Shown here: positions 1-64,000 of the stretch, piece by piece
Position numbering within the stretch: position 1 is the first letter of the stretch
Layout of the letters: every line of letters starts with the position of its first letter
Virus record (IMG/VR): IMGVR_UViG_3300024308_000304
Length of the DNA: 64,000 bases
Origin: an uncultured virus (IMG/VR IMGVR_UViG_3300024308_000304)
Taxonomy: Duplodnaviria; Heunggongvirae; Uroviricota; Caudoviricetes
Strand: one strand, 5' to 3'
Made by a program: the position numbers and the translations under genes
Notes under the pieces: generated by a model
Databases searched by the model: none
Seen by the model: only the letters and a program-made list of their open reading frames with translations
Told to the model about the DNA's origin: nothing

Positions 1-164
1 ATTCTTCCCATCAGCATACAATGGGTATAATGGAACCGAAAACAAAAAAATAAATCAATAATATGCTCAAATGCATAAATAAAGACACTTCGAGTGTCTT
101 TATTTTTTTGATAAAACTTTTTTTTATGGTACTATAGTAATAGACACACATAAAATCAAATTGT

Positions 165-1319
165 ATGAATTTTGGAAAGTTTGAGAAGGACATCAAAGAT
201 ATATTTGAAGTGAAAGTTGGCCCGTTAGAAGATTTAAGTTATGATGATAAAATAAAATATAGCTTTGAACTAAACTATGCCCTTAAAAAAATAGTAAATT
301 CTTATTATTTTGAAAAAACATTCGATGTAAATTTCATAAAAACCAGAATAGATGGTGCAGCAGCATACTCAATAAAAGCCCCTGATAGAAAATCTCGAAC
401 TTATGAGATTACAGGATTCTTTTCAGATGAATTGCAAAATAATTTTGCAAAAAACAATATCAATGCTGATGCTGAAAAATTAACAGAATTGTCAGTTGAT
501 ATACTGGATGAATTAAGACTAAAAGACGACTTTTATAATGTATTATTTGAGACTAATACAATTAAACAATCCTTATATCTTAAAGTAAAGCATTCAGTAG
601 ATTTTGAGATTTTGCAAATTGATGAGAATACCAACATTCTTAAAGAGCTTGCAAGATTGAATAAAATGAACAATGGAGAAAACTTTGATGATTTCAATGA
701 AAAAGATTTTACAGAAATCATGAAGCAAAATGGGTTTAAACATTTTAATTTAAGTAATATAGAAAATCAAAAATTTTTAGTAGTTGCCAAAAATCAAAAT
801 GAAATTTGTGGAATTGCAGCAATAAGTGAATCTCCAATTTCTGGACTAAATCATTTATCTTATATTGAAGTTGCGAATGCATTTAATGGGCAAGAACTTG
901 GGAAAAGATTATTTACTGAAGTAGAAAGAACACTCAACGTAAATAATAAGATATTGGAAATGAGTCCATATGCAGAAATTGGACTAAAACACATTGCTCC
1001 ATTAATAGCCCCAGTAATTGAACTATCTGATACAATAATTGATTCAAAGTCTGCTCAATTAATGCAACCTTTATTTAAATCTCTAAATAAACATGACTTA
1101 ACTGACACTGAAAGACAAGAAATTATTGTAGAAATGTATCAGCAAGTTAAAAACAAAGACTTGATTGTTGAAAATCTTAATTATACTAATATCAATGATT
1201 ATGTTGCAATCAGTGTTAACAGAGTGCAAAATAATTTTGACAATATAGGCATTGAAGTTATGCCAGAAATAAAACAAGAAAGTAAAATTAAAAAAATGTT
1301 CAACAATTTGTTCCGTTGA
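165..1319 (+). CDS. Hypothetical protein with a C-terminal GNAT-like acetyltransferase domain
   Basis: 384 aa; FLVVAKNQNEICGIA...LSYIEVANAFNGQELGKRLF resembles GNAT motif A. Confidence 0.55.
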   Translation: MNFGKFEKDIKDIFEVKVGPLEDLSYDDKIKYSFELNYALKKIVNSYYFEKTFDVNFIKTRIDGAAAYSIKAPDRKSRTYEITGFFSDELQNNFAKNNINADAEKLTELSVDILDELRLKDDFYNVLFETNTIKQSLYLKVKHSVDFEILQIDENTNILKELARLNKMNNGENFDDFNEKDFTEIMKQNGFKHFNLSNIENQKFLVVAKNQNEICGIAAISESPISGLNHLSYIEVANAFNGQELGKRLFTEVERTLNVNNKILEMSPYAEIGLKHIAPLIAPVIELSDTIIDSKSAQLMQPLFKSLNKHDLTDTERQEIIVEMYQQVKNKDLIVENLNYTNINDYVAISVNRVQNNFDNIGIEVMPEIKQESKIKKMFNNLFR

Positions 1320-1364
1320 CTAAATGATAAAAAGTTATATAATCTAACACAAAAAGGTGATTAT

Positions 1365-1748
1365 ATGAGTAATAAACTTATTATTGAAGAAGAAATAAAA
1401 GAATTCTCATCTGATGATGAGATTTTTTACGATTATATGTTAACAAGAAAGAAAGATCTGATTGAATTAGATGAATCAGAAAGAACTTCAATGAATAAAA
1501 TACAAGGGTGCATGAGTATTGTACATATTGAAATGGAATCAACATCAGAAGGAAGAAAATTGAAAGCTTATTCTGATTCAAGTATAATAAGTGGTATTCT
1601 TGGTATTATAGGATTAGCTATAAAAGATGATAAAAACCCAATAATTGAAAATTATAGACTAATTCTTGAACCATTAAAAAAAGCATTAAGCCAAAATAGA
1701 AGATTAGGCTTCGAAAATATGTTGTTAGTTATATTTAAAAACAAATAA
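1365..1748 (+). CDS. sufE: SufE-family sulfur acceptor protein
   Basis: NKIQGCMSIVHI (conserved Cys), AYSDSSIISG, LSQNRRLGF. Confidence 0.8.
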   Translation: MSNKLIIEEEIKEFSSDDEIFYDYMLTRKKDLIELDESERTSMNKIQGCMSIVHIEMESTSEGRKLKAYSDSSIISGILGIIGLAIKDDKNPIIENYRLILEPLKKALSQNRRLGFENMLLVIFKNK

Positions 1749-1841
1749 AAAAGTGTTGAATTTCATTTTTAGATAGTGTAATATAGTCAATAGATAGAGG
1801 GTATTTCCATATATCTACTAAGAGTTTTTAACGAGGATTTT

Positions 1842-2012
1842 ATGAAAAGAGTTGATGTACGTGATATTGATCTTGAACATCTTGATGAAGTAGCTGATGA
1901 TGAGTTTTTTACGAAAAAAGAACGAGTCGTTAAGCAAGACAGATTTGAAGAAGAATTAAGAAAAGATAGCCACAAAAAAAAGTCAAGCCTTAGAAAAAAT
2001 AGACCAGAATAA
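1842..2012 (+). CDS. Small charged hypothetical protein (56 aa, MKRVDVRDIDLEHLDE...), not in ORF track
   Basis: GAGGA RBS before ATG 1842, open to TAA 2012, upstream of coaD-coaE. Confidence 0.6.
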   Translation: MKRVDVRDIDLEHLDEVADDEFFTKKERVVKQDRFEEELRKDSHKKKSSLRKNRPE

Positions 2013-2078
2013 AACTCTAAATTTTTTAAGCACGAATGCACCTGACAAGGGGCATTTTCTAATTTAAGGAGATACAAA

Positions 2079-3209
2079 ATGACTACTGCTGTATACGCTC
2101 TCTCTGGCGACCCTATCACTCTGGGTCATATTGACATTATTAATCGGGCAGCTAGTGCTTTTGACAATCTCATTGTTGCTCTTGGTGTGAATCCCAAGAA
2201 AACTTATCTTCTGAGCAGTGATGAACGCCTTGAAGTGGCCAAACAATCACTCTCTCATCTGTCAAACGTTAAAGTGATGTTCTTTAATGGTCTTCTTGTA
2301 GATTTTGCTTTTGAAAATGATGCTACTGTTATTGTTCGTGGGATTCGAAATGCTTCTGATGCTGTCGAAGAACAAGCTCTCGATCAAATTAATAGCTCTC
2401 AAATGAATATTGAAACATTCTTTATGTTCTCTCGATCAAAACTGGCTCATGTAAGCTCAAGTAACGTTAAAGCCATCCAAGCAGAAAATGGATTGATTGA
2501 TGAATATGTACCACTGCCAGTGAAAAAAGTGCTGGAAAAGAAAATTTCCAACCAACTTATTTATGGGATTACTGGTGTAATGGGTTCTGGTAAATCTTAT
2601 GTAGCAGAAGAACTTGCTAAATATTCAGAATCAAAAAATCAAGAGTCAGAAGATAACCCAGTAGTATTCAATATTGAACTGGATAAACTTGCTCATGTTG
2701 TTTATACTTCTGATAAACCAAAATATCAACAAATTCGTGAACAGATTCGTGAACACTTTGGTACTCTTGATCGTGCTAAGATTGCTGAAATTGCATTCTC
2801 TGGTGACAACTCCAAAGAGCATGTTGATTTCCTAAATAAAATTTTTGAACAACCTGTCATGGTTCTTCTGAGAAAAGAACTTCGTGGTAAAAAAGGTATT
2901 GTGCTGATTAACTCTGCACTTCTTGTTGAAAGCAACATGCTTAATCTTTGCAACAATCATGTAATAGTTGTTGATGCTGAAGAAAGTGTCCGTCATGAAC
3001 GATTGAAAGAGTTTAGAAAAATCGATCCTGTAAAAGCTGAAAATCGTATTAAACATATGAAAAGTAATAGTGCAAAACAAACAGCTATTAAACAAGCAAT
3101 TTCTAAAAATCATTTTGGTAAAATTGTGAAGTTTGATAATACTCAAAGTACGCATAATGATATTGCTAATCTTTATGAACAATTGAAAAACGAATTTAAC
3201 GGAAAATAA
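2079..3209 (+). CDS. coaD-coaE: Fused phosphopantetheine adenylyltransferase (CoaD) and dephospho-CoA kinase (CoaE)
   Basis: N-term DPITLGHIDII, IVRGIR, VSSSNVK; C-term GITGVMGSGKS P-loop, ALLVE, VIVVDA. Confidence 0.9.
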   Translation: MTTAVYALSGDPITLGHIDIINRAASAFDNLIVALGVNPKKTYLLSSDERLEVAKQSLSHLSNVKVMFFNGLLVDFAFENDATVIVRGIRNASDAVEEQALDQINSSQMNIETFFMFSRSKLAHVSSSNVKAIQAENGLIDEYVPLPVKKVLEKKISNQLIYGITGVMGSGKSYVAEELAKYSESKNQESEDNPVVFNIELDKLAHVVYTSDKPKYQQIREQIREHFGTLDRAKIAEIAFSGDNSKEHVDFLNKIFEQPVMVLLRKELRGKKGIVLINSALLVESNMLNLCNNHVIVVDAEESVRHERLKEFRKIDPVKAENRIKHMKSNSAKQTAIKQAISKNHFGKIVKFDNTQSTHNDIANLYEQLKNEFNGK

Positions 3210-3234
3210 AAAAACTACCTTCGGGTAGTTTTTT
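3209..3234. terminator. Bidirectional intrinsic terminator
   Basis: AAAAAACTACC-TTCG-GGTAGTTTTTT between convergent genes. Confidence 0.85.
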
Positions 3235-3236
3235 AA

Positions 3237-3710
3237 TTATGGCTTGATCTTCTTATTGTTGATGATTTTTTCATTAATTATATTCAAAATATTTTTATTT
3301 AAATCAGTGTGTTTCAGAACATCATTAAAATAGTCTTTGAAATTTATGTAATCTTCATTTTGAAAGTAAACAATTTGAGAAAGCATTACGGCGGCTTCTT
3401 CTTTGGACATTCTAATAAAATCTATAGAATCGTCATCAAAATTATCAGTAATGCAACCAGAATAACGATTGACAGTGTTTTGAATTAAATCTATGCCATG
3501 AGCATCCAAAGCATAAGTATCATTTAGAAATACAAAACTATGTACAATTGTTCCAGATGGCTCAGTTATTACAAGTCCAATGTCAAGTGAATATTGGGCA
3601 GCAATAATTTCAGACATCAAATGACAGTCACCATAACCATAATTAATAATAAAACCTTCAATATCGTCTTTAAAATTATCTTCAAATGTTACATCTTTTA
3701 ATAAATACAT
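3237..3710 (-). CDS. Hypothetical protein, possible Cys-His-Asp (papain/transglutaminase-like) fold
   Basis: GDCHLM...VHSFV...LDAHG motif order. Confidence 0.4.
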   Translation of the reverse strand: MYLLKDVTFEDNFKDDIEGFIINYGYGDCHLMSEIIAAQYSLDIGLVITEPSGTIVHSFVFLNDTYALDAHGIDLIQNTVNRYSGCITDNFDDDSIDFIRMSKEEAAVMLSQIVYFQNEDYINFKDYFNDVLKHTDLNKNILNIINEKIINNKKIKP

Positions 3711-3797
3711 ACATAAACAATTTTGTTATTTCTAATATTATAACATAGAAACAAAAAATATATTGATGTTTCAATTAATTTATGATATAATTATGGC

Positions 3798-4376
3798 ATG
3801 AAAAATAATATAATAGAAATACCTCAAAAAACATTTATTATCACTGATTTAGAAGCTACATGTGATAATAATCCAAACTTTCCAAAATCACTTTCTGAAC
3901 CCATTGAAATTGGTGCAGTAGCTGTAAATGAAAATCTGGAAATTGTTGCTGAATTCCAGACATTTATAAAACCTACGAAGACAGAGCTATTATCAGATTT
4001 CTGCAAAGAACTAACACACATAAAACAAAGTGATGTGGATAATGCACCCAAATTTAAAACTGCGTACAATCAATTTGAAAAGTGGTTTTTAACATTTGAA
4101 AATCCTATCTTCTGCTCTTGGGGTGGATATGATTATAGATGCTTAAAAAGAGAATGTGAACAACATAATTTAAGATTTCACTTCAGTAGTGGTGTCAATC
4201 TTAAGAACCTTTTTTACAAGAAACAAAAACTTGTAAAAGAAGTGGGATTAGGAAAAGCAATGAACATTGCAAAAATGAAATTCATTGGAACACCACATCG
4301 TGGTATAGATGATGCAAAAAATATTGCAAGACTTCTTGAATACTCATACTATGACAAAAACATAAATAAAAAATAA
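3798..4376 (+). CDS. DEDDh 3'-5' exonuclease, ERI-1/KapD-like
   Basis: TDLEATC, IEIGAV, SWGGYD, HRGIDDAKN. Confidence 0.9.
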   Translation: MKNNIIEIPQKTFIITDLEATCDNNPNFPKSLSEPIEIGAVAVNENLEIVAEFQTFIKPTKTELLSDFCKELTHIKQSDVDNAPKFKTAYNQFEKWFLTFENPIFCSWGGYDYRCLKRECEQHNLRFHFSSGVNLKNLFYKKQKLVKEVGLGKAMNIAKMKFIGTPHRGIDDAKNIARLLEYSYYDKNINKK

Positions 4377-4440
4377 TTTGCTATTATTTCTTTTTTTATA
4401 TTAAATATGGTATCATTTTTAAATAAACATTGGAGCCAAC

Positions 4441-5325
4441 ATGAACGAAATTCAAAAAATAGAAAGTCAAATAGACCAATCTGTTAACTTAATATATCCA
4501 GCTTTAAACATTGGACAATATGAAGCTCGTTATGTACGTAGAGAAGATGAATATTTCATTATTTATGTATCATCACAGTCAGGTTGTGATCAGGCATGCC
4601 GTATGTGCCACTTGACAGCTACAGGTCAAAATAAGTTAGAAAACGCAACATTAGATGATTTCTTTAAACAAGCAAACCTTGTATATTCACATTATGATAA
4701 ACAGCCAAACAAAGCTAAATTAGTACATTATAATTTCATGGCTCGTGGAGAAGCATTAAACAATCCAGTTGTCTTGAATCAAAATGATGAACTTTTGGGT
4801 GGATTTGAAAGAATGGCTCATAGTCGTGGATTAGAAGCTAAACATTTAATTTCTACAATAATGCCAGAATCAATGGGTAACAGAACACTGGTAAATATCT
4901 TCCCAAGAACAAATCCTGAGATTTACTATTCTCTTTACAGCACTAATGATAAATTCAGAAAGAAATGGTTGGCCAGAGCACTCCCCTATGAAAGAAGCCT
5001 TGAAATGTTGAAACAATGGCAAGAGTATAGTGGTAAGACACCAAAGATTCATTTTGCATTTATCAAAGGTGAAAACGATTCAGAAGAAGACATGTACAAC
5101 ATGGCAGAAGCTATTAAAAAACATGATCTGAAAGTAAATCTGAATATTGTACGCTATAATCCATATTCTGATAAATATGGGACAGAATCTGATGAATGTG
5201 TGATTCATCGCAATACAGAGATTCTTGTAGAGTTGCTAAAACCAGAACAGTATAGAATTGTACCGAAGGTTGGTTTTGATGTAAAAGCTTCTTGTGGAAT
5301 GTTTGTTGGTAAGACAAAAATGTAA
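4441..5325 (+). CDS. RlmN/Cfr-like radical SAM enzyme, truncated N-terminus, atypical
   Basis: YVSSQSGCDQACRMC (CxxxCxxC), FMARGEAL, NIVRYNP, DVKASCGMF. Confidence 0.8.
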   Translation: MNEIQKIESQIDQSVNLIYPALNIGQYEARYVRREDEYFIIYVSSQSGCDQACRMCHLTATGQNKLENATLDDFFKQANLVYSHYDKQPNKAKLVHYNFMARGEALNNPVVLNQNDELLGGFERMAHSRGLEAKHLISTIMPESMGNRTLVNIFPRTNPEIYYSLYSTNDKFRKKWLARALPYERSLEMLKQWQEYSGKTPKIHFAFIKGENDSEEDMYNMAEAIKKHDLKVNLNIVRYNPYSDKYGTESDECVIHRNTEILVELLKPEQYRIVPKVGFDVKASCGMFVGKTKM

Positions 5326-5431
5326 ATAAAATATTGAAAAATCACTGTTAGATGAGTGGTATACCTGTAATATTGACAAAATTAAGATAGTATGTTAATA
5401 TTAAGTCAATTGAACAATAGAGGTATATGTT

Positions 5432-5668
5432 ATGAACACATCAATTAAAGATATTGGAGGAAAAGTTTTAGATAAGGATGACCAAATCTTATACGCAACC
5501 ACACATGGTACATTACAGGTGGGTAGAGTATTAGAAATTACTGATGAAGGTTTTATCAAAGTAATTGGTAAAGGTAATAGACGAGAGCTAACTATTAAAA
5601 CTCCTGATCAGCAAACTTACCTTAAAGCAAAAGGTTATTACATAAGACTGAAAAAAAGAAGTGCTTAA
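5432..5668 (+). CDS. Small hypothetical protein (SH3-like beta-barrel candidate)
   Basis: 78 aa, RBS, own promoter and terminator; DIGGKVLDKDDQI motif shared with the next gene. Confidence 0.6.
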   Translation: MNTSIKDIGGKVLDKDDQILYATTHGTLQVGRVLEITDEGFIKVIGKGNRRELTIKTPDQQTYLKAKGYYIRLKKRSA

Positions 5669-5758
5669 CAATATTTTCTGACCCGACATGTTCGGGTCTT
5701 TTTTATAGTTTGACAATAATGACTCTCAAGTTACAATTTATAAAAACTGGAGGAATAT

Positions 5759-6274
5759 ATGAGTGAGATATTAGACATCGTTGGAAAAGAATTAGCTGTA
5801 AAAAATGAAGCAATATTTTTTGCATCTAATAAAGTTATGAAAGGAACCATTGTTGCTTTTAACAAAAGTGGTTTTGTAAAACTTAAAGATAGTTTGACTG
5901 GTGAAGAATTTGTATCTAAATCTCCAAGTACAGAAATCTATGGTGTGCCAGAAGATATTGATTTAAATGAAGCCTTTGGTGTTGATACACCTGTTAAACC
6001 GTTAAAGAAAAAACATACTACCAGAGATTTCGATAGAGAACTATCAAAAGTTAAAGATGTTATGGGCAATGGTGTTATTTATGGTGACAAAATAATATTA
6101 GTACATGACAATGAAGTTTGTATAGGTAGAACTTTTGATGTTGTTGAAAACACTTCAAAAATAACTGTCAATTTAAATAAAAACAAACAAGATGTAGTCA
6201 TTGAAGCAGATGGAACGAATATATATTTGTTAAAACCAGATTATTACATCAAAGATAAATCAGCTTACGAATAA
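5759..6274 (+). CDS. Hypothetical protein with two repeats related to 5432..5668
   Basis: DIVGKELAVKNEAIF and DVMGNGVIYGDKIIL; GGAGG RBS. Confidence 0.6.
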   Translation: MSEILDIVGKELAVKNEAIFFASNKVMKGTIVAFNKSGFVKLKDSLTGEEFVSKSPSTEIYGVPEDIDLNEAFGVDTPVKPLKKKHTTRDFDRELSKVKDVMGNGVIYGDKIILVHDNEVCIGRTFDVVENTSKITVNLNKNKQDVVIEADGTNIYLLKPDYYIKDKSAYE

Positions 6275-6331
6275 ATAAAAGAAGCCACCAAGTGGCTTTT
6301 TTTATACCTAAAATATGTTATAATTATTAAT

Positions 6332-6979
6332 ATGTTAAAAAAATATTATACAGGTGTGGGTTCAAGAGAAACGCCAGAAAAATATCTAAAAATGATGACT
6401 GAATTAGCTTATTATTTAGATAGAACAGGTTGGACTCTTAGAAGTGGTGGATCTTGGGGTGCTGATGAAGCATTTCAAAAAGGCGTGTCATCTGACTTTT
6501 CAAATATATTCCTACCAAAACCTAATTGGAGAAAAGAAGATGGTATTCAAGGTGTTTGTATATCTGATAAGGATTTAATCAGAGATGCAATGTACACAAT
6601 AACAAAATATAATGTTCATGAAGACTGGGACCATTTATTAAATAGTCGTGGTGATGGAGCATTAATGACAGTAAAATTGCATACCAGAAATGTATTCCAA
6701 GTATTAGGTGATAATTTAAAAAATCCATCAAAATTCTTTGTATGCTATACTCGTGATGGTGCGACAACAGTAGAGGAAACTACCAAAGATACTGGTGGTA
6801 CAAGAACTGCTTTGAGATTAGCTGCTATTTTCAATGTCCCTATTTTTAACCTTGCCAAAATGGAACATGAACTAAGAATCCGAAATTGGATAGAAGAAAT
6901 GAAAGAGCAAGAACTAGCTAAAAGTAGCAAAATAGAAATCGTTCAAACAAACAATTTCCAAAAAAAAATAAGAATTTAA
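6332..6979 (+). CDS. SLOG / DprA-Smf-like nucleotide-binding protein
   Basis: YTGVGSRETP, LRSGGSWGADEAF, GGTRTA. Confidence 0.75.
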   Translation: MLKKYYTGVGSRETPEKYLKMMTELAYYLDRTGWTLRSGGSWGADEAFQKGVSSDFSNIFLPKPNWRKEDGIQGVCISDKDLIRDAMYTITKYNVHEDWDHLLNSRGDGALMTVKLHTRNVFQVLGDNLKNPSKFFVCYTRDGATTVEETTKDTGGTRTALRLAAIFNVPIFNLAKMEHELRIRNWIEEMKEQELAKSSKIEIVQTNNFQKKIRI

Positions 6980-7047
6980 TTTGACTGCTATATTGATTTT
7001 GGCTTTTTATTGGTATACGATGAACGAACCAATAAAATTTTTGTAAC

Positions 7048-7779
7048 ATGTTTTTTAAAAAGAATATTTTATGGTCATCATTGTTATTATTAACTATAAA
7101 TGCCCATGCCTCCAATTCAGAATCATCAATATACAATGACATTGACGCTGGTTCTGTTTCTAAAATAAATGATGTAAAAACACCTAAAGCTTCTGATGGT
7201 AACCAATATAGCGTATTGAATAAATCTTTTTATATCGATATGAAATCTAAAGTTGGAATGCCGAATCTCAAATTAGAATACACAAATAACGCTTACTCAA
7301 CACGCTTCAGTAATTTGCCTAATAACTATATGAACAATGATTCAAATTTAGTCGATATGGACTTACAATATGGAGATGTAGTGAGCTATTATACATTGTT
7401 TTCACCTTATACATCATTTGGAATGAATGTTGGTGCTGGTTTAAGACAATATATAGGTGATTTTGAATATAGAACAGATAATGTAATAGAAAAAGAGAGT
7501 TTGAATTCAACAATTCCATTATCATATATTGATATGTTCTATGAAGTAAGTGAAAATTCAGCTTACATTGGTATATATAACAAAGAGTCTCAATTAAACA
7601 AAGATAAAATAAAAGAAGCTGGTGTATATTACAAGAAAAGAATTTCAGGAATAGACAATTTAAATTTCACAGCAAGTTATTCATTATCTAATATATCATT
7701 TTCAAAAGCATATAATGCCCATGACTATTCAGGTGCTGAAACATCTGGTTTAAATCTCCAAATGAAATTTACTTACTAA
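7048..7779 (+). CDS. Putative outer-membrane beta-barrel protein
   Basis: Signal peptide ending AHA-S, amphipathic strands, C-terminal LQMKFTY aromatic end. Confidence 0.65.
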   Translation: MFFKKNILWSSLLLLTINAHASNSESSIYNDIDAGSVSKINDVKTPKASDGNQYSVLNKSFYIDMKSKVGMPNLKLEYTNNAYSTRFSNLPNNYMNNDSNLVDMDLQYGDVVSYYTLFSPYTSFGMNVGAGLRQYIGDFEYRTDNVIEKESLNSTIPLSYIDMFYEVSENSAYIGIYNKESQLNKDKIKEAGVYYKKRISGIDNLNFTASYSLSNISFSKAYNAHDYSGAETSGLNLQMKFTY

Positions 7780-7800
7780 AAAAAATAAACCTCGAAAGGT

Positions 7801-8841
7801 TTATTTTGTTTTAAGGTCTGCTTCCAGCGAATTATATAAGTCTTCTTCCGCTTTAATCTCCGCATCTTTTTTAGCTTTTTCAGCAGCTTTAGCTGCTTCT
7901 TCTGCTGCTATTCTCATCTCTTCAATTTTCTTTCTATCAACAACTACAATTGGTTGAACAAATGGAAGAACTCTGCCCATTACAACTTCAATATAATGAT
8001 TTTCATCAATACCAATTTTTTCTTTAGCTCCACGCTCAAACTTTATCCAGAACTCTTTAGTATTATTTGTAGTCTTAATAACAGGTCTTTTTAACTTTTC
8101 AATGGTTCCATCTGATGTCGTAATTTCTTGAGATGTATATGAAGAAATTGATTTATTCTTATAATCAACTCTTAATTTTACTCTATTGTTCTTTTTATCA
8201 AATTCAACAAATTGAACAATGAAATTATAACCATATTCAACAGTTTCTATATTTGGTTTTACAGTTAATTTACCATCTTTAACTGTTTTCTTAAGATCAT
8301 ATAACATATCTTTTTCTTGAACCATATTATTTAATGCAGCAACACGGCCTTTTTCAATATCAGTATAGAATTCTACAATTTCTTTTTCATTTTTGTAAGT
8401 GTCACTTACAGGGAACCCAAATGACATTGCCATCTCATCAGAAGTAAGCGTCTTCTTAATAATGCTGTCTTTAATACGTTTGACTTCAACAACAAAATGA
8501 TTACCAGAGACAGGAACAACTATAGTAGGTTGAGTTTCTGATTGTTTAACTTCGGAAGAAACATTACCAGTATCAACAGATTTGGTATCAGCAACAGGTT
8601 TTGTAGCTGGTGTAGTTTTATTTTCAACTGTCTTAGTGGATTTGGTGTCTTTTATTGTTTCTTTCTTTGTTTCTTTTTTCTCTACTTTCTTAGGTTCTTC
8701 TTTTTTTGTGTCTTTTGATTCTACAGCAGTTGATTCACCTAATATTGCATCAATGTCGGCCATATCGCCATCTGAAATATTTGCTTGAGCATTCAATGAC
8801 AGTCCAGTCATTATAGCTACAGCCAGAATAGTTTTTCTCAT
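7801..8841 (-). CDS. Secreted/periplasmic hypothetical protein
   Basis: MRKTILAVAIMTGLSLNAQA signal peptide, GGAG RBS, low-complexity K/E/T linker. Confidence 0.7.
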   Translation of the reverse strand: MRKTILAVAIMTGLSLNAQANISDGDMADIDAILGESTAVESKDTKKEEPKKVEKKETKKETIKDTKSTKTVENKTTPATKPVADTKSVDTGNVSSEVKQSETQPTIVVPVSGNHFVVEVKRIKDSIIKKTLTSDEMAMSFGFPVSDTYKNEKEIVEFYTDIEKGRVAALNNMVQEKDMLYDLKKTVKDGKLTVKPNIETVEYGYNFIVQFVEFDKKNNRVKLRVDYKNKSISSYTSQEITTSDGTIEKLKRPVIKTTNNTKEFWIKFERGAKEKIGIDENHYIEVVMGRVLPFVQPIVVVDRKKIEEMRIAAEEAAKAAEKAKKDAEIKAEEDLYNSLEADLKTK

Positions 8842-9156
8842 AGTTTCTCCCAAAAACTTTAAAATATCTATTATTAGTTTAATTTATTAGCTTCAAATGT
8901 CAATTTACAATCTGCGTTTAAAAGATAAAATTGATTTTTTTATTTTAAAAATATACAATAAAATTTTATGGAGTTTAACAGAACATATTTTGGTAAAAAC
9001 AATAAAATTGTATTAAAAGATAATAAATACCAACTCAGATTGTATGAAGCCGATGCAAAAAATCTAAGACTTGCAACTGCTTTAGAATTTGATACATAAA
9101 TGCAGTATCTATAAGAAACAAAGTATTATGTTTATACGAAAAATGAGGATATAAAA

Positions 9157-9585
9157 ATGGAAATAGAAATTTATTTTAAAACAGAAGAATATAGAAAAAT
9201 ATTAAGTGATTTATTTGGGTTTGAAATCAGAAGAATTAATAATATACCAGATGAATATTTAGAAACGTATAAAGAATATTTATCCGAGAATATCGTCTTA
9301 GATGATGAAACAGAATGGCAAATGATAGAACGTTCACATTTTTTCTATGAAATAGATGATGAATATTTTGGTGTTTTTAAAAGAAAAAATGGTCAAGAAT
9401 ATATCGTAAAATATCGTGATGAATGTGAGTTGTTTTTTTCTGGAGATACATTATTCAACTGGTTATATACAGAAAAGCCATCTTTAATTAGAAGAAGACA
9501 AAATGAATGGGAAAAATTTAAAAAAATTTGTAAAGATAAATATAACATAGACACATCAAAATTATGGAAAGGTATTCAAGAATAA
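9157..9585 (+). CDS. Hypothetical protein
   Basis: 142 aa, GAGG RBS. Confidence 0.65.
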   Translation: MEIEIYFKTEEYRKILSDLFGFEIRRINNIPDEYLETYKEYLSENIVLDDETEWQMIERSHFFYEIDDEYFGVFKRKNGQEYIVKYRDECELFFSGDTLFNWLYTEKPSLIRRRQNEWEKFKKICKDKYNIDTSKLWKGIQE

Positions 9586-9627
9586 AAAAAGCACTCAGAA
9601 GAGTGCTTTAAATTATTGACATATCGT

Positions 9628-9996
9628 TTAATCCTCAAACATTCTGCGACCACGAGAAAGAGATTCGCCCATGTCTCTTTCAAAGTTGCAATCAAGTTCT
9701 CGTACATCATCGTCATCACGACGTTTTTTAACTTGTACATATTCGCCATCAGTCATTTTATTAGCAAGGCGAACGTTTTCAATATATTTAGCAATCCTTT
9801 TAACACCAGCTAAGTCTGCTTTAGTAAGTGTCACACTTGTATCATCGAATTCATCTTTTTCTTCCTTGAACAATTCGGAGTAATCTCGTTCAATCTTCTT
9901 TAATTGTTTTTGGGTTGGCCCACGTTCAGCCTTTACTACTTCAAATTCATTTGATTCTGAGGCTTCTTCAACGATGTCAATAATTTCATTACTCAT
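9628..9996 (-). CDS. Acidic hypothetical protein
   Basis: AGGAG RBS before MSNEIID start. Confidence 0.65.
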   Translation of the reverse strand: MSNEIIDIVEEASESNEFEVVKAERGPTQKQLKKIERDYSELFKEEKDEFDDTSVTLTKADLAGVKRIAKYIENVRLANKMTDGEYVQVKKRRDDDDVRELDCNFERDMGESLSRGRRMFED

Positions 9997-10335
9997 ATGT
10001 TTACTCCTAATTTCATCTAAGTGACGCCATTCTATCACAATCCAACATTCTTAGCAATACTTTAATATTAAAATTTTTAGTATTTATTTTCTTTTTCAAA
10101 TACGGTTCTATAATAGCATAGCAATGCATATATATACTAATATTTTTCAAAAAAAAATGCATATATATAGAAGAAAAAAATGAGTAAAAAATAATCAAAC
10201 AACAAAATGCTTAATATTCAGAATATTAGAATAAATAAGGTTGAATATTTCATAAAAAGAGATTGAAAAAAAGATTGACATTGTGGCACATCCTAACATA
10301 TAATAGCCGAAAGAATTCAAAAAAAAGGAGATTCT

Positions 10336-12612
10336 ATGAGCAAACCAAAAATGTCTGAAAGTCTTGTAAAGATTTTTACTAATACAAAGGAACTTATTTT
10401 TAAAGAAAACCACGGCCTTCTGTCTCCTGAATATCTACTATTGAAAATGATTGATTACAGTGATGATTTCAAAAATATTCTATCTCAAAATAACATCAAT
10501 GTTGATCTTCTTAGTAAAAAACTGACTGCTATTACTAAAAATTATCTTCCTCGTCAAGCTCATACTGCATTGCATGAATCTGAAAAAATGAAGATGATTA
10601 TGCAACGTACCATCTTGAAAGTTCTCAACCAGTATGTTGAAGAATTCGATGAAATTGATTTACTGCTCACTATCTTTGAAACTGCTGATGTACCAGCACT
10701 CGAAGCATTGGAATCTGTAAACTTGAAAGTAAATGATGTTGTTGAATACATGAATCAACGTAACAACAATAAAACAGTAAAAGAAGAAGAACGTGTTGGT
10801 AGTGCAACTAACGTTAACCAATTGATTCGTTCATTTGTAACTGACCTTACTGAAAAAGCTGAAAAAGGTCAACTAGAACCTATGATTGGTCGTATGGAAG
10901 AAGTTGATCGTATGGAAGTGATTCTTGCTCGCCGCAAGAAAAATAACCCAATCATTGTAGGTGATGCTGGTGTTGGTAAGACTGCAATTGTTGAAGGTCT
11001 TGCTCAAAAGATTGCTTCTGGTCAAGTACCTGATGCACTTAAAGGTTTCCGTCTGCTATCTCTTGATGTAAACGGTATGGTTGCTGGCACTAAATATCGT
11101 GGTGACCTTGAAGATCGTCTTAAAAAGATCATTGAAGCTGTTTCTAATAACAAAACTATTTTGTTCATTGACGAAATTCACAGTATCATTGGTTCTGGTA
11201 AAGCAGAAGGTGGTTCAGATATTGGTAACACACTTAAACCTTACTTGTCATCAGGCAAAGTACGTTGCATTGGTGCTACTACAACTGAGGAATATCGTCA
11301 GATTTTTGAAAAGAACTCTGCTCTTTCCCGTCGCTTCAACAAAATCGATGTGGATGAATTGTCACCAGAAGCAACCTTGCATGTATTGAAACAAATTCGT
11401 GGTGTTTATGAAAAAGATCATGGTGTAACTTATACTGATGCTTCATTGCAAAGTATCGTAAACTTAGCAAATCGCTTCTTGCATACTAAAAAGTTCCCTG
11501 ACAAGGCTATTGATATTCTTGATGAATCTGGTGCGTTTGTAAACCTTAAACTCAAAAATAAAGTTGTTGATGTAAATATTATTGAGGATATCGTTTCAAG
11601 AGCTGCTAAACAGCCCGTAAAAGAAGAAACTGGTCAAACCAGTGAACAACTTAAAAACCTTGAGAGCAACATCAAAAATGTTATCTTTGGTCAAGATGCT
11701 GCTGTTGAGAAGATTGTAGATGCAATTGTATTGAACAAAAGTGGTTTTGGTGCTGCTGATAAACCAATTGGCACTTACCTGTTCATCGGTCCAACTGGTG
11801 TTGGTAAAACTGAATTGGCTAAGCAATTGGCTAAAGAAATGAATATGGCTCTCCTTCGCTTCGACATGAGCGAATATAGAGAAAGTCACACTATTTCCAA
11901 GTTGATTGGTGCTCCAGCAGGTTATGTGGGTCATGGTAAAGGTGGTCTGTTGACTGAACAAGTAAACAAAAACCCTTACTCTGTTGTGTTGCTTGACGAA
12001 TTTGAGAAAGCTCACCCTGACGTATTCAATGCCTTCTTGCAAGTATTTGACTACGGGTTCATGACTGACTCAGAAGGTCGTAAAATTGATTTCCGTAACA
12101 CTGTTGTAATTATGACTTCTAACGTGGGTATTAAATTGTCTAACCAAGAGAAATCTGGTATTGGCTTTATGAAAACTCCAGTAGAAAACAAAAGTCTTGT
12201 TAACTGGGATACTGTGAACAGCACGTTTGCTCCAGAGTTCCGTAACCGTCTTGATGGTTTGGTTGAATTCAAATCAATTGACAAAGACATGATTAACAAT
12301 ATTGTTCAAAAGAATCTTGCTCCAATTTACGCTGAATTGAGTAAAAAAGGCTTGACTCTTGAAATGGAAACTGCAGTATTGGATCAACTTGCTGAGAAGG
12401 GTTATGAACCAGCGATGGGTGCTCGTCCAGTAGCTCGTGTTGTAAGAGAGTTGATTGCTCTACCATTGGCTAAGCTTGTAACGTTCACTGATATACCAGC
12501 AGGAACAAACTTGAAAGCCGTTTGGAAGAACGAAGAAATCTCTTTCGAGATTGGGATTGCTAACAAAAAAGCACCAACTACTCGTAGAAAGAGAACTGCT
12601 GTAGAAAGTTAA
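10336..12612 (+). CDS. clpA: ATP-dependent Clp protease ATPase subunit, ClpA-like
   Basis: Two AAA+ modules ([16 protein letters not shown]), [17 protein letters not shown] loop (SGIGF), no ClpB middle domain. Confidence 0.93.
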
Positions 12613-12613
12613 T

Positions 12614-12638
12614 AAAGAGCCGAAAGGCTCTTTTTTTT
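12614..12638. terminator. Bidirectional intrinsic terminator
   Basis: AAAGAGCC-GAAA-GGCTCTTTTTTTT. Confidence 0.85.
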
Positions 12639-13776
12639 ATTTAATTCTTTTTAAATATTTAGTATATAATACTTTGCTATCTTCAAATACATAATTGAAG
12701 TCATCTTGATTAAAATGACAATTGACTACTTTATTAAAGTCGTCTTTGACCATATGTGTCAGCAAAAATGAAGTAAGAGTATTGACATTAGTTGATATAT
12801 TACTTAAAAATCTTTTCCTTAAACATTCTTTTAAACTGAAAGGAATATTGCATTTAAATTTTTTATAGAATTTCATGCTACGTTTTTCATGATTGAAGTA
12901 ATTGTTAATATCAAAACTAATAGAATCAACATAAGGATCTAAATATTTATCACAATGATGAAGATCATCAGGCATAATCATTAATGGATTATCAGATAAT
13001 GGAGATAACGCTTTCACAAGCAATTCTACATAGGTAACTAAATCAAGATCAGGAATAGCCTTTAAGTAGTTCAAATTGTCTTCTGATAACTGGTATACCC
13101 CTAATAGATAGTTAATGGTGTAATGACAATCAAGAAAAGCTTTATTAGTGTAATAGCTATTGTAACTATAAGAATAAGCTCGAAACATGATCAAGCTCTT
13201 TAAAAAATGTTTAAATTCTATTAAATTAAAATCTTCATCCTTTAATACCTTAATAAGAGAAACAATATCAGCAACTCTTTCATGAAACAAATCAGTTTCA
13301 TTGCGTAGACTTTCTAAAGTAGAGTGTGCTAATTCATGGTAAAGAATTGTTTTAAATGTTAAGTATTCATTTTTAAAGAATACATATCCATTATTTATAT
13401 CTTTATCATTGATAAAAATATTAAAAAGTTTTGAAGCATCTTTTTTATATAGATTGGCTACATAAAAACTTGAATAAGATCTTTTATTAGATTTTGATAT
13501 CGATGTAAGTATAACAGGAACAGTAAAACCACTAAATGGATTATTAATAATAAATTTAATTTGAGATTTATTTGATTTTTTCTTATTAACAAATATATCA
13601 AATAGATTTGTTATAGTATTGTCATATTTTGTCATGGATAGAAAATCTTTTATGGCAATATCAAAGCTGAATTTATCTAAATTTGAAATACGTATATAAG
13701 CATCATTTGATTTCTGAAATGCAGTATCCCAAAAGAAAATTCTTATATCAATCCACAATTTATTCAATCTATTCAT
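12637..13776 (-). CDS. Putative HExxH zinc metallopeptidase
   Basis: LYHELAH followed by HERVAD (zincin-like third ligand). Confidence 0.55.
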   Translation of the reverse strand: MNRLNKLWIDIRIFFWDTAFQKSNDAYIRISNLDKFSFDIAIKDFLSMTKYDNTITNLFDIFVNKKKSNKSQIKFIINNPFSGFTVPVILTSISKSNKRSYSSFYVANLYKKDASKLFNIFINDKDINNGYVFFKNEYLTFKTILYHELAHSTLESLRNETDLFHERVADIVSLIKVLKDEDFNLIEFKHFLKSLIMFRAYSYSYNSYYTNKAFLDCHYTINYLLGVYQLSEDNLNYLKAIPDLDLVTYVELLVKALSPLSDNPLMIMPDDLHHCDKYLDPYVDSISFDINNYFNHEKRSMKFYKKFKCNIPFSLKECLRKRFLSNISTNVNTLTSFLLTHMVKDDFNKVVNCHFNQDDFNYVFEDSKVLYTKYLKRIK

Positions 13777-13886
13777 AATCGGTTCCTCAGTAAACAAATA
13801 ATATCATTATATATTGATTATTCAACTCAAATTGACATTTTTTAAGCCTTTGGTATGATTGTTGAATCGTAGAGGAAATTAAGAAA

Positions 13887-14504
13887 ATGAATGAGATAAT
13901 TAAAGAAGTAAATACGGATAATATTGAATACATAAATGAACAAAAACTCATAAATAAAGAATTAATAAAACAATCAACCAATCTATTGAATACAGAAGAT
14001 GATGATTCATCTAAAGGTATGCCATCAGTAATGGAAGTCATAGGTGTTTTTTTTATAATTTTCTTTATTATTACATTATCTATTTTCTTTTTTACACAAG
14101 CAAAAGAAACAGTAAATCTTAATAATGCAATTCAAGATAACACGAAATTATATACTGAATTAGTTCAAATAAAAGATGAAAATAAAGCAACAACGACACA
14201 AGAACTAATTAATTTAAATCAGTACACTCATACATTATCAAATAGTAATTTCAAAAGTGTTTGGGGTGGAGAAATTATACCAAGTATAGATAAAGATGGA
14301 ACAATTACTATTAATTATGATAATGTGCCAGTTGAATATTGTGAACAATTCATTTATAAACAAAAGTTACTTGGATGGAACTCAGTTAGTATTGCTAGCA
14401 ATAAAGGCCAAATGAAATCAATTGATTATAAAAATGAATCAGAAGTATCAAGAGAATGTTCTAAAAATAAGACTCCTATACAAATATCATTTAAAGGAGC
14501 ATAA
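13887..14504 (+). CDS. Type IVb (PilS-like) pilin-like protein, paralog 1
   Basis: Long hydrophilic leader, SKG|MPSVMEV, hydrophobic helix, SVWGG, YDNVPVEYC, second Cys near the C-terminus. Confidence 0.65.
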   Translation: MNEIIKEVNTDNIEYINEQKLINKELIKQSTNLLNTEDDDSSKGMPSVMEVIGVFFIIFFIITLSIFFFTQAKETVNLNNAIQDNTKLYTELVQIKDENKATTTQELINLNQYTHTLSNSNFKSVWGGEIIPSIDKDGTITINYDNVPVEYCEQFIYKQKLLGWNSVSIASNKGQMKSIDYKNESEVSRECSKNKTPIQISFKGA

Positions 14505-14507
14505 AAA

Positions 14508-15089
14508 ATGATTGATATTATTAAGGAAACCAGTTCAGAAAATATTGAGTATATAAATAAAGAACCAATAGCATCATCAAATAGCCTATTGAAGACTGAA
14601 AATGATAACTCATCCGAAGGAGTTTCATCATTAGTATTAATACCATTTACTTATTTAATATTTATAGTTATTATTATATTTTCAATGCTTTCATTTGACC
14701 AAATAAAACAAATAAAACAAACACAAAATACTGAGTATGCAATTAAAAAGAATGCTTCATTATATAATGAACTAATCGAAATAAAATTTAATAATGAAAG
14801 ATTAGATAATGCTCATATTTTATCAAATAGCAATTTAAAAAGTGTTTGGGGTGGAAAAATTGAGCCAATAATAGATAAATTGGGATTTATTAGTATCAGC
14901 TATAGTAAAGTACCAGTTGAATACTGCAAAGACTTCATTTATAAACAGAAGAATATAGGATGGAGTTCAATTAGTATTTCTGATAAAAAAGATAAAATAA
15001 ATGTAGTAAATTATAAAAATGAGTCAGAACTATCAAAAGAATGTTCTAAATATAATGATAATATCAATATTATATTTAAAGGAGAATAA
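14508..15089 (+). CDS. Type IVb pilin-like protein, paralog 2
   Basis: SVWGG, YSKVPVEYC, ECSK; single TM helix. Confidence 0.6.
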   Translation: MIDIIKETSSENIEYINKEPIASSNSLLKTENDNSSEGVSSLVLIPFTYLIFIVIIIFSMLSFDQIKQIKQTQNTEYAIKKNASLYNELIEIKFNNERLDNAHILSNSNLKSVWGGKIEPIIDKLGFISISYSKVPVEYCKDFIYKQKNIGWSSISISDKKDKINVVNYKNESELSKECSKYNDNINIIFKGE

Positions 15090-15092
15090 TGA

Positions 15093-15695
15093 ATGACTGA
15101 TAAAGTTAAAGAAGTTAATGAGAATAATATTGAATACATCAAAGATCAATCATATACCAATAATATAATTCTAAAGAATAAAAACAAAGTAAACTCTGAA
15201 TATTACAATCTGCAAATTAATGATAAATCAGAAATATCCGCTCCTGCTTTTTTGGTAATATTTTCCGTTGGAATTGTATGTGCTATTTTCCTTTATATTA
15301 TGTCTGAAAAATCAAATTTTATCCAAAATACTAATTATGAAATTAATAATACTTATAAACTATATAAAAAATTAGAAGCAATAAAAGTACATAACAAAAA
15401 TGAGACATCCTATAAAGAAATTACTATATTAAATAAAAATAATAAAAATATTTGGGGTGGAAAGATTGAATCCAATATTGACAAATCTGGAAATATTAAA
15501 ATTATTTATGAAAATGTTCAATCAAATTATTGTGAACCATTTATTAATAGACAAAAAGTATTAGATTGGACATCAATAAGTATTTCAGATAATAAGGATA
15601 AATCCAATATAGTAAATTATAAAGACAAGGTAGAACTATTAAAAGCATGTAGTGCGTCTAATGGTCCTGTATATATTACATTTAAAGGAAAATAA
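15093..15695 (+). CDS. Type IVb pilin-like protein, paralog 3
   Basis: NIWGG, YENVQSNYC, ACSA; single TM helix. Confidence 0.6.
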   Translation: MTDKVKEVNENNIEYIKDQSYTNNIILKNKNKVNSEYYNLQINDKSEISAPAFLVIFSVGIVCAIFLYIMSEKSNFIQNTNYEINNTYKLYKKLEAIKVHNKNETSYKEITILNKNNKNIWGGKIESNIDKSGNIKIIYENVQSNYCEPFINRQKVLDWTSISISDNKDKSNIVNYKDKVELLKACSASNGPVYITFKGK

Positions 15696-15706
15696 AAAAG
15701 AACTTG

Positions 15707-16147
15707 TTAAACAAGTTCTTTATCTACCAACGTTTTTACTTTACCCATATCAGCCTTACCATGCAATCTCTTTTTAAGAATCGGCATAACATCACCAACT
15801 ACAACTACAGATTTATTAGATTTAACTTCTTGGATTACTTCTTTAACCATATTCAATACTTCTTCTTCTGATGCTTGAACTGGTAAATATTGTTGCAAAT
15901 AAGCAACTTCTACTGTTTCTTTATCCACTAATTCTTTAATATGAGAGAATTCAGAAATAGCTTTTTGTCTTTGATTGATCATCATTTTAATGACAGTGAT
16001 AATATCAGTATCTGTCGCCTCTTTCCTATTATCTACTTCAAACTGTTTAATTGCTGAAAGAATATAACCAACTAATGTTTTTGATACATTATCTTTCTCT
16101 TTTAAAGCCTTGATACGAGCCTTTGTTAAATCATCTTTAATTGACAT
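15707..16147 (-). CDS. GatB/YqeY domain protein
   Basis: IKQFEVD, YLPVQ, GKADMG motifs; 146 aa. Confidence 0.88.
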   Translation of the reverse strand: MSIKDDLTKARIKALKEKDNVSKTLVGYILSAIKQFEVDNRKEATDTDIITVIKMMINQRQKAISEFSHIKELVDKETVEVAYLQQYLPVQASEEEVLNMVKEVIQEVKSNKSVVVVGDVMPILKKRLHGKADMGKVKTLVDKELV

Positions 16148-16247
16148 TTCAACCTCCTTTAAGTTAGTTGTTAATTATATACATTTTTCTTAAATTTGTA
16201 AAGTTTTTTTAATAGAGTATAATAATATCAAAACCAAGAGGTCTTTC

Positions 16248-16676
16248 ATGAACAAAATATACTTAGGTATGGGATGTTTTTGGAGTGCTCAACACATCTT
16301 TCAAAAACATATGCCAGAAAAAAATATAAAAGTTGGTTATATTGAAGGTGTTGAAGTGGTTGAAATCCCCTATCATTCTTCTGAATTAGATAAAATCTTG
16401 AAAGCATTCTATGAGAATCATTCTTTCAATATTAGAGAAGTTCCCAATAAATATAAGAGTGTCATTTATTTTACTGATAAAGCTGACTATAATTATTTAA
16501 AGCTAACATTTAATTATTACAACATGCAAATAAAAAAATCAGGTAACAGAGGCTATCATAATACAGAGATAAAACCAATGACTGAATTTGTCTTAGCTGA
16601 TGAATATAATCAGAACTATCTTTTAAAAAATCCAAATGTAAATTGTGTATTAGGTTTTAATGGCGTAGAATATTGA
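16248..16676 (+). CDS. msrA: Peptide methionine sulfoxide reductase MsrA, compact
   Basis: GCFW active site, YKSVIY, ADEYNQNYL, C-terminal Cys. Confidence 0.85.
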   Translation: MNKIYLGMGCFWSAQHIFQKHMPEKNIKVGYIEGVEVVEIPYHSSELDKILKAFYENHSFNIREVPNKYKSVIYFTDKADYNYLKLTFNYYNMQIKKSGNRGYHNTEIKPMTEFVLADEYNQNYLLKNPNVNCVLGFNGVEY

Positions 16677-16955
16677 TATTATAAGCAATAACTATTAATT
16701 AATCATTATCAATTTTCTTTAAAGATCATTGATGTCATCTACAGCCATTATCAGATCATATTTAAGGAATCTTATGATAAAAAAATTGAAGTCGGACAAT
16801 CCTTCAATGAATTTTTCTACACAATAATAAATAAAAAATAACCTCAGAAGAGGTTGTTTTTTTATTTTTAAATTGTTAATATGCTCTATTAAAAAACACA
16901 GTTGGATTAATTTAAAAATGTGATATTATATCTTATATAAATAAAGGATCTTAAA

Positions 16956-17117
16956 ATGAAAAAGAAAAGTGATGTAACAGAAAAGGAAATAGTTAATTTT
17001 GTTGCAAGATACATGCATGATGCTGGCTGCACAACTAAAATAGTTGAAGACAAAAAAGCCAAAATGAAACGTGGGGAAGGTAAGCACAGGTTTAATAGGA
17101 ATAGAATTGATTATTAA
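16956..17117 (+). CDS. ArfA-like ribosome-rescue microprotein candidate (53 aa), not in ORF track
   Basis: AAGGA RBS; MKKKSDVTEKEIVNFVARYMHDAGCTTKIVEDKKAKMKRGEGKHRFNRNRIDY. Confidence 0.55.
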   Translation: MKKKSDVTEKEIVNFVARYMHDAGCTTKIVEDKKAKMKRGEGKHRFNRNRIDY

Positions 17118-17557
17118 TTATTCTCATAATTATTAATCCATACACTTTCTTTTTTATTAAATGCTTTATAATGAGTACATTTTTCATGAGATATGTATCT
17201 TTTTAAAATAATTAAGTCATCATTCTCTTCCATAATTGACCAACCAAAAAGAATTAAAGCAACTAATTTTTCATAATTAATTGGATCAATTTTAATATAT
17301 TCAAATTCATTATAAATTTTTATTTTCATATTATTATATTCATTAAAAGACATAGGTTTTTCATCTGTTCTTTTTATAAATGCTATAATAGGAATTAATA
17401 ATAAAATTATTGTTATAGGAACACTAAAATAAAGTGGTGTAAGTGACATTTCAACATTTGAAATTTTTGCATCATGATACATAAATGCATATCTTAAGTT
17501 AAACATCATAAACAATGAAGTGAATAGAAACCAAAGTATAGGACCAATAGATACCAT
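17114..17557 (-). CDS. Membrane hypothetical protein
   Basis: Two N-terminal hydrophobic segments. Confidence 0.55.
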   Translation of the reverse strand: MVSIGPILWFLFTSLFMMFNLRYAFMYHDAKISNVEMSLTPLYFSVPITIILLLIPIIAFIKRTDEKPMSFNEYNNMKIKIYNEFEYIKIDPINYEKLVALILFGWSIMEENDDLIILKRYISHEKCTHYKAFNKKESVWINNYENN

Positions 17558-17631
17558 ATTATTAAATAAAGTTTTAAATCATTATATAGGCAGGTATAAT
17601 GATGTCAAATCAATGGTATAAAATTAAATCT

Positions 17632-18138
17632 TTAATATAAACGTTCTTTTTCTATTTCTAATAAAGTTTTTTTACGAAGAATATTCCATCTATAACCAGT
17701 ATCTTTACCACTTTTACTCACTACACGATGACAAGGAATAATGACAGCTATACTATTTTTTCCACAAGCAGTTGCAACTGCACGAACTGAATCTGGTTTA
17801 TGTATTTTTGCAGCTAATTCCGTATAAGTTAAAGTTTGACCACTTGGTATTTTCATAATTTCTTTCCAAACTGATTTTTGTAAATCAGACCCATGCATTT
17901 CTACATTGAATTTTTTTTGAGTTGTTGGATTTTTGACATATGCAAATATCTCTCGTATATGATCATTAATAATACCTTCGGTTAAATGAACTTTAGGATA
18001 TTCTGATTTCAGATTATAAATATTATCTTCTTTTGAGTTATCCAAACTTATGAAAACAATATTTTCTTTTTCATTTAAGGCAATAAGTATATTACCAAGA
18101 TTCAAACTGTCTTCTAAATAATAAGTTATCTCTTTCAT
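17632..18138 (-). CDS. ogt: Methylated-DNA-protein-cysteine methyltransferase
   Basis: IPSGQTLTY, RAVATACGKN, IPCHRVV. Confidence 0.93.
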   Translation of the reverse strand: MKEITYYLEDSLNLGNILIALNEKENIVFISLDNSKEDNIYNLKSEYPKVHLTEGIINDHIREIFAYVKNPTTQKKFNVEMHGSDLQKSVWKEIMKIPSGQTLTYTELAAKIHKPDSVRAVATACGKNSIAVIIPCHRVVSKSGKDTGYRWNILRKKTLLEIEKERLY

Positions 18139-18217
18139 GATTGCTCTCAAAATTAGTTGAATTTATAATAACATTAAATCAAAAAAAATCAATATAAAAA
18201 AGACACCTCATGGTGTC

Positions 18218-19042
18218 TTAAATGTCTTCATATAAAATTTCTTTAAATCCTTTAGAAGTAATTTCAAAAAATTTGGCTGCATAACAAGTTGAATTGTGAT
18301 TAAAACAATGCATTTCATGATAATATTCAACCACAATGTCTTCCGTGTCCGAATAAGAAAACATTGGTTTACCAGCATAATTATGCCCCTTCATTAAATA
18401 AAATCCTAATTCATTTTTTCTTTCTAACAATGATTCTTTAACTTTCCATCTTTTAAATTTTGTATGCCTTTTATGATAGAGCTTACCATCAATCATTAAT
18501 TCATCTTTAAACAATTCATTTTTAAAATAATAAACGTTTTTATTCTTACAATATTTTTTAAATAAGTTTGAGCCAAATAATAAACCTTCATATTTATCAG
18601 ATGGAATCATTTTAGAAAGATTAACAAGACGTTCAGATGTCTCGTCATCAATCCCAAGAACAGTAAAATCTTTAATTGAAGGATTATTGGTTGCACCAAA
18701 ATAGATACCATAGCTTTCCTCTGATTTAGAACATATATCAAGAATGAAATTGCCATAATCAGTGTACAGAAAAGCTTTTTTTATAAGTGATGAAGATTTA
18801 AGAATACTTTCTAATTCATTAACGAAAATATCTTGTTCATTTTTTGTATCAATTACAGATACTTGTGGTGCTTCTTGATCAAGTAAAGCTAACATCTCAA
18901 ATGTATTCTTTACACCAAAAGATTTTGCCATAAGATCCTGTGATTGTGTTAAATTAACATCCAAACCAGAAGCTTTTAATGCTTTTTGAAGTCTTTTTGC
19001 ATTTCTTTTAAAATTTTCAACAGTAATAATAATACCAGACAT
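18218..19042 (-). CDS. Protein with N-terminal helical glyoxalase-superfamily-associated (Glyoxalase_8-like) domain
   Basis: FKRNAKRLQKALK...QSQDLMAKSFGVKN; AAGGAG RBS; long structured leader. Confidence 0.55.
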   Translation of the reverse strand: MSGIIITVENFKRNAKRLQKALKASGLDVNLTQSQDLMAKSFGVKNTFEMLALLDQEAPQVSVIDTKNEQDIFVNELESILKSSSLIKKAFLYTDYGNFILDICSKSEESYGIYFGATNNPSIKDFTVLGIDDETSERLVNLSKMIPSDKYEGLLFGSNLFKKYCKNKNVYYFKNELFKDELMIDGKLYHKRHTKFKRWKVKESLLERKNELGFYLMKGHNYAGKPMFSYSDTEDIVVEYYHEMHCFNHNSTCYAAKFFEITSKGFKEILYEDI

Positions 19043-19219
19043 AAAATTCTCCTTAAAATAGAATAATAATTTGACAAATAGGAGGCAACTCATTTTAAGA
19101 AAAATTAAGTTGATTGAATTGTAATTTGTTGATATCGGGTCAATTTTGCCATCTAAGCCTATTTAGCGTGCTTTCAACCAAGCATTTAAGACTATAACAA
19201 ATAAAAAAAAACTTGTCAA
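19043..19219 (-). promoter_or_regulatory. sigma70 promoter plus ~140-nt structured 5' leader
   Basis: TTGACA-17-TATAGT; stems TGCTT/AAGCA and AAATAGG/CCTATTT. Confidence 0.6.
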
Positions 19220-19279
19220 ATGCTCATTTTTTTACTATAATAATGAAACTTTCTAAAACTCAAAACAAAAGGTTTTTTA

Positions 19280-19831
19280 ATGATTAATACAAATTTTTTA
19301 AGGTTTATTGCTGAAATCAATCCATATAAAATTATTCAAAAACAAGTATCATTTATATCTGCATTCTATAAAGATGGAATTCCTGATGAATGGGAGAAAA
19401 CTTTAATTAAAATATTTGAGATAACCTATATTTTTCATGACTTCATAACTATTTCTGTAACATTAGGAAATGATGGGCCAGTTTTTTTAAAATATAACGT
19501 AAACAGATACACTGATGAATTTAAAGAACTCCATATTAAAACATTCGTCAAATCAATATATAATATATTACCTAATTTAGAGGTAAAAGAGTTCAATTAT
19601 CAACATGTAGATAATGTTTTTGAATTAATAATAAATAATCAGTACAAAATAGTTTTAAGTAAGAATAAAAATAATGATGAAATTACTATACACAGTATTC
19701 ACAATAAAAAAACAAAAACAACAAATCACTTTAATATAGTATTAAATTACCAAGAATTTAAAAATTTCTTAAACGAATCAGAAGAAACATTTGAAATGAA
19801 TCGAGATTTGTTTGATATGTGGTCAATGTAG
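19280..19831 (+). CDS. Hypothetical protein (C-terminal motif family)
   Basis: 183 aa, ends DLFDMWSM. Confidence 0.65.
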   Translation: MINTNFLRFIAEINPYKIIQKQVSFISAFYKDGIPDEWEKTLIKIFEITYIFHDFITISVTLGNDGPVFLKYNVNRYTDEFKELHIKTFVKSIYNILPNLEVKEFNYQHVDNVFELIINNQYKIVLSKNKNNDEITIHSIHNKKTKTTNHFNIVLNYQEFKNFLNESEETFEMNRDLFDMWSM

Positions 19832-19915
19832 ATAATAAATATCAGAAAATAATTATTGTTAAATTAAAAAATATTTGGTAGAATCTGAAAAATTTGCATA
19901 TTAAATGGAGTCAAA

Positions 19916-20512
19916 ATGGAAAATCCAATAACAAAGAGAGTTAAAAACCATCAATATTTTGGAGAGTTAGCAATTGAAAATTTCCTTAATAAACATAATG
20001 TAGAGTTCAAAATAACCAATGGTGTACGTGACGGAAAATACTATTCAATTTTTGATAAGTCATCTAATAGTTATGCTTTTTTTTTAGATATTTCAAAAAA
20101 TGGTTATATAGAATATTCTAATAGTGAAAACTCAAAAGAACTTTATAATCTATTTGTCAAAGAACATTCTTGTGAAATAACTAAAGAAGTTTATGATGAA
20201 TATCAAAAAATCAAAAAAATTATGAATAAATATACAAAAAAATTAAATAGTGGTATTAGAATGTATCATAAAGGTTATACAGCAATTTATTCTAAAAAAG
20301 CTAAAAAATTAATAGTATATCCAGATATAGTTTTCCAACGCATTGCTGCCATTTACTATTTAGCTGGGGATTTAAAAAAGACCCATGAATTAGGGCATTT
20401 AAGTGGTATACTTCATGATGAAGCTTATTCTCTAATGGATAATATTTTAGATAAACCATTAAATCAATATACAGAAGATGAATTAACATTAATGGACATG
20501 ATTGACATTTAA
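19916..20512 (+). CDS. Hypothetical protein (C-terminal motif family)
   Basis: 198 aa, ends ELTLMDMIDI. Confidence 0.7.
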   Translation: MENPITKRVKNHQYFGELAIENFLNKHNVEFKITNGVRDGKYYSIFDKSSNSYAFFLDISKNGYIEYSNSENSKELYNLFVKEHSCEITKEVYDEYQKIKKIMNKYTKKLNSGIRMYHKGYTAIYSKKAKKLIVYPDIVFQRIAAIYYLAGDLKKTHELGHLSGILHDEAYSLMDNILDKPLNQYTEDELTLMDMIDI

Positions 20513-20530
20513 CAATATCTGGAGATTAAT

Positions 20531-21133
20531 ATGTTGAAATTTTTAACTAAAATAAAAAACAAGGCAACCCCACCATTATATTTTAATCCAAGCATGAGTT
20601 TTAATATCATGTCAGGAAAAATGTTAGTGCTAACAAATCCAGAAATAGAAATGGGTGATCAAGATACTTTTTTGAAAGAAGAAAACGATGCCATTTTAAG
20701 AAGCAAAGAAAGAATTGAAAATGTGAAAGCTAAATTTTGGATATCAAAAGGTGCCGCAAGAATTCAACTGGAAGACTTAGGGACTGCTATATTTAAAGTA
20801 GGTGATAAAGTTATATTCAAAGATAGTTCAATATACAACATTGAAACATCACAAAAAGAAATAAACTATAGCTCAATGGAAATTATGATTGGTGAAATTG
20901 ATTCAAAGAGTTCTGCCGTTTATGTAATGGATCTTGGAATGTTTTATCAAGCAACACAACAATATCATAAGAACAAAGGTAAATCATTAGAAGATATCTT
21001 AAATAATTTAAACCAAAAATATTACATTATTAATGTAGCTAGTGGATACTATGAATTTGAAGTTTTAAATAAAGAAAGAAAAAGTGTTCGTGATTATTAT
21101 GGGTTATTAAAAATGAGTTATTCAAATAAATAA
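20531..21133 (+). CDS. Hypothetical protein
   Basis: 200 aa, GGAG RBS. Confidence 0.7.
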   Translation: MLKFLTKIKNKATPPLYFNPSMSFNIMSGKMLVLTNPEIEMGDQDTFLKEENDAILRSKERIENVKAKFWISKGAARIQLEDLGTAIFKVGDKVIFKDSSIYNIETSQKEINYSSMEIMIGEIDSKSSAVYVMDLGMFYQATQQYHKNKGKSLEDILNNLNQKYYIINVASGYYEFEVLNKERKSVRDYYGLLKMSYSNK

Positions 21134-21162
21134 AAAAGGCAACCTAAGTTGCCTTTATTTTT

Positions 21163-21912
21163 TTAGATAGTTGAAAGATCAGGTTCAACCCAGTTGACAC
21201 ATTTTAAGAATTTATTTGCTCTATAATCTTTACCACCAACGTTTTGATCTATTGAGGAATAAACAACTTGATATGGTGAGCCATCAGCTTGTTTCAATGG
21301 TGATGGACCATCATGTACCACTACACCTTTATCTCTATAGAATTTTAAGGTCTGATTGACTTCTGTCTCATTTGAACAAAGCTTACTCATATTACTCTCA
21401 GTAATCTTATGAATCAATACAGTTCTGTCTACTGAATATAAAGAACACAATGTTGCAAGATAAATATCTAATTCTTGAACAGCTTGCATAATAGCTTTGT
21501 AATTTCTTTTATCATTTATAGTTTTTATCAATTCATTTATGATAGCTTTAATGTCATCATAAACATTCTCATAGAAAACATCTTTGTCATAACCAATTAA
21601 AACGTCTTTCAATTCTGGGCTTGACTCTTTTTCAAGGTATTTATAACCAAGGAAATGTGGAACACCATAAAGGAAAACAATTAAGTCACCAATTGCATCA
21701 ACCATTCCTATACGACCTTCTTTTTGTTTTTCTGGACCTTCTTTAAGCAATTTAAAACCGTCATCTCTTAATTCATCCAATTCATCATAAAGATTTAAAC
21801 TCTGATTATAGAGCTTGTCATAATTTGTGATGACTCCATTTTCCATACAAGAACCAAAAAGATTGCCGAATGCTGTGTTTGTATCTGATATATTTTTATA
21901 CGCTGTATTCAT
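21163..21912 (-). CDS. MazG-like/PRA-PH nucleotide pyrophosphohydrolase
   Basis: DELDEL, VDAIGDLIVFLYG, SNMSK. Confidence 0.75.
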   Translation of the reverse strand: MNTAYKNISDTNTAFGNLFGSCMENGVITNYDKLYNQSLNLYDELDELRDDGFKLLKEGPEKQKEGRIGMVDAIGDLIVFLYGVPHFLGYKYLEKESSPELKDVLIGYDKDVFYENVYDDIKAIINELIKTINDKRNYKAIMQAVQELDIYLATLCSLYSVDRTVLIHKITESNMSKLCSNETEVNQTLKFYRDKGVVVHDGPSPLKQADGSPYQVVYSSIDQNVGGKDYRANKFLKCVNWVEPDLSTI

Positions 21913-22047
21913 TATAACTCCTTAAATTTTAACGATAAAAATAAACTACCATTAAAAAAGTAAAAGTCAAAAAAAAACTTAGAAATGTTGATTTTACAAG
22001 ATTAGGTGTTACTATTAAAAAACAATAAAAATGGAGATGTATATATT

Positions 22048-22695
22048 ATGAATAAATTAGGTGAATTTAACAGACTACTTTGCCAAGAGGAAATTGATGC
22101 TGAATTATCAAAATTAGGTAAACGTTTAGATGGAAAATTTAGAAAAACGTACATGAAGATGGCTTTAACAGCAAGTGATCTATCTTACTGTGCAAGATTA
22201 AAAGTTGGCTCTTTAATTGTGACTCAATTTAATGAAATGCTTACTGGATATAATGGAACACCATCAGGATTCCCAAACACCTGTGAACTTCCTAATCAAG
22301 ATGTTACAAACCCTATTACACTACATGGTGAGGCAAATGGTATGTCAAAAGCTGAACAAAGTACATTAAGCATCCGAAATGCATCTTTGTTTGTTACTCA
22401 TATACCTTGTATAGAATGTGCAAAAAGAATCATTCAAAGCGGAATGAAAAGAGTTTTCTATATACATGATTACCGATTAACAGATGGATTAGAATTGTTG
22501 ACAGATTTACGGTCAGAAATTCAGGTTATTAAATTAGATGCTGAGACTTTTGATATTGTAAATATACATGGCTATTATAAACCAATATTAACTGTGGAAG
22601 ATGAATTTGTCTATAATACACTTCTTCGTAAAATTGAAACGTTAGAAAATAAAATACAAAGTATGAAATCTTGTAATTGCAAAAATTGTCAATAA
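22048..22695 (+). CDS. dCMP deaminase
   Basis: GYNGTPSG, HGEAN, PCIECAK. Confidence 0.92.
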   Translation: MNKLGEFNRLLCQEEIDAELSKLGKRLDGKFRKTYMKMALTASDLSYCARLKVGSLIVTQFNEMLTGYNGTPSGFPNTCELPNQDVTNPITLHGEANGMSKAEQSTLSIRNASLFVTHIPCIECAKRIIQSGMKRVFYIHDYRLTDGLELLTDLRSEIQVIKLDAETFDIVNIHGYYKPILTVEDEFVYNTLLRKIETLENKIQSMKSCNCKNCQ

Positions 22696-22737
22696 AAAAA
22701 GCCTCTGATGAGGCTTTAATTTTAATAAGAATATCTG

Positions 22738-23316
22738 TTATTCTTTAACAACTCTATGTTCTTTCATAACACGCTTAGGCATTTTTGGTTTCTTAATAGA
22801 CTTATTAACTGTTTTAAATTGTAATGTCATTGGAGTTTTTACAGATTCCATTACATTAACTTCGAATGAATAACCTAATTTAGTCAAATATTCAATCAAT
22901 GAATCCACTGAGAATTTTTCAATTTTCTTGTTTACTAAATCACTAACTCGTGGTTGTTTGATAGCCAGAAGCTCTTGTACTTGACGTTGTTTGAATTTAT
23001 TGCTTTCAATAATTTCTCCAACAATAGTAATCAAACGAGTTTTAATACTGTCAATATATTCTTTTTGATTAACAGGATACCCTTCAATAACATAACCAAT
23101 TTTATTTAAATAATCTAACAGGGAGTCTATAGAGAATTTTTCTACCTTACCATTTACCAGATCACTTACCCTTGGCTGTTTAATGTCAAGAATAACTTCA
23201 ACTTCTCTTTGTTTCAATTTCTTTTGGTTAATTAGTCTAGCAATAGTTTTTGACAGCTTATTTTTAATCTCATCAAAATTTACTTCAACACTGCTAGAAG
23301 TAATTTGTTCTTTCAT
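22738..23316 (-). CDS. Tandem XRE-family HTH regulator
   Basis: Two copies of IKQPRVSDLVNxKxEKFSxDSL. Confidence 0.85.
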   Translation of the reverse strand: MKEQITSSSVEVNFDEIKNKLSKTIARLINQKKLKQREVEVILDIKQPRVSDLVNGKVEKFSIDSLLDYLNKIGYVIEGYPVNQKEYIDSIKTRLITIVGEIIESNKFKQRQVQELLAIKQPRVSDLVNKKIEKFSVDSLIEYLTKLGYSFEVNVMESVKTPMTLQFKTVNKSIKKPKMPKRVMKEHRVVKE

Positions 23317-23517
23317 TTTAATCTCCTTGTTAATATTTCACGTATTATATATCTGATAGTATAATCTGTCAACAACAATATTTTAAAACGAAAATATAAA
23401 TGTAATAAAAATCATATATTTAGGACTAATGTCTCATATTGAGAAAGATATAATGTCAAGAATCAAAATACAACGATGTGACCTATATTTCATTTTGATA
23501 AAAATATTAAAATCTGC

Positions 23518-23546
23518 TTGCATTTAAAAAAACATAGAGCTATAAT
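23518..23546 (+). promoter_or_regulatory. sigma70 promoter for a short noncoding transcript
   Basis: TTGCAT-17-TATAAT. Confidence 0.75.
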
Positions 23547-23550
23547 GACA

Positions 23551-23634
23551 GTCCCCCAAATAATAATAATTATAAAATCCACTGCACTAGTCCTGTAAGT
23601 TATCCCCCCCAAATCGACTTACAGGATTTTTTTT
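23551..23634 (+). ncRNA. Candidate ~84-nt sRNA
   Basis: Between promoter and terminator TCCTGTAAGT...ACTTACAGGA-T8; no ATG; two CCCCCAAAT motifs and an (AAT)4 tract. Confidence 0.65.
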
Positions 23635-23694
23635 GTCTGTAAGAAAAGTATGTTTGAAAGATAATAACAATAAAAAAGAGCCTCTCGGCTCCTT

Positions 23695-26061
23695 TTATAC
23701 TTTAGGTTTATTTTTCTTTGGTAAAACAGATAACTCCTGTACCAATTCTTTATTGTTAACCATAAATTCATCTCTTAAATCAATAATGCTACGCTTCCTT
23801 TGCTCTGATGGCAATACTTTGATGTAATTCAAAAATTCAACTGCTAATTTTTTATCAACATCATTAATTAAGAAGTGATTATTAACTAAATTAACAGTAT
23901 CAAATTTATCACCTTTAAGTTCAGAACGTTCCATCTTCTCAACAAAGCCACGCATAGTTTTCCAGAAGCTGTAATATGGAAGTTTAATCTTAATCATATT
24001 CAATGCATCATCTTCACACACAAAACCTTCAAATTGTCTCTTAGTAGTGAAAGCACTTTCATTAGAAACTGAATTAAAGAATTTTTCAAAATTTTCTGGA
24101 GATTCAAAATGAGCAAATCTTTTTTTCACTTTAAGATCTTTAAATCCTTCTGCAAACTTTGTTAATTCTTCATAATTCAATTGTGAGAACTTGAATTCTC
24201 TCTTAACAATACCAATCAATACCAAGTGTGGTGTATCATATTTCACAATATGAGGATCATTTACTGGATCATTCACTTCAAACAGATAATTAACATTATG
24301 CTTGTTAGCAAAAATCTTCATATGTTCTAATTCAGATTTAGTAAACTGAGCTTTGGCAATATCTTTCAAATAAGTAGAAAATTCTCCACCAATATCTGAT
24401 TTAGAAGCAAAGATGAGGCTATCATTCTTTGAATCATAACCAACAATACCTAAGAAACCATTCTCTTTTTCATAAAGATTGATTTTTCCTTTAAAATTAC
24501 TTTTTACAACTTCCATTTTCGCAGAAGGAATTCCTCGTTCATTAACATTAAAGAACTTTTCAAAACCACGAGCTACAATTTCACCTGACTCAGTATTAAT
24601 AAACAAACCACGAGCATGAATTAAAAGCTCATTTTCAAAACGTTTATCAAAAAAAGCTTCTTTCTTGAAATTGAAAGCTGAAATATGTGGTAAGTCTTCA
24701 AATGTTTTTTCACGAATAAGTTCATTTGCTCTCAAATCTTTAACAATCTCAAGATTTTCTTTACTGTAGTTTACTTTATTTTCTAAAAAATCACTCAAAT
24801 TGTTAACATCTGCTTTTGTTATAAACATATTTTTTTCTTTTTCAATCTTCTCAACAGCAGTTTTATTAAATACTTTATTAGTAATATAAATACCATTAAA
24901 ACCGTTTTTATCCAATCTAAGAATTGGCAAGCTACCACCATATTCAACATCAGCCTCAAGAGCAAAGCTTTTTGGGTGAGTCTCAAAACCATGTTTATAT
25001 TGGTTTCTATGGCCATGAACTTGATACCAGTTATTATCTTGGTTTAGTTCATTAAATGTTTTATCAACATCATAACTGTAAGAACCATAACCTCTCATAT
25101 ATTCAATAGTAGTCAAAAGTCTTGGATGTTTAGGTACATTAGCAAGACCAGCATGAGTTGCCATAATATTTTTATCTCTATAATGAATAAAGCTGTAAAG
25201 ATGAAGCTTATTATAAAGCTCACGCATATCTTCTTTATTAATACCAGCTTTTAACAACTGTGGTAATGTATTATAAGTAAATTCACTTGGTGGAGTCAAA
25301 ATATCATTACTGTAGTTATACAAGTGTAATTCATGGTTCCCAGCTAAAAAAACAAAGTTCTCATAATCAATATATTTCTGAACGAAACGGAAACATTTAT
25401 CATTCTGAATACCACGATCAAGATAGTCGCCAACTAAAATATAGACTTCATCCTTGCTATAAGTGTTTTGTTCAAAGAACTGTTTCAATGGATAGAATGA
25501 ACCTTGAAGATCACCAATCCAGTTAATTTTCTTATAATGACTAAGATCCAAAAGTAAAGATTCTGGAGTTGCTTTTACATAAGCAAGAGCTTGTTCTGGT
25601 GTAATAATTTTAGATGGATCATCAAATTTTGAATTAACAAACAAATCATAGTTACGATCAAGGGCTTCTTTAGGAAGTCTTTTATACGTTTCACGTTGTT
25701 CATTTCTTTTATAATAGAATTCTTTATCCATCAATGGGAAACGAACAATTCTGTAGTCATAATGATATTGTTTCATAATGTCTAAATAAGTATCAATTGA
25801 TTTTTGATCTTGGTTTAAGTTATCAATGAAAATAGCTCCGCCATTACTCAACCTTACTTTAAATGCTTCAATAAATTTAGCAAAAACAAAATCCTCTCTA
25901 TTATTAGAAAGAACAAGATTACCAAACATATCAGTAGCAGCACCAGCGTAGACATGACGAATCGCATCCAAAGACAATGTATGTGGGTCTAATTCGTTCT
26001 CATGAATAAATGTTGATTTACCTGTTCCTGGCATTGCTGAAAGAAAATACACAATTCTCAT
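23695..26061 (-). CDS. Trifunctional RNA repair enzyme: polynucleotide kinase, metallophosphoesterase and Rnl1-like RNA ligase
   Basis: AMPGTGKS; GDLQG, GDYLDRG, GNHE, HGH; EKFFN, KENGFLG (motif I), EGFV, IKIK. Confidence 0.88.
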   Translation of the reverse strand: MRIVYFLSAMPGTGKSTFIHENELDPHTLSLDAIRHVYAGAATDMFGNLVLSNNREDFVFAKFIEAFKVRLSNGGAIFIDNLNQDQKSIDTYLDIMKQYHYDYRIVRFPLMDKEFYYKRNEQRETYKRLPKEALDRNYDLFVNSKFDDPSKIITPEQALAYVKATPESLLLDLSHYKKINWIGDLQGSFYPLKQFFEQNTYSKDEVYILVGDYLDRGIQNDKCFRFVQKYIDYENFVFLAGNHELHLYNYSNDILTPPSEFTYNTLPQLLKAGINKEDMRELYNKLHLYSFIHYRDKNIMATHAGLANVPKHPRLLTTIEYMRGYGSYSYDVDKTFNELNQDNNWYQVHGHRNQYKHGFETHPKSFALEADVEYGGSLPILRLDKNGFNGIYITNKVFNKTAVEKIEKEKNMFITKADVNNLSDFLENKVNYSKENLEIVKDLRANELIREKTFEDLPHISAFNFKKEAFFDKRFENELLIHARGLFINTESGEIVARGFEKFFNVNERGIPSAKMEVVKSNFKGKINLYEKENGFLGIVGYDSKNDSLIFASKSDIGGEFSTYLKDIAKAQFTKSELEHMKIFANKHNVNYLFEVNDPVNDPHIVKYDTPHLVLIGIVKREFKFSQLNYEELTKFAEGFKDLKVKKRFAHFESPENFEKFFNSVSNESAFTTKRQFEGFVCEDDALNMIKIKLPYYSFWKTMRGFVEKMERSELKGDKFDTVNLVNNHFLINDVDKKLAVEFLNYIKVLPSEQRKRSIIDLRDEFMVNNKELVQELSVLPKKNKPKV

Positions 26062-26182
26062 CTATTTTTATCCTGTAGTGTGTTTATATGCTTATTGTAC
26101 CACATAAGTTCCAGATTTTGAAATATTTTTTTATTGACTTGCAAGGTATTTTTTGATAAAATTTCAAAAAAAAGGAGAGTAT

Positions 26183-26899
26183 ATGTCAAGTCAACCTTCA
26201 TTGCAGTCATTCATTGAGAACTTACATAATATGGAGCATGCATTTGATGTTAGTTGCAAAGCTTTAAATTTTGAAGATTCAAAAGCATTTGGTCAATTTA
26301 ATATGTTAATTGCAGAAGGCATGGAATATTCAGCAGCCAATGTGGTTGTTCAAAGATTATTTATTTATCATATTGAAAGAAGTTTGCTTGATCATGTAGA
26401 GAAAACTAAAAGAACTGCAAATGCTTCAACTTACTATAATCACATTAATGATTATTTAGATAACCGCTCTGGCCCTTATCGTGATTTGGTATTGTTTGAA
26501 ATTGAATGCCTTATTAAAGACTCCAAGTTTTCTGTAGAATCAATTGAAAAAGAAGTTATTATTGAAACAACTTCAATTGGTCTTAATATCCTAAAAACAA
26601 TTATGGTAAATGATTGGGGCATCAACTTCGATTTAAGAAAAATAAAACAATCAGATGTTGAAGATTATTTAATGAATTATATTGGCCTTGATCGTAAAAT
26701 GGCCCTAAAATTCTGTTTAGCTACAATGTGCCGTGGCTTCGAACAAGGAGATGCAGATGTTTCAGCATTTATCCCTGAAAAATATATGGCTTGTTTTGAT
26801 GATTTCTATAATTATGTATTAGATGAACATCTTGCAAATGACCAACGTTTAGTATTAGCATTCGCAATGGTTGTATTTATGTATATGTTCAGAATTTAA
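26183..26899 (+). CDS. Hypothetical protein
   Basis: AGGAG RBS, 238 aa. Confidence 0.7.
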   Translation: MSSQPSLQSFIENLHNMEHAFDVSCKALNFEDSKAFGQFNMLIAEGMEYSAANVVVQRLFIYHIERSLLDHVEKTKRTANASTYYNHINDYLDNRSGPYRDLVLFEIECLIKDSKFSVESIEKEVIIETTSIGLNILKTIMVNDWGINFDLRKIKQSDVEDYLMNYIGLDRKMALKFCLATMCRGFEQGDADVSAFIPEKYMACFDDFYNYVLDEHLANDQRLVLAFAMVVFMYMFRI

Positions 26900-27532
26900 T
26901 TATGGTTTAAGTGTTTTAGGTTTAGGACAAAGAGCTTTAAATTCAGATGCCACTTTATTATAGAGTGGCTTATATTTTTCATGCAAACTATCCCAATTAT
27001 TTTGTGTAATAAGATAGCTTTTAGAAATATCATCATATAAATCATTAACTGATGTTGGATTAATTTTAGAATCCACTACAATTTGTTTTGCAAAATCTAA
27101 TATTCTAAATGAATGCCATAGAGATTTAAGTGATGTTGAAACGTTGAAATCTTCATCTACTATTAATTTTTTCTTAGCTTTAACATAGCTGTTAGAACTT
27201 TTTTGAGAACAGCTTTCTCTTAATTTTTCTTTGTTTAAGACAAATGAATCAAATTCTTTTTGTATCTCAGGAGAAACAAAGGCTGTTTCATGCTTGATAT
27301 ATAAACATTCTAAAACAGAAATTTCATGTTCTTTCAGTCTTTGAATGAATTCATCTTTACTGTAGTTACTAATTTCAAACTGGATACCATTTTCTTCAAA
27401 TGTTTCTTGGAAATAAGGTTTATCTGATACAACTATAAAATCAAAATCATCTGGTTTTTTATTGCCATATACTGCTGAACCATATGGGAAAATAGCTAAT
27501 GCATTGTATTTATTTTTTAAAGTGTTTATCAT
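26900..27532 (-). CDS. Pol-beta superfamily nucleotidyltransferase
   Basis: PYGSAVYG...DDFDFIVV (GS-x-DxD); GAGG RBS. Confidence 0.8.
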   Translation of the reverse strand: MINTLKNKYNALAIFPYGSAVYGNKKPDDFDFIVVSDKPYFQETFEENGIQFEISNYSKDEFIQRLKEHEISVLECLYIKHETAFVSPEIQKEFDSFVLNKEKLRESCSQKSSNSYVKAKKKLIVDEDFNVSTSLKSLWHSFRILDFAKQIVVDSKINPTSVNDLYDDISKSYLITQNNWDSLHEKYKPLYNKVASEFKALCPKPKTLKP

Positions 27533-27575
27533 GAAGTGCCTCGTTGTTATTATTATAATACCATAAAACGGAAAT

Positions 27576-27848
27576 AAAAAAAGAGAGCCTTTCGACTCTC
27601 TTATCATTCCTTTGTACAACTTCCTTTATTGTTTTACAACTTCCGTTTACATAAATTAGAATATTATCCATCAAGCATCTAATTCTTCTTCCTTCCAGCG
27701 TAACAGTCCATTATTATTTGTAATCCTTCACAACATCATCCTGATAATTTGTTCCCGATTCCTTTATTGTTTTGCAGTCCATTACATCTTGCCAGCTTGT
27801 GTTAGAAATCATTTCTTACACTATTATTGTTCTTGTCCCTGCTGACAA
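27576..27848 (-). ncRNA. CsrB/RsmZ-like sRNA with additional A-rich (CrcZ-like) motifs
   Basis: 13 GGA motifs on the minus strand, promoter TTGACA-16-TAATAT at 27880..27853, terminator AAGAGAGTC-GAAA-GGCTCTCTT-T run. Confidence 0.8.
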
Positions 27849-28130
27849 TTACATATTAACAGTATTTTTTTTGATGTCAATAAAAATTATAGCATTTCGC
27901 ATGATTTTTTATTGGCGTCAATGCTGTAACGCCATATTTTTTATAATTTTGTTATCATTTTTTATATATTTTTTTAAAGTAAATATATGTTCTATAAGGT
28001 TTTTTTATAAAAAATAAAAATAATAACATTGAACCAAAAAAAATATTGTTTTTTGCACTGTTTTATCTCTTAAATCATGTTTTTTGCAAGATGGCCATTT
28101 ACCATCAAACAGAAATATTGCTAAAAAGCT

Positions 28131-28148
28131 TGTAAGAGGAAGCTTACA
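28131..28148. promoter_or_regulatory. GacA/UvrY-type upstream activating sequence
   Basis: TGTAAG-AGGAAG-CTTACA matches TGTAAG-N6-CTTACA. Confidence 0.7.
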
Positions 28149-28167
28149 TCAATATTATTTTTCATAT

Positions 28168-28184
28168 ATCAAAATTCGTGCCAA
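28168..28184 (-). promoter_or_regulatory. Possible sigma54 -24/-12 promoter facing the sRNA
   Basis: TTGGCACGAATTTTGAT vs consensus TGGCACG-N4-TTGC (one mismatch at -12). Confidence 0.45.
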
Positions 28185-28371
28185 CTTTTTAGTTCGTAAA
28201 AAATAACAGACAAAGTGAACGCTAAATGCAGTTTTATCCAATGTGTTACAGTAATTTAACAGTCATAATAAAATAGTGACAAAAAAATGATAATTTTCAT
28301 TATTATCTTCCTTTTCAAATAAATTATGATATTACTTTATAGATGATATAAAATAAATTGGAGAAAATATT

Positions 28372-28656
28372 ATGAAATTTTTAGAAAAACTTAATCAATT
28401 ATCAGAAGGGTTATTAGACCTTAAAGAAAAATTTGAAAAAATTGACAAAGATTCTTTAATGAAAGATGATCGTGAAGAACTTGAAAAAATAGAAGATTTG
28501 CTTAGATTCTACATCAATACAACCCTTGAATTAGCTATTGATCAAAACCAAGAAATTATTTTGGAAAATAAAGATATGGTAAAAAGAATAGTGAAAGATA
28601 TAGAAAACTTCATAAAAGAAGTGAAAGAAAATATAAACGAAGATTTTGTAGGATAA
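28372..28656 (+). CDS. Coiled-coil hypothetical protein
   Basis: 94 aa, GGAG RBS. Confidence 0.65.
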   Translation: MKFLEKLNQLSEGLLDLKEKFEKIDKDSLMKDDREELEKIEDLLRFYINTTLELAIDQNQEIILENKDMVKRIVKDIENFIKEVKENINEDFVG

Positions 28657-28713
28657 TCTTTTATTTATTTAGTTTTATAGTATAATAATTATATAACAAC
28701 AGGAATAAAATTT

Positions 28714-29163
28714 ATGTCAAAGATAATTGAAAACCAATATGGTCTTCTAATTACCTTGAGTGCAAAAATAATTTTTGACGCCAAGATAAAGGAAGATAAG
28801 TGGCTTGAGGTAACTAACTATGTCAAAGATTTTGTAGGTTCAAACGTCAAAAAAGAGACATATGCCTTAAAATTGATAAAAGAACAAATTACTGAAGTTG
28901 ACCCAAACTGTATAAAAAATTTTAAAAATGATTTCACTTATAAACCAGAGTGTAAAAAATGTTATTTCAAATTGATTGATTGGATTGTCCAGATTAGTCT
29001 TAAAAGAAAACGATTAGCACGTTCGGTTAATAAAAAGACTGTGGCTAAGCATATAATTCTTGAAGAACTTATGGAAGCTAATAAGTATTTTGATAAAAAA
29101 ATAGTAGATTCTATTTTGGTTGAGAAAATCATTGATGTAAGTTTACAAAGTTATATAAAATAA
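28714..29163 (+). CDS. Hypothetical protein
   Basis: 149 aa, AGGA RBS. Confidence 0.65.
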   Translation: MSKIIENQYGLLITLSAKIIFDAKIKEDKWLEVTNYVKDFVGSNVKKETYALKLIKEQITEVDPNCIKNFKNDFTYKPECKKCYFKLIDWIVQISLKRKRLARSVNKKTVAKHIILEELMEANKYFDKKIVDSILVEKIIDVSLQSYIK

Positions 29164-29215
29164 TTGATTTAACACTAATAATAGTATAGAATAAAGCCTC
29201 CAATGGAGGTTTTTT

Positions 29216-30109
29216 ATGCTTGCAAAAATGCTTGATGATTTCAAAAAATTCGAAAATGAACAAACATTAGAATATGAAAAGTCAAAAGAAATACAAAAAA
29301 ATTATTCATTAATCTTAGAACAAGCAAAAGCTGAATTTGCTAAGATTGGTTTCTTCAAAAGACTCTTTGCAAGTGGAGATAAAAGAGATGAAATAAAAAA
29401 TCTTTCTGACTTTATTACCAAAGAAAAAGAAAAAGCCAGACAAACCGTAACATCTATTGCTAACAGAAAGCTCAATTTATATGAGGAAACAGTAAATCAA
29501 TTCATTAATGAAAATGAGTCATCTGTTAAAGAATTAAAAACTATTAATGATAGAATTAGTTACATTAGCAAAATTTATAATACATTTGCAAAAACTGTTA
29601 AAGCTGGGGATTTTGCCATCTCAGAAATTAAAGATGCAATATCAGCAGTAGATTCAGCACAGTCAACTGAGACACTTGATTTATTTACTAATAACAAAGC
29701 AATATCATTAATGTCAAGTATGAGTAATAGCAGTGCAAGAGATGAAAGTGCTTCGGCTGCTCATGCTGTTAAAAAATTCAAGAAAGAACTTGAATATACA
29801 AAAGTTGTAATTGGTGAAATGGAGTTAGACACATCATGGGGTACATTTGATTTTGTTGTTGATATGATGTCTGATGGTGGATTCTTAGATACTTTTGGCA
29901 GCTTTATGGCATTAAGTGCATTAAATGATGCAGAAGAGAATCTTAAAGAAGCTAAAAGAGAAGTATCAAAAGTATTAGATGGTGTCAAAAAAGAATTCTC
30001 TGAAATTACAAAACAAAAAGATCATGAAGATAATGTTAAGTCAGAATTCTTAAAAAATTACAGAATTAAAGCTAAAATGTATTTAAAAGAAAATGGAATT
30101 GATATCTAA
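29216..30109 (+). CDS. Coiled-coil hypothetical protein
   Basis: 297 aa, GGAGG RBS, helical with hydrophobic FDFVVD...DTFG segment. Confidence 0.7.
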   Translation: MLAKMLDDFKKFENEQTLEYEKSKEIQKNYSLILEQAKAEFAKIGFFKRLFASGDKRDEIKNLSDFITKEKEKARQTVTSIANRKLNLYEETVNQFINENESSVKELKTINDRISYISKIYNTFAKTVKAGDFAISEIKDAISAVDSAQSTETLDLFTNNKAISLMSSMSNSSARDESASAAHAVKKFKKELEYTKVVIGEMELDTSWGTFDFVVDMMSDGGFLDTFGSFMALSALNDAEENLKEAKREVSKVLDGVKKEFSEITKQKDHEDNVKSEFLKNYRIKAKMYLKENGIDI

Positions 30110-30125
30110 TCAATTCCATTCTATT

Positions 30126-30851
30126 CTATTTAAAATATTCCATTTCTAAAACATCTTTTATATTATTAGCATTGTGCCAAAAATAAATAATGTTACTAAG
30201 GCTTAAATCATTTGTGAATAATGATTGATACAAATCACCATCCAAATCAATAAATGTATAAGCGTCATGCAATGCTATTTCAAAGCTCTCCAATTTACTA
30301 TCTCTGAAAACAATATCATTTAACTTTACATTATGTTTATCTTTGATAGATAATTTTTCAACATTATAGTTTGAAAAAGGAAGATACTTGTATGCAATCA
30401 GTGAATGCTTATCCATAACATAGTAGGCTTCATATGTTTTTAAATCTAAATCAGTAGTCAAATGAAAAAACTCTTTTGTAGGAATGTCTAAATCATAATA
30501 GTATTCAGATCTATAAGTAAACTGTAAATCATTCCTATATTCACTTTTCTTTTTAGTCATCAGTTCTAAAGTTGATTGCTCATTTTTCAAAATAATCTTA
30601 GAGTAAACATAAGCACTATCAGTACGACCATAATAGGGAGTAAACAAAGTAAGAAATAATATCTTATCTTCATATTGTAAATAATAACTTCCATGAAAAG
30701 GTACAAAACCATGAGTAGTCAAAGCTTCAAGATAATTGTGTACTGAAAAAATAACACACGTTCCGGGTTCCATTAAGTATGGAATAATATTAATATCTGG
30801 TGTATATTTTATTATCTTTGTTTTTGCTGGCTTAAATTTATCTTCTATCAC
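30126..30851 (-). CDS. Hypothetical protein (C-terminal motif family)
   Basis: 241 aa, ends DVLEMEYFK. Confidence 0.65.
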   Translation of the reverse strand: MIEDKFKPAKTKIIKYTPDINIIPYLMEPGTCVIFSVHNYLEALTTHGFVPFHGSYYLQYEDKILFLTLFTPYYGRTDSAYVYSKIILKNEQSTLELMTKKKSEYRNDLQFTYRSEYYYDLDIPTKEFFHLTTDLDLKTYEAYYVMDKHSLIAYKYLPFSNYNVEKLSIKDKHNVKLNDIVFRDSKLESFEIALHDAYTFIDLDGDLYQSLFTNDLSLSNIIYFWHNANNIKDVLEMEYFK

Positions 30852-31050
30852 TTAAATATGCTCCATACAAGGATTGACTATTATAACATAAAAAAAAATA
30901 ATAATAAACACTAAAAAAGACAGACACATTTATTTCTAATAACATTTAATTATTAAAATATGTTCTTTATTGGAAAATGTTTTGTATTAACATATTGTTT
31001 TGACTTTATATAATTGATATAATTTTTAATATAACAAGAGGATAAATATC

Positions 31051-31236
31051 ATGACATCCAGAAATAAAAATCTTGTAGAAAGAAAAACCAGAATAGATCT
31101 GATTGTAATATCTGTACTAGCACTAACTTTTGTAATTGGTATTGGTTACTGGGCTTACACAGATCAATCTAATAATAAATCTTTATCCAATACATTAGAG
31201 CAACAATTCAAATCTTTGCAAGATAAGAATAAATAA
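31051..31236 (+). CDS. Small single-pass membrane protein
   Basis: 61 aa, GAGG RBS, one TM helix. Confidence 0.7.
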   Translation: MTSRNKNLVERKTRIDLIVISVLALTFVIGIGYWAYTDQSNNKSLSNTLEQQFKSLQDKNK

Positions 31237-31237
31237 G

Positions 31238-31411
31238 TTGACATTTGATAAGGAAGCACTTATTATACAGAAGGCTTCCTTTAACCAGTAATGGATCTCA
31301 TAAGCCTGCCGCTTCCAAATTGGCGAACAAAGGATTTGTAACACCTAAAAACATTGACTAATTGCCTGAAAGCAATGGAAGCACTTGATGGATATCAATT
31401 AGGAGATCATC
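31238..31411 (+). promoter_or_regulatory. sigma70 promoter plus ~140-nt structured 5' leader
   Basis: TTGACA-17-TATTAT; stems GGCTT/AAGCC, GCTTCCA/TGGAAGC, ATTGC/GCAAT. Confidence 0.65.
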
Positions 31412-31894
31412 ATGTACTACGAAATAAACAAAAAGAACATCAAACAATCTGCAAAAAATCTTTCTGAACAACTCCAAAAAGATGGATATTTAGTGCCTAA
31501 AAATAAAGTATTGGAACTATTGTCAAAAGTATTCTTCTATAAAAATTGGAATACACTTGAAGGAATTGCTGCCAGTCCTGAAAAAGTCGATTCTATAAAA
31601 AAAGTAAAACGATATCTAATAGAAATAGAAACAAATTGTCCAAAAGATAAAATGTTTAAACTATTAGAAACAGCTTTTAAAAATGGCAACTGTCAATTCA
31701 ATGTTGAAGATTATCAATCCAATGAGAAAGTGCATTTACTGACATTAGATCTTACAAAAAACAATGATAACGTCATTACTGCTATATTCATGCTGAAAAA
31801 AGAAATGAAAAAAAATGGATATAAAGTAGAACGAGCAGAAATGGCAAGAATTTTTATGGAAAAAGAAGATATGTCAGCACTTTTCAAAGATTAA
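31412..31894 (+). CDS. Protein with N-terminal Glyoxalase_8-like helical domain
   Basis: IKQSAKNLSEQL...LELLSKVFFYKNWNTL. Confidence 0.55.
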   Translation: MYYEINKKNIKQSAKNLSEQLQKDGYLVPKNKVLELLSKVFFYKNWNTLEGIAASPEKVDSIKKVKRYLIEIETNCPKDKMFKLLETAFKNGNCQFNVEDYQSNEKVHLLTLDLTKNNDNVITAIFMLKKEMKKNGYKVERAEMARIFMEKEDMSALFKD

Positions 31895-31957
31895 CGAATA
31901 AGAGGTTGTTCCAGACAAAAAAAGAGCCTTTGAAAAGGCTCTTAATAATTGATGTAA

Positions 31958-32959
31958 TTAAATCAGTTCATACTGTTTCAATTCTTGTTTTATATAGCAA
32001 TATAGTATAGGTGCAGCTATTAGACCAATAACACCAAAGACTGATTCCATCAATAACATTGCTATCAATAATTCAAATGCTTTAGCCTCTATTCTGCTGC
32101 CAATAATCTTAGCATTCAAGAAATATTCAAATTTGTGAATGAATATCAAATAACCTAATGCACTTAATCCAACGTATGGTGACACTGACAATCCAATTAC
32201 CAGAACAATAACGTTAACTATTATATTACCAATAATAGGAATAAGACCAATAACGAATGTTAATGTCACAATGGTTTTAGCAAATGGGAAGTCAACACCA
32301 AATAATGGCATAGCAACAAATAGGAATATACTGGTCATAACAGCATTAAATCCAGCAATACCAGCTTGTGCTACCATAACATGTTTAAATGACATTACTA
32401 AATTGTTAGTTTTTTCTCTTATAGATAAAAGAAGTGGTTTTTCTGTTTTCAAGAAATCACTTGCGGCTATCATAATACCAATAATCATGCCTAAAATCAT
32501 AGTAATAAGGGTATGAGTAGCCCCACGACTAAAATCTCTCAACAATGCAATATTTTCATGAGTGAACTCAATCAAGTTCTGTTTCAACTTTTGAATATCT
32601 TGTGGGAAAAATTCTGATATATTTGGTGGCAAATCTTTTATTGTTTTATCCAACACAGCAGTTGTTTCATTCACAATAGTTTCTGGATTGCTAACAGTTT
32701 TGTAAAGCCAAGATATGGAATACATTGATAGTAAAGTCAGAACACCAATAATAAGTAATGAAATAAATATGGTGGCTATAAATCGTGATTTGTTACCTAA
32801 ATTCAAATAATTCGATATGAATGTTTCAGCCCCTCTCATCATCAAGAATGTAATCATACCAGCTATCAAGGCAGGTAATAATCCAATTTTCATAACGAAT
32901 ATAAAAGAAACAAGAACAGTACATATAACAAATATGTCTATCTTTTGTCTTAATTGCAT
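31958..32959 (-). CDS. AI-2E family transporter
   Basis: Multi-TM; LIPIIGN, IHKFEYFLNAKIIG, FGVIGLIAAPILY. Confidence 0.88.
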   Translation of the reverse strand: MQLRQKIDIFVICTVLVSFIFVMKIGLLPALIAGMITFLMMRGAETFISNYLNLGNKSRFIATIFISLLIIGVLTLLSMYSISWLYKTVSNPETIVNETTAVLDKTIKDLPPNISEFFPQDIQKLKQNLIEFTHENIALLRDFSRGATHTLITMILGMIIGIMIAASDFLKTEKPLLLSIREKTNNLVMSFKHVMVAQAGIAGFNAVMTSIFLFVAMPLFGVDFPFAKTIVTLTFVIGLIPIIGNIIVNVIVLVIGLSVSPYVGLSALGYLIFIHKFEYFLNAKIIGSRIEAKAFELLIAMLLMESVFGVIGLIAAPILYCYIKQELKQYELI

Positions 32960-33083
32960 TTTTATAAATCTCCTGTTTTAATTAATTATAAATTTTTGCT
33001 GATAAAAAATCAATTAGATATTTAAAAAAATTGACTTAACATTGTCTTAAAGTATTATGATGATAGGAGAGAAGGATTTCGAT

Positions 33084-33452
33084 ATGAGAGAAGATATAAG
33101 ATTAATAAACTATCAAATAGAAGTACATACAGTAAATCGCGTATATATAACCAGTGTCTATGAAAAAAAAGGGTTCATAAAAAGATTTAACGACATGGAT
33201 TATGATAGATACTTCTGGTATATGTTTGATATAAAAAAGAAAATACTTAGCCAAGAAAAAGAAGTACCTATATTTGTAGCCAATAAAGAAATATTTATAA
33301 ATCCAAAACACATTGAGTTTATGGAAGTATACAAGAACGTCAATGAAAACAAAACGGCTAAAGAAGGTGTGTATTTATTAGATGATTTCCCATACAAAAC
33401 CTTCTATCAATCTGAAAAAGGTTACTTATCAAGACTTTTAGATATTGATTGA
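33084..33452 (+). CDS. Hypothetical protein
   Basis: AAGGA RBS; about 122 aa. Confidence 0.55.
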   Translation: MREDIRLINYQIEVHTVNRVYITSVYEKKGFIKRFNDMDYDRYFWYMFDIKKKILSQEKEVPIFVANKEIFINPKHIEFMEVYKNVNENKTAKEGVYLLDDFPYKTFYQSEKGYLSRLLDID

Positions 33453-33496
33453 TTTTAAAAATAGTGTAATATTAAGCTAATTTAGGAGAAATCAAT

Positions 33497-34294
33497 ATGC
33501 CAGAATTACCAGAAGTTCAATGCGTTGTTAATTCATTAGCCAGCGTAAAAGGCAAAAAAGTAAAAAATGTAAACATATTCAATCATAAACTCAGAGAACC
33601 TGTTCAAGAAAATCTAAGTCTACTCTTAAAAGATAAAACTATTGTAGATGTAATTAGAAGAGGTAAGTTTATTATTTTCAAATTAGACAATGGAGATATT
33701 GTTTCACATTTGGGAATGACAGGAAAGTTTTTAATCCATTCTGATGTAAACGAAGAAAAACATGCTAGAGTTCAAATAGAGTTTACTGATGGTACTGATC
33801 TAATTTATTCTGATATAAGAAAATTTGGATTCTTAACATATGAAAAAACTGCAATTGCTAATAAATACATTAAAAATTTAGGTGTAGAGCCATTAACTGA
33901 AAATTTCACTGGTGATTTTCTTTACAACATTACTCGTAGTTTAAAAAAGAATGTAAAGCAATTCTTATTGGATCAATCATATATTGTTGGTTTAGGTAAT
34001 ATTTATGTGATAGAACTCATGTATATATGCAAAATTAATCCAATGAATACAGTTAATCAGTTAACTCGTGGAGAATGTGAACAGTTAGTTGATGAAATTA
34101 AGATAATTTTAGAGAAATCCATTAAAGCAGGCGGATCTTCAATATCAGATTACAGAGATGCATTTGATAAAGAAGGTAGCTTCCAAGATAATTTCTTCGT
34201 TTATGGAAAAGACACTGACCCACTTGGTCATAAGGTTGAACGTATTAAGCAAAATGGTCGTGGTACATACTACTGTCCTATCTGTCAAAAATAG
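33497..34294 (+). CDS. mutM: Formamidopyrimidine-DNA glycosylase
   Basis: MPELPEV, RRGK, HLGMTG, GLGNIY (H2TH), GRGTYYCPICQ. Confidence 0.95.
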   Translation: MPELPEVQCVVNSLASVKGKKVKNVNIFNHKLREPVQENLSLLLKDKTIVDVIRRGKFIIFKLDNGDIVSHLGMTGKFLIHSDVNEEKHARVQIEFTDGTDLIYSDIRKFGFLTYEKTAIANKYIKNLGVEPLTENFTGDFLYNITRSLKKNVKQFLLDQSYIVGLGNIYVIELMYICKINPMNTVNQLTRGECEQLVDEIKIILEKSIKAGGSSISDYRDAFDKEGSFQDNFFVYGKDTDPLGHKVERIKQNGRGTYYCPICQK

Positions 34295-34359
34295 ATAAAT
34301 TTATGGTTTATTATTTTGTATTATTTTGATATAATGCATATCTATCAAGAGACTATTAA

Positions 34360-35592
34360 ATGAACAAATCATTATTTGAAAACTTAACAGAACAAAAAAA
34401 TATGAAAACCCTTATTGAAGATAAGGGTTTTACTTTTGTTGATAAATTAGAAAATAACTATGATGTTGTATATTCATATGAAAAGACACAGTTTCCATTT
34501 TCAGATGGGATCTACGAATATGCCTATATCAAATTTCCATCTGCTATAGAAGCTTTTGAATTTGTTTTTGAAAATTATACCAAATCACAAATTAATATTA
34601 TTGTATCTTCCTTGAGATATTTGAATAAAATTTTTTCAATTAAAGTTACAAAAGATGTTGACGAAAATAATTTTGTATTAAAAGTACGCCAGAATTCTGG
34701 GGGAGTACACATTGATCTGGGATATTTCACAATTCAGACATATATTCAAAATAAGTATTCAATATTTTTTGGTGAATATAATGTAAATAAAAGAACTCTA
34801 TTGAAAGAATTAGCATACGAAAAAATCTATGAGACTATTCTTTTTGAGTATAAAAAGAAATTAAATGAAATCTTTAAAGAGCCTTCACTAAATGATTATA
34901 GCTCTAAACATTTTAAAGCTTTAGAAAATGTTATGACTTCACATGATCTTTTCGCATTGAGAACTGAAAGAATTTTTAAAAAAGAAAGAGATTATATTTT
35001 TGCAAGAAAATTATTCAATTTTAAAAATATTGAAGTCGTCGAAACAATTTCAATGTCTTATCAATTGAAATCTAAAGTCAATCATGAAAATATACTTTAT
35101 GTGGCTGGTGATGAAAGAATAAAAAAGAATGTCGCTAATACAGTAAAACATGGAAGTACAATGGTTGGGTTCAAACCAAGAAACATTGATTATTTAGATG
35201 CACTTTTAGATGGTAATATGACTAAAGAGAACATTGAAATCATCAAGAAGTCTCTCAAGTTAATTATTACAATAGAAAAAGCTTTTGGGCAATACAAAGA
35301 TGATGCGATTGTCTTTGAACGTTACAATAATGATAAAGTTGCAATGCATAACTTATCAACATTTGATAAAATAGTTTCTATACATTATGGAAGATCAAAT
35401 ATTTTATTTGGAACTAAAATTAGTGCAAATATGTATGGATTTGATTATAGCTCAAAAGAGTCATTGAGTTATTCAGAAATCTATGAATCAATAAAGAAAG
35501 GTGCGGATAATGAAATTGCTAAATTTTTAGATATACCAGTTGAAAACGTTACCGAAAATGAGTATCATTTAGTAGAAATGATGCATTATTAA
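34360..35592 (+). CDS. Hypothetical protein with apparent internal duplication (C-terminal motif family)
   Basis: YEKIYETI...FKALENVM mid-protein mirrors YSEIYESI...YHLVEMMHY at the end. Confidence 0.65.
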   Translation: MNKSLFENLTEQKNMKTLIEDKGFTFVDKLENNYDVVYSYEKTQFPFSDGIYEYAYIKFPSAIEAFEFVFENYTKSQINIIVSSLRYLNKIFSIKVTKDVDENNFVLKVRQNSGGVHIDLGYFTIQTYIQNKYSIFFGEYNVNKRTLLKELAYEKIYETILFEYKKKLNEIFKEPSLNDYSSKHFKALENVMTSHDLFALRTERIFKKERDYIFARKLFNFKNIEVVETISMSYQLKSKVNHENILYVAGDERIKKNVANTVKHGSTMVGFKPRNIDYLDALLDGNMTKENIEIIKKSLKLIITIEKAFGQYKDDAIVFERYNNDKVAMHNLSTFDKIVSIHYGRSNILFGTKISANMYGFDYSSKESLSYSEIYESIKKGADNEIAKFLDIPVENVTENEYHLVEMMHY

Positions 35593-35597
35593 ATCAA

Positions 35598-35626
35598 TTG
35601 ACTTTATTATTGAAAATTGATAAAAT
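35598..35626 (+). promoter_or_regulatory. sigma70 promoter of the Leu leader transcript
   Basis: TTGACT-17-TAAAAT. Confidence 0.75.
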
Positions 35627-35654
35627 GTAAAAATACAAACAGAGGAATGAAACT

Positions 35655-35717
35655 ATGTTCACTATAATTCGATTATCACTCCTACTCTTAAGCTCACTAT
35701 TACTTAGCTTGGGCTAG
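35655..35717 (+). CDS. Leucine-rich attenuator leader peptide MFTIIRLSLLLLSSLLLSLG
   Basis: GAGGA RBS 8 nt upstream; 9 Leu codons in 20; resembles LeuL-type leaders. Confidence 0.8.
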   Translation: MFTIIRLSLLLLSSLLLSLG

Positions 35718-35720
35718 TAT

Positions 35721-35825
35721 ATCTATTTGTCTGCATTTTGGACGGGTAGATGTCCAGATGCAGAGTTGATCGAATTAACTTCATTCTACAACTATCGCGT
35801 CTGGACCCCAAAAGGGTCTTTTTTT
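35721..35825 (+). promoter_or_regulatory. Transcription attenuator (alternative hairpins, antiterminator, terminator)
   Basis: GTCCAGATGC (35752-61) pairs with GCGTCTGGAC (35797-806), which overlaps terminator GGACCC-CAAAA-GGGTCT followed by a T run. Confidence 0.8.
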
Positions 35826-35865
35826 ATGGGCGATAGCCTAGGATAGACTACGACTTTAAATAATG

Positions 35866-35878
35866 CAAGTTATTGATT
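35866..35878 (-). promoter_or_regulatory. IHF-binding consensus
   Basis: AATCAATAACTTG matches WATCAANNNNTTR. Confidence 0.45.
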
Positions 35879-35915
35879 TTAAAGGAAAATATTTAAAAAT
35901 AATTTAAAAAAGTAG

Positions 35916-35944
35916 TTGACAAAATGTTTTTCACTTGGTAATAT
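35916..35944 (+). promoter_or_regulatory. Strong sigma70 promoter for the tRNA array
   Basis: TTGACA-17-TAATAT with A-tract UP element. Confidence 0.8.
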
Positions 35945-36053
35945 GTACAACATGAAGAGTTAAGAAACAAATTAAAAAGATAGAATCAATAAAGCGGTAA
36001 ATCAAAAGTTTTAAGTTATAATGTGTCAAAAGCACAAATTGATTTTATCATAT

Positions 36054-36139
36054 GCGGATGTGGCGAAATTTGGTAAACGCGACCGTCTCAAAAACGGTTC
36101 TTTATAAGATTGTGAGTTCGAGTCTCACCATCCGCACCA
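36054..36139 (+). tRNA. tRNA-Leu(CAA)
   Basis: Cloverleaf, loop CT-CAA-AA, long variable arm, ACCA end. Confidence 0.92.
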
Positions 36140-36224
36140 AATAAAAAATGGGTTGCTCTGGTCACTGACTGGAACCTTTAAAACATACTAACTATGAATA
36201 CTAGTATTATTAAAGGCAAACCCC

Positions 36225-36309
36225 TGACAAAAGTGATGAAATGGTAGCCATGACACCGAGCGAAGGTGTGCCCAATAAGGCGTGAGGGTTCAAGTCCCTT
36301 CTTTTGTCA
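36225..36309 (+). ncRNA. tRNA-Leu-like RNA with aberrant anticodon loop (GAGCGAA), 9-bp acceptor helix, no CCA
   Basis: Intact D arm, variable arm and T arm (GGGTTCAAGTCCC); lacks U33. Confidence 0.7.
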
Positions 36310-36320
36310 AGTTTAAGAAT

Positions 36321-36404
36321 GCGTTAGTGGTGGAATGGTATACACGTTGGTCTAAGAAGCCAATGCCGCAAGGATTGAGAGTTCAAGTCTCTCCTAACGC
36401 ACCA
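36321..36404 (+). tRNA. tRNA-Leu(AAG)
   Basis: Loop CT-AAG-AA, long variable arm, ACCA. Confidence 0.92.
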
Positions 36405-36415
36405 AATTAAGATAT

Positions 36416-36500
36416 GCCCTGATGTTGGAATAGGTAGACATAACGGTCTAAGAAGCCGTGGCCGAAAGGCATGCGAGTTCGAGTCTCGCTTAGGGCACCA
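36416..36500 (+). tRNA. tRNA-Leu(AAG)
   Basis: Loop CT-AAG-AA, ACCA. Confidence 0.92.
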
Positions 36501-36509
36501 AATATAAAA

Positions 36510-36594
36510 GCCTCTCTGGCGGAATTGGTAGACGCGGCGGATTCAAAATCCGCTTCCGAAAGGAGTGTGGGTTCGAGTCCCACGGGAGGCACCA
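36510..36594 (+). tRNA. tRNA-Leu(CAA)
   Basis: Loop TT-CAA-AA, ACCA. Confidence 0.93.
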
Positions 36595-36610
36595 AATTGT
36601 TACAAATTAT

Positions 36611-36696
36611 GCCCAAATGGTGAAATTGGTAGTACACAGGAGACTTAAAATCTCCCGGCGAAAGTCGTGTCGGTTCGAGTCCGACTTTGGGCACCA
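36611..36696 (+). tRNA. tRNA-Leu(TAA)
   Basis: Loop CT-TAA-AA, ACCA. Confidence 0.93.
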
Positions 36697-36835
36697 GATT
36701 ATTACAAACAGCCCGTAGTTACTAGGGTGTTGATAGGAGCTAAAGAAATGCTGCTTGATAAGTGTTTAAATGTACACCTCTTGCGGGAGAAAGGTCAAGG
36801 TGCGGGCGTTGATTATCAACTTGTAATAAAAATAT

Positions 36836-36919
36836 GCGGAAGTGACGAAATGGTAGACGTGCTGGTCTTAGAAGCCAGTGTCGAAAGACGTGTGGGTTCG
36901 AGTCCCACCTTCCGCACCA
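36836..36919 (+). tRNA. tRNA-Leu(TAG)
   Basis: Loop CT-TAG-AA, ACCA. Confidence 0.93.
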
Positions 36920-36921
36920 GA

Positions 36922-37073
36922 TTGCTTAAATGATGGAATGGTAGACATAGGGTGATAGCCCTGTCATTTACAGGTTCGAATCCTGTTATTAGCAGAAATG
37001 TTAATATGGCGGAACGGTAGACGCGATGGACATTGAGTCCATGACTTGTAGGTTCGAGTCCTACTTTAAGCAA
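36922..37073 (+). ncRNA. Strand-swapped double tRNA-like RNA
   Basis: Two D/T-arm sets; outer 9-bp helix TTGCTTAAA/TTTAAGCAA; inner 8-bp helix TATTAGCA-GAAA-TGTTAATA. Confidence 0.75.
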
Positions 37074-37081
37074 CATATTAT

Positions 37082-37165
37082 GCGTTAGTGGTGGAATGGT
37101 ATACACGCTGGTCTAAGAAGCCAGTGCCGAAAGGATTGTGAGTTCGACTCTCACCTAACGCACCA
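37082..37165 (+). tRNA. tRNA-Leu(AAG)
   Basis: Loop CT-AAG-AA, ACCA; near-duplicate of 36321..36404. Confidence 0.92.
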
Positions 37166-37186
37166 GATTAAAAAAAATGTGTTTAT

Positions 37187-37271
37187 CCCCGGATGGTGGA
37201 ATTGGTAGACACAGGAGACTTAAAATCTCCCGGCGAAAGCCGTGTCGGTTCGAGTCCGACTCCGGGGACCA
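37187..37271 (+). tRNA. tRNA-Leu(TAA)
   Basis: Loop CT-TAA-AA, ACCA. Confidence 0.93.
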
Positions 37272-37281
37272 GTTTTAAAAA

Positions 37282-37373
37282 TTCAATATCGAAGGTTCGA
37301 ATCCTTCTCTCGTGTAATAACGGGGTGGTGAAGTGGTAGACACGTTTGCTGAAATGCATTCTAAAATATTGGA
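37282..37373 (+). ncRNA. Circularly permuted tRNA-like RNA (T arm, closed acceptor helix, D arm), Y-RNA-like topology
   Basis: GAAGG-TTCGAAT-CCTTC, then TCTCGT/ACGGGG, then GTG-AAGTGGTAGA-CAC, enclosed by TTCAATAT/ATATTGGA. Confidence 0.65.
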
Positions 37374-37385
37374 TTACTTTTTTAA

Positions 37386-37471
37386 GCCCGAGTGGTGAAA
37401 TGGTAGACGCGGGGGACTTAAAATCCCTTTCCTTAATCGGAGTGCCGGTTCGAGTCCGGCTTCGGGCACCA
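37386..37471 (+). tRNA. tRNA-Leu(TAA)
   Basis: Loop CT-TAA-AA, ACCA. Confidence 0.92.
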
Positions 37472-37541
37472 AATGTATACTAAAATTTGTTGACTTATTT
37501 TAATATTTGATTTAAAATATCGGCAAATTGAGGTAAATAAA

Positions 37542-37883
37542 ATGAATAAAAAATCTAAAGGACAAGTAGTTTTTGTCAATCTGTATGATAACCGTTATTG
37601 GAATGTATTTCTTGATGGTGAATTATTTCATGAAATACATAAGGAAGACTTCACAACATATGTCTTCAGAGAATCAAACAGAAAAGCATTGGCTAAAGCA
37701 TCATCACTTGATGAAAAAGATCTTCGTTATTCTTATATAGATCTTGAAAATGGCATTAATGAAGATGAATACAATTCAAATGATTATCAAGAATTTCAAG
37801 TAGTTTTAAGTGCTTGCAATTTCTATAATATTGATTATGTATTTAAAGATGTAAACTACGAATACATTGAAACTAAATACTAA
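37542..37883 (+). CDS. Hypothetical protein inside the tRNA array
   Basis: 113 aa, GAGGT RBS, own TTGACT promoter. Confidence 0.7.
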   Translation: MNKKSKGQVVFVNLYDNRYWNVFLDGELFHEIHKEDFTTYVFRESNRKALAKASSLDEKDLRYSYIDLENGINEDEYNSNDYQEFQVVLSACNFYNIDYVFKDVNYEYIETKY

Positions 37884-37912
37884 TAATTGGTAGAATGTAG
37901 TAATAAATTAAT

Positions 37913-37997
37913 GCGGAAGTGATGGAATGGTAGACATAGCAGTCTCAGAAGCTGCTGCTGTAATGGCGTGAGAGTTCAAGTCTCTTCTTCCGTACCA
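37913..37997 (+). tRNA. tRNA-Leu(CAG)
   Basis: Loop CT-CAG-AA, ACCA. Confidence 0.92.
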
Positions 37998-38008
37998 AAA
38001 AAACAAAG

Positions 38009-38035
38009 ATCCAACGGAAACGTTGGATTTTTTTT
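38009..38035 (+). terminator. Terminator ending the tRNA array
   Basis: ATCCAACG-GAAA-CGTTGGAT followed by T run. Confidence 0.88.
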
Positions 38036-38085
38036 GATTACAATTTCATTAAGTCTATAATAAAAGTACCCGAAGGTACTTTTTA

Positions 38086-39372
38086 TTATTTATTAATATG
38101 ATTTTGGAAATCAATATTAAATGCAAAACCTAAATTTAACATTTCATGATGTATTTTATCATGACTCCAGTTAGTTTCAAAAAAATAACTATTACCATGA
38201 ACATTATAAATATTCCATTCTTTTGGGAAGAACGTTCCTAATATATCACAATCTTGATCATATTCACACTTATAATGCTCCCAAATTTTTACAGGAGTGG
38301 TCAATATAACCGTCCCACCCTCAACTTTATCTCTCTTAAATATAGCAAATAAAAAATCAGACGAATTTGTATAGCTAGATTGATCAAAGTAATCAAAGTT
38401 ATTGGTTGATGAATATTCAGTGTGCTCAGTAGAAGGTTCTTTGAGTTCAACATCACGATGAATGAATTCATCAAATTTTTTGTCATATATAAAGCCTTGT
38501 TTAATCATAATACTGTGAATTTCTTCATTTGAAAGATCTGTTTCCATCATCCATGTTCCACATTCATTTACATCGTCAATAATCCATTCTTTTGGGACGA
38601 ATTTAGCTGGTGTGTAATCTGGTTGATCATACATGCAATTTTGCATATTCCAATACTTAATTGGAGTGATCAAAATAGTTTTAAATCCACGCATACCATA
38701 ATCTTCTTCGCCTCGCCAAACAGTAAATACATAATCTGCTGCAGTTTTTAATTTTTTTTGTTTGCTTTCTTTTTCTGGTGGCTCATCTTTGTTGATATAA
38801 TCGTCAAATTCTTGATCAAAAGTGAACCCAATTTTTATTAACTCTTTTTTAATTTTCGCATTGGTTAATTCTGTTTCGAATACCCATGTACCAGATTCAT
38901 TCACATCTTCAATTAGCCAATCTTTTGGGAAAAATTCTGCTGGTGTTTCATCAGGAGTACATGACTGTGCTTTGTGCTCTTTCCAGTGGCTTAATTTATT
39001 AATATAGATTACTGTTTCATCTTCACTTTGAATATCATAATCAAATCCTCGCCAAATAGAGAATACATAATCAGAAGCTTTCAATCCATTAGAGGCTACC
39101 TTTTCAAAACCATCTTTGAAAGCATTACGATCTTCTTGAGTTACATGATAATTAAGAGGGTTTGCATTTTTTCTTTCTAAAGATTCATTTTCTTGAACCA
39201 GAGATAATACACCATCGTTTTCTACAATACCAACCATCTTATCGCCATTATATTGAAATACTCTCACATCTTGGTTTGCAGAGTTTTTGTATTTTGTTAC
39301 ACGTTTCCAACCACTTGCTTTAGTATCAGGAAAAAGCTTAATTAAATAGTTCTTACAATCTGCTGTACTCAT
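38086..39372 (-). CDS. Hypothetical protein with three ~105-aa repeats
   Basis: Repeated D(Y/F)xFxxW/F...PKxW...ET...GFxFD units. Confidence 0.8.
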   Translation of the reverse strand: MSTADCKNYLIKLFPDTKASGWKRVTKYKNSANQDVRVFQYNGDKMVGIVENDGVLSLVQENESLERKNANPLNYHVTQEDRNAFKDGFEKVASNGLKASDYVFSIWRGFDYDIQSEDETVIYINKLSHWKEHKAQSCTPDETPAEFFPKDWLIEDVNESGTWVFETELTNAKIKKELIKIGFTFDQEFDDYINKDEPPEKESKQKKLKTAADYVFTVWRGEEDYGMRGFKTILITPIKYWNMQNCMYDQPDYTPAKFVPKEWIIDDVNECGTWMMETDLSNEEIHSIMIKQGFIYDKKFDEFIHRDVELKEPSTEHTEYSSTNNFDYFDQSSYTNSSDFLFAIFKRDKVEGGTVILTTPVKIWEHYKCEYDQDCDILGTFFPKEWNIYNVHGNSYFFETNWSHDKIHHEMLNLGFAFNIDFQNHINK

Positions 39373-39832
39373 TTATTATCCTCCAATAAGGTTATATATT
39401 GTACAATAAAATAGACAAATTATCAACTTATTTTTATATATTGCATTTCTCAAAAATATAACCTAACGATAAAGTAGAGTAAATACCAGATGAATCTTGG
39501 TTATTAGCGTCTTTAATAGATTTAATGATTTCATTTTTGACGTTACTTGGACATTTTTTCAGATTACTTTGCATTATAGATCCCCATTCATATGTATTTT
39601 TAGAACTGATACTTACATTGTCAAAACAAAAATATCAATTTTTCTGTACTTTTTCCTAAATTATTTATAGGAAGAAAAATAAAACACTATAATAACATTT
39701 ATCGATAAAAATAGCAATTATTTTTAAGTATATATGTATTTTGCTTAAAAATTAAGTTTTTTATATTGCTTTCTATTGACTTTATTATTTTTAGATCTAC
39801 TCTATTTTTAACTTATTAAAATGGAGTTTCTT

Positions 39833-40558
39833 ATGAACGAAAAGGTAATAGAGGTGACTATCACTTCAAAAGATGTTCACATGAACAATGATCACAAAAT
39901 AGATTCAACAATGACTATCACTCAACAAGACAAACAATCTACTACACCTGTCTTTAGCCCAAATGGTTCTTATTTTCACCTAATAAGAACAGAAACAAAA
40001 ACTAAATATCAAGATACATCTTATTATGATAACTACACTGTAACCAAAATTGAGGCTATTGATAAAGATGACAAAAAATATACTCTAAGAATCCTGAGAG
40101 AAGACTTTTTACCTATGGTTGGTGATACGTTGAAAGTCTGCATCAATGAACACAATATTATTATTGGTTACATACCTTATACAAATGCAGCACCCATTTC
40201 AATGATTAAACAACATAAATTTGATTCACTTGATTTTTATAGATGGTCGTTTATTATCCATGCGTTTCCAATTACGGCTCCATTTTATGCATTAGCTGGA
40301 TTAAAGCCCGTTAAAAGATTCTCTGACGGAGCATATAAAAATAGTTACTTCTTTGCTTTATTTGCCTTATTGATTGTCGCAATACAAGTCTATTCTTCAT
40401 ATAACCTATATCAATATGGTGGTGATGCGTTCTTAAAATCTATTATCGGATACGTTATATCAGGCGTTATCTATATCTCAGCCATGCTGTTGTTTGATGT
40501 CCGAGAATTTGCGAGTAAATCATTATACATATCAAAGATAAAACAAATGTTGAAATAA
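39833..40558 (+). CDS. Membrane hypothetical protein
   Basis: Soluble N-half, about 3 C-terminal TM segments. Confidence 0.7.
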   Translation: MNEKVIEVTITSKDVHMNNDHKIDSTMTITQQDKQSTTPVFSPNGSYFHLIRTETKTKYQDTSYYDNYTVTKIEAIDKDDKKYTLRILREDFLPMVGDTLKVCINEHNIIIGYIPYTNAAPISMIKQHKFDSLDFYRWSFIIHAFPITAPFYALAGLKPVKRFSDGAYKNSYFFALFALLIVAIQVYSSYNLYQYGGDAFLKSIIGYVISGVIYISAMLLFDVREFASKSLYISKIKQMLK

Positions 40559-40571
40559 ATAAGGAGTTTTT

Positions 40572-41267
40572 ATGTTTAAAATTTATAAATGCGAAGTGAG
40601 AGATAAGAAAAAACATCTTATCAAAGACGAAGAAACTAAATATGTTAGAGAATTAAATTCACATGAATCAAATAATTATTATCAAATTAAGAAAAAAGTA
40701 GGCGGTAAAGTTGCAGGTGACTATCATCTTTATTACTATGACTTAAAAGACATGGAAACAGGAAAGCTTTTCTCTATGAAAACAGAACATGATATAGAAA
40801 TTGATGATAAACCTTTGTATGTAGGTGCGGAGGTTGATGATATTGTTGCTTTCTCTAAAAATAAAATGACCAATGATGGTAATAACTACACTATGATCGA
40901 AACAAAATCATCTGGATTTAAACTCTCTGATATTTTTTATGGAATTGTGTTATTTGTTCTCTTGTTAGTGCCTTTAATATCGGTTGGTATCAACTGGTAC
41001 TTCATTAAAAGTGGAACTGACTTAATAAAGACAGATTACAAAGAATATCCAGCACTCATTATAAAAGGTATTTTATCTTGTATTGCTGCTTATCAAGTTT
41101 ACATTTATGTGATTGCTATGATATCTGGTTCGCATAATTTCTTTAACTTCATACAAGCTAAAACGTTCTCAACAGGAATGTTGTCAATTCTTGTGATATT
41201 ATTAAGCGTCGGCTATTTCAAATTAACCAGACAAAAAAATCTAGAACAATTTAAAACGTTAAAATAA
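40572..41267 (+). CDS. Membrane hypothetical protein
   Basis: Same architecture as the upstream gene; AAGGAG RBS. Confidence 0.7.
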   Translation: MFKIYKCEVRDKKKHLIKDEETKYVRELNSHESNNYYQIKKKVGGKVAGDYHLYYYDLKDMETGKLFSMKTEHDIEIDDKPLYVGAEVDDIVAFSKNKMTNDGNNYTMIETKSSGFKLSDIFYGIVLFVLLLVPLISVGINWYFIKSGTDLIKTDYKEYPALIIKGILSCIAAYQVYIYVIAMISGSHNFFNFIQAKTFSTGMLSILVILLSVGYFKLTRQKNLEQFKTLK

Positions 41268-41369
41268 AAAAAGAGCTTAAGCTCTTTTTTTTATAATGAA
41301 AATCATTTTGTTCTGCAAATAACTTTTTATATTTCCATTCTCATAATTTTTATCTTTTTCACCATGCCT

Positions 41370-41483
41370 TTAGAAAATGGGAACCCCTAGATTCATCAGG
41401 TGAGTATCAGATTGGGAATATTTTTCAATAGTCTGACATCCACTTGAAATTAAAATAGGTAATATGAGTATTAATTTTTTCAT
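41370..41483 (-). CDS. Possible 37-aa lipoprotein, not in ORF track
   Basis: MKKLILILPILISSGC lipoprotein-like signal; no clear RBS. Confidence 0.4.
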   Translation of the reverse strand: MKKLILILPILISSGCQTIEKYSQSDTHLMNLGVPIF

Positions 41484-41533
41484 CAAACAATAAATAGTTA
41501 ATTAAAATAATTTTACACTTTTAACATCATTAA

Positions 41534-42394
41534 TCAATATACAGTCATAGACAATAGATCTAGAGATTGCATAAATGACTCATTGCTCATTTTTACATTC
41601 ATATCAACAGACTGACATAATCCATGATTTAATCTTGTAACAACTAAATATTTTAAAATAAAATCAATATCAGAACGTTCAAACTTCCTACATTTAAACA
41701 TTTCTTCTCTTGAATATATTGCTTTATATTCTTTAAAATAATGTCTATCAACAATATAATTAGTATTGCTTTCAATATCAAAGAATATAACAGTATCTCC
41801 AATATGAAATGTGTTGACGTAAGTCATTGTCAAATCATCTTTAATAAAAGCATGAATCAATTGTTTAAAATCAAAATTCATAAATTCATCACTTCCATTT
41901 TTAATTAAAGCTGATGAATAGCTATTCACATATTCTGGAGAAACATGAAACAAACTATTAAATTTGTCATCATTTGAATAAGAATAAAATGCTTTACTCA
42001 TAGAAATATCTTGGAATGGTTTAAAATATTCCTTAAAAATAATATTAGAATTAAAAGCTTCAATGATTTCCCCAAGATAAGCATTATCAAACTTAGTCAG
42101 AGAACTAATATCAAATAGTTTAAACACAATGGATTCATCTAAGTTTGAAATAATTCGATAAATGAAATGACGCATTTCATACATAGCAAATCTAATGTAC
42201 CCATCAGGATCAGATGAAATATTTTCAATTGAAAACTCATATCGTGTATTATTGGTTTTTTGAATTTCAACTATCAATGAACATTCTGGTAGCTTACTCA
42301 AAATATAGGAAACCATATTTTTAACTTGATACGCAGTAATCTGCTCGAAACCAGTTTCCCGATTCAATGTGATTGTTGAAATATCTTTTGTCAT
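41534..42394 (-). CDS. Hypothetical protein (C-terminal motif family)
   Basis: GAGG RBS before MTKDIST; ends LDLLSMTVY. Confidence 0.7.
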   Translation of the reverse strand: MTKDISTITLNRETGFEQITAYQVKNMVSYILSKLPECSLIVEIQKTNNTRYEFSIENISSDPDGYIRFAMYEMRHFIYRIISNLDESIVFKLFDISSLTKFDNAYLGEIIEAFNSNIIFKEYFKPFQDISMSKAFYSYSNDDKFNSLFHVSPEYVNSYSSALIKNGSDEFMNFDFKQLIHAFIKDDLTMTYVNTFHIGDTVIFFDIESNTNYIVDRHYFKEYKAIYSREEMFKCRKFERSDIDFILKYLVVTRLNHGLCQSVDMNVKMSNESFMQSLDLLSMTVY

Positions 42395-42530
42395 TTGTAA
42401 GCCTCTATATTTTTGATGTGTAATTATACCATTAATCTCCCTTAAAAGCAATATATCAAAAAAAATGTAAAATTTTATATAATTATGAATACAAATATTT
42501 TTTTTTATGATATAATGATTAAGTTGAACA

Positions 42531-43124
42531 ATGATTAAGACAATGGCATATAATAACAATAAACCTAAAATAAGAGCATACATGGCTGGTCCTGATGTAT
42601 TCTTTCCAAACGCAATTGAAAATGCTGCAGTAGTAAGAGAATTATGTGAAAAATATGATATTGAAGCATTAATTCCTCTTGATAATGAAGTACAACACAC
42701 TAATGATAAAGTACAGATCTCTACAGATATTTTTGAAAAGAACGTCAGATTGCTTGAGAGTGCTGATATTGTAATAGCAAACTTATCACCATTTAGAGGC
42801 CCATCTGCTGATGTCGGAACTGTTTGGGAAATAGGATTTGGTTATGCTCAGAAAAAACCAATCTTTGCATTTACAAATGATACTAGAGAATATAAACATA
42901 GAGTAACTGCTGATGGTATGGCAATTGAAGATTTTGGAAACATTGATAATACAATGATAGATAAAAGTATAGTTAAAATATTTGACTCATTAGAAAATAC
43001 CTTAAAGTCAGAAGCATTAAGTAAAACTTTATTTTTATTGCAAAGACAAAAGATGGATGAATTTGTAGAAAAAGAAATTTTAACACCTAATGTACCTAAA
43101 AATCGTGCAAAGGTTAAAATGTAA
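42531..43124 (+). CDS. Nucleoside 2-deoxyribosyltransferase / N-glycosidase family
   Basis: YMAGPDVF, DIVIANL, DVGTVWEIGFGYA. Confidence 0.9.
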   Translation: MIKTMAYNNNKPKIRAYMAGPDVFFPNAIENAAVVRELCEKYDIEALIPLDNEVQHTNDKVQISTDIFEKNVRLLESADIVIANLSPFRGPSADVGTVWEIGFGYAQKKPIFAFTNDTREYKHRVTADGMAIEDFGNIDNTMIDKSIVKIFDSLENTLKSEALSKTLFLLQRQKMDEFVEKEILTPNVPKNRAKVKM

Positions 43125-43177
43125 TATTGCTATTGTATAATTCTTTGTTAAAATGGAGGTTTCAAGGGGAAACTTCC

Positions 43178-43708
43178 ATGACTATCAATAGATCATATAC
43201 AGTAAAAGAAATTTGTGAAAAACCGTTTAATGAAGAAAACATATCTGAATTCAAGAAAAAAATAAAAGATTTCAGATATAAGCAAGATAAGTTGGGTGTA
43301 CAATTATTATTCAGCTTTCCAATCATACTAATAGCGTCAATTTATTTATTCTATAAGATTATGGGTGAAAGCCTTGCAAACCACAATAGTGGAGATCAAT
43401 TTGTAATTTGGGCTGGTGCTGGTATTGCTATAACTGCAGCAATAGCTGCTGTCTTATTATCTATATATTTTTTAAGAATATATTTCAAACTACCACTTAA
43501 AATAATATTAGACAGAAATCAAAGAAGTGAACATTTAATGGATATCACATCTGAATCATTTGAAATTGCTAATGACTTTAACGTAGGTATGGTAAACAAT
43601 AAGCTTGCCCAAGATATGTATGCAAAAATACAGCAACAAAACAGAAAGGTTTATGTTTTTGAATACCAAATTATGCTCTATTTAAATGAAAAGATGCAAA
43701 AATTATAA
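43178..43708 (+). CDS. Two-TM membrane hypothetical protein
   Basis: Two hydrophobic helices; AAGGGG RBS. Confidence 0.65.
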   Translation: MTINRSYTVKEICEKPFNEENISEFKKKIKDFRYKQDKLGVQLLFSFPIILIASIYLFYKIMGESLANHNSGDQFVIWAGAGIAITAAIAAVLLSIYFLRIYFKLPLKIILDRNQRSEHLMDITSESFEIANDFNVGMVNNKLAQDMYAKIQQQNRKVYVFEYQIMLYLNEKMQKL

Positions 43709-43729
43709 AAGACACTTAGGTGTCTTTTT

Positions 43730-44407
43730 TTATACATCCATCATATCTAAAATTTCCATATATTTCTTGTGAGATGAAGCAATTTCTTCTATAGAGTAAT
43801 CATATAATCTCAAATCATTGAATTTCCTTTTTAACACCCTTGAGATAAGTCTAAGATCACTACTATCAAGAACAACATCAGGTATACTGGTATATGCTTT
43901 AATTAAATCATATTCTCTATTTTTACATATAAAGTTAAAATCAATCCGGTAAACATTAGGTTTAAGTTTAAAATTAAGTTTAAGAAAACTTGAATGTAAC
44001 TTTGCTGAAAGATTATTATCAGAATCTACAATTAACATTCTTTCAGAAGATTGTATTACACCAGCATTTTCAAAACTAAAATTGAGCAGTTTAGTATTGA
44101 TAGATAAATCGGTATCAAATAAATCTGAATGCAATTTTAATGAAAAAAAAGATTCAGAACCATAAGTTCCATGACCTTCAAGAAAACAAGAATATGATTT
44201 TTCAGTAATGCCCATACTTTTAAAGACAGGCATAGAAAATTGTAAGCTATTATCATCTTTGTCTAATACACATCTAAAAACAGCAATATTAAAAATATTT
44301 AAATTGAGTAGTAGATCATTTTTAAAATAACCTGATTGATAAATCTTACTGCAAATATCTTTTAATGCTAATTCATCTTGTTCTAAAGGATTGAGTGAAG
44401 AATGCAT
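43730..44407 (-). CDS. Hypothetical protein (C-terminal motif family)
   Basis: GGAG RBS; ends MEILDMMDV. Confidence 0.65.
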   Translation of the reverse strand: MHSSLNPLEQDELALKDICSKIYQSGYFKNDLLLNLNIFNIAVFRCVLDKDDNSLQFSMPVFKSMGITEKSYSCFLEGHGTYGSESFFSLKLHSDLFDTDLSINTKLLNFSFENAGVIQSSERMLIVDSDNNLSAKLHSSFLKLNFKLKPNVYRIDFNFICKNREYDLIKAYTSIPDVVLDSSDLRLISRVLKRKFNDLRLYDYSIEEIASSHKKYMEILDMMDV

Positions 44408-44556
44408 ATAAATTAACTCCAAAGAAAGCATTATTATACTACAACTACAAAATTCTATCAATTAATTTTTTCTATTGATGATATTTACATTTAAAATTGA
44501 TAATGAATTGATTTTATAAGGGCATAAGGTATAATTTAACTATTAATTTTTGATAG

Positions 44557-45504
<948 letters not shown>

Positions 45505-45529
45505 AAATAAAGCCTCCGATGAGGCTTTT

Positions 45530-46276
45530 TTAATAGGTTAAAATTTCTGAAAGTTCCACAAATTTATCAATATGTTCACTGTCCAAATACTCAGAAAAAT
45601 CAACTCCTTCATAAGCAGGAACCTTCATTTTCTTTAATTTTAAAGATATTGTTTTATCAGTTTTATAATTATACATAAAACCCAAATCTCTCGATGTAGG
45701 TACAAATTTATGATAATCTTCTAATATACGCCTTACAATATCGTAAGAGTTACATCTTCCTTGACTAGTTGGAACCGTCATTACAACAATACCATCTGGA
45801 TGATATGTATATGATGGATTTTCTGACTCTCTATAACTGTCTATAAATTTTATTGTTTGTAATGTAATTAAACTGTTTTTCAACGTAAAATTAATCTCTA
45901 AATCACCACTGATAACAGGATCAGGATAACGTTTTTTATCAATAAATAACTTTAATATTGTTATATAGTTATCCATAATGTTTAGTAATCTACTTTTTTC
46001 ATTAAGCAGAAGATTTTGATCTATTTGATTTCTAATATAATCAAGTCTACCATTAATAATAAGTGTACATAAGAATGTAGAATTATCTTTTTCAATCACT
46101 TTCAAATGAATGTCATTATGGATTCCAAAACAAATATCATAATCAGATAAGGGTGTCTTTTCACTTAATGATGCCAAATAAAACTTGTCTTTCAAATTAA
46201 ATTGAATATCAGTTTTATAAAAATTGAAAATTTTCAATAATTCTTGTAATAAAATATCTGAATTAATTTTATTCAT
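45530..46276 (-). CDS. Hypothetical protein, paralog of 46276..47085
   Basis: Shared IxGxxxY...EKS, (I/V)xFTL, FxEYL blocks. Confidence 0.7.
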   Translation of the reverse strand: MNKINSDILLQELLKIFNFYKTDIQFNLKDKFYLASLSEKTPLSDYDICFGIHNDIHLKVIEKDNSTFLCTLIINGRLDYIRNQIDQNLLLNEKSRLLNIMDNYITILKLFIDKKRYPDPVISGDLEINFTLKNSLITLQTIKFIDSYRESENPSYTYHPDGIVVMTVPTSQGRCNSYDIVRRILEDYHKFVPTSRDLGFMYNYKTDKTISLKLKKMKVPAYEGVDFSEYLDSEHIDKFVELSEILTY

Positions 46277-47085
46277 TAATACTTTACCAAAGAGATGAAA
46301 TCTAATGCTTCTTGAATATTATCTTCATAAAGATATTCATGAAAATTAACATTATTATCAAATTTGTCATTTAAAGAGTCCAACTTAGAAGAATGAATAT
46401 TATTATCAATACGAGATAAAACTAATCCTTGTGTTGGAAGATTGATAGAAGAAGCAGTATAACAATCATCTATAAAGAATAAACCTTTATAAAAATAGTG
46501 AGTCCTGTGATTTATATAAGATTTAATAGATTTTATAAAGTTGCCAGAAATATATTCATATGTTTTGATGTGATCAAGACACCAATCATGATTAACTAAA
46601 GTAAATTGAACATCAATACTTCCAACTATATGTGCCCCTTTACTATAATTGTCATTATAATTATCTTCATCACCTTGTAGAATAATTTTATAATAATTTT
46701 CAATAGCTTTTAAATAATTTGATTTTTCCTCAAAATTAAGGATGTTTTCGAACTGTGCCAACATGTAATTGGCATCCCCTGAAATAGTAATTTGAAATTT
46801 TCGAAAAGCATTTTTAGTTTTCAAAACAGTAACTGTTACACTATTTTCTTTGTCAAAGTCTTTAATCATATTAATAACTGAACTATATTGAATATCTGAT
46901 TTAGACATATAATAATTCTTTGTTTCATAATAATTTTTACGATGTTTTCTGGAATAAGCATTATGTCTCTTATCAATATATTTTTTAGACCATTTAAGAT
47001 CTTTATGATCAATCATACTAAAATTCAACAAATCAATATTAAGAAAATTATTGAGCACATCTACATTTAATTTGTGATTTTTCAT
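46276..47085 (-). CDS. Hypothetical protein, paralog of 45530..46276
   Basis: Translationally coupled to the nadR-like gene. Confidence 0.7.
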   Translation of the reverse strand: MKNHKLNVDVLNNFLNIDLLNFSMIDHKDLKWSKKYIDKRHNAYSRKHRKNYYETKNYYMSKSDIQYSSVINMIKDFDKENSVTVTVLKTKNAFRKFQITISGDANYMLAQFENILNFEEKSNYLKAIENYYKIILQGDEDNYNDNYSKGAHIVGSIDVQFTLVNHDWCLDHIKTYEYISGNFIKSIKSYINHRTHYFYKGLFFIDDCYTASSINLPTQGLVLSRIDNNIHSSKLDSLNDKFDNNVNFHEYLYEDNIQEALDFISLVKY

Positions 47086-48101
47086 ATTGCATCCTTATAA
47101 ATTTGTTTTGCATTGTTGCTGAAATAACTTAAAGCTTCATTAGCATTTAATTCTATAAATTTTTTACCATAAAGAACTAACTCTTTTTTAAATTCATCAT
47201 GAAACCAATTTCGATCTACTTCATTTTCAAAATAACGATAAGTTTCATCAACCCAAGGGATAGATGGTGATAAAAGAACATAGAAACCATCTTTTTGTTT
47301 ATTGATAATATTATCAAAAAACTCTATTCCATCATTTCCAAAAAACTTTCGATACCAAATTTTAGATGAGATAGCATCAGTATCATGGAAACAGAAAATG
47401 TTACTTTCTTTTCGTACAGTATTTTGCAAGGCTAACTGACCACGAACAATGTTGTACATGTCATTAGGTGAAATATCGCTACCTTTTTCCGCAATATAAT
47501 CAATTGCATATTCAGGGACGTTAATTGTTTTATATTCCTGAGCTAGTTTCTTTGCTAAAGTAGTTTTGCCAGTGGATTCACCACCAACAATAAAAATATC
47601 TTTAGTTAAATAATCATTAGTAACATTAGGAATGAATTTTTTTACATTGAGAAAATCTTCTTGATTTCCATCAAGATAAGCATCAATAGCATTACGAATA
47701 ATAGTTGCAGAAATAGGATAAATGGTTCTTGCTTTATCAACCATGATATATTCACAACCAATGACTTCGCCTAATTTTTTAATATAATCCATAGATCCAA
47801 TAATATAATCGGGTTTATAGCCTACGTTTCTGACAATATAGTCTCGCCAAGCCTCCCAAAAAACAGGAGATTCTTCTGGTTCCTGAAAAGTAACTTCATC
47901 AATGCCTTTAACGATAACATCAGGAAAACGTGCAGAAACAATATCTACACGATCTTTCAGATTCATTGTGTCTACATGCAAAGGAAGGTTATCGACAAGA
48001 ACAGTAATTTCATCTACAAAATTTTTGGCAAATTCAATTAAATAAACATGCCCCTCATGAAGAGGCATAAACTTACCAATAACAACACCAGTAGTAGTCA
48101 T
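47082..48101 (-). CDS. nadR: NadR-like NMN adenylyltransferase / ribosylnicotinamide kinase (no HTH)
   Basis: GKFMPLHEGH, ISATIIR, GGESTGKTTLA, DTDAI. Confidence 0.88.
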   Translation of the reverse strand: MTTTGVVIGKFMPLHEGHVYLIEFAKNFVDEITVLVDNLPLHVDTMNLKDRVDIVSARFPDVIVKGIDEVTFQEPEESPVFWEAWRDYIVRNVGYKPDYIIGSMDYIKKLGEVIGCEYIMVDKARTIYPISATIIRNAIDAYLDGNQEDFLNVKKFIPNVTNDYLTKDIFIVGGESTGKTTLAKKLAQEYKTINVPEYAIDYIAEKGSDISPNDMYNIVRGQLALQNTVRKESNIFCFHDTDAISSKIWYRKFFGNDGIEFFDNIINKQKDGFYVLLSPSIPWVDETYRYFENEVDRNWFHDEFKKELVLYGKKFIELNANEALSYFSNNAKQIYKDAI

Positions 48102-48144
48102 AAAAATCTCCTATAATCACTGGATTATATAGGAATTTAAAAAA

Positions 48145-50832
48145 TTAAACAACTTTATTTTCAAAATAAAATACATAATTTCTTATAATATCATCAATAT
48201 TAAAATCATAAGGAATATAATTTTGAATATTGCTTACCACAAAATAATCAATATATGTCATTTCAAAAAGATTAACGCTTGGATATTTAAAGCCATTTAA
48301 CATATTAAGCAAAATAGATAAATAGTTATTGTGATTGTTAAACCACTTTTCACTTTCTACCAAATCTTTATTAAAAGATAACACAATATCATTATAGTAA
48401 ACTTTTTTATTTGCTGAAACATTATAGATATGATGGTATTCATTAGAATCAAAAGACACATCAGCAATTATCTTTGCGGCCCAATTTATAGGAGTGAAAT
48501 CAAAAGATAAACCAATGGAATCCGTTGGAAGAGTTGATGATTTCAAAGACTCATCAATGAATTGATATAAAAAGGAATTTTTATCATCTGAACTCAATTG
48601 TTCTGGAAGTAATAATCCTAATCTAAACTGCTGTATATGATTATGTTTATTATAATAACTCATCATATAGTCACTTAACCATTTTGTTTGAGCATATCCA
48701 TTATACAACTCTTCACTATCAATCATCAAAGTATCTTCATCAATAATTGAATTATTAAGATGACTACCAGAGACATGAACAGATAAAGTAGACGAATAAT
48801 AAATTTTTTTAAGTATTCCATCAAAAGAGAATTGAATTATATTTGCTGATGACTTTACATTATCATTAAATAACTGATCAAAAGTTCCTATATTATTAAC
48901 ATTAGCTGCATTATGATAGATATGAGATACATTGTCTTTTATCATCTCATAATCTTTCTTGGAAAGCCCAATAAGATCATCTGAAAGACTTGTTATAGGT
49001 AATATTACTATATTGTCTTGAAGTGTATTTTTTTTCATAAACTTAGAAATAGCATCTTCATAACTAACAGCACGAATTAAACAATATATTGTTTTATAAG
49101 CGTCTTTAATTTGATGTAATATTGCACTACCAAGATGGCCAGTAACACCTGTCATTAAAGCTACATTTGTATCATGAAAATCAAGGTCTTGTGAAATTTT
49201 AATCAGACTCCAATCAATTGAGTTTACCAATTCATATTTAGTAATTGGTTTCACATGAACATAACTTATAATATCTTCAATAGTGTTTTTATCCATTAAA
49301 TAATCAAATGAAATATTCATGCCAATATTTTGAAGTTCTTTTTGTAACAAGATGAACTTCATTGAGTCTGCCCCATTATCTCTAAATGAAATATCTTCTA
49401 CTATCTCATGTCCTAATATAGAAGTAAAAATAGATGAAATTAACTTGAATAAATTATCATTGGTTAAATGTTTACTGTCATTTTTCCCATTAGCTGTTTT
49501 TGGAATGGATGTATGTAGAAAATAATGTGGGATCATATATTGTGGTAACATTTTAGAAATGAAATTTACAATATCTTTTTTATCAACATCACCTTCATAA
49601 TAAGCATGTATTTTATTATCTTTATAAACGACAGAGACATTACTAACGGCTTCAATCGCATTGATAGCTTGTTCTATCTCTTCTAAACATATTAATTGAC
49701 CATTATGTTTTATTTGTCTATCAATACGACCTATAAACTCAATACCCATATCGGTTTTAATAACTTTATCGCCTGTTTTATACCAAACAGAACCATTAAT
49801 TTCAATGAATCGTTCTTGAGTCAATTTAGGATTAGTATAACCACGAGCTAATTGAACTCCAGAAATATAAAGTTCTCCCGCTATATTGCTAACTTCTAAT
49901 TGATTTTCATCTAAAATAATATAGTGAACACCATCTAATGCTTGTCCAATTAATGGCCTTGACCAATTATTGTCACAAATAGAATAGCTTGTGCAAATGG
50001 TAGCCTCTGTTGGCCCATAAACATTAATGACTTTCATACATGCAGAATATTTTCTAACTGTTTCTGGATCTGCAACTTCACCACCAATAACAATTGATTT
50101 TAATGATGGCACATCAATTGGATTAATGAGTTTAATAAATGACGGAGGAATATCCACATAAGTAATTAAATAATCATTAATAAATTCTATAAAAGATGAA
50201 ACTTCATATTTAACACGCTCATCAATAAAAAATGTAGATGCTGATAATAATGAACAGTAAATATCTGAAAGTGAAGCATCAAAATTCATTGAAAGAAACC
50301 AATAAATATTTGAATAGTCCAACTCAAATATTTCAATTTGCTGTGAAATAACATTATCTATACCTTTAAAGTTAACTTCAACACCTTTTGGAACACCTGT
50401 AGTACCAGAAGTATAAATTGTATACATAAGGTTATTGTCATCATAATTAATGATCAAATCATCATTTGATTGAGTTAAGACATGAACGTTCAACGATTCA
50501 ATAACTGCGTTATCTTTAAATCGATTTACTGTTAAAATATCTTTAATACCTGAATCGTTAATTATAAAATTTAGTCTCTCAATTGGTAGTGAAGGATCTA
50601 ATGGAACAAAAGAACAATCTGACAAAGTTAAAGCATAGACAGCCGCCACAAAATCTGCTGATTTATCTATGAAAATACCAATTTTTTTATTTTTAATGTT
50701 TAAAGTTTGAAAACCTTTTGCATAAGATAAAAGATCTTCAAAAGTATAAGATTTTTGATAAAAGAGATCTGTTACAGCTACTGTATTCTTGTTGTTTTCT
50801 GATATAGTTGTTAATTTACTTTTAAAATTCAT
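48145..50832 (-). CDS. Stand-alone NRPS-like enzyme: adenylation, carrier (T) and thioester reductase domains
   Basis: YTSGTTGVPKG, FDAS, YGPTE, GELYISG, YKTGD, NGK; GADS carrier Ser; TGVTGHLG, YAQTK. Confidence 0.92.
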   Translation of the reverse strand: MNFKSKLTTISENNKNTVAVTDLFYQKSYTFEDLLSYAKGFQTLNIKNKKIGIFIDKSADFVAAVYALTLSDCSFVPLDPSLPIERLNFIINDSGIKDILTVNRFKDNAVIESLNVHVLTQSNDDLIINYDDNNLMYTIYTSGTTGVPKGVEVNFKGIDNVISQQIEIFELDYSNIYWFLSMNFDASLSDIYCSLLSASTFFIDERVKYEVSSFIEFINDYLITYVDIPPSFIKLINPIDVPSLKSIVIGGEVADPETVRKYSACMKVINVYGPTEATICTSYSICDNNWSRPLIGQALDGVHYIILDENQLEVSNIAGELYISGVQLARGYTNPKLTQERFIEINGSVWYKTGDKVIKTDMGIEFIGRIDRQIKHNGQLICLEEIEQAINAIEAVSNVSVVYKDNKIHAYYEGDVDKKDIVNFISKMLPQYMIPHYFLHTSIPKTANGKNDSKHLTNDNLFKLISSIFTSILGHEIVEDISFRDNGADSMKFILLQKELQNIGMNISFDYLMDKNTIEDIISYVHVKPITKYELVNSIDWSLIKISQDLDFHDTNVALMTGVTGHLGSAILHQIKDAYKTIYCLIRAVSYEDAISKFMKKNTLQDNIVILPITSLSDDLIGLSKKDYEMIKDNVSHIYHNAANVNNIGTFDQLFNDNVKSSANIIQFSFDGILKKIYYSSTLSVHVSGSHLNNSIIDEDTLMIDSEELYNGYAQTKWLSDYMMSYYNKHNHIQQFRLGLLLPEQLSSDDKNSFLYQFIDESLKSSTLPTDSIGLSFDFTPINWAAKIIADVSFDSNEYHHIYNVSANKKVYYNDIVLSFNKDLVESEKWFNNHNNYLSILLNMLNGFKYPSVNLFEMTYIDYFVVSNIQNYIPYDFNIDDIIRNYVFYFENKVV

Positions 50833-50886
50833 TATTTTTTTCCTAATTATAATCTAAAATATAAAAGCTCCCATAGGAGCATTTAA

Positions 50887-52752
50887 TTAATCATTGTTCC
50901 TTTTACAATAATTTTTATCTAAGTAATAAATACTGAAAATCATCATAATTACTGGGTCAAATGAATTGGCATTAAGTTTACCATTTTTTAATTCAGTAAT
51001 CATATTAAGAATTTTACTTTGGTCAAAGTATTCACTATTAAATATTGTAGAAGAATGAACAATATCCATAAGATGTTCGTAAACATATTTACTGTTTGTC
51101 CAATTGAAAAGTGGTGGAGCAACAAAAGGATGTTTTTGTTTGTTATAGATAGTATCACTAATATAGGGCTTCATAGCTTCTTTTAAAATATGTTTTTCAT
51201 TACCCATATATATTTTTTGTTCAAGTGGAATAGTTCTTACAAAATCAAAAAACTCTCTATCTAAAAATGGCACTCTTCCTTCAATTGTATTTGCCATCTC
51301 TAATTTATCACCCAAAGCATTGAGAATATAATTACTTAAACAAATTTTTGTCCACAAAAATGTAGAATTATTGATTTTAGGAGTCTCTTTGGACATTTCA
51401 TAAAGTCTAATCATATAACTTGCTGGGTCAGAATTGATATAATGATCCAAGAATTCTTTTTTCAATGTATAATTCTTCAATTTATAGCCCATAGAATATT
51501 TAGCTTTCAAAAATGTAGGTACATAACCCAATGTCTTTTCTATTTTTGAAACATCTAACATATCAGTGTCTGGAATTTGCATTCCACTTAAATACTTGTT
51601 TTTCTCAACATGTTTTTCATAGTCAATATCCATTTTCAAATGTGGATAACCAAAGAGTATTTCATCAGAACCTTCACCACTTAATGAAACTTTACAACCA
51701 TCATTGGCCATGTGCTTGAAGAGTAAATATTTAGATGAAACATGCATATTGATAGAAACTTGTTCTGAATGGAATATTGCCTTTTCAAGATTATCAAGAA
51801 GAATCTTTTCATTTACTTCAATAGGGTTAAATTTAGCATTATACATATTAGCCATTTCTTTAGCCGCATTCAATTCATCAAAGTCAGCACCATTTTTAAA
51901 ACTAATAGTATAAGCATTAAGATCTTTTGTAAATTCAGAAGATAATGCCAATACAGAAGCTGAATCTATACCACCACTTAAAGCAATACCTGTTTTTTTT
52001 GTAGTTTTTATTCTGCGAGATACACTTTTTTTCAATTTTTCTAAAAGAATAATTTTGTTCTCTTCTATAGAATTGTAATTCTCTTCAAATGACATTTTAA
52101 AATAGTTTATTTCTGAGAATGTTCTTTTTTTAACATCAATAACTAAAACTGTTCCCGGTTGAATTTGCTTAACTTCATCAAACAAAGTATTGTAGGTGTC
52201 ATGATATTGCATTGTAAATACACTATTTAATGAATTCATATCAAAATTTAAAGAATGCAATGCAAGGTACGCTTTTATTTCTGATGAAACATAAACATTT
52301 TCATTGTTTCTATACATATAGAGAGGTTTTATACCAAAAGAATCTCTACCTAAAAAGACACGACCTTTAATACTGTCATAAAGAAAGAATGCATATTCAC
52401 CATTTAAACGCCCCTTTTCCAAATAATCGAATAACAGACCACGCTCATATAACTGAATAATCATTTCAGAATCGGATTGAGTTTTAAAATCCATATTGAG
52501 TTCTTTTTTAATATCTTCGTAATCATAGAACTCACCATTAACTGCTGCAAAAATAGTGTTTACGGTGTTTGAAACTGGTTGCTTAGTCTTTTCACCAGTA
52601 ATACTTAAAAGATTGTGACCAATAGAAACATTGTTATCCAAGAAATAACCTGTTTCATCTCTACCACGATGACTAATACAATTTAAACCTTTTTTTACAA
52701 AATAATTATTAACTTGACCATCAAAAGAAATTTGTCCTATTATTCCACACAT
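50887..52752 (-). CDS. asnB: Asparagine synthetase (glutamine-hydrolysing) family amidotransferase
   Basis: MCGI N-terminus, RDSFGIKPLY, LSGGIDS, SGEGSDE, RVPFLD. Confidence 0.92.
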   Translation of the reverse strand: MCGIIGQISFDGQVNNYFVKKGLNCISHRGRDETGYFLDNNVSIGHNLLSITGEKTKQPVSNTVNTIFAAVNGEFYDYEDIKKELNMDFKTQSDSEMIIQLYERGLLFDYLEKGRLNGEYAFFLYDSIKGRVFLGRDSFGIKPLYMYRNNENVYVSSEIKAYLALHSLNFDMNSLNSVFTMQYHDTYNTLFDEVKQIQPGTVLVIDVKKRTFSEINYFKMSFEENYNSIEENKIILLEKLKKSVSRRIKTTKKTGIALSGGIDSASVLALSSEFTKDLNAYTISFKNGADFDELNAAKEMANMYNAKFNPIEVNEKILLDNLEKAIFHSEQVSINMHVSSKYLLFKHMANDGCKVSLSGEGSDEILFGYPHLKMDIDYEKHVEKNKYLSGMQIPDTDMLDVSKIEKTLGYVPTFLKAKYSMGYKLKNYTLKKEFLDHYINSDPASYMIRLYEMSKETPKINNSTFLWTKICLSNYILNALGDKLEMANTIEGRVPFLDREFFDFVRTIPLEQKIYMGNEKHILKEAMKPYISDTIYNKQKHPFVAPPLFNWTNSKYVYEHLMDIVHSSTIFNSEYFDQSKILNMITELKNGKLNANSFDPVIMMIFSIYYLDKNYCKRNND

Positions 52753-52764
52753 ATATTGTTATCC

Positions 52765-53625
52765 TTAAAATTTGAAAAATATTTTTTTGTCGCCTGTTTC
52801 ACTTGCTGTAAATGCTTTTTTCCAATCATCAAGTATATAGCTATCACCCAACAAGTGGTTAAAGTCCATATAATGATTTTTAGCATATTCAACAGCAAAA
52901 GCAAAGTCATGATAATATAAAGATTCAATTAAAATTTCTTTTCTGACATAATCATAGAAATTAACAGGAATATGATTTGGAAAACGACTTTTTAAAATTA
53001 ATACACCATTTTTCTTTATAATTTTAGACATAATATCAAAAGTGTGAGTTGTTGCTAACGTCTCAATTACATAATCAAAAGAATTAGGTTCAAGAACAGT
53101 TAAGCTATCAATAAGAACTACATTGTAACCATTTTTTATCATGATTTCATAAGTTAATTTGCCAATCCTATTCTCACCATAAACTGCACCAACCATTTGT
53201 TTATTAATCAATCTGCTTTTTAATGGAGCTAATGATGCTGCTATAGGTTCAATATAAGCTGAAACTCTCATATTATTAAAATTGCCCATAGAGTATACTT
53301 GAGAAGAAGGAATACTTACAAACTCTGCAAAACATCCATGATGCTCAACACCAATCATAGTTAAGTCATCATAAATTGGGTTAACAGTTACAATGTCACC
53401 TTCTTTAAATTTATTACTTTTTGATTGAGCAACATATCCAGAGAACTCATGACCTAAAACAACAGTTTCTGCTGTAATAATTTTGTTCTGAGAAGCGTAG
53501 ATATCTGTACGGCAAATACCTGCCGTATCAACTTTAATTAATACATCATGTTGATGATTTAGACTATAATCAGTAACTTCTGTGGTTTCTATATTTTTTA
53601 ATAATGCTTTCATATTTATATTCAC
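52765..53625 (-). CDS. Zn-dependent MDR alcohol dehydrogenase-like protein, compact (alternative start 53613)
   Basis: GICRTD, GHEFSG, EPIA; lacks structural-Zn loop and canonical GxGxxG. Confidence 0.8.
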   Translation of the reverse strand: MNINMKALLKNIETTEVTDYSLNHQHDVLIKVDTAGICRTDIYASQNKIITAETVVLGHEFSGYVAQSKSNKFKEGDIVTVNPIYDDLTMIGVEHHGCFAEFVSIPSSQVYSMGNFNNMRVSAYIEPIAASLAPLKSRLINKQMVGAVYGENRIGKLTYEIMIKNGYNVVLIDSLTVLEPNSFDYVIETLATTHTFDIMSKIIKKNGVLILKSRFPNHIPVNFYDYVRKEILIESLYYHDFAFAVEYAKNHYMDFNHLLGDSYILDDWKKAFTASETGDKKIFFKF

Positions 53626-53675
53626 TTAATTGATATTTGCTATTATATCATATATAAATAAAATAAGAAAGTGTT

Positions 53676-54281
53676 TTAAATCATCATCATCTCAAATAAT
53701 TCAAATTTTTCTTTATATCCCATATTCTTAACATCAACGCCATTTGCTATAAAATAAGCATTATATTGATTCTCAATGTCATTAAATAAGTCATTAAGCT
53801 TATGATTTTCAAACATTAAAAAATAAGATGAGCTTACATAATTTTTTTTGTCAAAACAAATAGGTGTCGTACTATCATTAAAAACAAAAGTTGTAGTAAT
53901 TAAAGGTTTATTTATTATTAAATGTTTTACAAAACTTATTTCTTTGGAATATTGCTTTGACAAAAAAAAGTAAAAATTATTAATATAAAAAAGAGCTTTT
54001 TCCCCTAAATCATTAAAATTTTTATCATAAAATTTAATACATTTATTATTTTTTTTATCATATTGAATGGAAACACAAACAACAATTTCATTATTAAGCT
54101 GTTTAAGATAGGCATTTGCAATATCGCCACTGCCATTTGTCAAAGAATCATGATAAATACAAAGTCTAACATGATCAAAATATACATCACGTTTAACTTT
54201 ATAACTATCAAATTTTAAATTTAATTCTTTTTCTATCAAGTTAACAAAAAAAGAATCATTCAATTGATTTATGTTAATCAT
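53676..54281 (-). CDS. Hypothetical protein (C-terminal motif family)
   Basis: Ends FELFEMMMI. Confidence 0.65.
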   Translation of the reverse strand: MININQLNDSFFVNLIEKELNLKFDSYKVKRDVYFDHVRLCIYHDSLTNGSGDIANAYLKQLNNEIVVCVSIQYDKKNNKCIKFYDKNFNDLGEKALFYINNFYFFLSKQYSKEISFVKHLIINKPLITTTFVFNDSTTPICFDKKNYVSSSYFLMFENHKLNDLFNDIENQYNAYFIANGVDVKNMGYKEKFELFEMMMI

Positions 54282-55206
54282 TCAATTCCTTAAATGCTGG
54301 GTATTTTTTTGTAAAAATAAGTTCATAGAAATCATTGTCATTTGGAACACGCTCAATGTATTCAGGAAGTAATATTTTATCGCCTTTTAATAATTCTTCT
54401 TGAACAATATCTTCTGCATCCATAGTAAGACCTGTTAACTCATGAATTGCCAATTCAGACTTATCCTTGCCTGTTTTCAAAAGAAGTTCAATATACAATT
54501 CATTTCTTCTTAAACTCTTGAAAATAATCTCAAGACGTTTTAATTCAGAATAGAGGAATGGAACAATATCTTCTGCGTCAATATTAAAAAAATCTACGTC
54601 AACAGAGATACCATTCATAACTTCTTTTGACATTGAACTCTTTTTAAATAAAGATGACCAAACTTTATCCCTAAATCTGTATTCAGTTCTGGTTAAATCA
54701 TCTGTACAATACGTTTCATATGAAAAATCTTCAAGAATTTTTAGTTCTTCATTAATTACATTGAAGTCATCAACTATTTCTTGGTCAAAAGCCATAATAT
54801 AGACAGTGTGTTTTTTCTGACTTTTAAAATAAATATGATTGTTTGCATAATTATAATCTCTACCTTCTAAATCATAACGTGTAAACAATTTATAAGTATT
54901 TTTAACTGCTTCAAAAATGGTATCTTCATTTTTAACATAATGAGTATAAAGTGTTTTAACAGGCTCTGATTTAATATAAAAAATTTCTTTAGAGAGAATA
55001 TCAAAAATATTATCATTTGCAATATTTTTTTCTAATTTAGGATTTGAATAAACTGAGGATAATTTCGAGACTGTTTGAGCCATCTTTTTACACGCATGTT
55101 TTCGCAATAGCTCTGTAAAAATTACACGCAACTGTGCATTAACTTTATCAACCTTAGCTGAATTAGAAGTTTTTAATATAAACCCTTTAGAAATATTGAA
55201 TCCCAT
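54274..55206 (-). CDS. Hypothetical protein, paralog family A
   Basis: FSYETYCTDDLTRTEYRFRDKVW resembles the neighbours. Confidence 0.65.
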   Translation of the reverse strand: MGFNISKGFILKTSNSAKVDKVNAQLRVIFTELLRKHACKKMAQTVSKLSSVYSNPKLEKNIANDNIFDILSKEIFYIKSEPVKTLYTHYVKNEDTIFEAVKNTYKLFTRYDLEGRDYNYANNHIYFKSQKKHTVYIMAFDQEIVDDFNVINEELKILEDFSYETYCTDDLTRTEYRFRDKVWSSLFKKSSMSKEVMNGISVDVDFFNIDAEDIVPFLYSELKRLEIIFKSLRRNELYIELLLKTGKDKSELAIHELTGLTMDAEDIVQEELLKGDKILLPEYIERVPNDNDFYELIFTKKYPAFKELND

Positions 55207-55264
55207 ATCTGATACCTTTATAAATTTGATAGCAATTATACTAAATTATAGACAAAAAATCAAT

Positions 55265-56167
55265 TCAAATTACTGGATAACTCAATTTCATATTTAATAA
55301 ACTATCCATAATCAAACTTTTCGTAAACCCTGCTTCAATAGCTTTTTGTGTATACGTTAAATGTACGCCATTGTTAATGTCTTCACTAAATCTATCATGA
55401 ACATAAGAGCCAATTTTAACGGCACTAATCTCATTTTCTTCAAATTCACGCCAATAAATCTGTTTCATAGTTTTCTTATAAAATCTAATTAACAGTTCAT
55501 GATCATCAGGAATCATTTCAAACAATTTATCATTTTCTTTCGATTCTTTTTTCAAATTTATTTTTGATGGACTAATAACAAATTGATTCATTTCTAATTC
55601 TGGTTTGTACTTGAAAATATGATCCCAGTTTTTTCCTCTCAAGTTCCATTCTCTTGTTGAAATATTATCTGGCTGATCAGTAGAGGTCCAATAATTATAT
55701 GAATTTAAACCATCAATAATACTGAGATCAGTGTTATATGATAAAAGATAGTCTGAGATGCCTTGACCACCAGAAATAATGTAGTATGTAGAATTTTTAT
55801 GAGATTTAAAGAATACCGAAGCTTTATAATTGAGAACAAAATTTAAATTATGGTTTGAGCATAATTCTATCATTGATAAATGTTGCATAAAGAAACTACT
55901 TATAGATAACCTTTCTGAAAAAAATTTCTTTACAAGCATAGATTCTTGATGGTCTAAATCATAAGCATGTTCAAAATAATACCAAAAATCTAAATTTGGT
56001 CGAGTCAAAGACTCTAATTTATAATCAATTAAAGACTCTACGCATAATTTATAAATATTATTTTGTGTTAAATCAGTGATAATTTTTTTTATTTCTTCAT
56101 TAACATGTTGAACCTTATTTAAATTAGCAGAATTTAATCTATAGCCACTAAATATTGTCGTAGACAT
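55265..56167 (-). CDS. Hypothetical protein, paralog family A
   Basis: YNYWTSTDQPDNISTREWNLRGKNWD. Confidence 0.7.
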   Translation of the reverse strand: MSTTIFSGYRLNSANLNKVQHVNEEIKKIITDLTQNNIYKLCVESLIDYKLESLTRPNLDFWYYFEHAYDLDHQESMLVKKFFSERLSISSFFMQHLSMIELCSNHNLNFVLNYKASVFFKSHKNSTYYIISGGQGISDYLLSYNTDLSIIDGLNSYNYWTSTDQPDNISTREWNLRGKNWDHIFKYKPELEMNQFVISPSKINLKKESKENDKLFEMIPDDHELLIRFYKKTMKQIYWREFEENEISAVKIGSYVHDRFSEDINNGVHLTYTQKAIEAGFTKSLIMDSLLNMKLSYPVI

Positions 56168-56178
56168 AATCAAACTCC

Positions 56179-57099
56179 TTATTTATTAATATCTGAAAAG
56201 TTAAATACTTCAGTAAAAAGATCTTGAGTAATCATATCTTTTTGCAATCTATATTCTTTAGCTATATCCGCCATTTCTAACAGATGACCTGAATTTAACC
56301 CTTCTTCTATATGTTCTTTAGCATACTTATTTGCTTTAGCCATACTTCTAGATTCACCAGATGCAATTTGTCTTTCTAGTTCTTCTGCTACAAAATCGTT
56401 ATATTTAATTTCTTTGTACATTAATTTAAGAAGGTTAAAATCATTAGGTACTAATTCATATATGCTACTGAATTCTTGCATTTCAAGAACATTTGGCAAT
56501 ACATACACAGTGTTCATATCTTGAGATGGATAATACTTAACAATATTATCCCAATTCTCAATTCGTTTGTTCCAATCAGCAGAAGTAATGTGAGAAGGAC
56601 GGTCAGTATTATTCCAATATTCATACAATTTGAAATCTCTACCAGCAACTGAACGGTATTTTGATTTAAAATATGATTTTACAGCAGAAACACCAAGCAT
56701 GATATAATAAGTATGACCTTCATAAAACTTAAAGCCAAAACCTGTTCGTTTATTAAGATGTAAATCTAAATTCATTTCAGATGCTAATTCAATCATGCGA
56801 ATATAATTATGATAAAATGTACGATGACTATGTTCATCTACAAGCATATTTTTAAATCGTGTAAATTCTCGGCTATTACCCAAAATACTAGCATGTTCTA
56901 AATATTGCCAAAATGTAATATCTTTATTTTTTTCTTCTGCTTGATATAAACGGAAATGAATCATTTCATTAACAATATTATTTTTTACAATATTATAAAC
57001 TTCATCTTTCATGAATTGTTTAATTTTATCATTAATGATTTGAATGTTTTCACCATTAACGTCATTAATTCTATAAGCATCGGCAATAACTGTAGACAT
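56179..57099 (-). CDS. Hypothetical protein, paralog family A
   Basis: YEYWNNTDRPSHITSADWNKRIENWD. Confidence 0.7.
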   Translation of the reverse strand: MSTVIADAYRINDVNGENIQIINDKIKQFMKDEVYNIVKNNIVNEMIHFRLYQAEEKNKDITFWQYLEHASILGNSREFTRFKNMLVDEHSHRTFYHNYIRMIELASEMNLDLHLNKRTGFGFKFYEGHTYYIMLGVSAVKSYFKSKYRSVAGRDFKLYEYWNNTDRPSHITSADWNKRIENWDNIVKYYPSQDMNTVYVLPNVLEMQEFSSIYELVPNDFNLLKLMYKEIKYNDFVAEELERQIASGESRSMAKANKYAKEHIEEGLNSGHLLEMADIAKEYRLQKDMITQDLFTEVFNFSDINK

Positions 57100-57175
57100 A
57101 GTTTTCTCCATTAAAATATGCTTAATGGTATCAAAAATTAATTATATAGTCAATAAAAAAAGCTCCGAAGAGCTT

Positions 57176-58186
57176 TTATTTTGCGTTTTTAACACTAATG
57201 GCCAAATCAAGCATTCTATTAGAGAATCCCCATTCATTGTCATACCAAGCAAAAACTTTAATCATTTTATCTTGAACAAAAGTTTGAGTGGAATCAAAAA
57301 CACTTGATTGACTGTTATGGTTGAAATCTACAGACACCAAAGGCTCTTCATTATAACCAAGAACACCATTAAATATTTTATTAGCTACTGCTGTTTTAAA
57401 CACGGCATTCAGTTCTTCTTTGGTTGTTGACTTAGAAATATTACAAGTAAAATCTACCAAAGATACATTTGGAGTAGGCACACGCACAGCCAAACCATTA
57501 ATCTTGCCCTGTAACTCTGGAATAATTAACCCAATTGCTTTGGCAGCACCTGTTTTAGATGGAATCATAGATAATGTTGCCGCTCTTGCTCTATACAGAT
57601 CACTGTGATCAGTATCAATTAAACGTTGGTCACCAGTATATGAATGGATAGTCGTCATGAACCCACTTTCAATTCCAAACTCACTATGAATCAGTGCAGC
57701 AACAGGTGCCAAGCAATTTGTTGTACAGGATGCATTGGAAATAACTATATCATCTTTTGTGAGAGATTTTTCATTTACCCCCCATACTATAGTCTTATCT
57801 GCTCCATCACAAGGGGCTGAAATTATCACTTTTTTAGCACCAGCTTGAATATGAGCTAAAGCTGTTTCTTTTTTAGTGTATTTACCAGTACAATCAAAAA
57901 CAATATCAATATCCAATTCTTTCCAAGGGAGTTGTGCAGCATCTTTGATTGAATAATATTTTATTTTGTGATTATTGATGCAAATATTGCCATCATTAAT
58001 TTTTAGATTTCTATCGAAAGCTTTATGTACACTATCATATTTAAGTAAATGAGTTGCATGTTCAATAGAAGATAAATCATTTATGGCCACGATTTGTATA
58101 GAACTTTTATAATGTGGAGCTTCATAGAATGCTCTTAATATATTTCTACCAATCCTTCCAAAACCATTAATAGCTATTTTAACCAT
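57176..58186 (-). CDS. gap: Type I glyceraldehyde-3-phosphate dehydrogenase
   Basis: INGFGRIGR, NASCTTNCL, TGAAKA, WYDNEWG. Confidence 0.96.
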   Translation of the reverse strand: MVKIAINGFGRIGRNILRAFYEAPHYKSSIQIVAINDLSSIEHATHLLKYDSVHKAFDRNLKINDGNICINNHKIKYYSIKDAAQLPWKELDIDIVFDCTGKYTKKETALAHIQAGAKKVIISAPCDGADKTIVWGVNEKSLTKDDIVISNASCTTNCLAPVAALIHSEFGIESGFMTTIHSYTGDQRLIDTDHSDLYRARAATLSMIPSKTGAAKAIGLIIPELQGKINGLAVRVPTPNVSLVDFTCNISKSTTKEELNAVFKTAVANKIFNGVLGYNEEPLVSVDFNHNSQSSVFDSTQTFVQDKMIKVFAWYDNEWGFSNRMLDLAISVKNAK

Positions 58187-58315
58187 ATATTTCTCCTTTT
58201 AGCTTATTAGATTATAAATAAATAAACAAAAAAGTCAAAGGAAATCAATCCATTTAAATTGTTGACAAAAATGGTCGAAAACATTAGAATTAAACGTTTA
58301 AAATAGGAGTAATCA

Positions 58316-58858
58316 ATGTTTATAGAATCTGAATTGAAAAAATCATTGCTGAAAAAAGACATATCTTTGAGATTTGATGACAATACAGATATTATAAAAT
58401 TATTCAGTAAAAATAATGTCTATATTACAAGATATGGAAAAAGAGAAAAATTCTTACAGAGTAATTCGCAACAATACAGACTAAGAGATGGCGTTAATGA
58501 TGTTGTCTTTAAAATAGAATCCTACCCATATCTTCATATAGCTGCTAAAACATTTTCATATAAAAATGGAAAATATGAAGAAAGCTTTATTTACAATACA
58601 GATTTGAAATTAAAAAGATACTTCAAAACTATGAAGCCTAAATATTTTGGATTAGATATACATCGACTAAAACCTGTATTAATAGATTTTGAAAATGATA
58701 TAACTTATGTATATTTTAGGAAAAATAGCAGTATAAAAGACGAAAGGATAATAACTACATATGATAGATTGAAAGATTTGGGTATAGCTCTTGATGATAT
58801 AACAAATATAAAGTTATCTTCAGAAGAAATGGAAATATTAAAAATGATTACAATTTAA
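58316..58858 (+). CDS. Hypothetical protein (C-terminal motif family)
   Basis: Ends EMEILKMITI. Confidence 0.7.
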   Translation: MFIESELKKSLLKKDISLRFDDNTDIIKLFSKNNVYITRYGKREKFLQSNSQQYRLRDGVNDVVFKIESYPYLHIAAKTFSYKNGKYEESFIYNTDLKLKRYFKTMKPKYFGLDIHRLKPVLIDFENDITYVYFRKNSSIKDERIITTYDRLKDLGIALDDITNIKLSSEEMEILKMITI

Positions 58859-58943
58859 AAAAAATCTGACTAATGGCCAATTGCCGTCTAATCTAAAATA
58901 TTATATAATTATTATTAATACTACAATAAAAATAAGGAAAGTT

Positions 58944-59618
58944 ATGTTAAAATGTATATTTAAAGTAGTAGCCGTAGTTGCTATGGCTAGTGTACTTTGT
59001 GCCTGCAATGGGGTAGTAAAAATGGATTCATCAGAAGACGCTATAGGATACAAACCAATATATTCGACATTTCCTCTGCCATATGTTTTTATTGCTTCTT
59101 CTATTCAATGGAATGAAGATTATGCAGTATCTGCTGCTCATACCCCATTTTTAAAAGATGTTGTTTATCGTTGCAGCACTGGATGCGATTTAGTTTTCAT
59201 AAAAAGAAAAGCCTCTGGAAGAATACCAGAATGGCGGTATTCCACACTTAATGAAAAAATTAAATCATATGGAACAACACCTATGTATATGACAGTCTCA
59301 TCAGAGGGAAATTTATTAAAAACAAGATTTATTCAAAATGTCAGTAATGGCAAAAAATCAGGAAGAGAATTTTATAAACTTGCTAATATGGCATTGATTA
59401 AAGGAATGTCGGGTGGTCCAGTTTATGGCCTTGATGGAAAAGTAATTGGTATATCATTAGGTTTTGTTAATAAATCCATGATGACTGCAAGTGAATTAGA
59501 TCAAGCTCCAGATATTAAAAATACTGAACATCCATCTTATATTCTACAAACAGAGATTGTTGAACGAGAATGGAAAAGATTTCAATATCAAGAAAATCAA
59601 AAAATAAAAAAGAGCTGA
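58944..59618 (+). CDS. Trypsin-like serine protease, probable lipoprotein
   Basis: LCAC lipobox-like, SAAH, DLVFI, GMSGGPV. Confidence 0.8.
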   Translation: MLKCIFKVVAVVAMASVLCACNGVVKMDSSEDAIGYKPIYSTFPLPYVFIASSIQWNEDYAVSAAHTPFLKDVVYRCSTGCDLVFIKRKASGRIPEWRYSTLNEKIKSYGTTPMYMTVSSEGNLLKTRFIQNVSNGKKSGREFYKLANMALIKGMSGGPVYGLDGKVIGISLGFVNKSMMTASELDQAPDIKNTEHPSYILQTEIVEREWKRFQYQENQKIKKS

Positions 59619-59783
59619 TGCTCTTTTTTTATTAAATTGTATAGTGTTTATGAAAAGAAAAATAGTGTAGTAGACATATGTACAAGTATTAAACAAAAAT
59701 GTAATATAATATGAAAAGATGTTCACATTAAAGTAAAAATGTGTTATTGTATAATAAATAAAGAATAAAAAGGAAATTGAATT

Positions 59784-60755
59784 ATGTGGGAAATTATGGC
59801 TCTTATAGCAGCTTCTATCTGTGTAGTTGGTATCTCTGGATTGTTCGCATTAGTTGAGTCATCAATTATCATCATGGATGATATCAAGATGCATATTTTC
59901 ATGAATAGACCAGATGTTTCTGATAAAGTAAAGAAACGTATTACAAAAATCATGAATAAAAAAGACTGGCATATTACTGCAATGGTTGTTGCAATTACAT
60001 TCAGTAGTATTTCTGGTAGCTCAATATTAGCTGCATTATCTACAAAGTATATTCCACCAGAATATCTATTATGGTTTACTTTTGGTTTGACTTATTGCAT
60101 GTTGGTATTTGCAAGAACATTGCCAAAAATTGTAGCTAACTATAGATATGAAAGAATCCTTATCAAATTTGCGTGGGTTGCAAGATGGTCTTACTTCTTG
60201 AACTATCCATTTGTTCTTCTTACTTATATGTGGGTGAAGTTGTTCAAATTGGAATCAAAAAGACAAATGAGCTTGAACGAGCTTAAGATGATTATCAAAC
60301 ATTATAGAAAGAATGGCATTATTGATAAAGCTGAACAAAAAATGCTTGAAAAGATTTTCGTAATCAAGCAAGAGAAAGTTCATGAAGTAGTTGAAAAAAT
60401 AGATCCAGTCATTATGAACTATGACAGCTTTATTGAAGATTATAGAATAGCTTTTGAGAATACCAATAACAAAAGGTTCTTTGTGAAGAAAGATAATGAA
60501 ATGGTTGGTATTGTATTCTATAGAGATGTTGCCGCTGAATTTGTTAAAGGGACTACAGTTGAGATTCCAGTATCAGAATTCTGTCGCCCAGCTATTATAT
60601 TAGAAGCCGATGATAACTTGATGGATGTCATTGTTGAACTGAAAGAACATAATACTGTGTTAGGTATTGTTGTTGATAATGAAACAGGTTCACCAATAGG
60701 AACAATTACGCTAAAACAAATATACAGTTATATTTTAAGTAATGAAGAAAACTAA
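59784..60755 (+). CDS. CNNM/DUF21-CBS membrane protein (CorC/HlyC-like)
   Basis: SGLFALVESS, TLPK, C-terminal CBS pair. Confidence 0.85.
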   Translation: MWEIMALIAASICVVGISGLFALVESSIIIMDDIKMHIFMNRPDVSDKVKKRITKIMNKKDWHITAMVVAITFSSISGSSILAALSTKYIPPEYLLWFTFGLTYCMLVFARTLPKIVANYRYERILIKFAWVARWSYFLNYPFVLLTYMWVKLFKLESKRQMSLNELKMIIKHYRKNGIIDKAEQKMLEKIFVIKQEKVHEVVEKIDPVIMNYDSFIEDYRIAFENTNNKRFFVKKDNEMVGIVFYRDVAAEFVKGTTVEIPVSEFCRPAIILEADDNLMDVIVELKEHNTVLGIVVDNETGSPIGTITLKQIYSYILSNEEN

Positions 60756-60775
60756 ACCAGCTAATGCTGGTTTTT

Positions 60776-61495
60776 TTATATTTCAATCATGTTAAAGATT
60801 TCAATGAAATTTTGATAATTGTCTGATTGTGCATAAGGAGAATTAGCAATTGATTTTAAATCGACACAAGATATAAAGGCTTCTCCCAAGTCTAAGGAAA
60901 ATTTAAGTTTTGATTTCTTAGTTAAGATAAAAGGAATACTATAATCTGCTTGTAGAGATATTATTTGAGAATTTAACTTTTGTTTTTGATTTTCAATCTC
61001 AAAATAATATACAGATTGTTGACTCATATACAATTCATTCTTATATTCATAATCAATTTTGTTAATACAGATAATATAATCATTTGTTTTGTTATTTTTG
61101 TAAAGAATATACATTTGCAAATCTTCTGAAATATATAATGCTCTACTCACATACTGTCTTATCTGTTCACGATGACCATAACCTTTACCCGTTAACTGTC
61201 CTTTTTTAAATTTATAAGCTGCTATTGGAATTGCAGATGCACCAAAAAATTCATGTTCAAGCATATATTCCTTTTTTTCATCATACAATAATAAATGCAA
61301 TGAATCTTTTTTAAGATTCTTATATTTCATAAAGTAGTGAGTATTATTTCCATCTCTAATTGCAAACATACTTGAAGTCTCACTATCCCTGAATTGATAG
61401 TTATCAGGACTCTTAATGCCTATTGCATACGTACTTATACGTAATTTATCATTAGCATTAAATGATGATGATTTTAATATATTTTCAATATTCAT
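60776..61495 (-). CDS. Hypothetical protein (C-terminal motif family)
   Basis: Ends IEIFNMIEI. Confidence 0.7.
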   Translation of the reverse strand: MNIENILKSSSFNANDKLRISTYAIGIKSPDNYQFRDSETSSMFAIRDGNNTHYFMKYKNLKKDSLHLLLYDEKKEYMLEHEFFGASAIPIAAYKFKKGQLTGKGYGHREQIRQYVSRALYISEDLQMYILYKNNKTNDYIICINKIDYEYKNELYMSQQSVYYFEIENQKQKLNSQIISLQADYSIPFILTKKSKLKFSLDLGEAFISCVDLKSIANSPYAQSDNYQNFIEIFNMIEI

Positions 61496-61590
61496 ATTGA
61501 CTCCAATTTTAATTTATAAAATGTAGCATTATTTTATTTGATTTTCAATATAATTTAACATATAATATAGAAAAATTTTAGGAGATGATA

Positions 61591-62136
61591 ATGGGTACAA
61601 GACATCTTGTTTGTGTGAAGTTAGATAACGAATACAAAGTCGCTCAATTTGGGAGTATGGGGGGCTATCCTGACGGAGCAGGTGTCAGATGTATAAAGGC
61701 TATAAAAGATATCATTAAAAATCTTGAAGATTTTAAACAAAGAGTAAAAATGGTTGAATTAGTAGAATTTGAAGAAGACAATCAAATAGACGATGTAACG
61801 ATGGTATTACCAGCAGCAAAAATTCTTGAATTAATTAATACTACAGATGAGAAATTTAAATTATACAACAATATTGATTATACTGGAAGTTCGTCTTGTG
61901 ATTGGGTTTATGTGTTAGATTTAGATGCAAACAAATTTCATGTTTACGAAGGTCATAACAGAGATAAATCAAAAGAAGCACCAGAGTTTGCAAAATATGT
62001 AGATAAACGTTCAAAAAATCGTGCTGTTAAAAAAATTGAATCATATGATATATTCAATTTACCAGAAGAAAAAGATTTTATTTATTTTTATAGAGAGAAA
62101 GAAATTAAGGAGGCAAAAGATAGAGGCGAATTTTAA
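61591..62136 (+). CDS. Hypothetical protein of the MGTR...GYP type
   Basis: MGTRHLV...GGYPDGAG, DWVYVLDLD. Confidence 0.7.
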   Translation: MGTRHLVCVKLDNEYKVAQFGSMGGYPDGAGVRCIKAIKDIIKNLEDFKQRVKMVELVEFEEDNQIDDVTMVLPAAKILELINTTDEKFKLYNNIDYTGSSSCDWVYVLDLDANKFHVYEGHNRDKSKEAPEFAKYVDKRSKNRAVKKIESYDIFNLPEEKDFIYFYREKEIKEAKDRGEF

Positions 62137-62171
62137 TAAACATAAAAAATTAAAGAGCCGTGAGGCTCTTT

Positions 62172-63332
62172 TTATTGTGATTTTAATTCTTTTAATTCAA
62201 TATCTCTTTGAGATTCCATAATATAAACAAGGTTTTCTTCAAATGGAATACCAATATAGTTATTATTTTGATTTTTAATTATTTGATAAGGACAACTACT
62301 TTCAACATTATAATAACTGTTAAAAGATGTTTCTCTATCAAGCAGCTTTGAAAGAATATCTTCAATAATAGGATCATCTTCTGGAATGTCTAAAAATATT
62401 TTTGAAAGTCTATTTCCCTCTAAATAGACAACTAAATCAGGATCTTTAACAGAATTTTCTTCTTGTTTTGTTAAAAACTCAACTTTATCAGGCAGGATAA
62501 ATGCAATTTGAGTAGCTAAAGAATTAACATAAAGATCTAACGGAGCCATTCTAATTATTGAATTAAGAATAGACTTCATTTCTATGTTTTTTTCTTCTGG
62601 CAAAAACTCGATGTCAGGTTTATTGCTATACCCCATTCTATATTTAGAAGTTGCACAATAAAAAGAATCAAATTTGTTAACAAGAGATGATATAGCTGGC
62701 ATATAGAAATCTTCATCATTCATATTCTTAATTATATTTTTATAAACCATATAAAAATCACGCCAAAAAATAGGGATTAATAAAATTTCTTTGATAAGAT
62801 CATTAATCGTAATATTTTTAAATTTAACATCTATATAGGTTTCTTCATGATTTTCTGAGGTGGGCATCATTTTTATACGAAGTATTTGATATGTATCAAT
62901 ATTTTTTAATTCTACTGTTTCTGGTAATACATGAATGTTTTCTTTAAAATATATATTTCCATTATTAATTTCAGTAATTAAAGATGGTTGGTTCTTTTTC
63001 CAATAATTATTCAATGTATCATCTGCTTTTGATGGTAATGGGTGATGATGACTAAAAGACTTGCTTGATAACAAAAAAGCAGTCGTAGAAATAGTCGGAC
63101 GATTTAGATGGCTATTGAAATAATTTTGAAAATTAGTAATCCATTCTCTCAAATGAACGGTATAAGGAGCATCGGTCAATAAATTAGCCTTGAATAAATC
63201 AATAAATGTCTGCCACTGATTAATTGATTCAGTAATGCTTTCTTTTATATCAGGTATAAAACCATCCCATCGAGTGTACAATTCTATATAATCATCATAT
63301 TCTTGTATTCTGGTGGTTGCTCGTGTTCCCAT
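62172..63332 (-). CDS. Hypothetical protein with MGTR...WDG N-terminus, paralog family B
   Basis: MGTRAT...LYTRWDGF; C-half matches the next gene. Confidence 0.7.
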   Translation of the reverse strand: MGTRATTRIQEYDDYIELYTRWDGFIPDIKESITESINQWQTFIDLFKANLLTDAPYTVHLREWITNFQNYFNSHLNRPTISTTAFLLSSKSFSHHHPLPSKADDTLNNYWKKNQPSLITEINNGNIYFKENIHVLPETVELKNIDTYQILRIKMMPTSENHEETYIDVKFKNITINDLIKEILLIPIFWRDFYMVYKNIIKNMNDEDFYMPAISSLVNKFDSFYCATSKYRMGYSNKPDIEFLPEEKNIEMKSILNSIIRMAPLDLYVNSLATQIAFILPDKVEFLTKQEENSVKDPDLVVYLEGNRLSKIFLDIPEDDPIIEDILSKLLDRETSFNSYYNVESSCPYQIIKNQNNNYIGIPFEENLVYIMESQRDIELKELKSQ

Positions 63333-63333
63333 T

Positions 63334-64000
63334 TTATTTTAACTCCAATTCTCTTTGTGATTCAAAAACTTTTACAATAGACTCTTCATAAGGTATCATT
63401 ACGTAGCCATTATCATAGTTCAAGCTAAAATCAGTGGATGCTGAACACTTATTATATTGAGTGTATTCAAGTTCTCTTTTAAACCATTCTTCTTCAATTT
63501 CTTTTTGCAATTCTGATGACATGTATGTCCCAATTGTTGTTAATCTTTTATCAACCAAGTCAATCATGAAACTTGGGGTGTATTCAGCATTCATTTCGGC
63601 TGTTGTAAGAGGTTCAACTTTACCCGGAAACCGCAACATCAAATGAGTTAAAAATGCTGATGAATACATATCAAAAGGAATTAGAGCAATCAACTCTTCA
63701 ATCAAATCATCTTTATACTCATTCAACCTTTCTGGCGTCAATTCTTGTTCTTGGTATCGACCATAAGCACTATAATCTTTAGATGGTATGTAAAACATAT
63801 TCAATTTACGAGCGAGTTTGTAAATACAATCAGAAATAAAATTATTTTCTTTTTTAGATGGACGATGGTTGATAATTTTTATGAAAGAATACAAATCCCG
63901 CCAGAACAAAGGCATTAAAAAAATCTCTTTCAAAAATAGATCCTTATCAATTCCCTTTAATTTAAAATCAAGTATCCCACTATTTGTTGTATGAATACTG
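63334..64000 (-). CDS. Paralog of 62172..63332, 5' end truncated by the window edge
   Basis: Frame stays open to 64000; shared KEIxLxPxFWRD and ESQR blocks. Confidence 0.75.
   Translation of the reverse strand, partial: SIHTTNSGILDFKLKGIDKDLFLKEIFLMPLFWRDLYSFIKIINHRPSKKENNFISDCIYKLARKLNMFYIPSKDYSAYGRYQEQELTPERLNEYKDDLIEELIALIPFDMYSSAFLTHLMLRFPGKVEPLTTAEMNAEYTPSFMIDLVDKRLTTIGTYMSSELQKEIEEEWFKRELEYTQYNKCSASTDFSLNYDNGYVMIPYEESIVKVFESQRELELK

What the first reader, a model, noticed from the sequence alone, without database searches (positions are those of the whole stretch)
36054..37997. Ten tRNA genes, all Leu, including three with the rare AAG anticodon
Seen: CAA x2, AAG x3, TAA x3, TAG, CAG; no GAG; all with encoded CCA and mostly different bodies. 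CTT and TTA are abundant in the window's genes. Known: most bacteria use GAG for CUU/CUC and restrict A34/inosine to tRNA-Arg(ACG). Inference: tRNAs are grouped by amino acid, tuned to AT-rich codons and diversified to evade nucleases. A34 is either unmodified or edited by a relaxed or element-encoded TadA.
Basis: partly seen in the sequence, partly recalled or inferred. Interest (0 to 1): 0.75.

Follow-up and report, generated by a model that had tools for sequence, protein, structure and literature searches.

The report
Ten-gene leucine tRNA operon
A giant AT-rich, phage-like genetic element carries one operon of ten working-looking leucine tRNA genes that read all six leucine codons in proportion to the element's own codon use, and several conserved tRNA look-alike RNAs of unknown function sit among them.

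Summary
ARAGORN and Rfam both find ten tRNA-Leu genes at 36054-37997: CAA x2, AAG x3, TAA x3, TAG and CAG. All have A73 and an encoded CCA, and none has a GAG anticodon.

The array is one conserved transcription unit, running from a sigma-70-type promoter to an intrinsic terminator. A 181-kb IMG/VR relative carries it gene for gene. Nine further metagenome loci carry Leu-dominated arrays; none of 116 Leu genes in the 11 arrays has GAG.

Covariation shows the genes are under tRNA-type constraint: 98.6% of cells paired, and 20 of 23 pairs compensatory.

Gene copy number tracks the element's codon use: TTA 43%, CTT 22%, TTG 20%. The bodies evolve by duplication and anticodon switching.

No TadA or LeuRS lies in the held sequence; the only deaminase is of the dCMP type. 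tRNA-Leu(AAG) is already known in Lactobacillales, where ordinary TadA edits it, and I found it in several MAG lineages.

Evasion of nucleases is untested. Whether the replicon is a phage or a cell is not settled.

The scan found this kind of array before on other DNA (e1-5772520).

Verdict: a real feature, and a new variant of phage-type tRNA arrays.

The parts
35916..35944 (+). sigma-70-type promoter of the array (TTGACA, 17 nt, TAATAT, with TG before the -10)
   Evidence: scan. In alignment A1 both hexamers and their spacing are conserved in G001 while the spacer sequence has diverged. A terminator hairpin at 35803-35819 closes the upstream gene.
36054..36139 (+). tRNA-Leu(CAA), A73, CCA
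   Evidence: 61.2 bits. 90% identical ortholog in G001. Its body groups with the CUN-type bodies.
36140..36225 (+). conserved structured spacer RNA directly upstream of the aberrant tRNA-like gene
   Evidence: 75-81% conserved in G001, L062, L046 and L060. Multi-stem consensus fold with compensatory pairs (alignment A5). No Rfam match at E<=5.
36226..36309 (+). aberrant type-II tRNA-like gene: 8-bp acceptor stem, 5-bp T stem, no CCA, loop GAGCGAA with A33
   Evidence: ARAGORN calls it 'Arg(gcg)'. It is below the Rfam tRNA threshold; its best Rfam match is tRNA-Sec at 22.3 bits, E 0.24. The body is conserved with compensatory stem changes in 5 relatives, but the anticodon loop differs in every one.
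36321..36404 (+). tRNA-Leu(AAG) no. 1
   Evidence: 57.3 bits. 95% ortholog in G001; the acceptor-stem differences are compensatory.
36416..36500 (+). tRNA-Leu(AAG) no. 2, with a divergent body
   Evidence: 44.6 bits. No ortholog in G001 (best 78%). Its ortholog is in L046 (88%).
36510..36594 (+). tRNA-Leu(CAA)
   Evidence: 56.5 bits. Identical over the 82 compared columns to L046:2933-3017.
36611..36696 (+). tRNA-Leu(TAA)
   Evidence: 56.4 bits. 92% ortholog in G001, at a different place in that array.
36697..36835 (+). conserved structured RNA of unknown kind
   Evidence: 94% conserved in L062, 85% in L058, 73% in L060, absent from G001. Consensus fold has 31 pairs, 10 of them with compensatory changes in 4 sequences. 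No Rfam match.
36836..36919 (+). tRNA-Leu(TAG)
   Evidence: 60.7 bits. 96% ortholog in G001.
36924..37074 (+). two degenerate tRNA-like units that fold as one composite RNA
   Evidence: Rfam 31.2 and 41.8 bits. No CCA, non-canonical anticodon loops, and mismatched acceptor stems of their own. 95-97% conserved in G001. In the consensus fold of 3 sequences, the 5' end of the first unit pairs with the 3' end of the second over 9 bp, 2 of them compensatory in L062. The inner ends pair with each other. 8 of 45 pairs are compensatory.
37082..37165 (+). tRNA-Leu(AAG) no. 3
   Evidence: 56.8 bits. 99% ortholog in G001.
37187..37271 (+). tRNA-Leu(TAA)
   Evidence: 55.3 bits. 95% ortholog in G001.
37272..37385 (+). 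permuted tRNA mimic with the topology of YrlA (bacterial Y RNA): T arm, closed acceptor-like stem-loop and D arm inside a 10-bp outer stem
   Evidence: Folds. 91-96% conserved in G001, L062 and L046. A covariance model also finds a diverged copy in L058 (41.8 bits, E 4e-7). The outer stem and the closed stem show compensatory changes.
37386..37471 (+). tRNA-Leu(TAA)
   Evidence: 52.5 bits. 91% ortholog in G001.
37542..37883 (+). 113-aa ORF of unknown function embedded in the array, with promoter-like sites at 37490-37518 and 37867-37896
   Evidence: Conserved at 50% amino-acid identity, at the same place, in G001. Only 3 database homologs. No Pfam, PHROG or NCBIfam family. Model pLDDT 73.5; no PDB fold match at E<=0.001.
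37913..37997 (+). tRNA-Leu(CAG), the last gene of the unit
   Evidence: 50.1 bits. The gene at the same position in G001 carries TAG instead.
38005..38032 (+). intrinsic-terminator-like hairpin plus T run that ends the unit
   Evidence: 12 pairs, then a T run. G001 has a different hairpin plus T run at the same place.
23695..26061 (-). context: 788-aa fusion of kinase, metallophosphatase and Rnl1-type RNA ligase (tRNA-repair type)
   Evidence: Pfam AAA_33 + Metallophos + RNA_lig_T4_1. phrog_8238 at 2.7e-145. 55% ortholog in G001.
22006..22695 (+). context: the only CDA-fold deaminase in the window, of dCMP-deaminase/ComEB type, not TadA

Best explanation
The ten genes are functional, bacterial-type class II leucine tRNAs. 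They form one conserved operon in a giant AT-rich element that is more likely a huge phage than a cell.

A sigma-70-type promoter drives a polycistronic precursor, and an intrinsic terminator ends it. Because CCA is encoded, host RNase P and 3' exonucleases would be enough for maturation (inferred).

Host LeuRS would charge all ten (inferred). It does not read the anticodon; all ten have A73 and a long variable arm.

Together they give the element its own complete leucine decoding set, with gene dosage matched to its own codon use:
- TAA x3 for UUA
- CAA x2 for UUG
- AAG x3 for the dominant CUU
- TAG for CUA
- CAG for CUG

A34 is the selected state because CUU outnumbers CUC about 7 to 1, and A or I pairs with U better than G does. 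Whether A34 stays A or becomes inosine depends on the unknown host's TadA; the element has none in the sequence seen.

The array grows and changes by tandem duplication and single-base anticodon switches among leucine anticodons. LeuRS's indifference to the anticodon makes such switches harmless as long as the new anticodon still means Leu.

Shown: gene identity, structural constraint, conservation, promoter and terminator motifs, codon match, anticodon switching, and absence of TadA and LeuRS in the held DNA. Inferred: expression, charging, modification state, and the benefit to the element.
For: Identity and constraint:
- establish the genes.
- I aligned 77 of the 116 Leu genes from 8 of the 11 arrays. 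All 77 keep U33, A35, A37, A73 and CCA.
- 98.6% of 1587 cells are paired, and 20 of 23 pairs have changes on both sides. 0 of 500 shuffles reach this; slid controls give 30-47%.

Conservation:
- 8 of the 10 genes have an 86-99% match in G001.
- Proteins of the collinear region are only 24-81% identical; 50 of 72 ORFs have a match.

Transcription unit:
- Both promoter hexamers are conserved while the spacer has diverged.
- Terminator-like hairpins number 20 against 5.2 +/- 2.4 expected in 28-46 kb, one of them directly after the last tRNA.

Dosage and codon use:
- The three copy-number differences between the window and G001 (AAG 3 vs 2, TAG 1 vs 2, CAA 2 vs 3) all go the same way as the codon shares: CTT 22 vs 18%, CTA 6.5 vs 8.2%, TTG 20 vs 22%.

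No GAG:
- 0 of 116 Leu genes in 11 arrays, despite 15 inferred anticodon changes on the body tree (minimum possible 4).

Literature on decoding:
- Unmodified A34 pairs best with U (PMC11066159, abstract start).
- LeuRS does not use the anticodon (PMC11028032, abstract start).

Phage affinity:
- Full-length PHROG matches to jumbo-phage families and the best tblastn hits lie in jumbo phages.
- The relative is in IMG/VR.
- All 27 tRNA matches of G001 lie in two arrays, and there is no other Rfam family in 147 kb.
- Few ORFs have a family: 22 of 68 in the window and 23 of 110 in G001.
- Huge phages are known to carry up to 67 tRNAs, tRNA synthetases and tRNA ligases (PMC7162821, passage).
Against:
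- The host is unknown, so neither codon compensation nor dependence on host TadA or LeuRS could be tested.
- Leu is only the third commonest amino acid here (8.6%, after Lys and Ile). G001 has six Ala tRNA genes for an amino acid that makes up 4.5% of its codons. Dosage alone therefore does not explain which amino acids get arrays.
- No capsid, terminase or NCLDV capsid family was found in G001 or in three other AAG-bearing IMG/VR records.
- Relatives lie on contigs of up to 866 kb and 1.86 Mb. IMG/VR calls G001 a provirus. The element holds cell-like genes: GAPDH, TrxB, AsnB, and OmpA and LplT-acyltransferase types.
- The set includes tRNA-Leu(CAG) for the element's rarest Leu codon. The operon also carries at least four conserved non-tRNA or aberrant tRNA-like RNAs that a pure supply model does not explain.
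Confidence: 0.6

Rival explanations
1. Counter-defence cassette. The array replaces host leucine (class II) tRNAs that a host nuclease destroys during infection, or that the element's own host shut-off destroys. The co-transcribed tRNA mimics act as decoys or sensors. The neighbouring RNA-repair enzymes mend what is cut.
For: - The set is complete, including CAG for a codon used at 4.3%. This fits replacement better than supplementation.
- A Pnkp-Rnl1-type fusion lies 10 kb upstream. G001 adds RtcB and a HAD_SAK_2 RNA-repair domain.
- Closed-acceptor tRNA mimics are conserved inside the operon.
- Phage tRNAs are documented to rescue phages from tRNA-cutting defences: PMC10264068, PMC11555353 and PMC12409363 (listing and abstract starts), and PMC13056530 (passages).
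- An AT-rich element probably has an AT-rich host whose tRNA pool would already fit its codons (inference).
Against: - The papers I read name no bacterial nuclease specific for tRNA-Leu. PMC13056530 holds 0 occurrences of 'Leu' in its main text.
- Anticodon loops are the same in all genes of an anticodon for AAG and TAA; the two CAA genes differ only at position 32.
- Host tRNAs are unknown, so the escape mutations expected under this model cannot be scored.
- Copy number follows codon use, which replacement alone does not predict.
- No defence or anti-defence gene was identified next to the array.
Confidence: 0.2
2. The window is part of the chromosome of an uncultured AT-rich bacterium with many orphan genes, not of a virus or mobile element. 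The array is then that organism's own main leucine tRNA locus, a chromosomal tRNA array unit.
For: - Relatives sit on contigs of 342 kb to 1.86 Mb, and the array occurs only once on the 1.86-Mb contig.
- IMG/VR cut G001 out as a 'provirus'.
- Housekeeping-type genes are present.
- Bacterial promoter and terminator signals are present.
- No virion genes were found.
- tRNA array units exist in bacterial chromosomes (PMC5966550, abstract start).
Against: - A scan of 185,579 species genomes for the AAG tRNA found 8 loci. None carries a Leu array of this kind, and 6 are single chromosomal genes.
- Only 22 of 68 window ORFs and 23 of 110 G001 ORFs match any Pfam family.
- Several of the best matches are jumbo-phage-specific families, such as phrog_27142 at 3.4e-107 against 55 bits for bacterial RlmN.
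- No dispersed tRNA or other Rfam RNA occurs in 147 kb.
- Ten or more Leu tRNA genes would be extreme for a genome of about 2 Mb.
Confidence: 0.2
3. Self-regulated operon. A leucine-rich leader peptide with an attenuator in front of the array raises tRNA-Leu synthesis when Leu codons are read slowly. An earlier agent of this scan gave this reading for a related array (e1-5772520).
For: A short stretch just after the -10 is conserved (AACATGAAGAGT), so the leader is under some constraint.
Against: - In this window the only ORF in the 109-nt leader is ATG AAG AGT TAA. In G001 it reads M-K-S-E-E-T-N-K-H-S. Neither has a Leu codon, and their lengths differ.
- No terminator-like hairpin lies between the promoter and the first tRNA.
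Confidence: 0.04
4. Eukaryote-style decoding set of a giant virus of protists. The set AAG, CAG, TAG, CAA, TAA without GAG is the eukaryotic pattern, which relies on host ADAT.
For: - The anticodon set matches the eukaryotic one.
- The genome is AT-rich with frequent strand switches.
- It holds MutM, Ogt, AsnB and UvdE; G001 adds a protein kinase, a NIF phosphatase and several aaRS.
Against: - The bodies are bacterial-type, with encoded CCA.
- A sigma-70 promoter is conserved, and intrinsic terminators are enriched four-fold.
- The mimivirus early motif is not enriched: 25 against 24.1 expected (the motif is recalled).
- No NCLDV capsid was found in G001, though that search's control rang nowhere.
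- G001's Ala tRNAs are TGC and GGC, not AGC.
- The best protein matches are to phages.
Confidence: 0.03

Closest known systems
tRNA gene clusters of large phages (T4 and T5 type; huge phages with up to 67 tRNAs, Al-Shayeb et al. 2020, PMC7162821)
   Same: Dense, co-oriented tRNA genes on a large AT-rich phage-like genome that also carries tRNA synthetases (IleRS and two class II enzymes in G001) and RNA ligases. They are thought to free the phage from the host tRNA pool. T4's cluster also holds two stable RNAs of unknown function (recalled, not checked here).
   Different: Known arrays mix many amino acids, usually with one gene per anticodon. Here one operon holds ten genes for a single amino acid and covers all six of its codons with 2-3 diverged copies of the major readers. 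Other amino acids sit in separate arrays. My three array or phage-tRNA literature searches turned up no description of single-amino-acid arrays.
tRNA-Leu(AAG), edited to IAG, of Lactobacillales (Streptococcus, Lactobacillaceae, Oenococcus; PMC13249217, PMC11472039)
   Same: A34 leucine tRNA with no GAG gene beside it, in AT-rich genomes with raised CUU use. The anticodon loop CUAAGAA fits the S. pyogenes TadA consensus YUAMGRA.
   Different: Here it is a multi-copy accessory gene on a giant element, not a single chromosomal gene. Position 37 is A, whereas the streptococcal tRNA differs from tRNA-Arg at position 37 as well (passage). Neither a TadA gene nor inosine itself has been seen.
tRNA array units of Firmicutes and Mycobacterium chromosomes, plasmids and phages (PMC5966550)
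   Same: [quoted passage not shown]
   Different: Those units carry broad sets of amino acids. I read only the abstract start, so I did not compare them in detail.
YrlA-type bacterial Y RNAs (tRNA mimics bound by Ro60/Rsr; Chen et al. 2014, PMC4201824)
   Same: For the element at 37272-37385: the order is T arm, closed 'acceptor' stem-loop, D arm, with the RNA ends paired in a long stem. AUCGAAG sits where YrlA has GNCGAAN0-1G. Such RNAs are known from phages too.
   Different: No Ro60/TROVE gene lies in the window's scanned ORFs or in the 181-kb relative. There is no Rfam match. The Ro-binding helix was not examined.
Bacterial tRNA-Sec and other tRNAs with 8-bp acceptor stems
   Same: For the gene at 36226-36309: 8-bp acceptor plus 5-bp T stem, a long variable arm, and a weak Rfam tRNA-Sec match (22.3 bits).
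   Different: The score is far below the threshold of 47 bits. There is no UCA anticodon. The loop differs in every relative, with an 8-nt loop in three of five. There is no CCA, and the discriminator is A.

Membership tests
Bacterial class II tRNA-Leu | Cloverleaf with a long variable arm, supported by covariation | tested here: met
   98.6% of cells paired and 20 of 23 pairs compensatory, on 77 of the 116 genes.
Bacterial class II tRNA-Leu | Leucine anticodon in a 7-nt loop with U33 and a purine at 37 | tested here: met
   Position 37 is A in 77 of 77. For CUN readers this differs from the G37 I recall as usual in bacteria.
Bacterial class II tRNA-Leu | Discriminator A73 (LeuRS identity element) | tested here: met
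   10 of 10 in the window and 77 of 77 in A2.
Bacterial class II tRNA-Leu | Expressed, processed and charged with leucine | not testable with these tools
No LeuRS lies in the window or in G001, whose one tRNA-synt_1 match is IleRS.
tRNA-Leu(IAG) decoding system (Lactobacillales type) | A34 Leu gene present and G34 (GAG) gene absent | tested here: met
   Window. 0 GAG among 116 Leu genes of 11 arrays. The rest of the genome and the host are unseen.
tRNA-Leu(IAG) decoding system (Lactobacillales type) | Anticodon loop within the relaxed TadA consensus YUAMGRA | tested here: met
   CUAAGAA in all three genes. The consensus is from a PMC11472039 passage.
tRNA-Leu(IAG) decoding system (Lactobacillales type) | A TadA able to edit tRNA-Leu(AAG) | tested here: not met
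   None in the window or G001. Each has one CDA motif, of dCMP-deaminase type. The host enzyme is unknown. E. coli TadA does not edit the streptococcal tRNA.
tRNA-Leu(IAG) decoding system (Lactobacillales type) | Inosine at position 34 in the RNA | not testable with these tools
   No reads are available.
Phage tRNA array | Carried on a phage genome (virion and packaging genes) | tested here: inconclusive
   Phage-type PHROG matches, and the relative is in IMG/VR. But no capsid or terminase was found, and relatives sit on contigs of up to 1.86 Mb.
Phage tRNA array | Many tRNA genes in tight tandem on one strand | tested here: met
   10 tRNAs plus 3 tRNA-like genes in 1.94 kb.
Anti-defence phage tRNAs (T5 type) | Anticodon-loop or stem differences from the host tRNA that block a host nuclease | not testable with these tools
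   The host and its tRNAs are unknown.
YrlA Y RNA (for 37272-37385) | T arm, closed acceptor-like stem-loop, D arm, with the ends paired | tested here: met
   Covariation in the outer and closed stems across 5 sequences.
YrlA Y RNA (for 37272-37385) | GNCGAAN0-1G motif | tested here: inconclusive
   AUCGAAG at the start of the T stem, with A in place of the first G.
YrlA Y RNA (for 37272-37385) | Encoded next to a Ro60/Rsr (TROVE) gene | tested here: not met
   No TROVE match in G001 or in the window ORFs scanned.
Leader-peptide attenuator in front of the array | Leu-rich leader ORF coupled to a terminator | tested here: not met
   Leader ORFs MKS* and MKSEETNKHS* hold no Leu codon, and there is no hairpin before the first tRNA.

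The most novel reading that the evidence does not exclude
The locus is not just a tRNA supply depot. It is a dedicated 'leucine translation take-over and tRNA-mimic' operon of a clade of giant elements. Real tRNAs replace the host's class II Leu tRNAs. The co-transcribed mimics are a YrlA-like permuted tRNA, a swapped-end double tRNA-like RNA, and an 8/5 tRNA-like RNA whose anticodon loop is rewritten in every relative, often to 8 nt. These mimics would act as decoys for, sensors of, or quadruplet or stop-codon readers against a host system that targets tRNA. Relatives that carry Leu-bodied genes with TTA (stop) and AAA anticodons would then be natural recoding experiments, which LeuRS's blindness to the anticodon makes possible.
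Probability: 0.12. Interest if true: 0.85.

Novelty: new variant of a known kind. Interest (0 to 1): 0.55.

Why it matters
Why phages carry tRNAs is still debated between two ideas: codon supply and escape from tRNA-cutting immunity.

This clade offers an extreme, clean case. It has one promoter and one amino acid. All six codons are covered, copy number follows codon use, and anticodons visibly switch on conserved bodies.

It also shows that A34 leucine tRNAs, recently shown to reshape codon use in streptococci, circulate on giant mobile elements across many environments. The same 26-base AAG stretch (one degenerate position) occurs in 27 metagenome loci and 4 IMG/VR contigs.

If the A34 genes are edited, host TadA specificity becomes a host-range factor. 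If they are not, this is a natural system for unmodified A34 decoding.

The conserved tRNA mimics inside the operon are candidate new non-coding RNAs linked to tRNA biology.

Tried and rejected
- **Own genome:** not held, so tadA and leuS could be sought only in the window and in the 181-kb relative.
- **Genetic code 4:** the ORFs do not need it.
- **Giant virus of eukaryotes:** rejected, as set out under the rival explanations.
- **Concatemer artefact as the cause of the 1.86-Mb contig:** rejected, because the pattern occurs at one place only on it.
- **Metagenome records:** The genome search cannot search them.
- **Virion genes:**
  - Terminase_6N was not found in G001 or in three other AAG-bearing IMG/VR records.
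  - PHROGs matched 4 of 72 G001 orphan ORFs, none structural.
  - These negatives are uninformative, because the records are 14-78% complete.
- **TROVE/Rsr:** none in G001.
- **The 410-aa upstream ORF:**
  - No relative in IMG/VR.
  - The protein atlas gave no usable lead: best score 0.75, TM 0.31.
- **The 113-aa ORF in the array:**
  - 3 homologs only.
  - Model pLDDT 73.5; best Foldseek E-value 0.23.
  - No function assigned.
- **Leader-peptide attenuator of the earlier scan note:** not present here.
- **Weak covariance-model hits of the YrlA-like model (below 27 bits):** these are junctions between neighbouring tRNAs, not further copies.
- **Special avoidance of CTC:** none. CTT/CTC is 6.7, within the 2.6-9.9 range of the 16 NNT/NNC pairs.
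- **GenBank phages:** no close relative. The array region matches only single tRNA-Leu genes, covering at most 18% of the query.

Full report
**1. What is there**

ARAGORN finds 12 tRNA-type genes in the whole 64-kb window, all on the + strand between 36054 and 37997. Ten are tRNA-Leu:
- CAA at 36054 and 36510
- AAG at 36321, 36416 and 37082
- TAA at 36611, 37187 and 37386
- TAG at 36836
- CAG at 37913

Rfam's tRNA model scores all ten at 44.6-61.2 bits, against a gathering score of 29. It finds no other RNA family in the window.

The sequences show that each has:
- a 7-bp acceptor stem
- a long variable arm
- a 7-nt anticodon loop with U33 and A37
- discriminator A73 and an encoded CCA

Pairwise identity among the ten is 59-92%. 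The array is the only GC-rich bin of the window: 40.6% against 25-34% elsewhere.

**2.

ARAGORN's other two calls are an 84-nt 'Arg(gcg)' at 36226-36309 and a 'Gln(ttg)' at 36999-37074. Rfam adds a weak tRNA match at 36924-36994 (31.2 bits). None of the three has CCA, and all have non-canonical anticodon loops: A33 in the two ARAGORN calls, a 6-nt loop in the third. The latter two also have mismatched acceptor stems.

Three spacers are also conserved and structured: 36140-36225, 36697-36835 and 37272-37385 (section 7).

**3. Surroundings and relatives**

*Gene content.* The window uses code 11. Only 22 of 68 ORFs scanned match a Pfam family. 13 of 52 match a PHROG.

Some PHROG matches are full-length hits to small jumbo-phage families:
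- ClpA-like, phrog_4871, 6.9e-236
- a kinase-phosphatase-Rnl1 RNA ligase fusion, phrog_8238, 2.7e-145
- an RlmN/Cfr-like radical-SAM protein, phrog_27142, 3.4e-107; it scores only 55 bits on bacterial RlmN

Cell-like genes are present too: GAPDH, TrxB, AsnB, MutM, Ogt, MsrA and a CoaD/CoaE fusion.

*GenBank phages.* None is close. Protein identities are at most 54%. The array region matches only single tRNA-Leu genes.

*The closest relative.* IMG/VR holds one relative, here called G001. It is 181 kb, classed as 'provirus', with a CheckV completeness of 58%. 50 of 72 window ORFs match it collinearly at 24-81% identity.

G001 carries:
- the same Leu array, with 11 Leu genes plus the same odd members
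- a second array: Ala-TGC x5, Ala-GGC, Arg-TCT x2, Arg-CCT, Met x2
- IleRS
- two class II aaRS, RtcB, a HAD_SAK_2 domain, a protein kinase, Sir2, UvdE and OmpA-family proteins

All 27 of its tRNA matches lie in the two arrays. 147 kb outside them holds no Rfam family.

*Other carriers of the AAG tRNA.* A 26-base pattern from the AAG tRNA occurs in three further IMG/VR contigs, inside mixed tRNA arrays. It also occurs in 27 metagenome loci.

Nine of those metagenome loci carry Leu-dominated arrays of 8-14 Leu genes. Others show alternating Leu/Gln pairs, or Pro(AGG)/Pro(TGG) groups.

The contigs range from 1 kb to 866 kb and 1.86 Mb. The pattern occurs at one place only on the 1.86-Mb contig, so that contig is not a concatemer.

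*Phage or cell.* I could not settle this.
- No terminase or capsid family was found.
- The signals are bacterial. Terminator-like hairpins number 20 against 5.2 +/- 2.4 expected.
- The mimivirus promoter motif is not enriched: 25 against 24.1 expected.

I put the odds at about 2 to 1 for a huge phage or phage-derived element over a cellular chromosome.

**4. Are the genes functional?**

I aligned 77 of the 116 Leu genes of the 11 arrays. Left out were three arrays that are near copies of others (L040, L041, L044) and six genes of 77 or 95 nt.

- U33, A35, A37, A73 and CCA are invariant.
- On the cloverleaf, 98.6% of 1587 cells form standard pairs.
- 20 of 23 pairs have changes on both sides.
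- 0 of 500 shuffles reach this, and partners slid by 1-3 columns give 30-47%.
- 8 of the 10 window genes have a match of 86-99% in G001, although the proteins have diverged to 24-81%.

These are tRNAs under purifying selection, not debris.

**5. Transcription unit**

- A terminator hairpin at 35803-35819 closes the upstream gene.
- A TTGACA-17-TAATAT promoter with a TG extension lies at 35916-35944.
- In the alignment with G001 both hexamers and their spacing are conserved, while the spacer between them has diverged.
- After the ninth tRNA comes a conserved 113-aa ORF with promoter-like sites of its own, then the last tRNA.
- A 12-bp hairpin plus T run follows at 38005-38032. G001 has another hairpin plus T run at that place.

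The earlier scan note on a related array (e1-5772520) proposed a leucine-rich leader peptide with an attenuator. In this window the leader's only ORF is MKS-stop, in G001 it is MKSEETNKHS-stop, and there is no hairpin before the first tRNA. That reading is not met here.

**6. Why these anticodons?**

*Codon use in the window.* In 62 ORFs (17,498 codons), Leu makes up 8.6% of codons.

| Codon | Share of Leu codons |
|---|---|
| TTA | 43.2% |
| CTT | 22.3% |
| TTG | 20.3% |
| CTA | 6.5% |
| CTG | 4.3% |
| CTC | 3.4% |

Gene copies TAA 3, AAG 3, CAA 2, TAG 1 and CAG 1 follow this order.

*Codon use in G001.* The shares are TTA 40, TTG 22, CTT 18, CTA 8, CTC 6 and CTG 5%, with copies TAA 3, CAA 3, AAG 2, TAG 2 and CAG 1. 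The three copy-number differences between the two genomes all go with the codon differences.

*CTT against CTC.* CTT/CTC is 6.7, inside the 2.6-9.9 range of the other NNT/NNC pairs. CTC is therefore rare only because of AT bias. It can be read by inosine, by the TAG tRNA or by a host tRNA.

*How the bodies evolve.* A tree of the bodies, with the anticodon columns removed, has two supported clades:
- a UUR type: TAA 25, CAA 10, TAG 2
- a CUN type: AAG 18, TAG 10, CAG 7, CAA 5

It needs 15 anticodon changes, where 4 is the minimum possible. Clear cases:
- A CAA gene in G001 is 95% identical to its neighbouring TAA gene.
- AAG-type bodies carry CAG in L049 and L060, and TAA-type bodies carry TAG in L058 and L045.
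- The gene at the window's CAG position is TAG in G001.

Despite this traffic, GAG appears in 0 of 116 genes. The arrays were found through the AAG gene, so the presence of AAG is by selection of the sample. The absence of GAG is not.

*What the literature adds.*
- LeuRS does not read the anticodon (PMC11028032, abstract start), so switches among Leu anticodons are harmless.
- tRNA-Leu(GAG) reads CUC about ten-fold faster than CUU, while IAG shows no preference (PMC13249217, passage).
- Unmodified A34 pairs best with U (PMC11066159, abstract start).

A34 thus fits a genome in which CUU dominates.

**7. Inosine or not?**

- In Streptococcus it is fully edited to IAG by the ordinary TadA.
- No family in the Lactobacillales comparison has both AAG and GAG.
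- In GtRNAdb almost all bacterial cases are in Bacilli (PMC13249217, passages).
- S. pyogenes TadA edits it but E. coli TadA does not. The streptococcal editing consensus is YUAMGRA, against YUACGAA in E. coli (PMC11472039, passages).

The three window genes have the loop CUAAGAA. This fits YUAMGRA and differs from the tRNA-Arg loop only at position 35.

My scan of one genome per species found the same anticodon arm in single chromosomal genes of four Bdellovibrionota MAGs and of two very AT-rich small genomes. It also found it in two phage-like arrays binned into MAGs.

The element brings no TadA in the DNA I could see. Six-frame scans give one CDA-type zinc motif in the window and one in G001. 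Both lie in a ComEB/dCMP-deaminase-type protein.

Editing by a host TadA and an unmodified A34 remain about equally likely. An element-encoded enzyme elsewhere in the genome is possible but unsupported.

**8. Nuclease evasion**

Nothing I could test supports diversification for escape.
- Genes with the same anticodon keep the same loop; the two CAA genes differ at position 32. They differ by compensatory changes in the stems.
- The host tRNAs needed for a comparison are unknown.

The idea is not dead, however.
- The set is complete, including CAG for the rarest codon.
- A Pnkp-Rnl1-type fusion lies 10 kb upstream. G001 adds RtcB and HAD_SAK_2.
- Phage tRNAs are documented counter-measures to tRNA-cutting immunity: PMC10264068, PMC11555353 and PMC12409363 (listing and abstract starts), and PMC13056530 (passages).

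None of what I read names a nuclease specific for tRNA-Leu.

**9. The other RNAs of the operon**

(a) **37272-37385.** This folds as a T arm, a closed acceptor-like stem-loop and a D arm, inside a 10-bp outer stem.
- It is 91-96% conserved in three relatives.
- A covariance model finds a diverged copy in L058 (41.8 bits). Both its outer stem and its closed stem are kept through compensatory changes.
- No Ro60/TROVE gene was found.

(b) **36924-37074.** The two degenerate tRNA-like units fold as one RNA. The 5' end of the first pairs with the 3' end of the second over 9 bp, 2 of them compensatory in L062. The inner ends pair with each other.

(c) **36140-36309.** A structured 86-nt RNA sits directly in front of a tRNA-like gene with an 8-bp acceptor and a 5-bp T stem.
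- The stems co-vary: 23 of 51 pairs are compensatory across 5 sequences.
- The anticodon loop is different in each of the five relatives compared, and is 8 nt long in three.

(d) **36697-36835.** A conserved fold in which 10 of 31 pairs are compensatory.

None of these four has an Rfam match at E<=5, apart from a 22-bit tRNA-Sec score for the tRNA-like gene in (c). Their functions are unknown.

**10. Verdict**

The finding is real. It marks a conserved, single-amino-acid tRNA operon of a widespread clade of giant AT-rich, phage-like elements.

The best-supported working model is an autonomous leucine decoding set matched to the element's codon use. It evolves by duplication and anticodon switching. 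A34 is favoured by the dominance of CUU.

The A34 anticodon itself is a known bacterial variant. The single-amino-acid organisation and the embedded tRNA mimics are the new parts.

The scan has seen a sister array before (e1-5772520). My array and phage-tRNA literature searches found no published description.

Noticed in passing
window 37272-37385: Conserved 114-nt RNA with the arms of a tRNA in permuted order: T arm, closed acceptor-like hairpin and D arm, inside a 10-bp stem. This resembles YrlA-type bacterial Y RNAs, but no Ro60/Rsr gene is in sight.
   Followed up: yes
window 36924-37074: Two degenerate tRNA-like units whose outer ends pair with each other and whose inner ends pair with each other, giving one 150-nt double tRNA-like RNA. 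95-97% conserved in G001.
   Followed up: partly
window 36140-36309; L022 9233-9416; L062 4623-4800; L046 3210-3390; L060 4864-5042: A structured 86-nt RNA followed at once by a CCA-less tRNA-like gene with an 8-bp acceptor stem. Its anticodon loop differs in every relative (GAGCGAA, TTCGCTTA, TTCACATA, TTAACGAA, or a 3-nt loop), while its stems co-vary.
   Followed up: partly
window 36697-36835: A 139-nt conserved structured spacer (94% in L062, 85% in L058, 73% in L060) with invariant stretches and compensatory pairs. No Rfam family.
   Followed up: partly
L060 4771-4856; L049 4490-4583; L045 4869-4962; L040 4349-4442; L041 1947-2040; L044 441-534: Relatives' Leu arrays contain class II, Leu-like genes with non-Leu anticodons. 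One has TTA, which would read the UAA stop codon, and has A73 and CCA. A family of 94-nt genes has AAA, an 8-bp acceptor stem and no CCA. If LeuRS charges them, they would recode.
   Followed up: no
L056 3959-5343; L048 3687-4043: Other AAG-bearing giant contigs group their tRNAs differently. One has five alternating Leu/Gln pairs. Another has Pro(AGG), a second A34 tRNA, next to Pro(TGG) x2 and Leu(AAG).
   Followed up: no
alignment A2 (77 Leu tRNAs of 8 arrays): Position 37 is A in all 77, including the CUN readers (AAG, TAG, CAG). As I recall, bacterial tRNAs of that kind usually have G37 (m1G37 made by TrmD). I did not check this against a tRNA database.
   Followed up: no
window 23695-26061 (-): 788-aa fusion of polynucleotide kinase, metallophosphatase and Rnl1-type RNA ligase. 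It is the phrog_8238 type, also seen in SPbeta-like and Staphylococcus phages at about 30% identity. It looks like a one-protein tRNA repair kit.
   Followed up: partly
window 4441-5325 (+): RlmN/Cfr-like radical-SAM protein of a family otherwise found in phiKZ-like and Caulobacter jumbo phages (45-50% identity). Its target may be rRNA A2503 or tRNA A37.
   Followed up: no
window 48145-58186 (-): Run of metabolic genes: a carboxylic-acid-reductase-like AMP-binding/PP-binding/NAD_binding_4 protein (895 aa), asparagine synthase, an ADH_N protein and GAPDH. It also holds three tandem paralogous ORFs of about 310 aa (54274-57111) with no family.
   Followed up: no
metagenome loci L057, L040, L060, L042, L056: Relatives of the array lie on contigs of 1.86 Mb, 866 kb, 604 kb, 584 kb and 581 kb. 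These are at or beyond the largest phage genomes reported (735 kb in PMC7162821). What these replicons are is open.
   Followed up: partly
L033 and L035 (genomes G002 and G003): Two very AT-rich (23-26% GC in the flanks), small (0.7-0.9 Mb) bacterial MAGs carry a single chromosomal tRNA-Leu(AAG) next to an ABC-F gene. Its 17-nt anticodon arm is the same as that of the window's gene at 37082. They may be candidates for the host lineage.
   Followed up: no

Follow-up and report, generated by a model that had tools for sequence, protein, structure and literature searches.

Stand-alone reductases in which an adenylation (A), a carrier (T) and a thioester-reductase (R) domain follow one another include fungal Lys2, the glycine-betaine reductase ATRR, bacterial CAR, PvfC and the terminal module of AusA. 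AusA, PvfC and LnaA release amino aldehydes that dimerise. NadR, the NMN adenylyltransferase and ribosylnicotinamide kinase, has a two-domain architecture, and members of the AsnB family, among them asparagine synthetase B, the hydroxyamidotransferase TsnB9 (7ylz) and the polysaccharide and peptidoglycan amidotransferases, share an Ntn glutaminase with Cys2 and a PP-loop synthetase domain. NDP-alcohols are formed in the Kennedy pathway by choline or ethanolamine kinase with a cytidylyltransferase, by LicA and LicC, and, in the case of CDP-ribitol, by TarJ and TarI; the logic of a reductase, where needed a kinase, and a nucleotidyltransferase of the HxGH family is one that the locus described here appears to share.

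The window, a stretch of 64,000 nucleotides filed as an uncultured virus (IMGVR_UViG_3300024308_000304), contains an MDR dehydrogenase gene, an AsnB-type amidotransferase gene and an A-T-R reductase gene that the original prediction had treated as a three-gene unit. The three genes are real, but the unit has a fourth member that had been overlooked, encoding a NadR-like kinase/nucleotidyltransferase. We tentatively favour a reading in two joint parts: that the four genes form a chromosomal, vertically inherited cassette of an uncultured, AT-rich bacterium with a small genome, and that their products may convert an amino acid, by way of its aldehyde or alcohol and a phosphate ester, into an NDP-amino alcohol, with the AsnB-type enzyme amidating a carboxylate.

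The four genes and their products

All four genes lie on the minus strand, encoding the MDR dehydrogenase (52765–53625, 286 aa), the AsnB-type amidotransferase (50887–52752, 621 aa), the A-T-R reductase (48145–50832, 895 aa) and the NadR-like protein (47082–48101, 339 aa), in which an HxGH nucleotidyltransferase is joined to an AAA_28 P-loop kinase and the HTH domain is missing. Open reading frames, Pfam domains and motifs in the translations and alignments bear out the earlier description of the first three as co-oriented genes with intact catalytic motifs, and the cluster is as AT-rich as its flanks (GC 0.27–0.28 and 0.27–0.30, respectively). Outside this conserved core, the minus-strand block contains four upstream lineage-specific ORFs (53676–57111), three of them mutual paralogues (54274–55206, 55265–56173 and 56179–57111); the four have zero matches in Pfam, NCBIfam, PHROG or PADLOC, and their homologues are confined to the close relatives L149 and L155. 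Two further lineage-specific ORFs, weak paralogues of each other, follow on the 3' side of the nadR-like gene with start and stop codons overlapping it (45530–47085, minus strand). Minus-strand terminator-like hairpins with 8-bp stems mark both edges of the block, one after gapdh at the upstream edge (57158–57177), stronger than the hairpin between asnB and the A-T-R gene, and one at the downstream edge (45509–45528).

The A-T-R protein matches Pfam AMP-binding (E = 8e-48), PP-binding and NAD_binding_4. Its A domain (49462–50799, minus strand, aa 12–457) is less than 30% identical to solved A domains; it reads YTSGTTGxPKG, FDAS, NVYGPTE, YKTGD and PKTxxGKxD, and these core motifs do not vary among the 20 homologues aligned. 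The T domain (49258–49440, minus strand, aa 465–525) scores 23.7 bits against a PP-binding cut-off of 20.8, and 116 of 120 homologues share its phosphopantetheine serine, S490 within GADS. In the R domain (48148–49161, minus strand, aa 558–895; NAD_binding_4, E = 3.5e-27), TGxTGxLG is accompanied by Y713 and K717, both retained throughout the 120 homologues. This domain reaches 119 bits against TIGR01746, under the cut-off of 213, and the best NCBIfam match of the whole protein is the reductase-terminated module of AusA.

Taking the core motifs as reference points, we obtained a substrate pocket of D185, A186, S189, D227, V248, G250, V271, I279, C280 and K450, that is, the code D-A-S-D-V-G-V-I-C-K, identical to the one previously proposed. 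These residues were assigned to pocket positions by GrsA numbering, which agrees with the 1AMU coordinates. Equivalents of D235, which binds the alpha-amino group, and of K517 are present; with this amino-acid-type pocket, release of an amino aldehyde or alcohol, as predicted earlier, is the most likely outcome of the A-T-R reaction. Among the 120 closest homologues, all fused forms included, the family code reads D-A-S-D-x-G-V-[I/V]-C-K; 119 of them retain the Asp at position 278, and position 299 is I or V in 113 and C, T or L in six. So nearly fixed a pocket points to one dedicated substrate and away from a diversifying secondary-metabolite enzyme, and the mid-pocket Asp hints that the side chain bears an amide, an amine or another hydrogen-bond donor.

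The AsnB-type protein comprises GATase_7 and Asn_synthase domains, with an MCGI N-terminus and an SGGIDS PP-loop; Cys2 and SGGxDS are invariant in all eight cassette copies. Its score of 346.3 bits against TIGR01536 (cut-off 267.1) establishes family membership and says nothing of asparagine as the product. The gene is separated from that of the A-T-R protein by 54 nucleotides containing a weak terminator-like hairpin (50867–50880, minus strand) with a 5-bp stem, four of its pairs G-C, and a U-rich tail. A hairpin at 50863–50880 had been proposed to tune the level of the NRPS-like enzyme. One is indeed there, but its folding energy of -9.2 kcal/mol (z = -1.08) is equalled or bettered by 22 of 200 shuffled sequences; moreover, the corresponding gap is 9–16 nucleotides in L149, L150 and L155, where the hairpin spacer is absent, so that a tuned regulator is unlikely.

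The MDR protein (Pfam ADH_N, E = 8.9e-15) more likely starts at the ATG at 53613 than at the GTG at 53625, as the family alignment suggests. All 81 family members share its zinc ligands C38, H59, E60 and E126. When it is aligned to 4a2c, the structural-zinc lobe is missing. The dinucleotide-binding motif is G-E-N-R-I-G rather than GxGxxG, with R153 invariant; so atypical a motif, G-x-N-R-I-G, counts against the reading that we favour. The AlphaFold model (pLDDT 97.5) is closest in fold to butanediol, idonate and threonine dehydrogenases in the PDB (TM 0.84–0.87); it matches polyol and carbonyl reductases, with TarJ of the CDP-ribitol pathway at rank 38 (TM 0.80).

The NadR-like protein, composed of CTP_transf_like and AAA_28 domains, carries the motifs GKFMPLHEGH, ISATIIR and GGESTGKT, and its best PDB matches are the NadR proteins 8x7f, 9x6f, 1lw7 and 6gye (E = 1e-25 to 4e-14). 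HxGH, ISxTxxR and the kinase Walker A and B motifs are invariant in the seven cassette copies, a finding compatible with either a canonical or a repurposed enzyme. The window protein fails both curated NadR models, with 113.7 bits against a cut-off of 201 for NF005988 and 182.8 against 341 for TIGR01526; copies from its lineage range over 98–143 and 121–216 bits, respectively. Among the seven copies scored, those of L152 and L153 pass NF005988 (263 and 267 bits) and none passes TIGR01526.

Conservation and gene fusions

The synteny is conserved: adh, asnB and A-T-R genes together with the NadR-like gene recur in nine of nine metagenome loci (L147–L155). All four are present in L149–L155, and the other two loci, on short contigs, hold every gene that their extent permits, the contig of L147 ending inside asnB. 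Identities range over 23–55% for the A-T-R enzyme, 30–75% for AsnB, 39–67% for MDR and 26–70% for the NadR-like protein, and adjacency is kept across loci 30 GC points apart, one of them at 54% GC. The adh, asnB and A-T-R genes adjoin one another in five loci (L148, L149, L150, L154 and L155); in L151–L153, one to six genes, the NadR-like gene among them, stand between asnB and the A-T-R gene. In the atlas, a large unannotated family is represented by a cluster with 2,407 members, each about 1,125 aa long, and the short MDR protein has 343 representative clusters with E values under 1e-30. A scan of GTDB species genomes with generic A-domain patterns gave, among the matches listed, ordinary NRPS loci at no more than 36% identity and is uninformative on distribution.

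Gene fusions connect the reductase to the NadR-like protein more directly. A C-terminal AAA_28 domain is found on 15 of the 120 best A-T-R homologues (3 of the 15 were checked), and P0067, of 1378 aa, consists of an A-T-R enzyme followed by a complete NadR-like protein that is 32% identical to that of the window over 336 aa (E = 6e-49). These fusions argue for a place of the kinase/nucleotidyltransferase in the same pathway. Searches of GTDB genomes around one alphaproteobacterium, 401 from its class and 401 from its phylum with two candidates scored per genome, turned up no fused form, which counts against the reading that we favour. A search for longer NadR-like forms found a single one, of 615 aa, whose C-terminal extension is unrelated to the window ORF downstream of the nadR-like gene.

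Candidate pathways and the chromosomal setting

The observed domains, motifs, conserved synteny, fusions and fixed pocket are the starting point for a scheme in which the substrate, each chemical step and the order of steps are our proposal. The A domain would adenylate one dedicated alpha-amino acid and load it onto the T domain, from which the R domain would reduce the thioester to the amino aldehyde; reduction to the amino alcohol could be carried out by the R domain or by the MDR enzyme. The AAA_28 P-loop kinase may then phosphorylate the new primary alcohol, and the HxGH nucleotidyltransferase may couple the phosphate with an NMP to give an NDP-amino alcohol, following a Kennedy- or TarIJ-like logic. 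The AsnB-like enzyme would amidate a carboxylate of the substrate or of an intermediate. In other lineages, a methyltransferase, a GNAT protein and a diiron oxygenase could serve as optional tailoring enzymes; methyltransferases recur as a standalone protein in L147, as a DUF3419/MT protein in L152 and as an MT-A-T-R fusion in P0054, a pattern that resembles the logic of phospho-amino-alcohol N-methylation.

Several observations sit uneasily with this scheme. The T domain is lacking from 3 of 120 A-T-R homologues and from L154, and in L147 the A and R genes are split with the T domain absent from the contig, all of which is awkward for a strictly carrier-bound mechanism. Counting against the favoured reading as well, the cassette contains no transferase able to use an NDP-alcohol, and a scan of 67 window ORFs gave no match to ACPS/PPTase families, in line with the earlier remark that the window lacks a PPTase.

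An alternative that we consider unlikely keeps the NadR-like protein in its canonical role of riboside kinase and mononucleotide adenylyltransferase, the other three enzymes making or modifying a pyridine-type or other dinucleotide; AsnB might, for instance, act like an NAD synthetase on a carboxylate-bearing dinucleotide while the A-T-R and MDR enzymes handle the base precursor, the product being NAD or an analogue. The full conservation of the NadR motifs and the fact that the closest PDB relatives are all NMNAT-RNK proteins speak for it, and with the L152 and L153 copies above the NF005988 cut-off, canonical chemistry from NR through NMN to NAD has to be reckoned with, against the reading that we favour. 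AsnB and NAD synthetase also have PP-loop chemistry in common (there is a weak Pfam NAD_synthase match, E = 7.6e-4), and the genomes look salvage-dependent, the window encoding a nucleoside deoxyribosyltransferase and a PPAT-DPCK fusion. Against this, the window-lineage copies fall well under the curated cut-offs, the A-domain pocket retains the Asp and Lys of amino-acid-activating domains, and no phosphoribosyltransferase, ribosylating enzyme or PnuC occurs among the ORFs scanned in the nine loci. De novo formation of the nicotinamide ring from an amino aldehyde, considered on paper, was dropped because we could devise no plausible chemistry leading there from an alpha-amino aldehyde and because a ribosylating enzyme is missing from those ORFs.

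It is also rather improbable that dehydrogenase, amidotransferase and reductase make a small signal or protease inhibitor, either a free amino aldehyde or alcohol or a condensate of the pyrazine type, with the NadR-like protein a mere NAD-supplying neighbour. The dimerising aldehydes of AusA, PvfC and LnaA provide precedents, the AusA module is the best NCBIfam match, and the three genes adjoin in the five loci named above; but a mere neighbour would not be expected to be fused, in part or whole, to the A-T-R enzyme, or to stay adjacent in loci whose identity has fallen to about 30% and whose GC content is 30 points apart.

The window is bacterial chromosome, and the phage origin assumed in the original prediction is contradicted. 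It encodes ClpA, GAPDH, TrxB and Fpg, most of its genes are preceded by Shine-Dalgarno sites and sigma-70-like promoters, and an A-T-R protein of identical sequence is encoded on a 1.54 Mb contig. The nearest ClpA relatives are 61–98% identical, and those from named organisms begin at about 45% and come from several phyla. The cassette occupies the same position between gapdh and trxB, with housekeeping genes on its flanks, in L149 (0.6 Mb contig) and L155; trxB likewise lies downstream in L154, and in L150 (1.86 Mb contig) the gene context differs. The remark that such a cluster would be unusual for a phage thus does not apply, and the suggestion that its product modifies the element's DNA finds no support.

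A biosynthetic island carried by a phage or another mobile element is highly improbable: many window ORFs match no family, a few match PHROGs (a radical-SAM-like protein 47–50% identical to jumbo-phage proteins, a DprA-like and a MazG-like protein) and a tRNA array and a Pnkp/RNA-ligase gene are present, but none of the 50 ORFs scanned against PHROGs belongs to a capsid, portal, terminase or tail family, 50,697 phage records gave no megablast match and only distant tblastn matches, IMG/VR relatives above 35% identity were not found, and the composition of the cassette is that of its flanks. A giant-virus origin, suggested by a GC content of 28%, an array of tRNA-Leu genes and the presence of Fpg, MGMT and AsnB, was rejected because the mimivirus early motif AAAATTGA is not enriched (25 found, 24.1 expected) and because of the bacterial signals on most genes. 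An anti-phage defence system was considered too; the ten proteins scanned with PADLOC matched no system, nine of them being blank and the AsnB-like protein giving a weak QueC-type PP-loop match.

Comparison with known systems

The broader proposal, doubtful but possible, is of a widespread and hitherto undescribed route in which a dedicated NRPS-like reductase feeds a NadR-derived kinase/nucleotidyltransferase, giving an AsnB-amidated NDP-amino alcohol or an NAD-like dinucleotide whose head is not nicotinamide. In the literature searched, we found no description of an A-T-R enzyme coupled to a NadR-like kinase/nucleotidyltransferase and an AsnB-type enzyme. If correct, the proposal would add a new class of metabolite, an activated head group or a cofactor-like molecule, reached directly from an amino acid, and a NadR scaffold repurposed away from NAD salvage. 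It would also unite an NRPS-like reductase and a NadR-type enzyme, fused elsewhere, in one pathway across genomes of 22% to 54% GC, and assign a function to the large unannotated atlas family.

The window enzyme resembles the known stand-alone A-T-R reductases in its intact A-domain core motifs, T-domain serine and R-domain Rossmann and YxxxK motifs, and the chemistry expected by analogy is the same, namely loading driven by ATP, followed by the NAD(P)H-dependent release of an aldehyde or alcohol. It differs from them in a pocket that is its own and fixed within the family, and in its systematic coupling to the NadR-like protein, to which it is fused in some bacteria, and to the AsnB-type enzyme. 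The latter has the glutaminase and synthetase domains of its family, but alignment with E. coli AsnB is poor over its C-terminal half, and the best-matching segment is confined to residues 25–163. The NadR-like protein shares with NadR the two domains and all catalytic motifs; unlike NadR it has no HTH domain, lies under both curated cut-offs and, in the cassette, always adjoins or is fused to the A-T-R enzyme.

The likeness to NDP-alcohol pathways, to which the TarJ-type fold of the MDR model may be added, offers a possible working logic for the cassette and carries no claim of membership. The kinase of the cassette is of the AAA_28 type, in contrast to the choline-kinase fold of Kennedy-type pathways, and its alcohol, unlike those of the known pathways, would derive from an amino acid by way of a carrier-bound thioester.

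The four-gene unit and its conservation

The three genes of the original prediction, a dehydrogenase, an amidotransferase and an A-T-R NRPS-like reductase (ATR; adenylation, carrier and thioester-reductase domains), are present on the minus strand at the positions predicted. Pfam and NCBIfam assign them as an ADH_N-type zinc dehydrogenase (MDR; 52765–53625, 286 aa), an AsnB-like protein with GATase_7 and Asn_synthase domains (50887–52752, 621 aa) and an ATR with AMP-binding, PP-binding and NAD_binding_4 domains (48145–50832, 895 aa). The catalytic motifs, claimed to be intact, are so in the translations. The dehydrogenase has all of its zinc ligands (C38, H59, E60 and E126), and the AsnB-like protein, which scores 346 bits against TIGR01536 (NCBIfam cut-off 267), retains its nucleophile, Cys2, and its SGGIDS PP-loop. 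The ATR has a complete set of core motifs in its A domain, Ser490 in its T domain, and TGxTGxLG with Y713/K717 in its R domain. The genes are, as described, as AT-rich as their flanks (GC 0.27–0.28 against 0.27–0.30).

The unit is nevertheless one of four genes rather than three. The next gene downstream of the ATR (47082–48101) encodes a NadR-like protein in which an HxGH-type nucleotidyltransferase domain (GKFMPLHEGH and ISATIIR) is joined to a P-loop kinase domain of the AAA_28 family (GGESTGKT). Nine metagenome loci, L147–L155, were recovered with a family-specific DNA pattern and their gene content was read by tblastn. All four genes occur together in the seven loci L149–L155, and the short contigs L147 and L148 hold every cassette gene that their extent permits, bearing out the synteny at identities that fall to 23–45% in L147, L148 and L151–L154. 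The GC content of the loci spans 22% to 54%. The chromosomal position of the window, between gapdh and trxB, is kept in L149 and L155, and trxB also lies 3' of the cassette in L154. GNAT acetyltransferases are added in L152 and L153, a heme-oxygenase-like diiron enzyme in L152, and methyltransferases lie within the cassette in L147 and L152. A terminator-like hairpin does exist between asnB and the ATR gene, but it is weak (5-bp stem, −9.2 kcal/mol, z = −1.08) and its 54-nt spacer is absent from the relatives, where the gap is 9–16 nt.

Soluble, Asn/Lys/Tyr-rich ORFs without a family flank the cassette at 53676–57111 and 45530–47085 (minus strand). They fall into two small families of paralogues (54274/55265/56179 and 46276/45530), which are fast-evolving, found only in the closest relatives and outside the conserved core.

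Bacterial origin of the window

Ribosome-binding sites of the AGGAG type and TTGACA/TATAAT promoters precede most genes of the window. Among the proteins encoded are ClpA, GAPDH, thioredoxin reductase, Fpg, MGMT and MsrA, as well as a PPAT–DPCK fusion, SufE and proteins resembling type IV pilins. None of the 50 window ORFs scanned against PHROGs matched a virion or packaging family, and a 14.5-kb stretch searched by megablast against 50,697 phage records gave no match. A tblastn search of the same records with the ATR returned only matches of at most 30% identity, largely to contaminated or unannotated records, and a search of IMG/VR gave no relative above 35% identity. The exact ATR sequence (homologue P0121) is also found on a contig of 1,539,155 bp. 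ClpA relatives have identities of 61–98%, which then fall to about 45%, where named proteins from several Gram-negative phyla start. These bacterial signals and housekeeping genes, the lack of virion families and of relatives in phage collections, and the long contig rule out a phage origin and contradict the premise of the original prediction. We conclude from this evidence, together with the ClpA relatives, that the host is a deep-branching uncultured bacterium whose genome is small and AT-rich.

The Fe–S/radical-SAM-like protein encoded at 4441–5325 (plus strand) gives a strong PHROG match (phrog_27142, 360 bits) and is 43–50% identical to jumbo-phage proteins of Pseudomonas, Caulobacter and Brevundimonas, annotated as rRNA methyltransferase-like; it is a bacterial gene that jumbo phages also carry and no evidence of phage here. 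At 2079–3209 (plus strand), a single 376-aa protein combines a cytidylyltransferase-like (PPAT-type) domain with dephospho-CoA kinase, which suggests CoA salvage from pantetheine and is consistent with a salvage-dependent lifestyle. Similar upstream regions precede three ORFs in tandem (13887–15695, plus strand), each some 200 aa long; the N-terminus of the first resembles PilS/type IV pilins.

A dense tRNA array lies within a GC-richer island at 36054–37997 (plus strand). ARAGORN identified 12 genes: ten tRNA-Leu (anticodons CAA twice, AAG and TAA three times each, TAG and CAG), an 84-nt 'tRNA-Arg(GCG)' with a long arm, and a tRNA-Gln. Rfam also gave 12, of which 11 are common to both programs, each making one unique call. 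Ten leucine tRNAs, three with an A34 anticodon, are odd for a bacterium of ~1.5 Mb. Some 10 kb from the array, a minus-strand gene (23695–26061) encodes a predicted Pnkp/Rnl-like RNA repair enzyme of 788 aa, in which a P-loop kinase, a metallophosphatase and a T4-type RNA ligase 1 are fused.

The reductase pocket and its fusions

Counting from the core motifs gave the pocket D-A-S-D-V-G-V-I-C-K, the same code as had been read by eye; the GrsA numbering is presumed, and the 1AMU coordinates bear out the mapping of K450 to 517. When the window ATR was aligned in MAFFT with 119 homologues (30–75% identity, all fused forms included), the family pocket read D-A-S-D-x-G-V-[I/V]-C-K. Position 278 is Asp in 119 of the 120 sequences and Cys in the other, position 299 is Ile or Val in 113 and Cys, Thr or Leu in six, and the final Lys falls in a gap in three rows. 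All 120 have the Tyr/Lys pair of the R domain, and 116 have the serine of the T domain. The conserved pocket points to a single substrate throughout the family. Its closest matches are what we take to be the Gln/Glu, Orn/Lys and Tyr specificity codes, and the invariant mid-pocket Asp suggests a side chain with an amide, amine or hydroxyl group.

A C-terminal AAA_28 domain occurs in 15 of the 120 best ATR homologues, the architecture being confirmed in P0060, P0067 and P0081. In P0067 (1378 aa), residues 1029–1351 make up a whole NadR-like unit, 32% identical over 336 aa to the window protein (E = 6e-49). These fusions tie the NadR-like enzyme to the reductase. A further homologue, P0054, is a methyltransferase–A-T-R fusion.

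A possible pathway and its alternatives

The component enzymes, their synteny and fusions and the conserved pocket are all observed; from them we tentatively infer a route from amino acid through aldehyde, alcohol and phosphate to an NDP-amino alcohol. After an amino acid had been adenylated and loaded, the R domain would reduce its thioester to the aldehyde; the further reduction to the alcohol would fall to either the R domain or the MDR. The AAA_28 kinase would then phosphorylate the alcohol and the HxGH domain nucleotidylate the phosphate; AsnB would amidate a carboxylate, with methylation or acetylation optional. The glutaminase and synthetase motifs are kept in all eight cassette copies of the AsnB-like protein, whose second-best solved relative is the hydroxyamidotransferase TsnB9; the family therefore amidates carboxylates besides aspartate.

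Several observations speak against this route. In L152 and L153 the NadR-like proteins score 263 and 267 bits, above one curated NadR cut-off (201), as would suit a NAD-linked product, whereas those of the window lineage score 98–143 bits, below it; we consider such a product unlikely. No NDP-alcohol transferase lies within the cassette. L154 (4178–6556) and P0051–P0053 encode an in-frame A–R protein of 789–792 aa without a T domain, and in L147 (261–2701; 54% GC) two separate genes, of 460 and 353 aa, encode the A and R domains. The MDR has an odd cofactor motif, G-x-N-R-I-G in place of GxGxxG. A product released as free aldehyde or alcohol, to which NadR would be only a bystander, is equally improbable given the fusions. 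Because of the NadR scores, the missing transferase, the T-less and split forms and the MDR motif, both alternatives are live beside the NDP-amino alcohol. A 615-aa NadR-like form occurs in L150 (12465–14312) and in the homologues P0278–P0291 (14 clusters); its C-terminal extension of ~275 aa matches no family and is unrelated to the downstream ORF of the window.

The dehydrogenase family comprises 343 representative clusters at E < 1e-30, mostly of 280–320 aa, and is without the structural-zinc lobe. The structure model (pLDDT 97.5) superposes on 2,3-butanediol, L-idonate and threonine dehydrogenases with TM scores of 0.84–0.87, resembling polyol and carbonyl reductases, with TarJ lower down the list of fold matches. 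A conserved coupling and fusion of ATR, AsnB, MDR and NadR was not found in full-text searches of the main text of open papers. Interest is lower than first proposed because the surprise of a phage origin is gone; the cassette is still of moderate interest as a widespread, coherent and uncharacterised unit, assembled from NRPS-like A-T-R reductases, AsnB homologues, MDRs and NadR, each of which is already well known.
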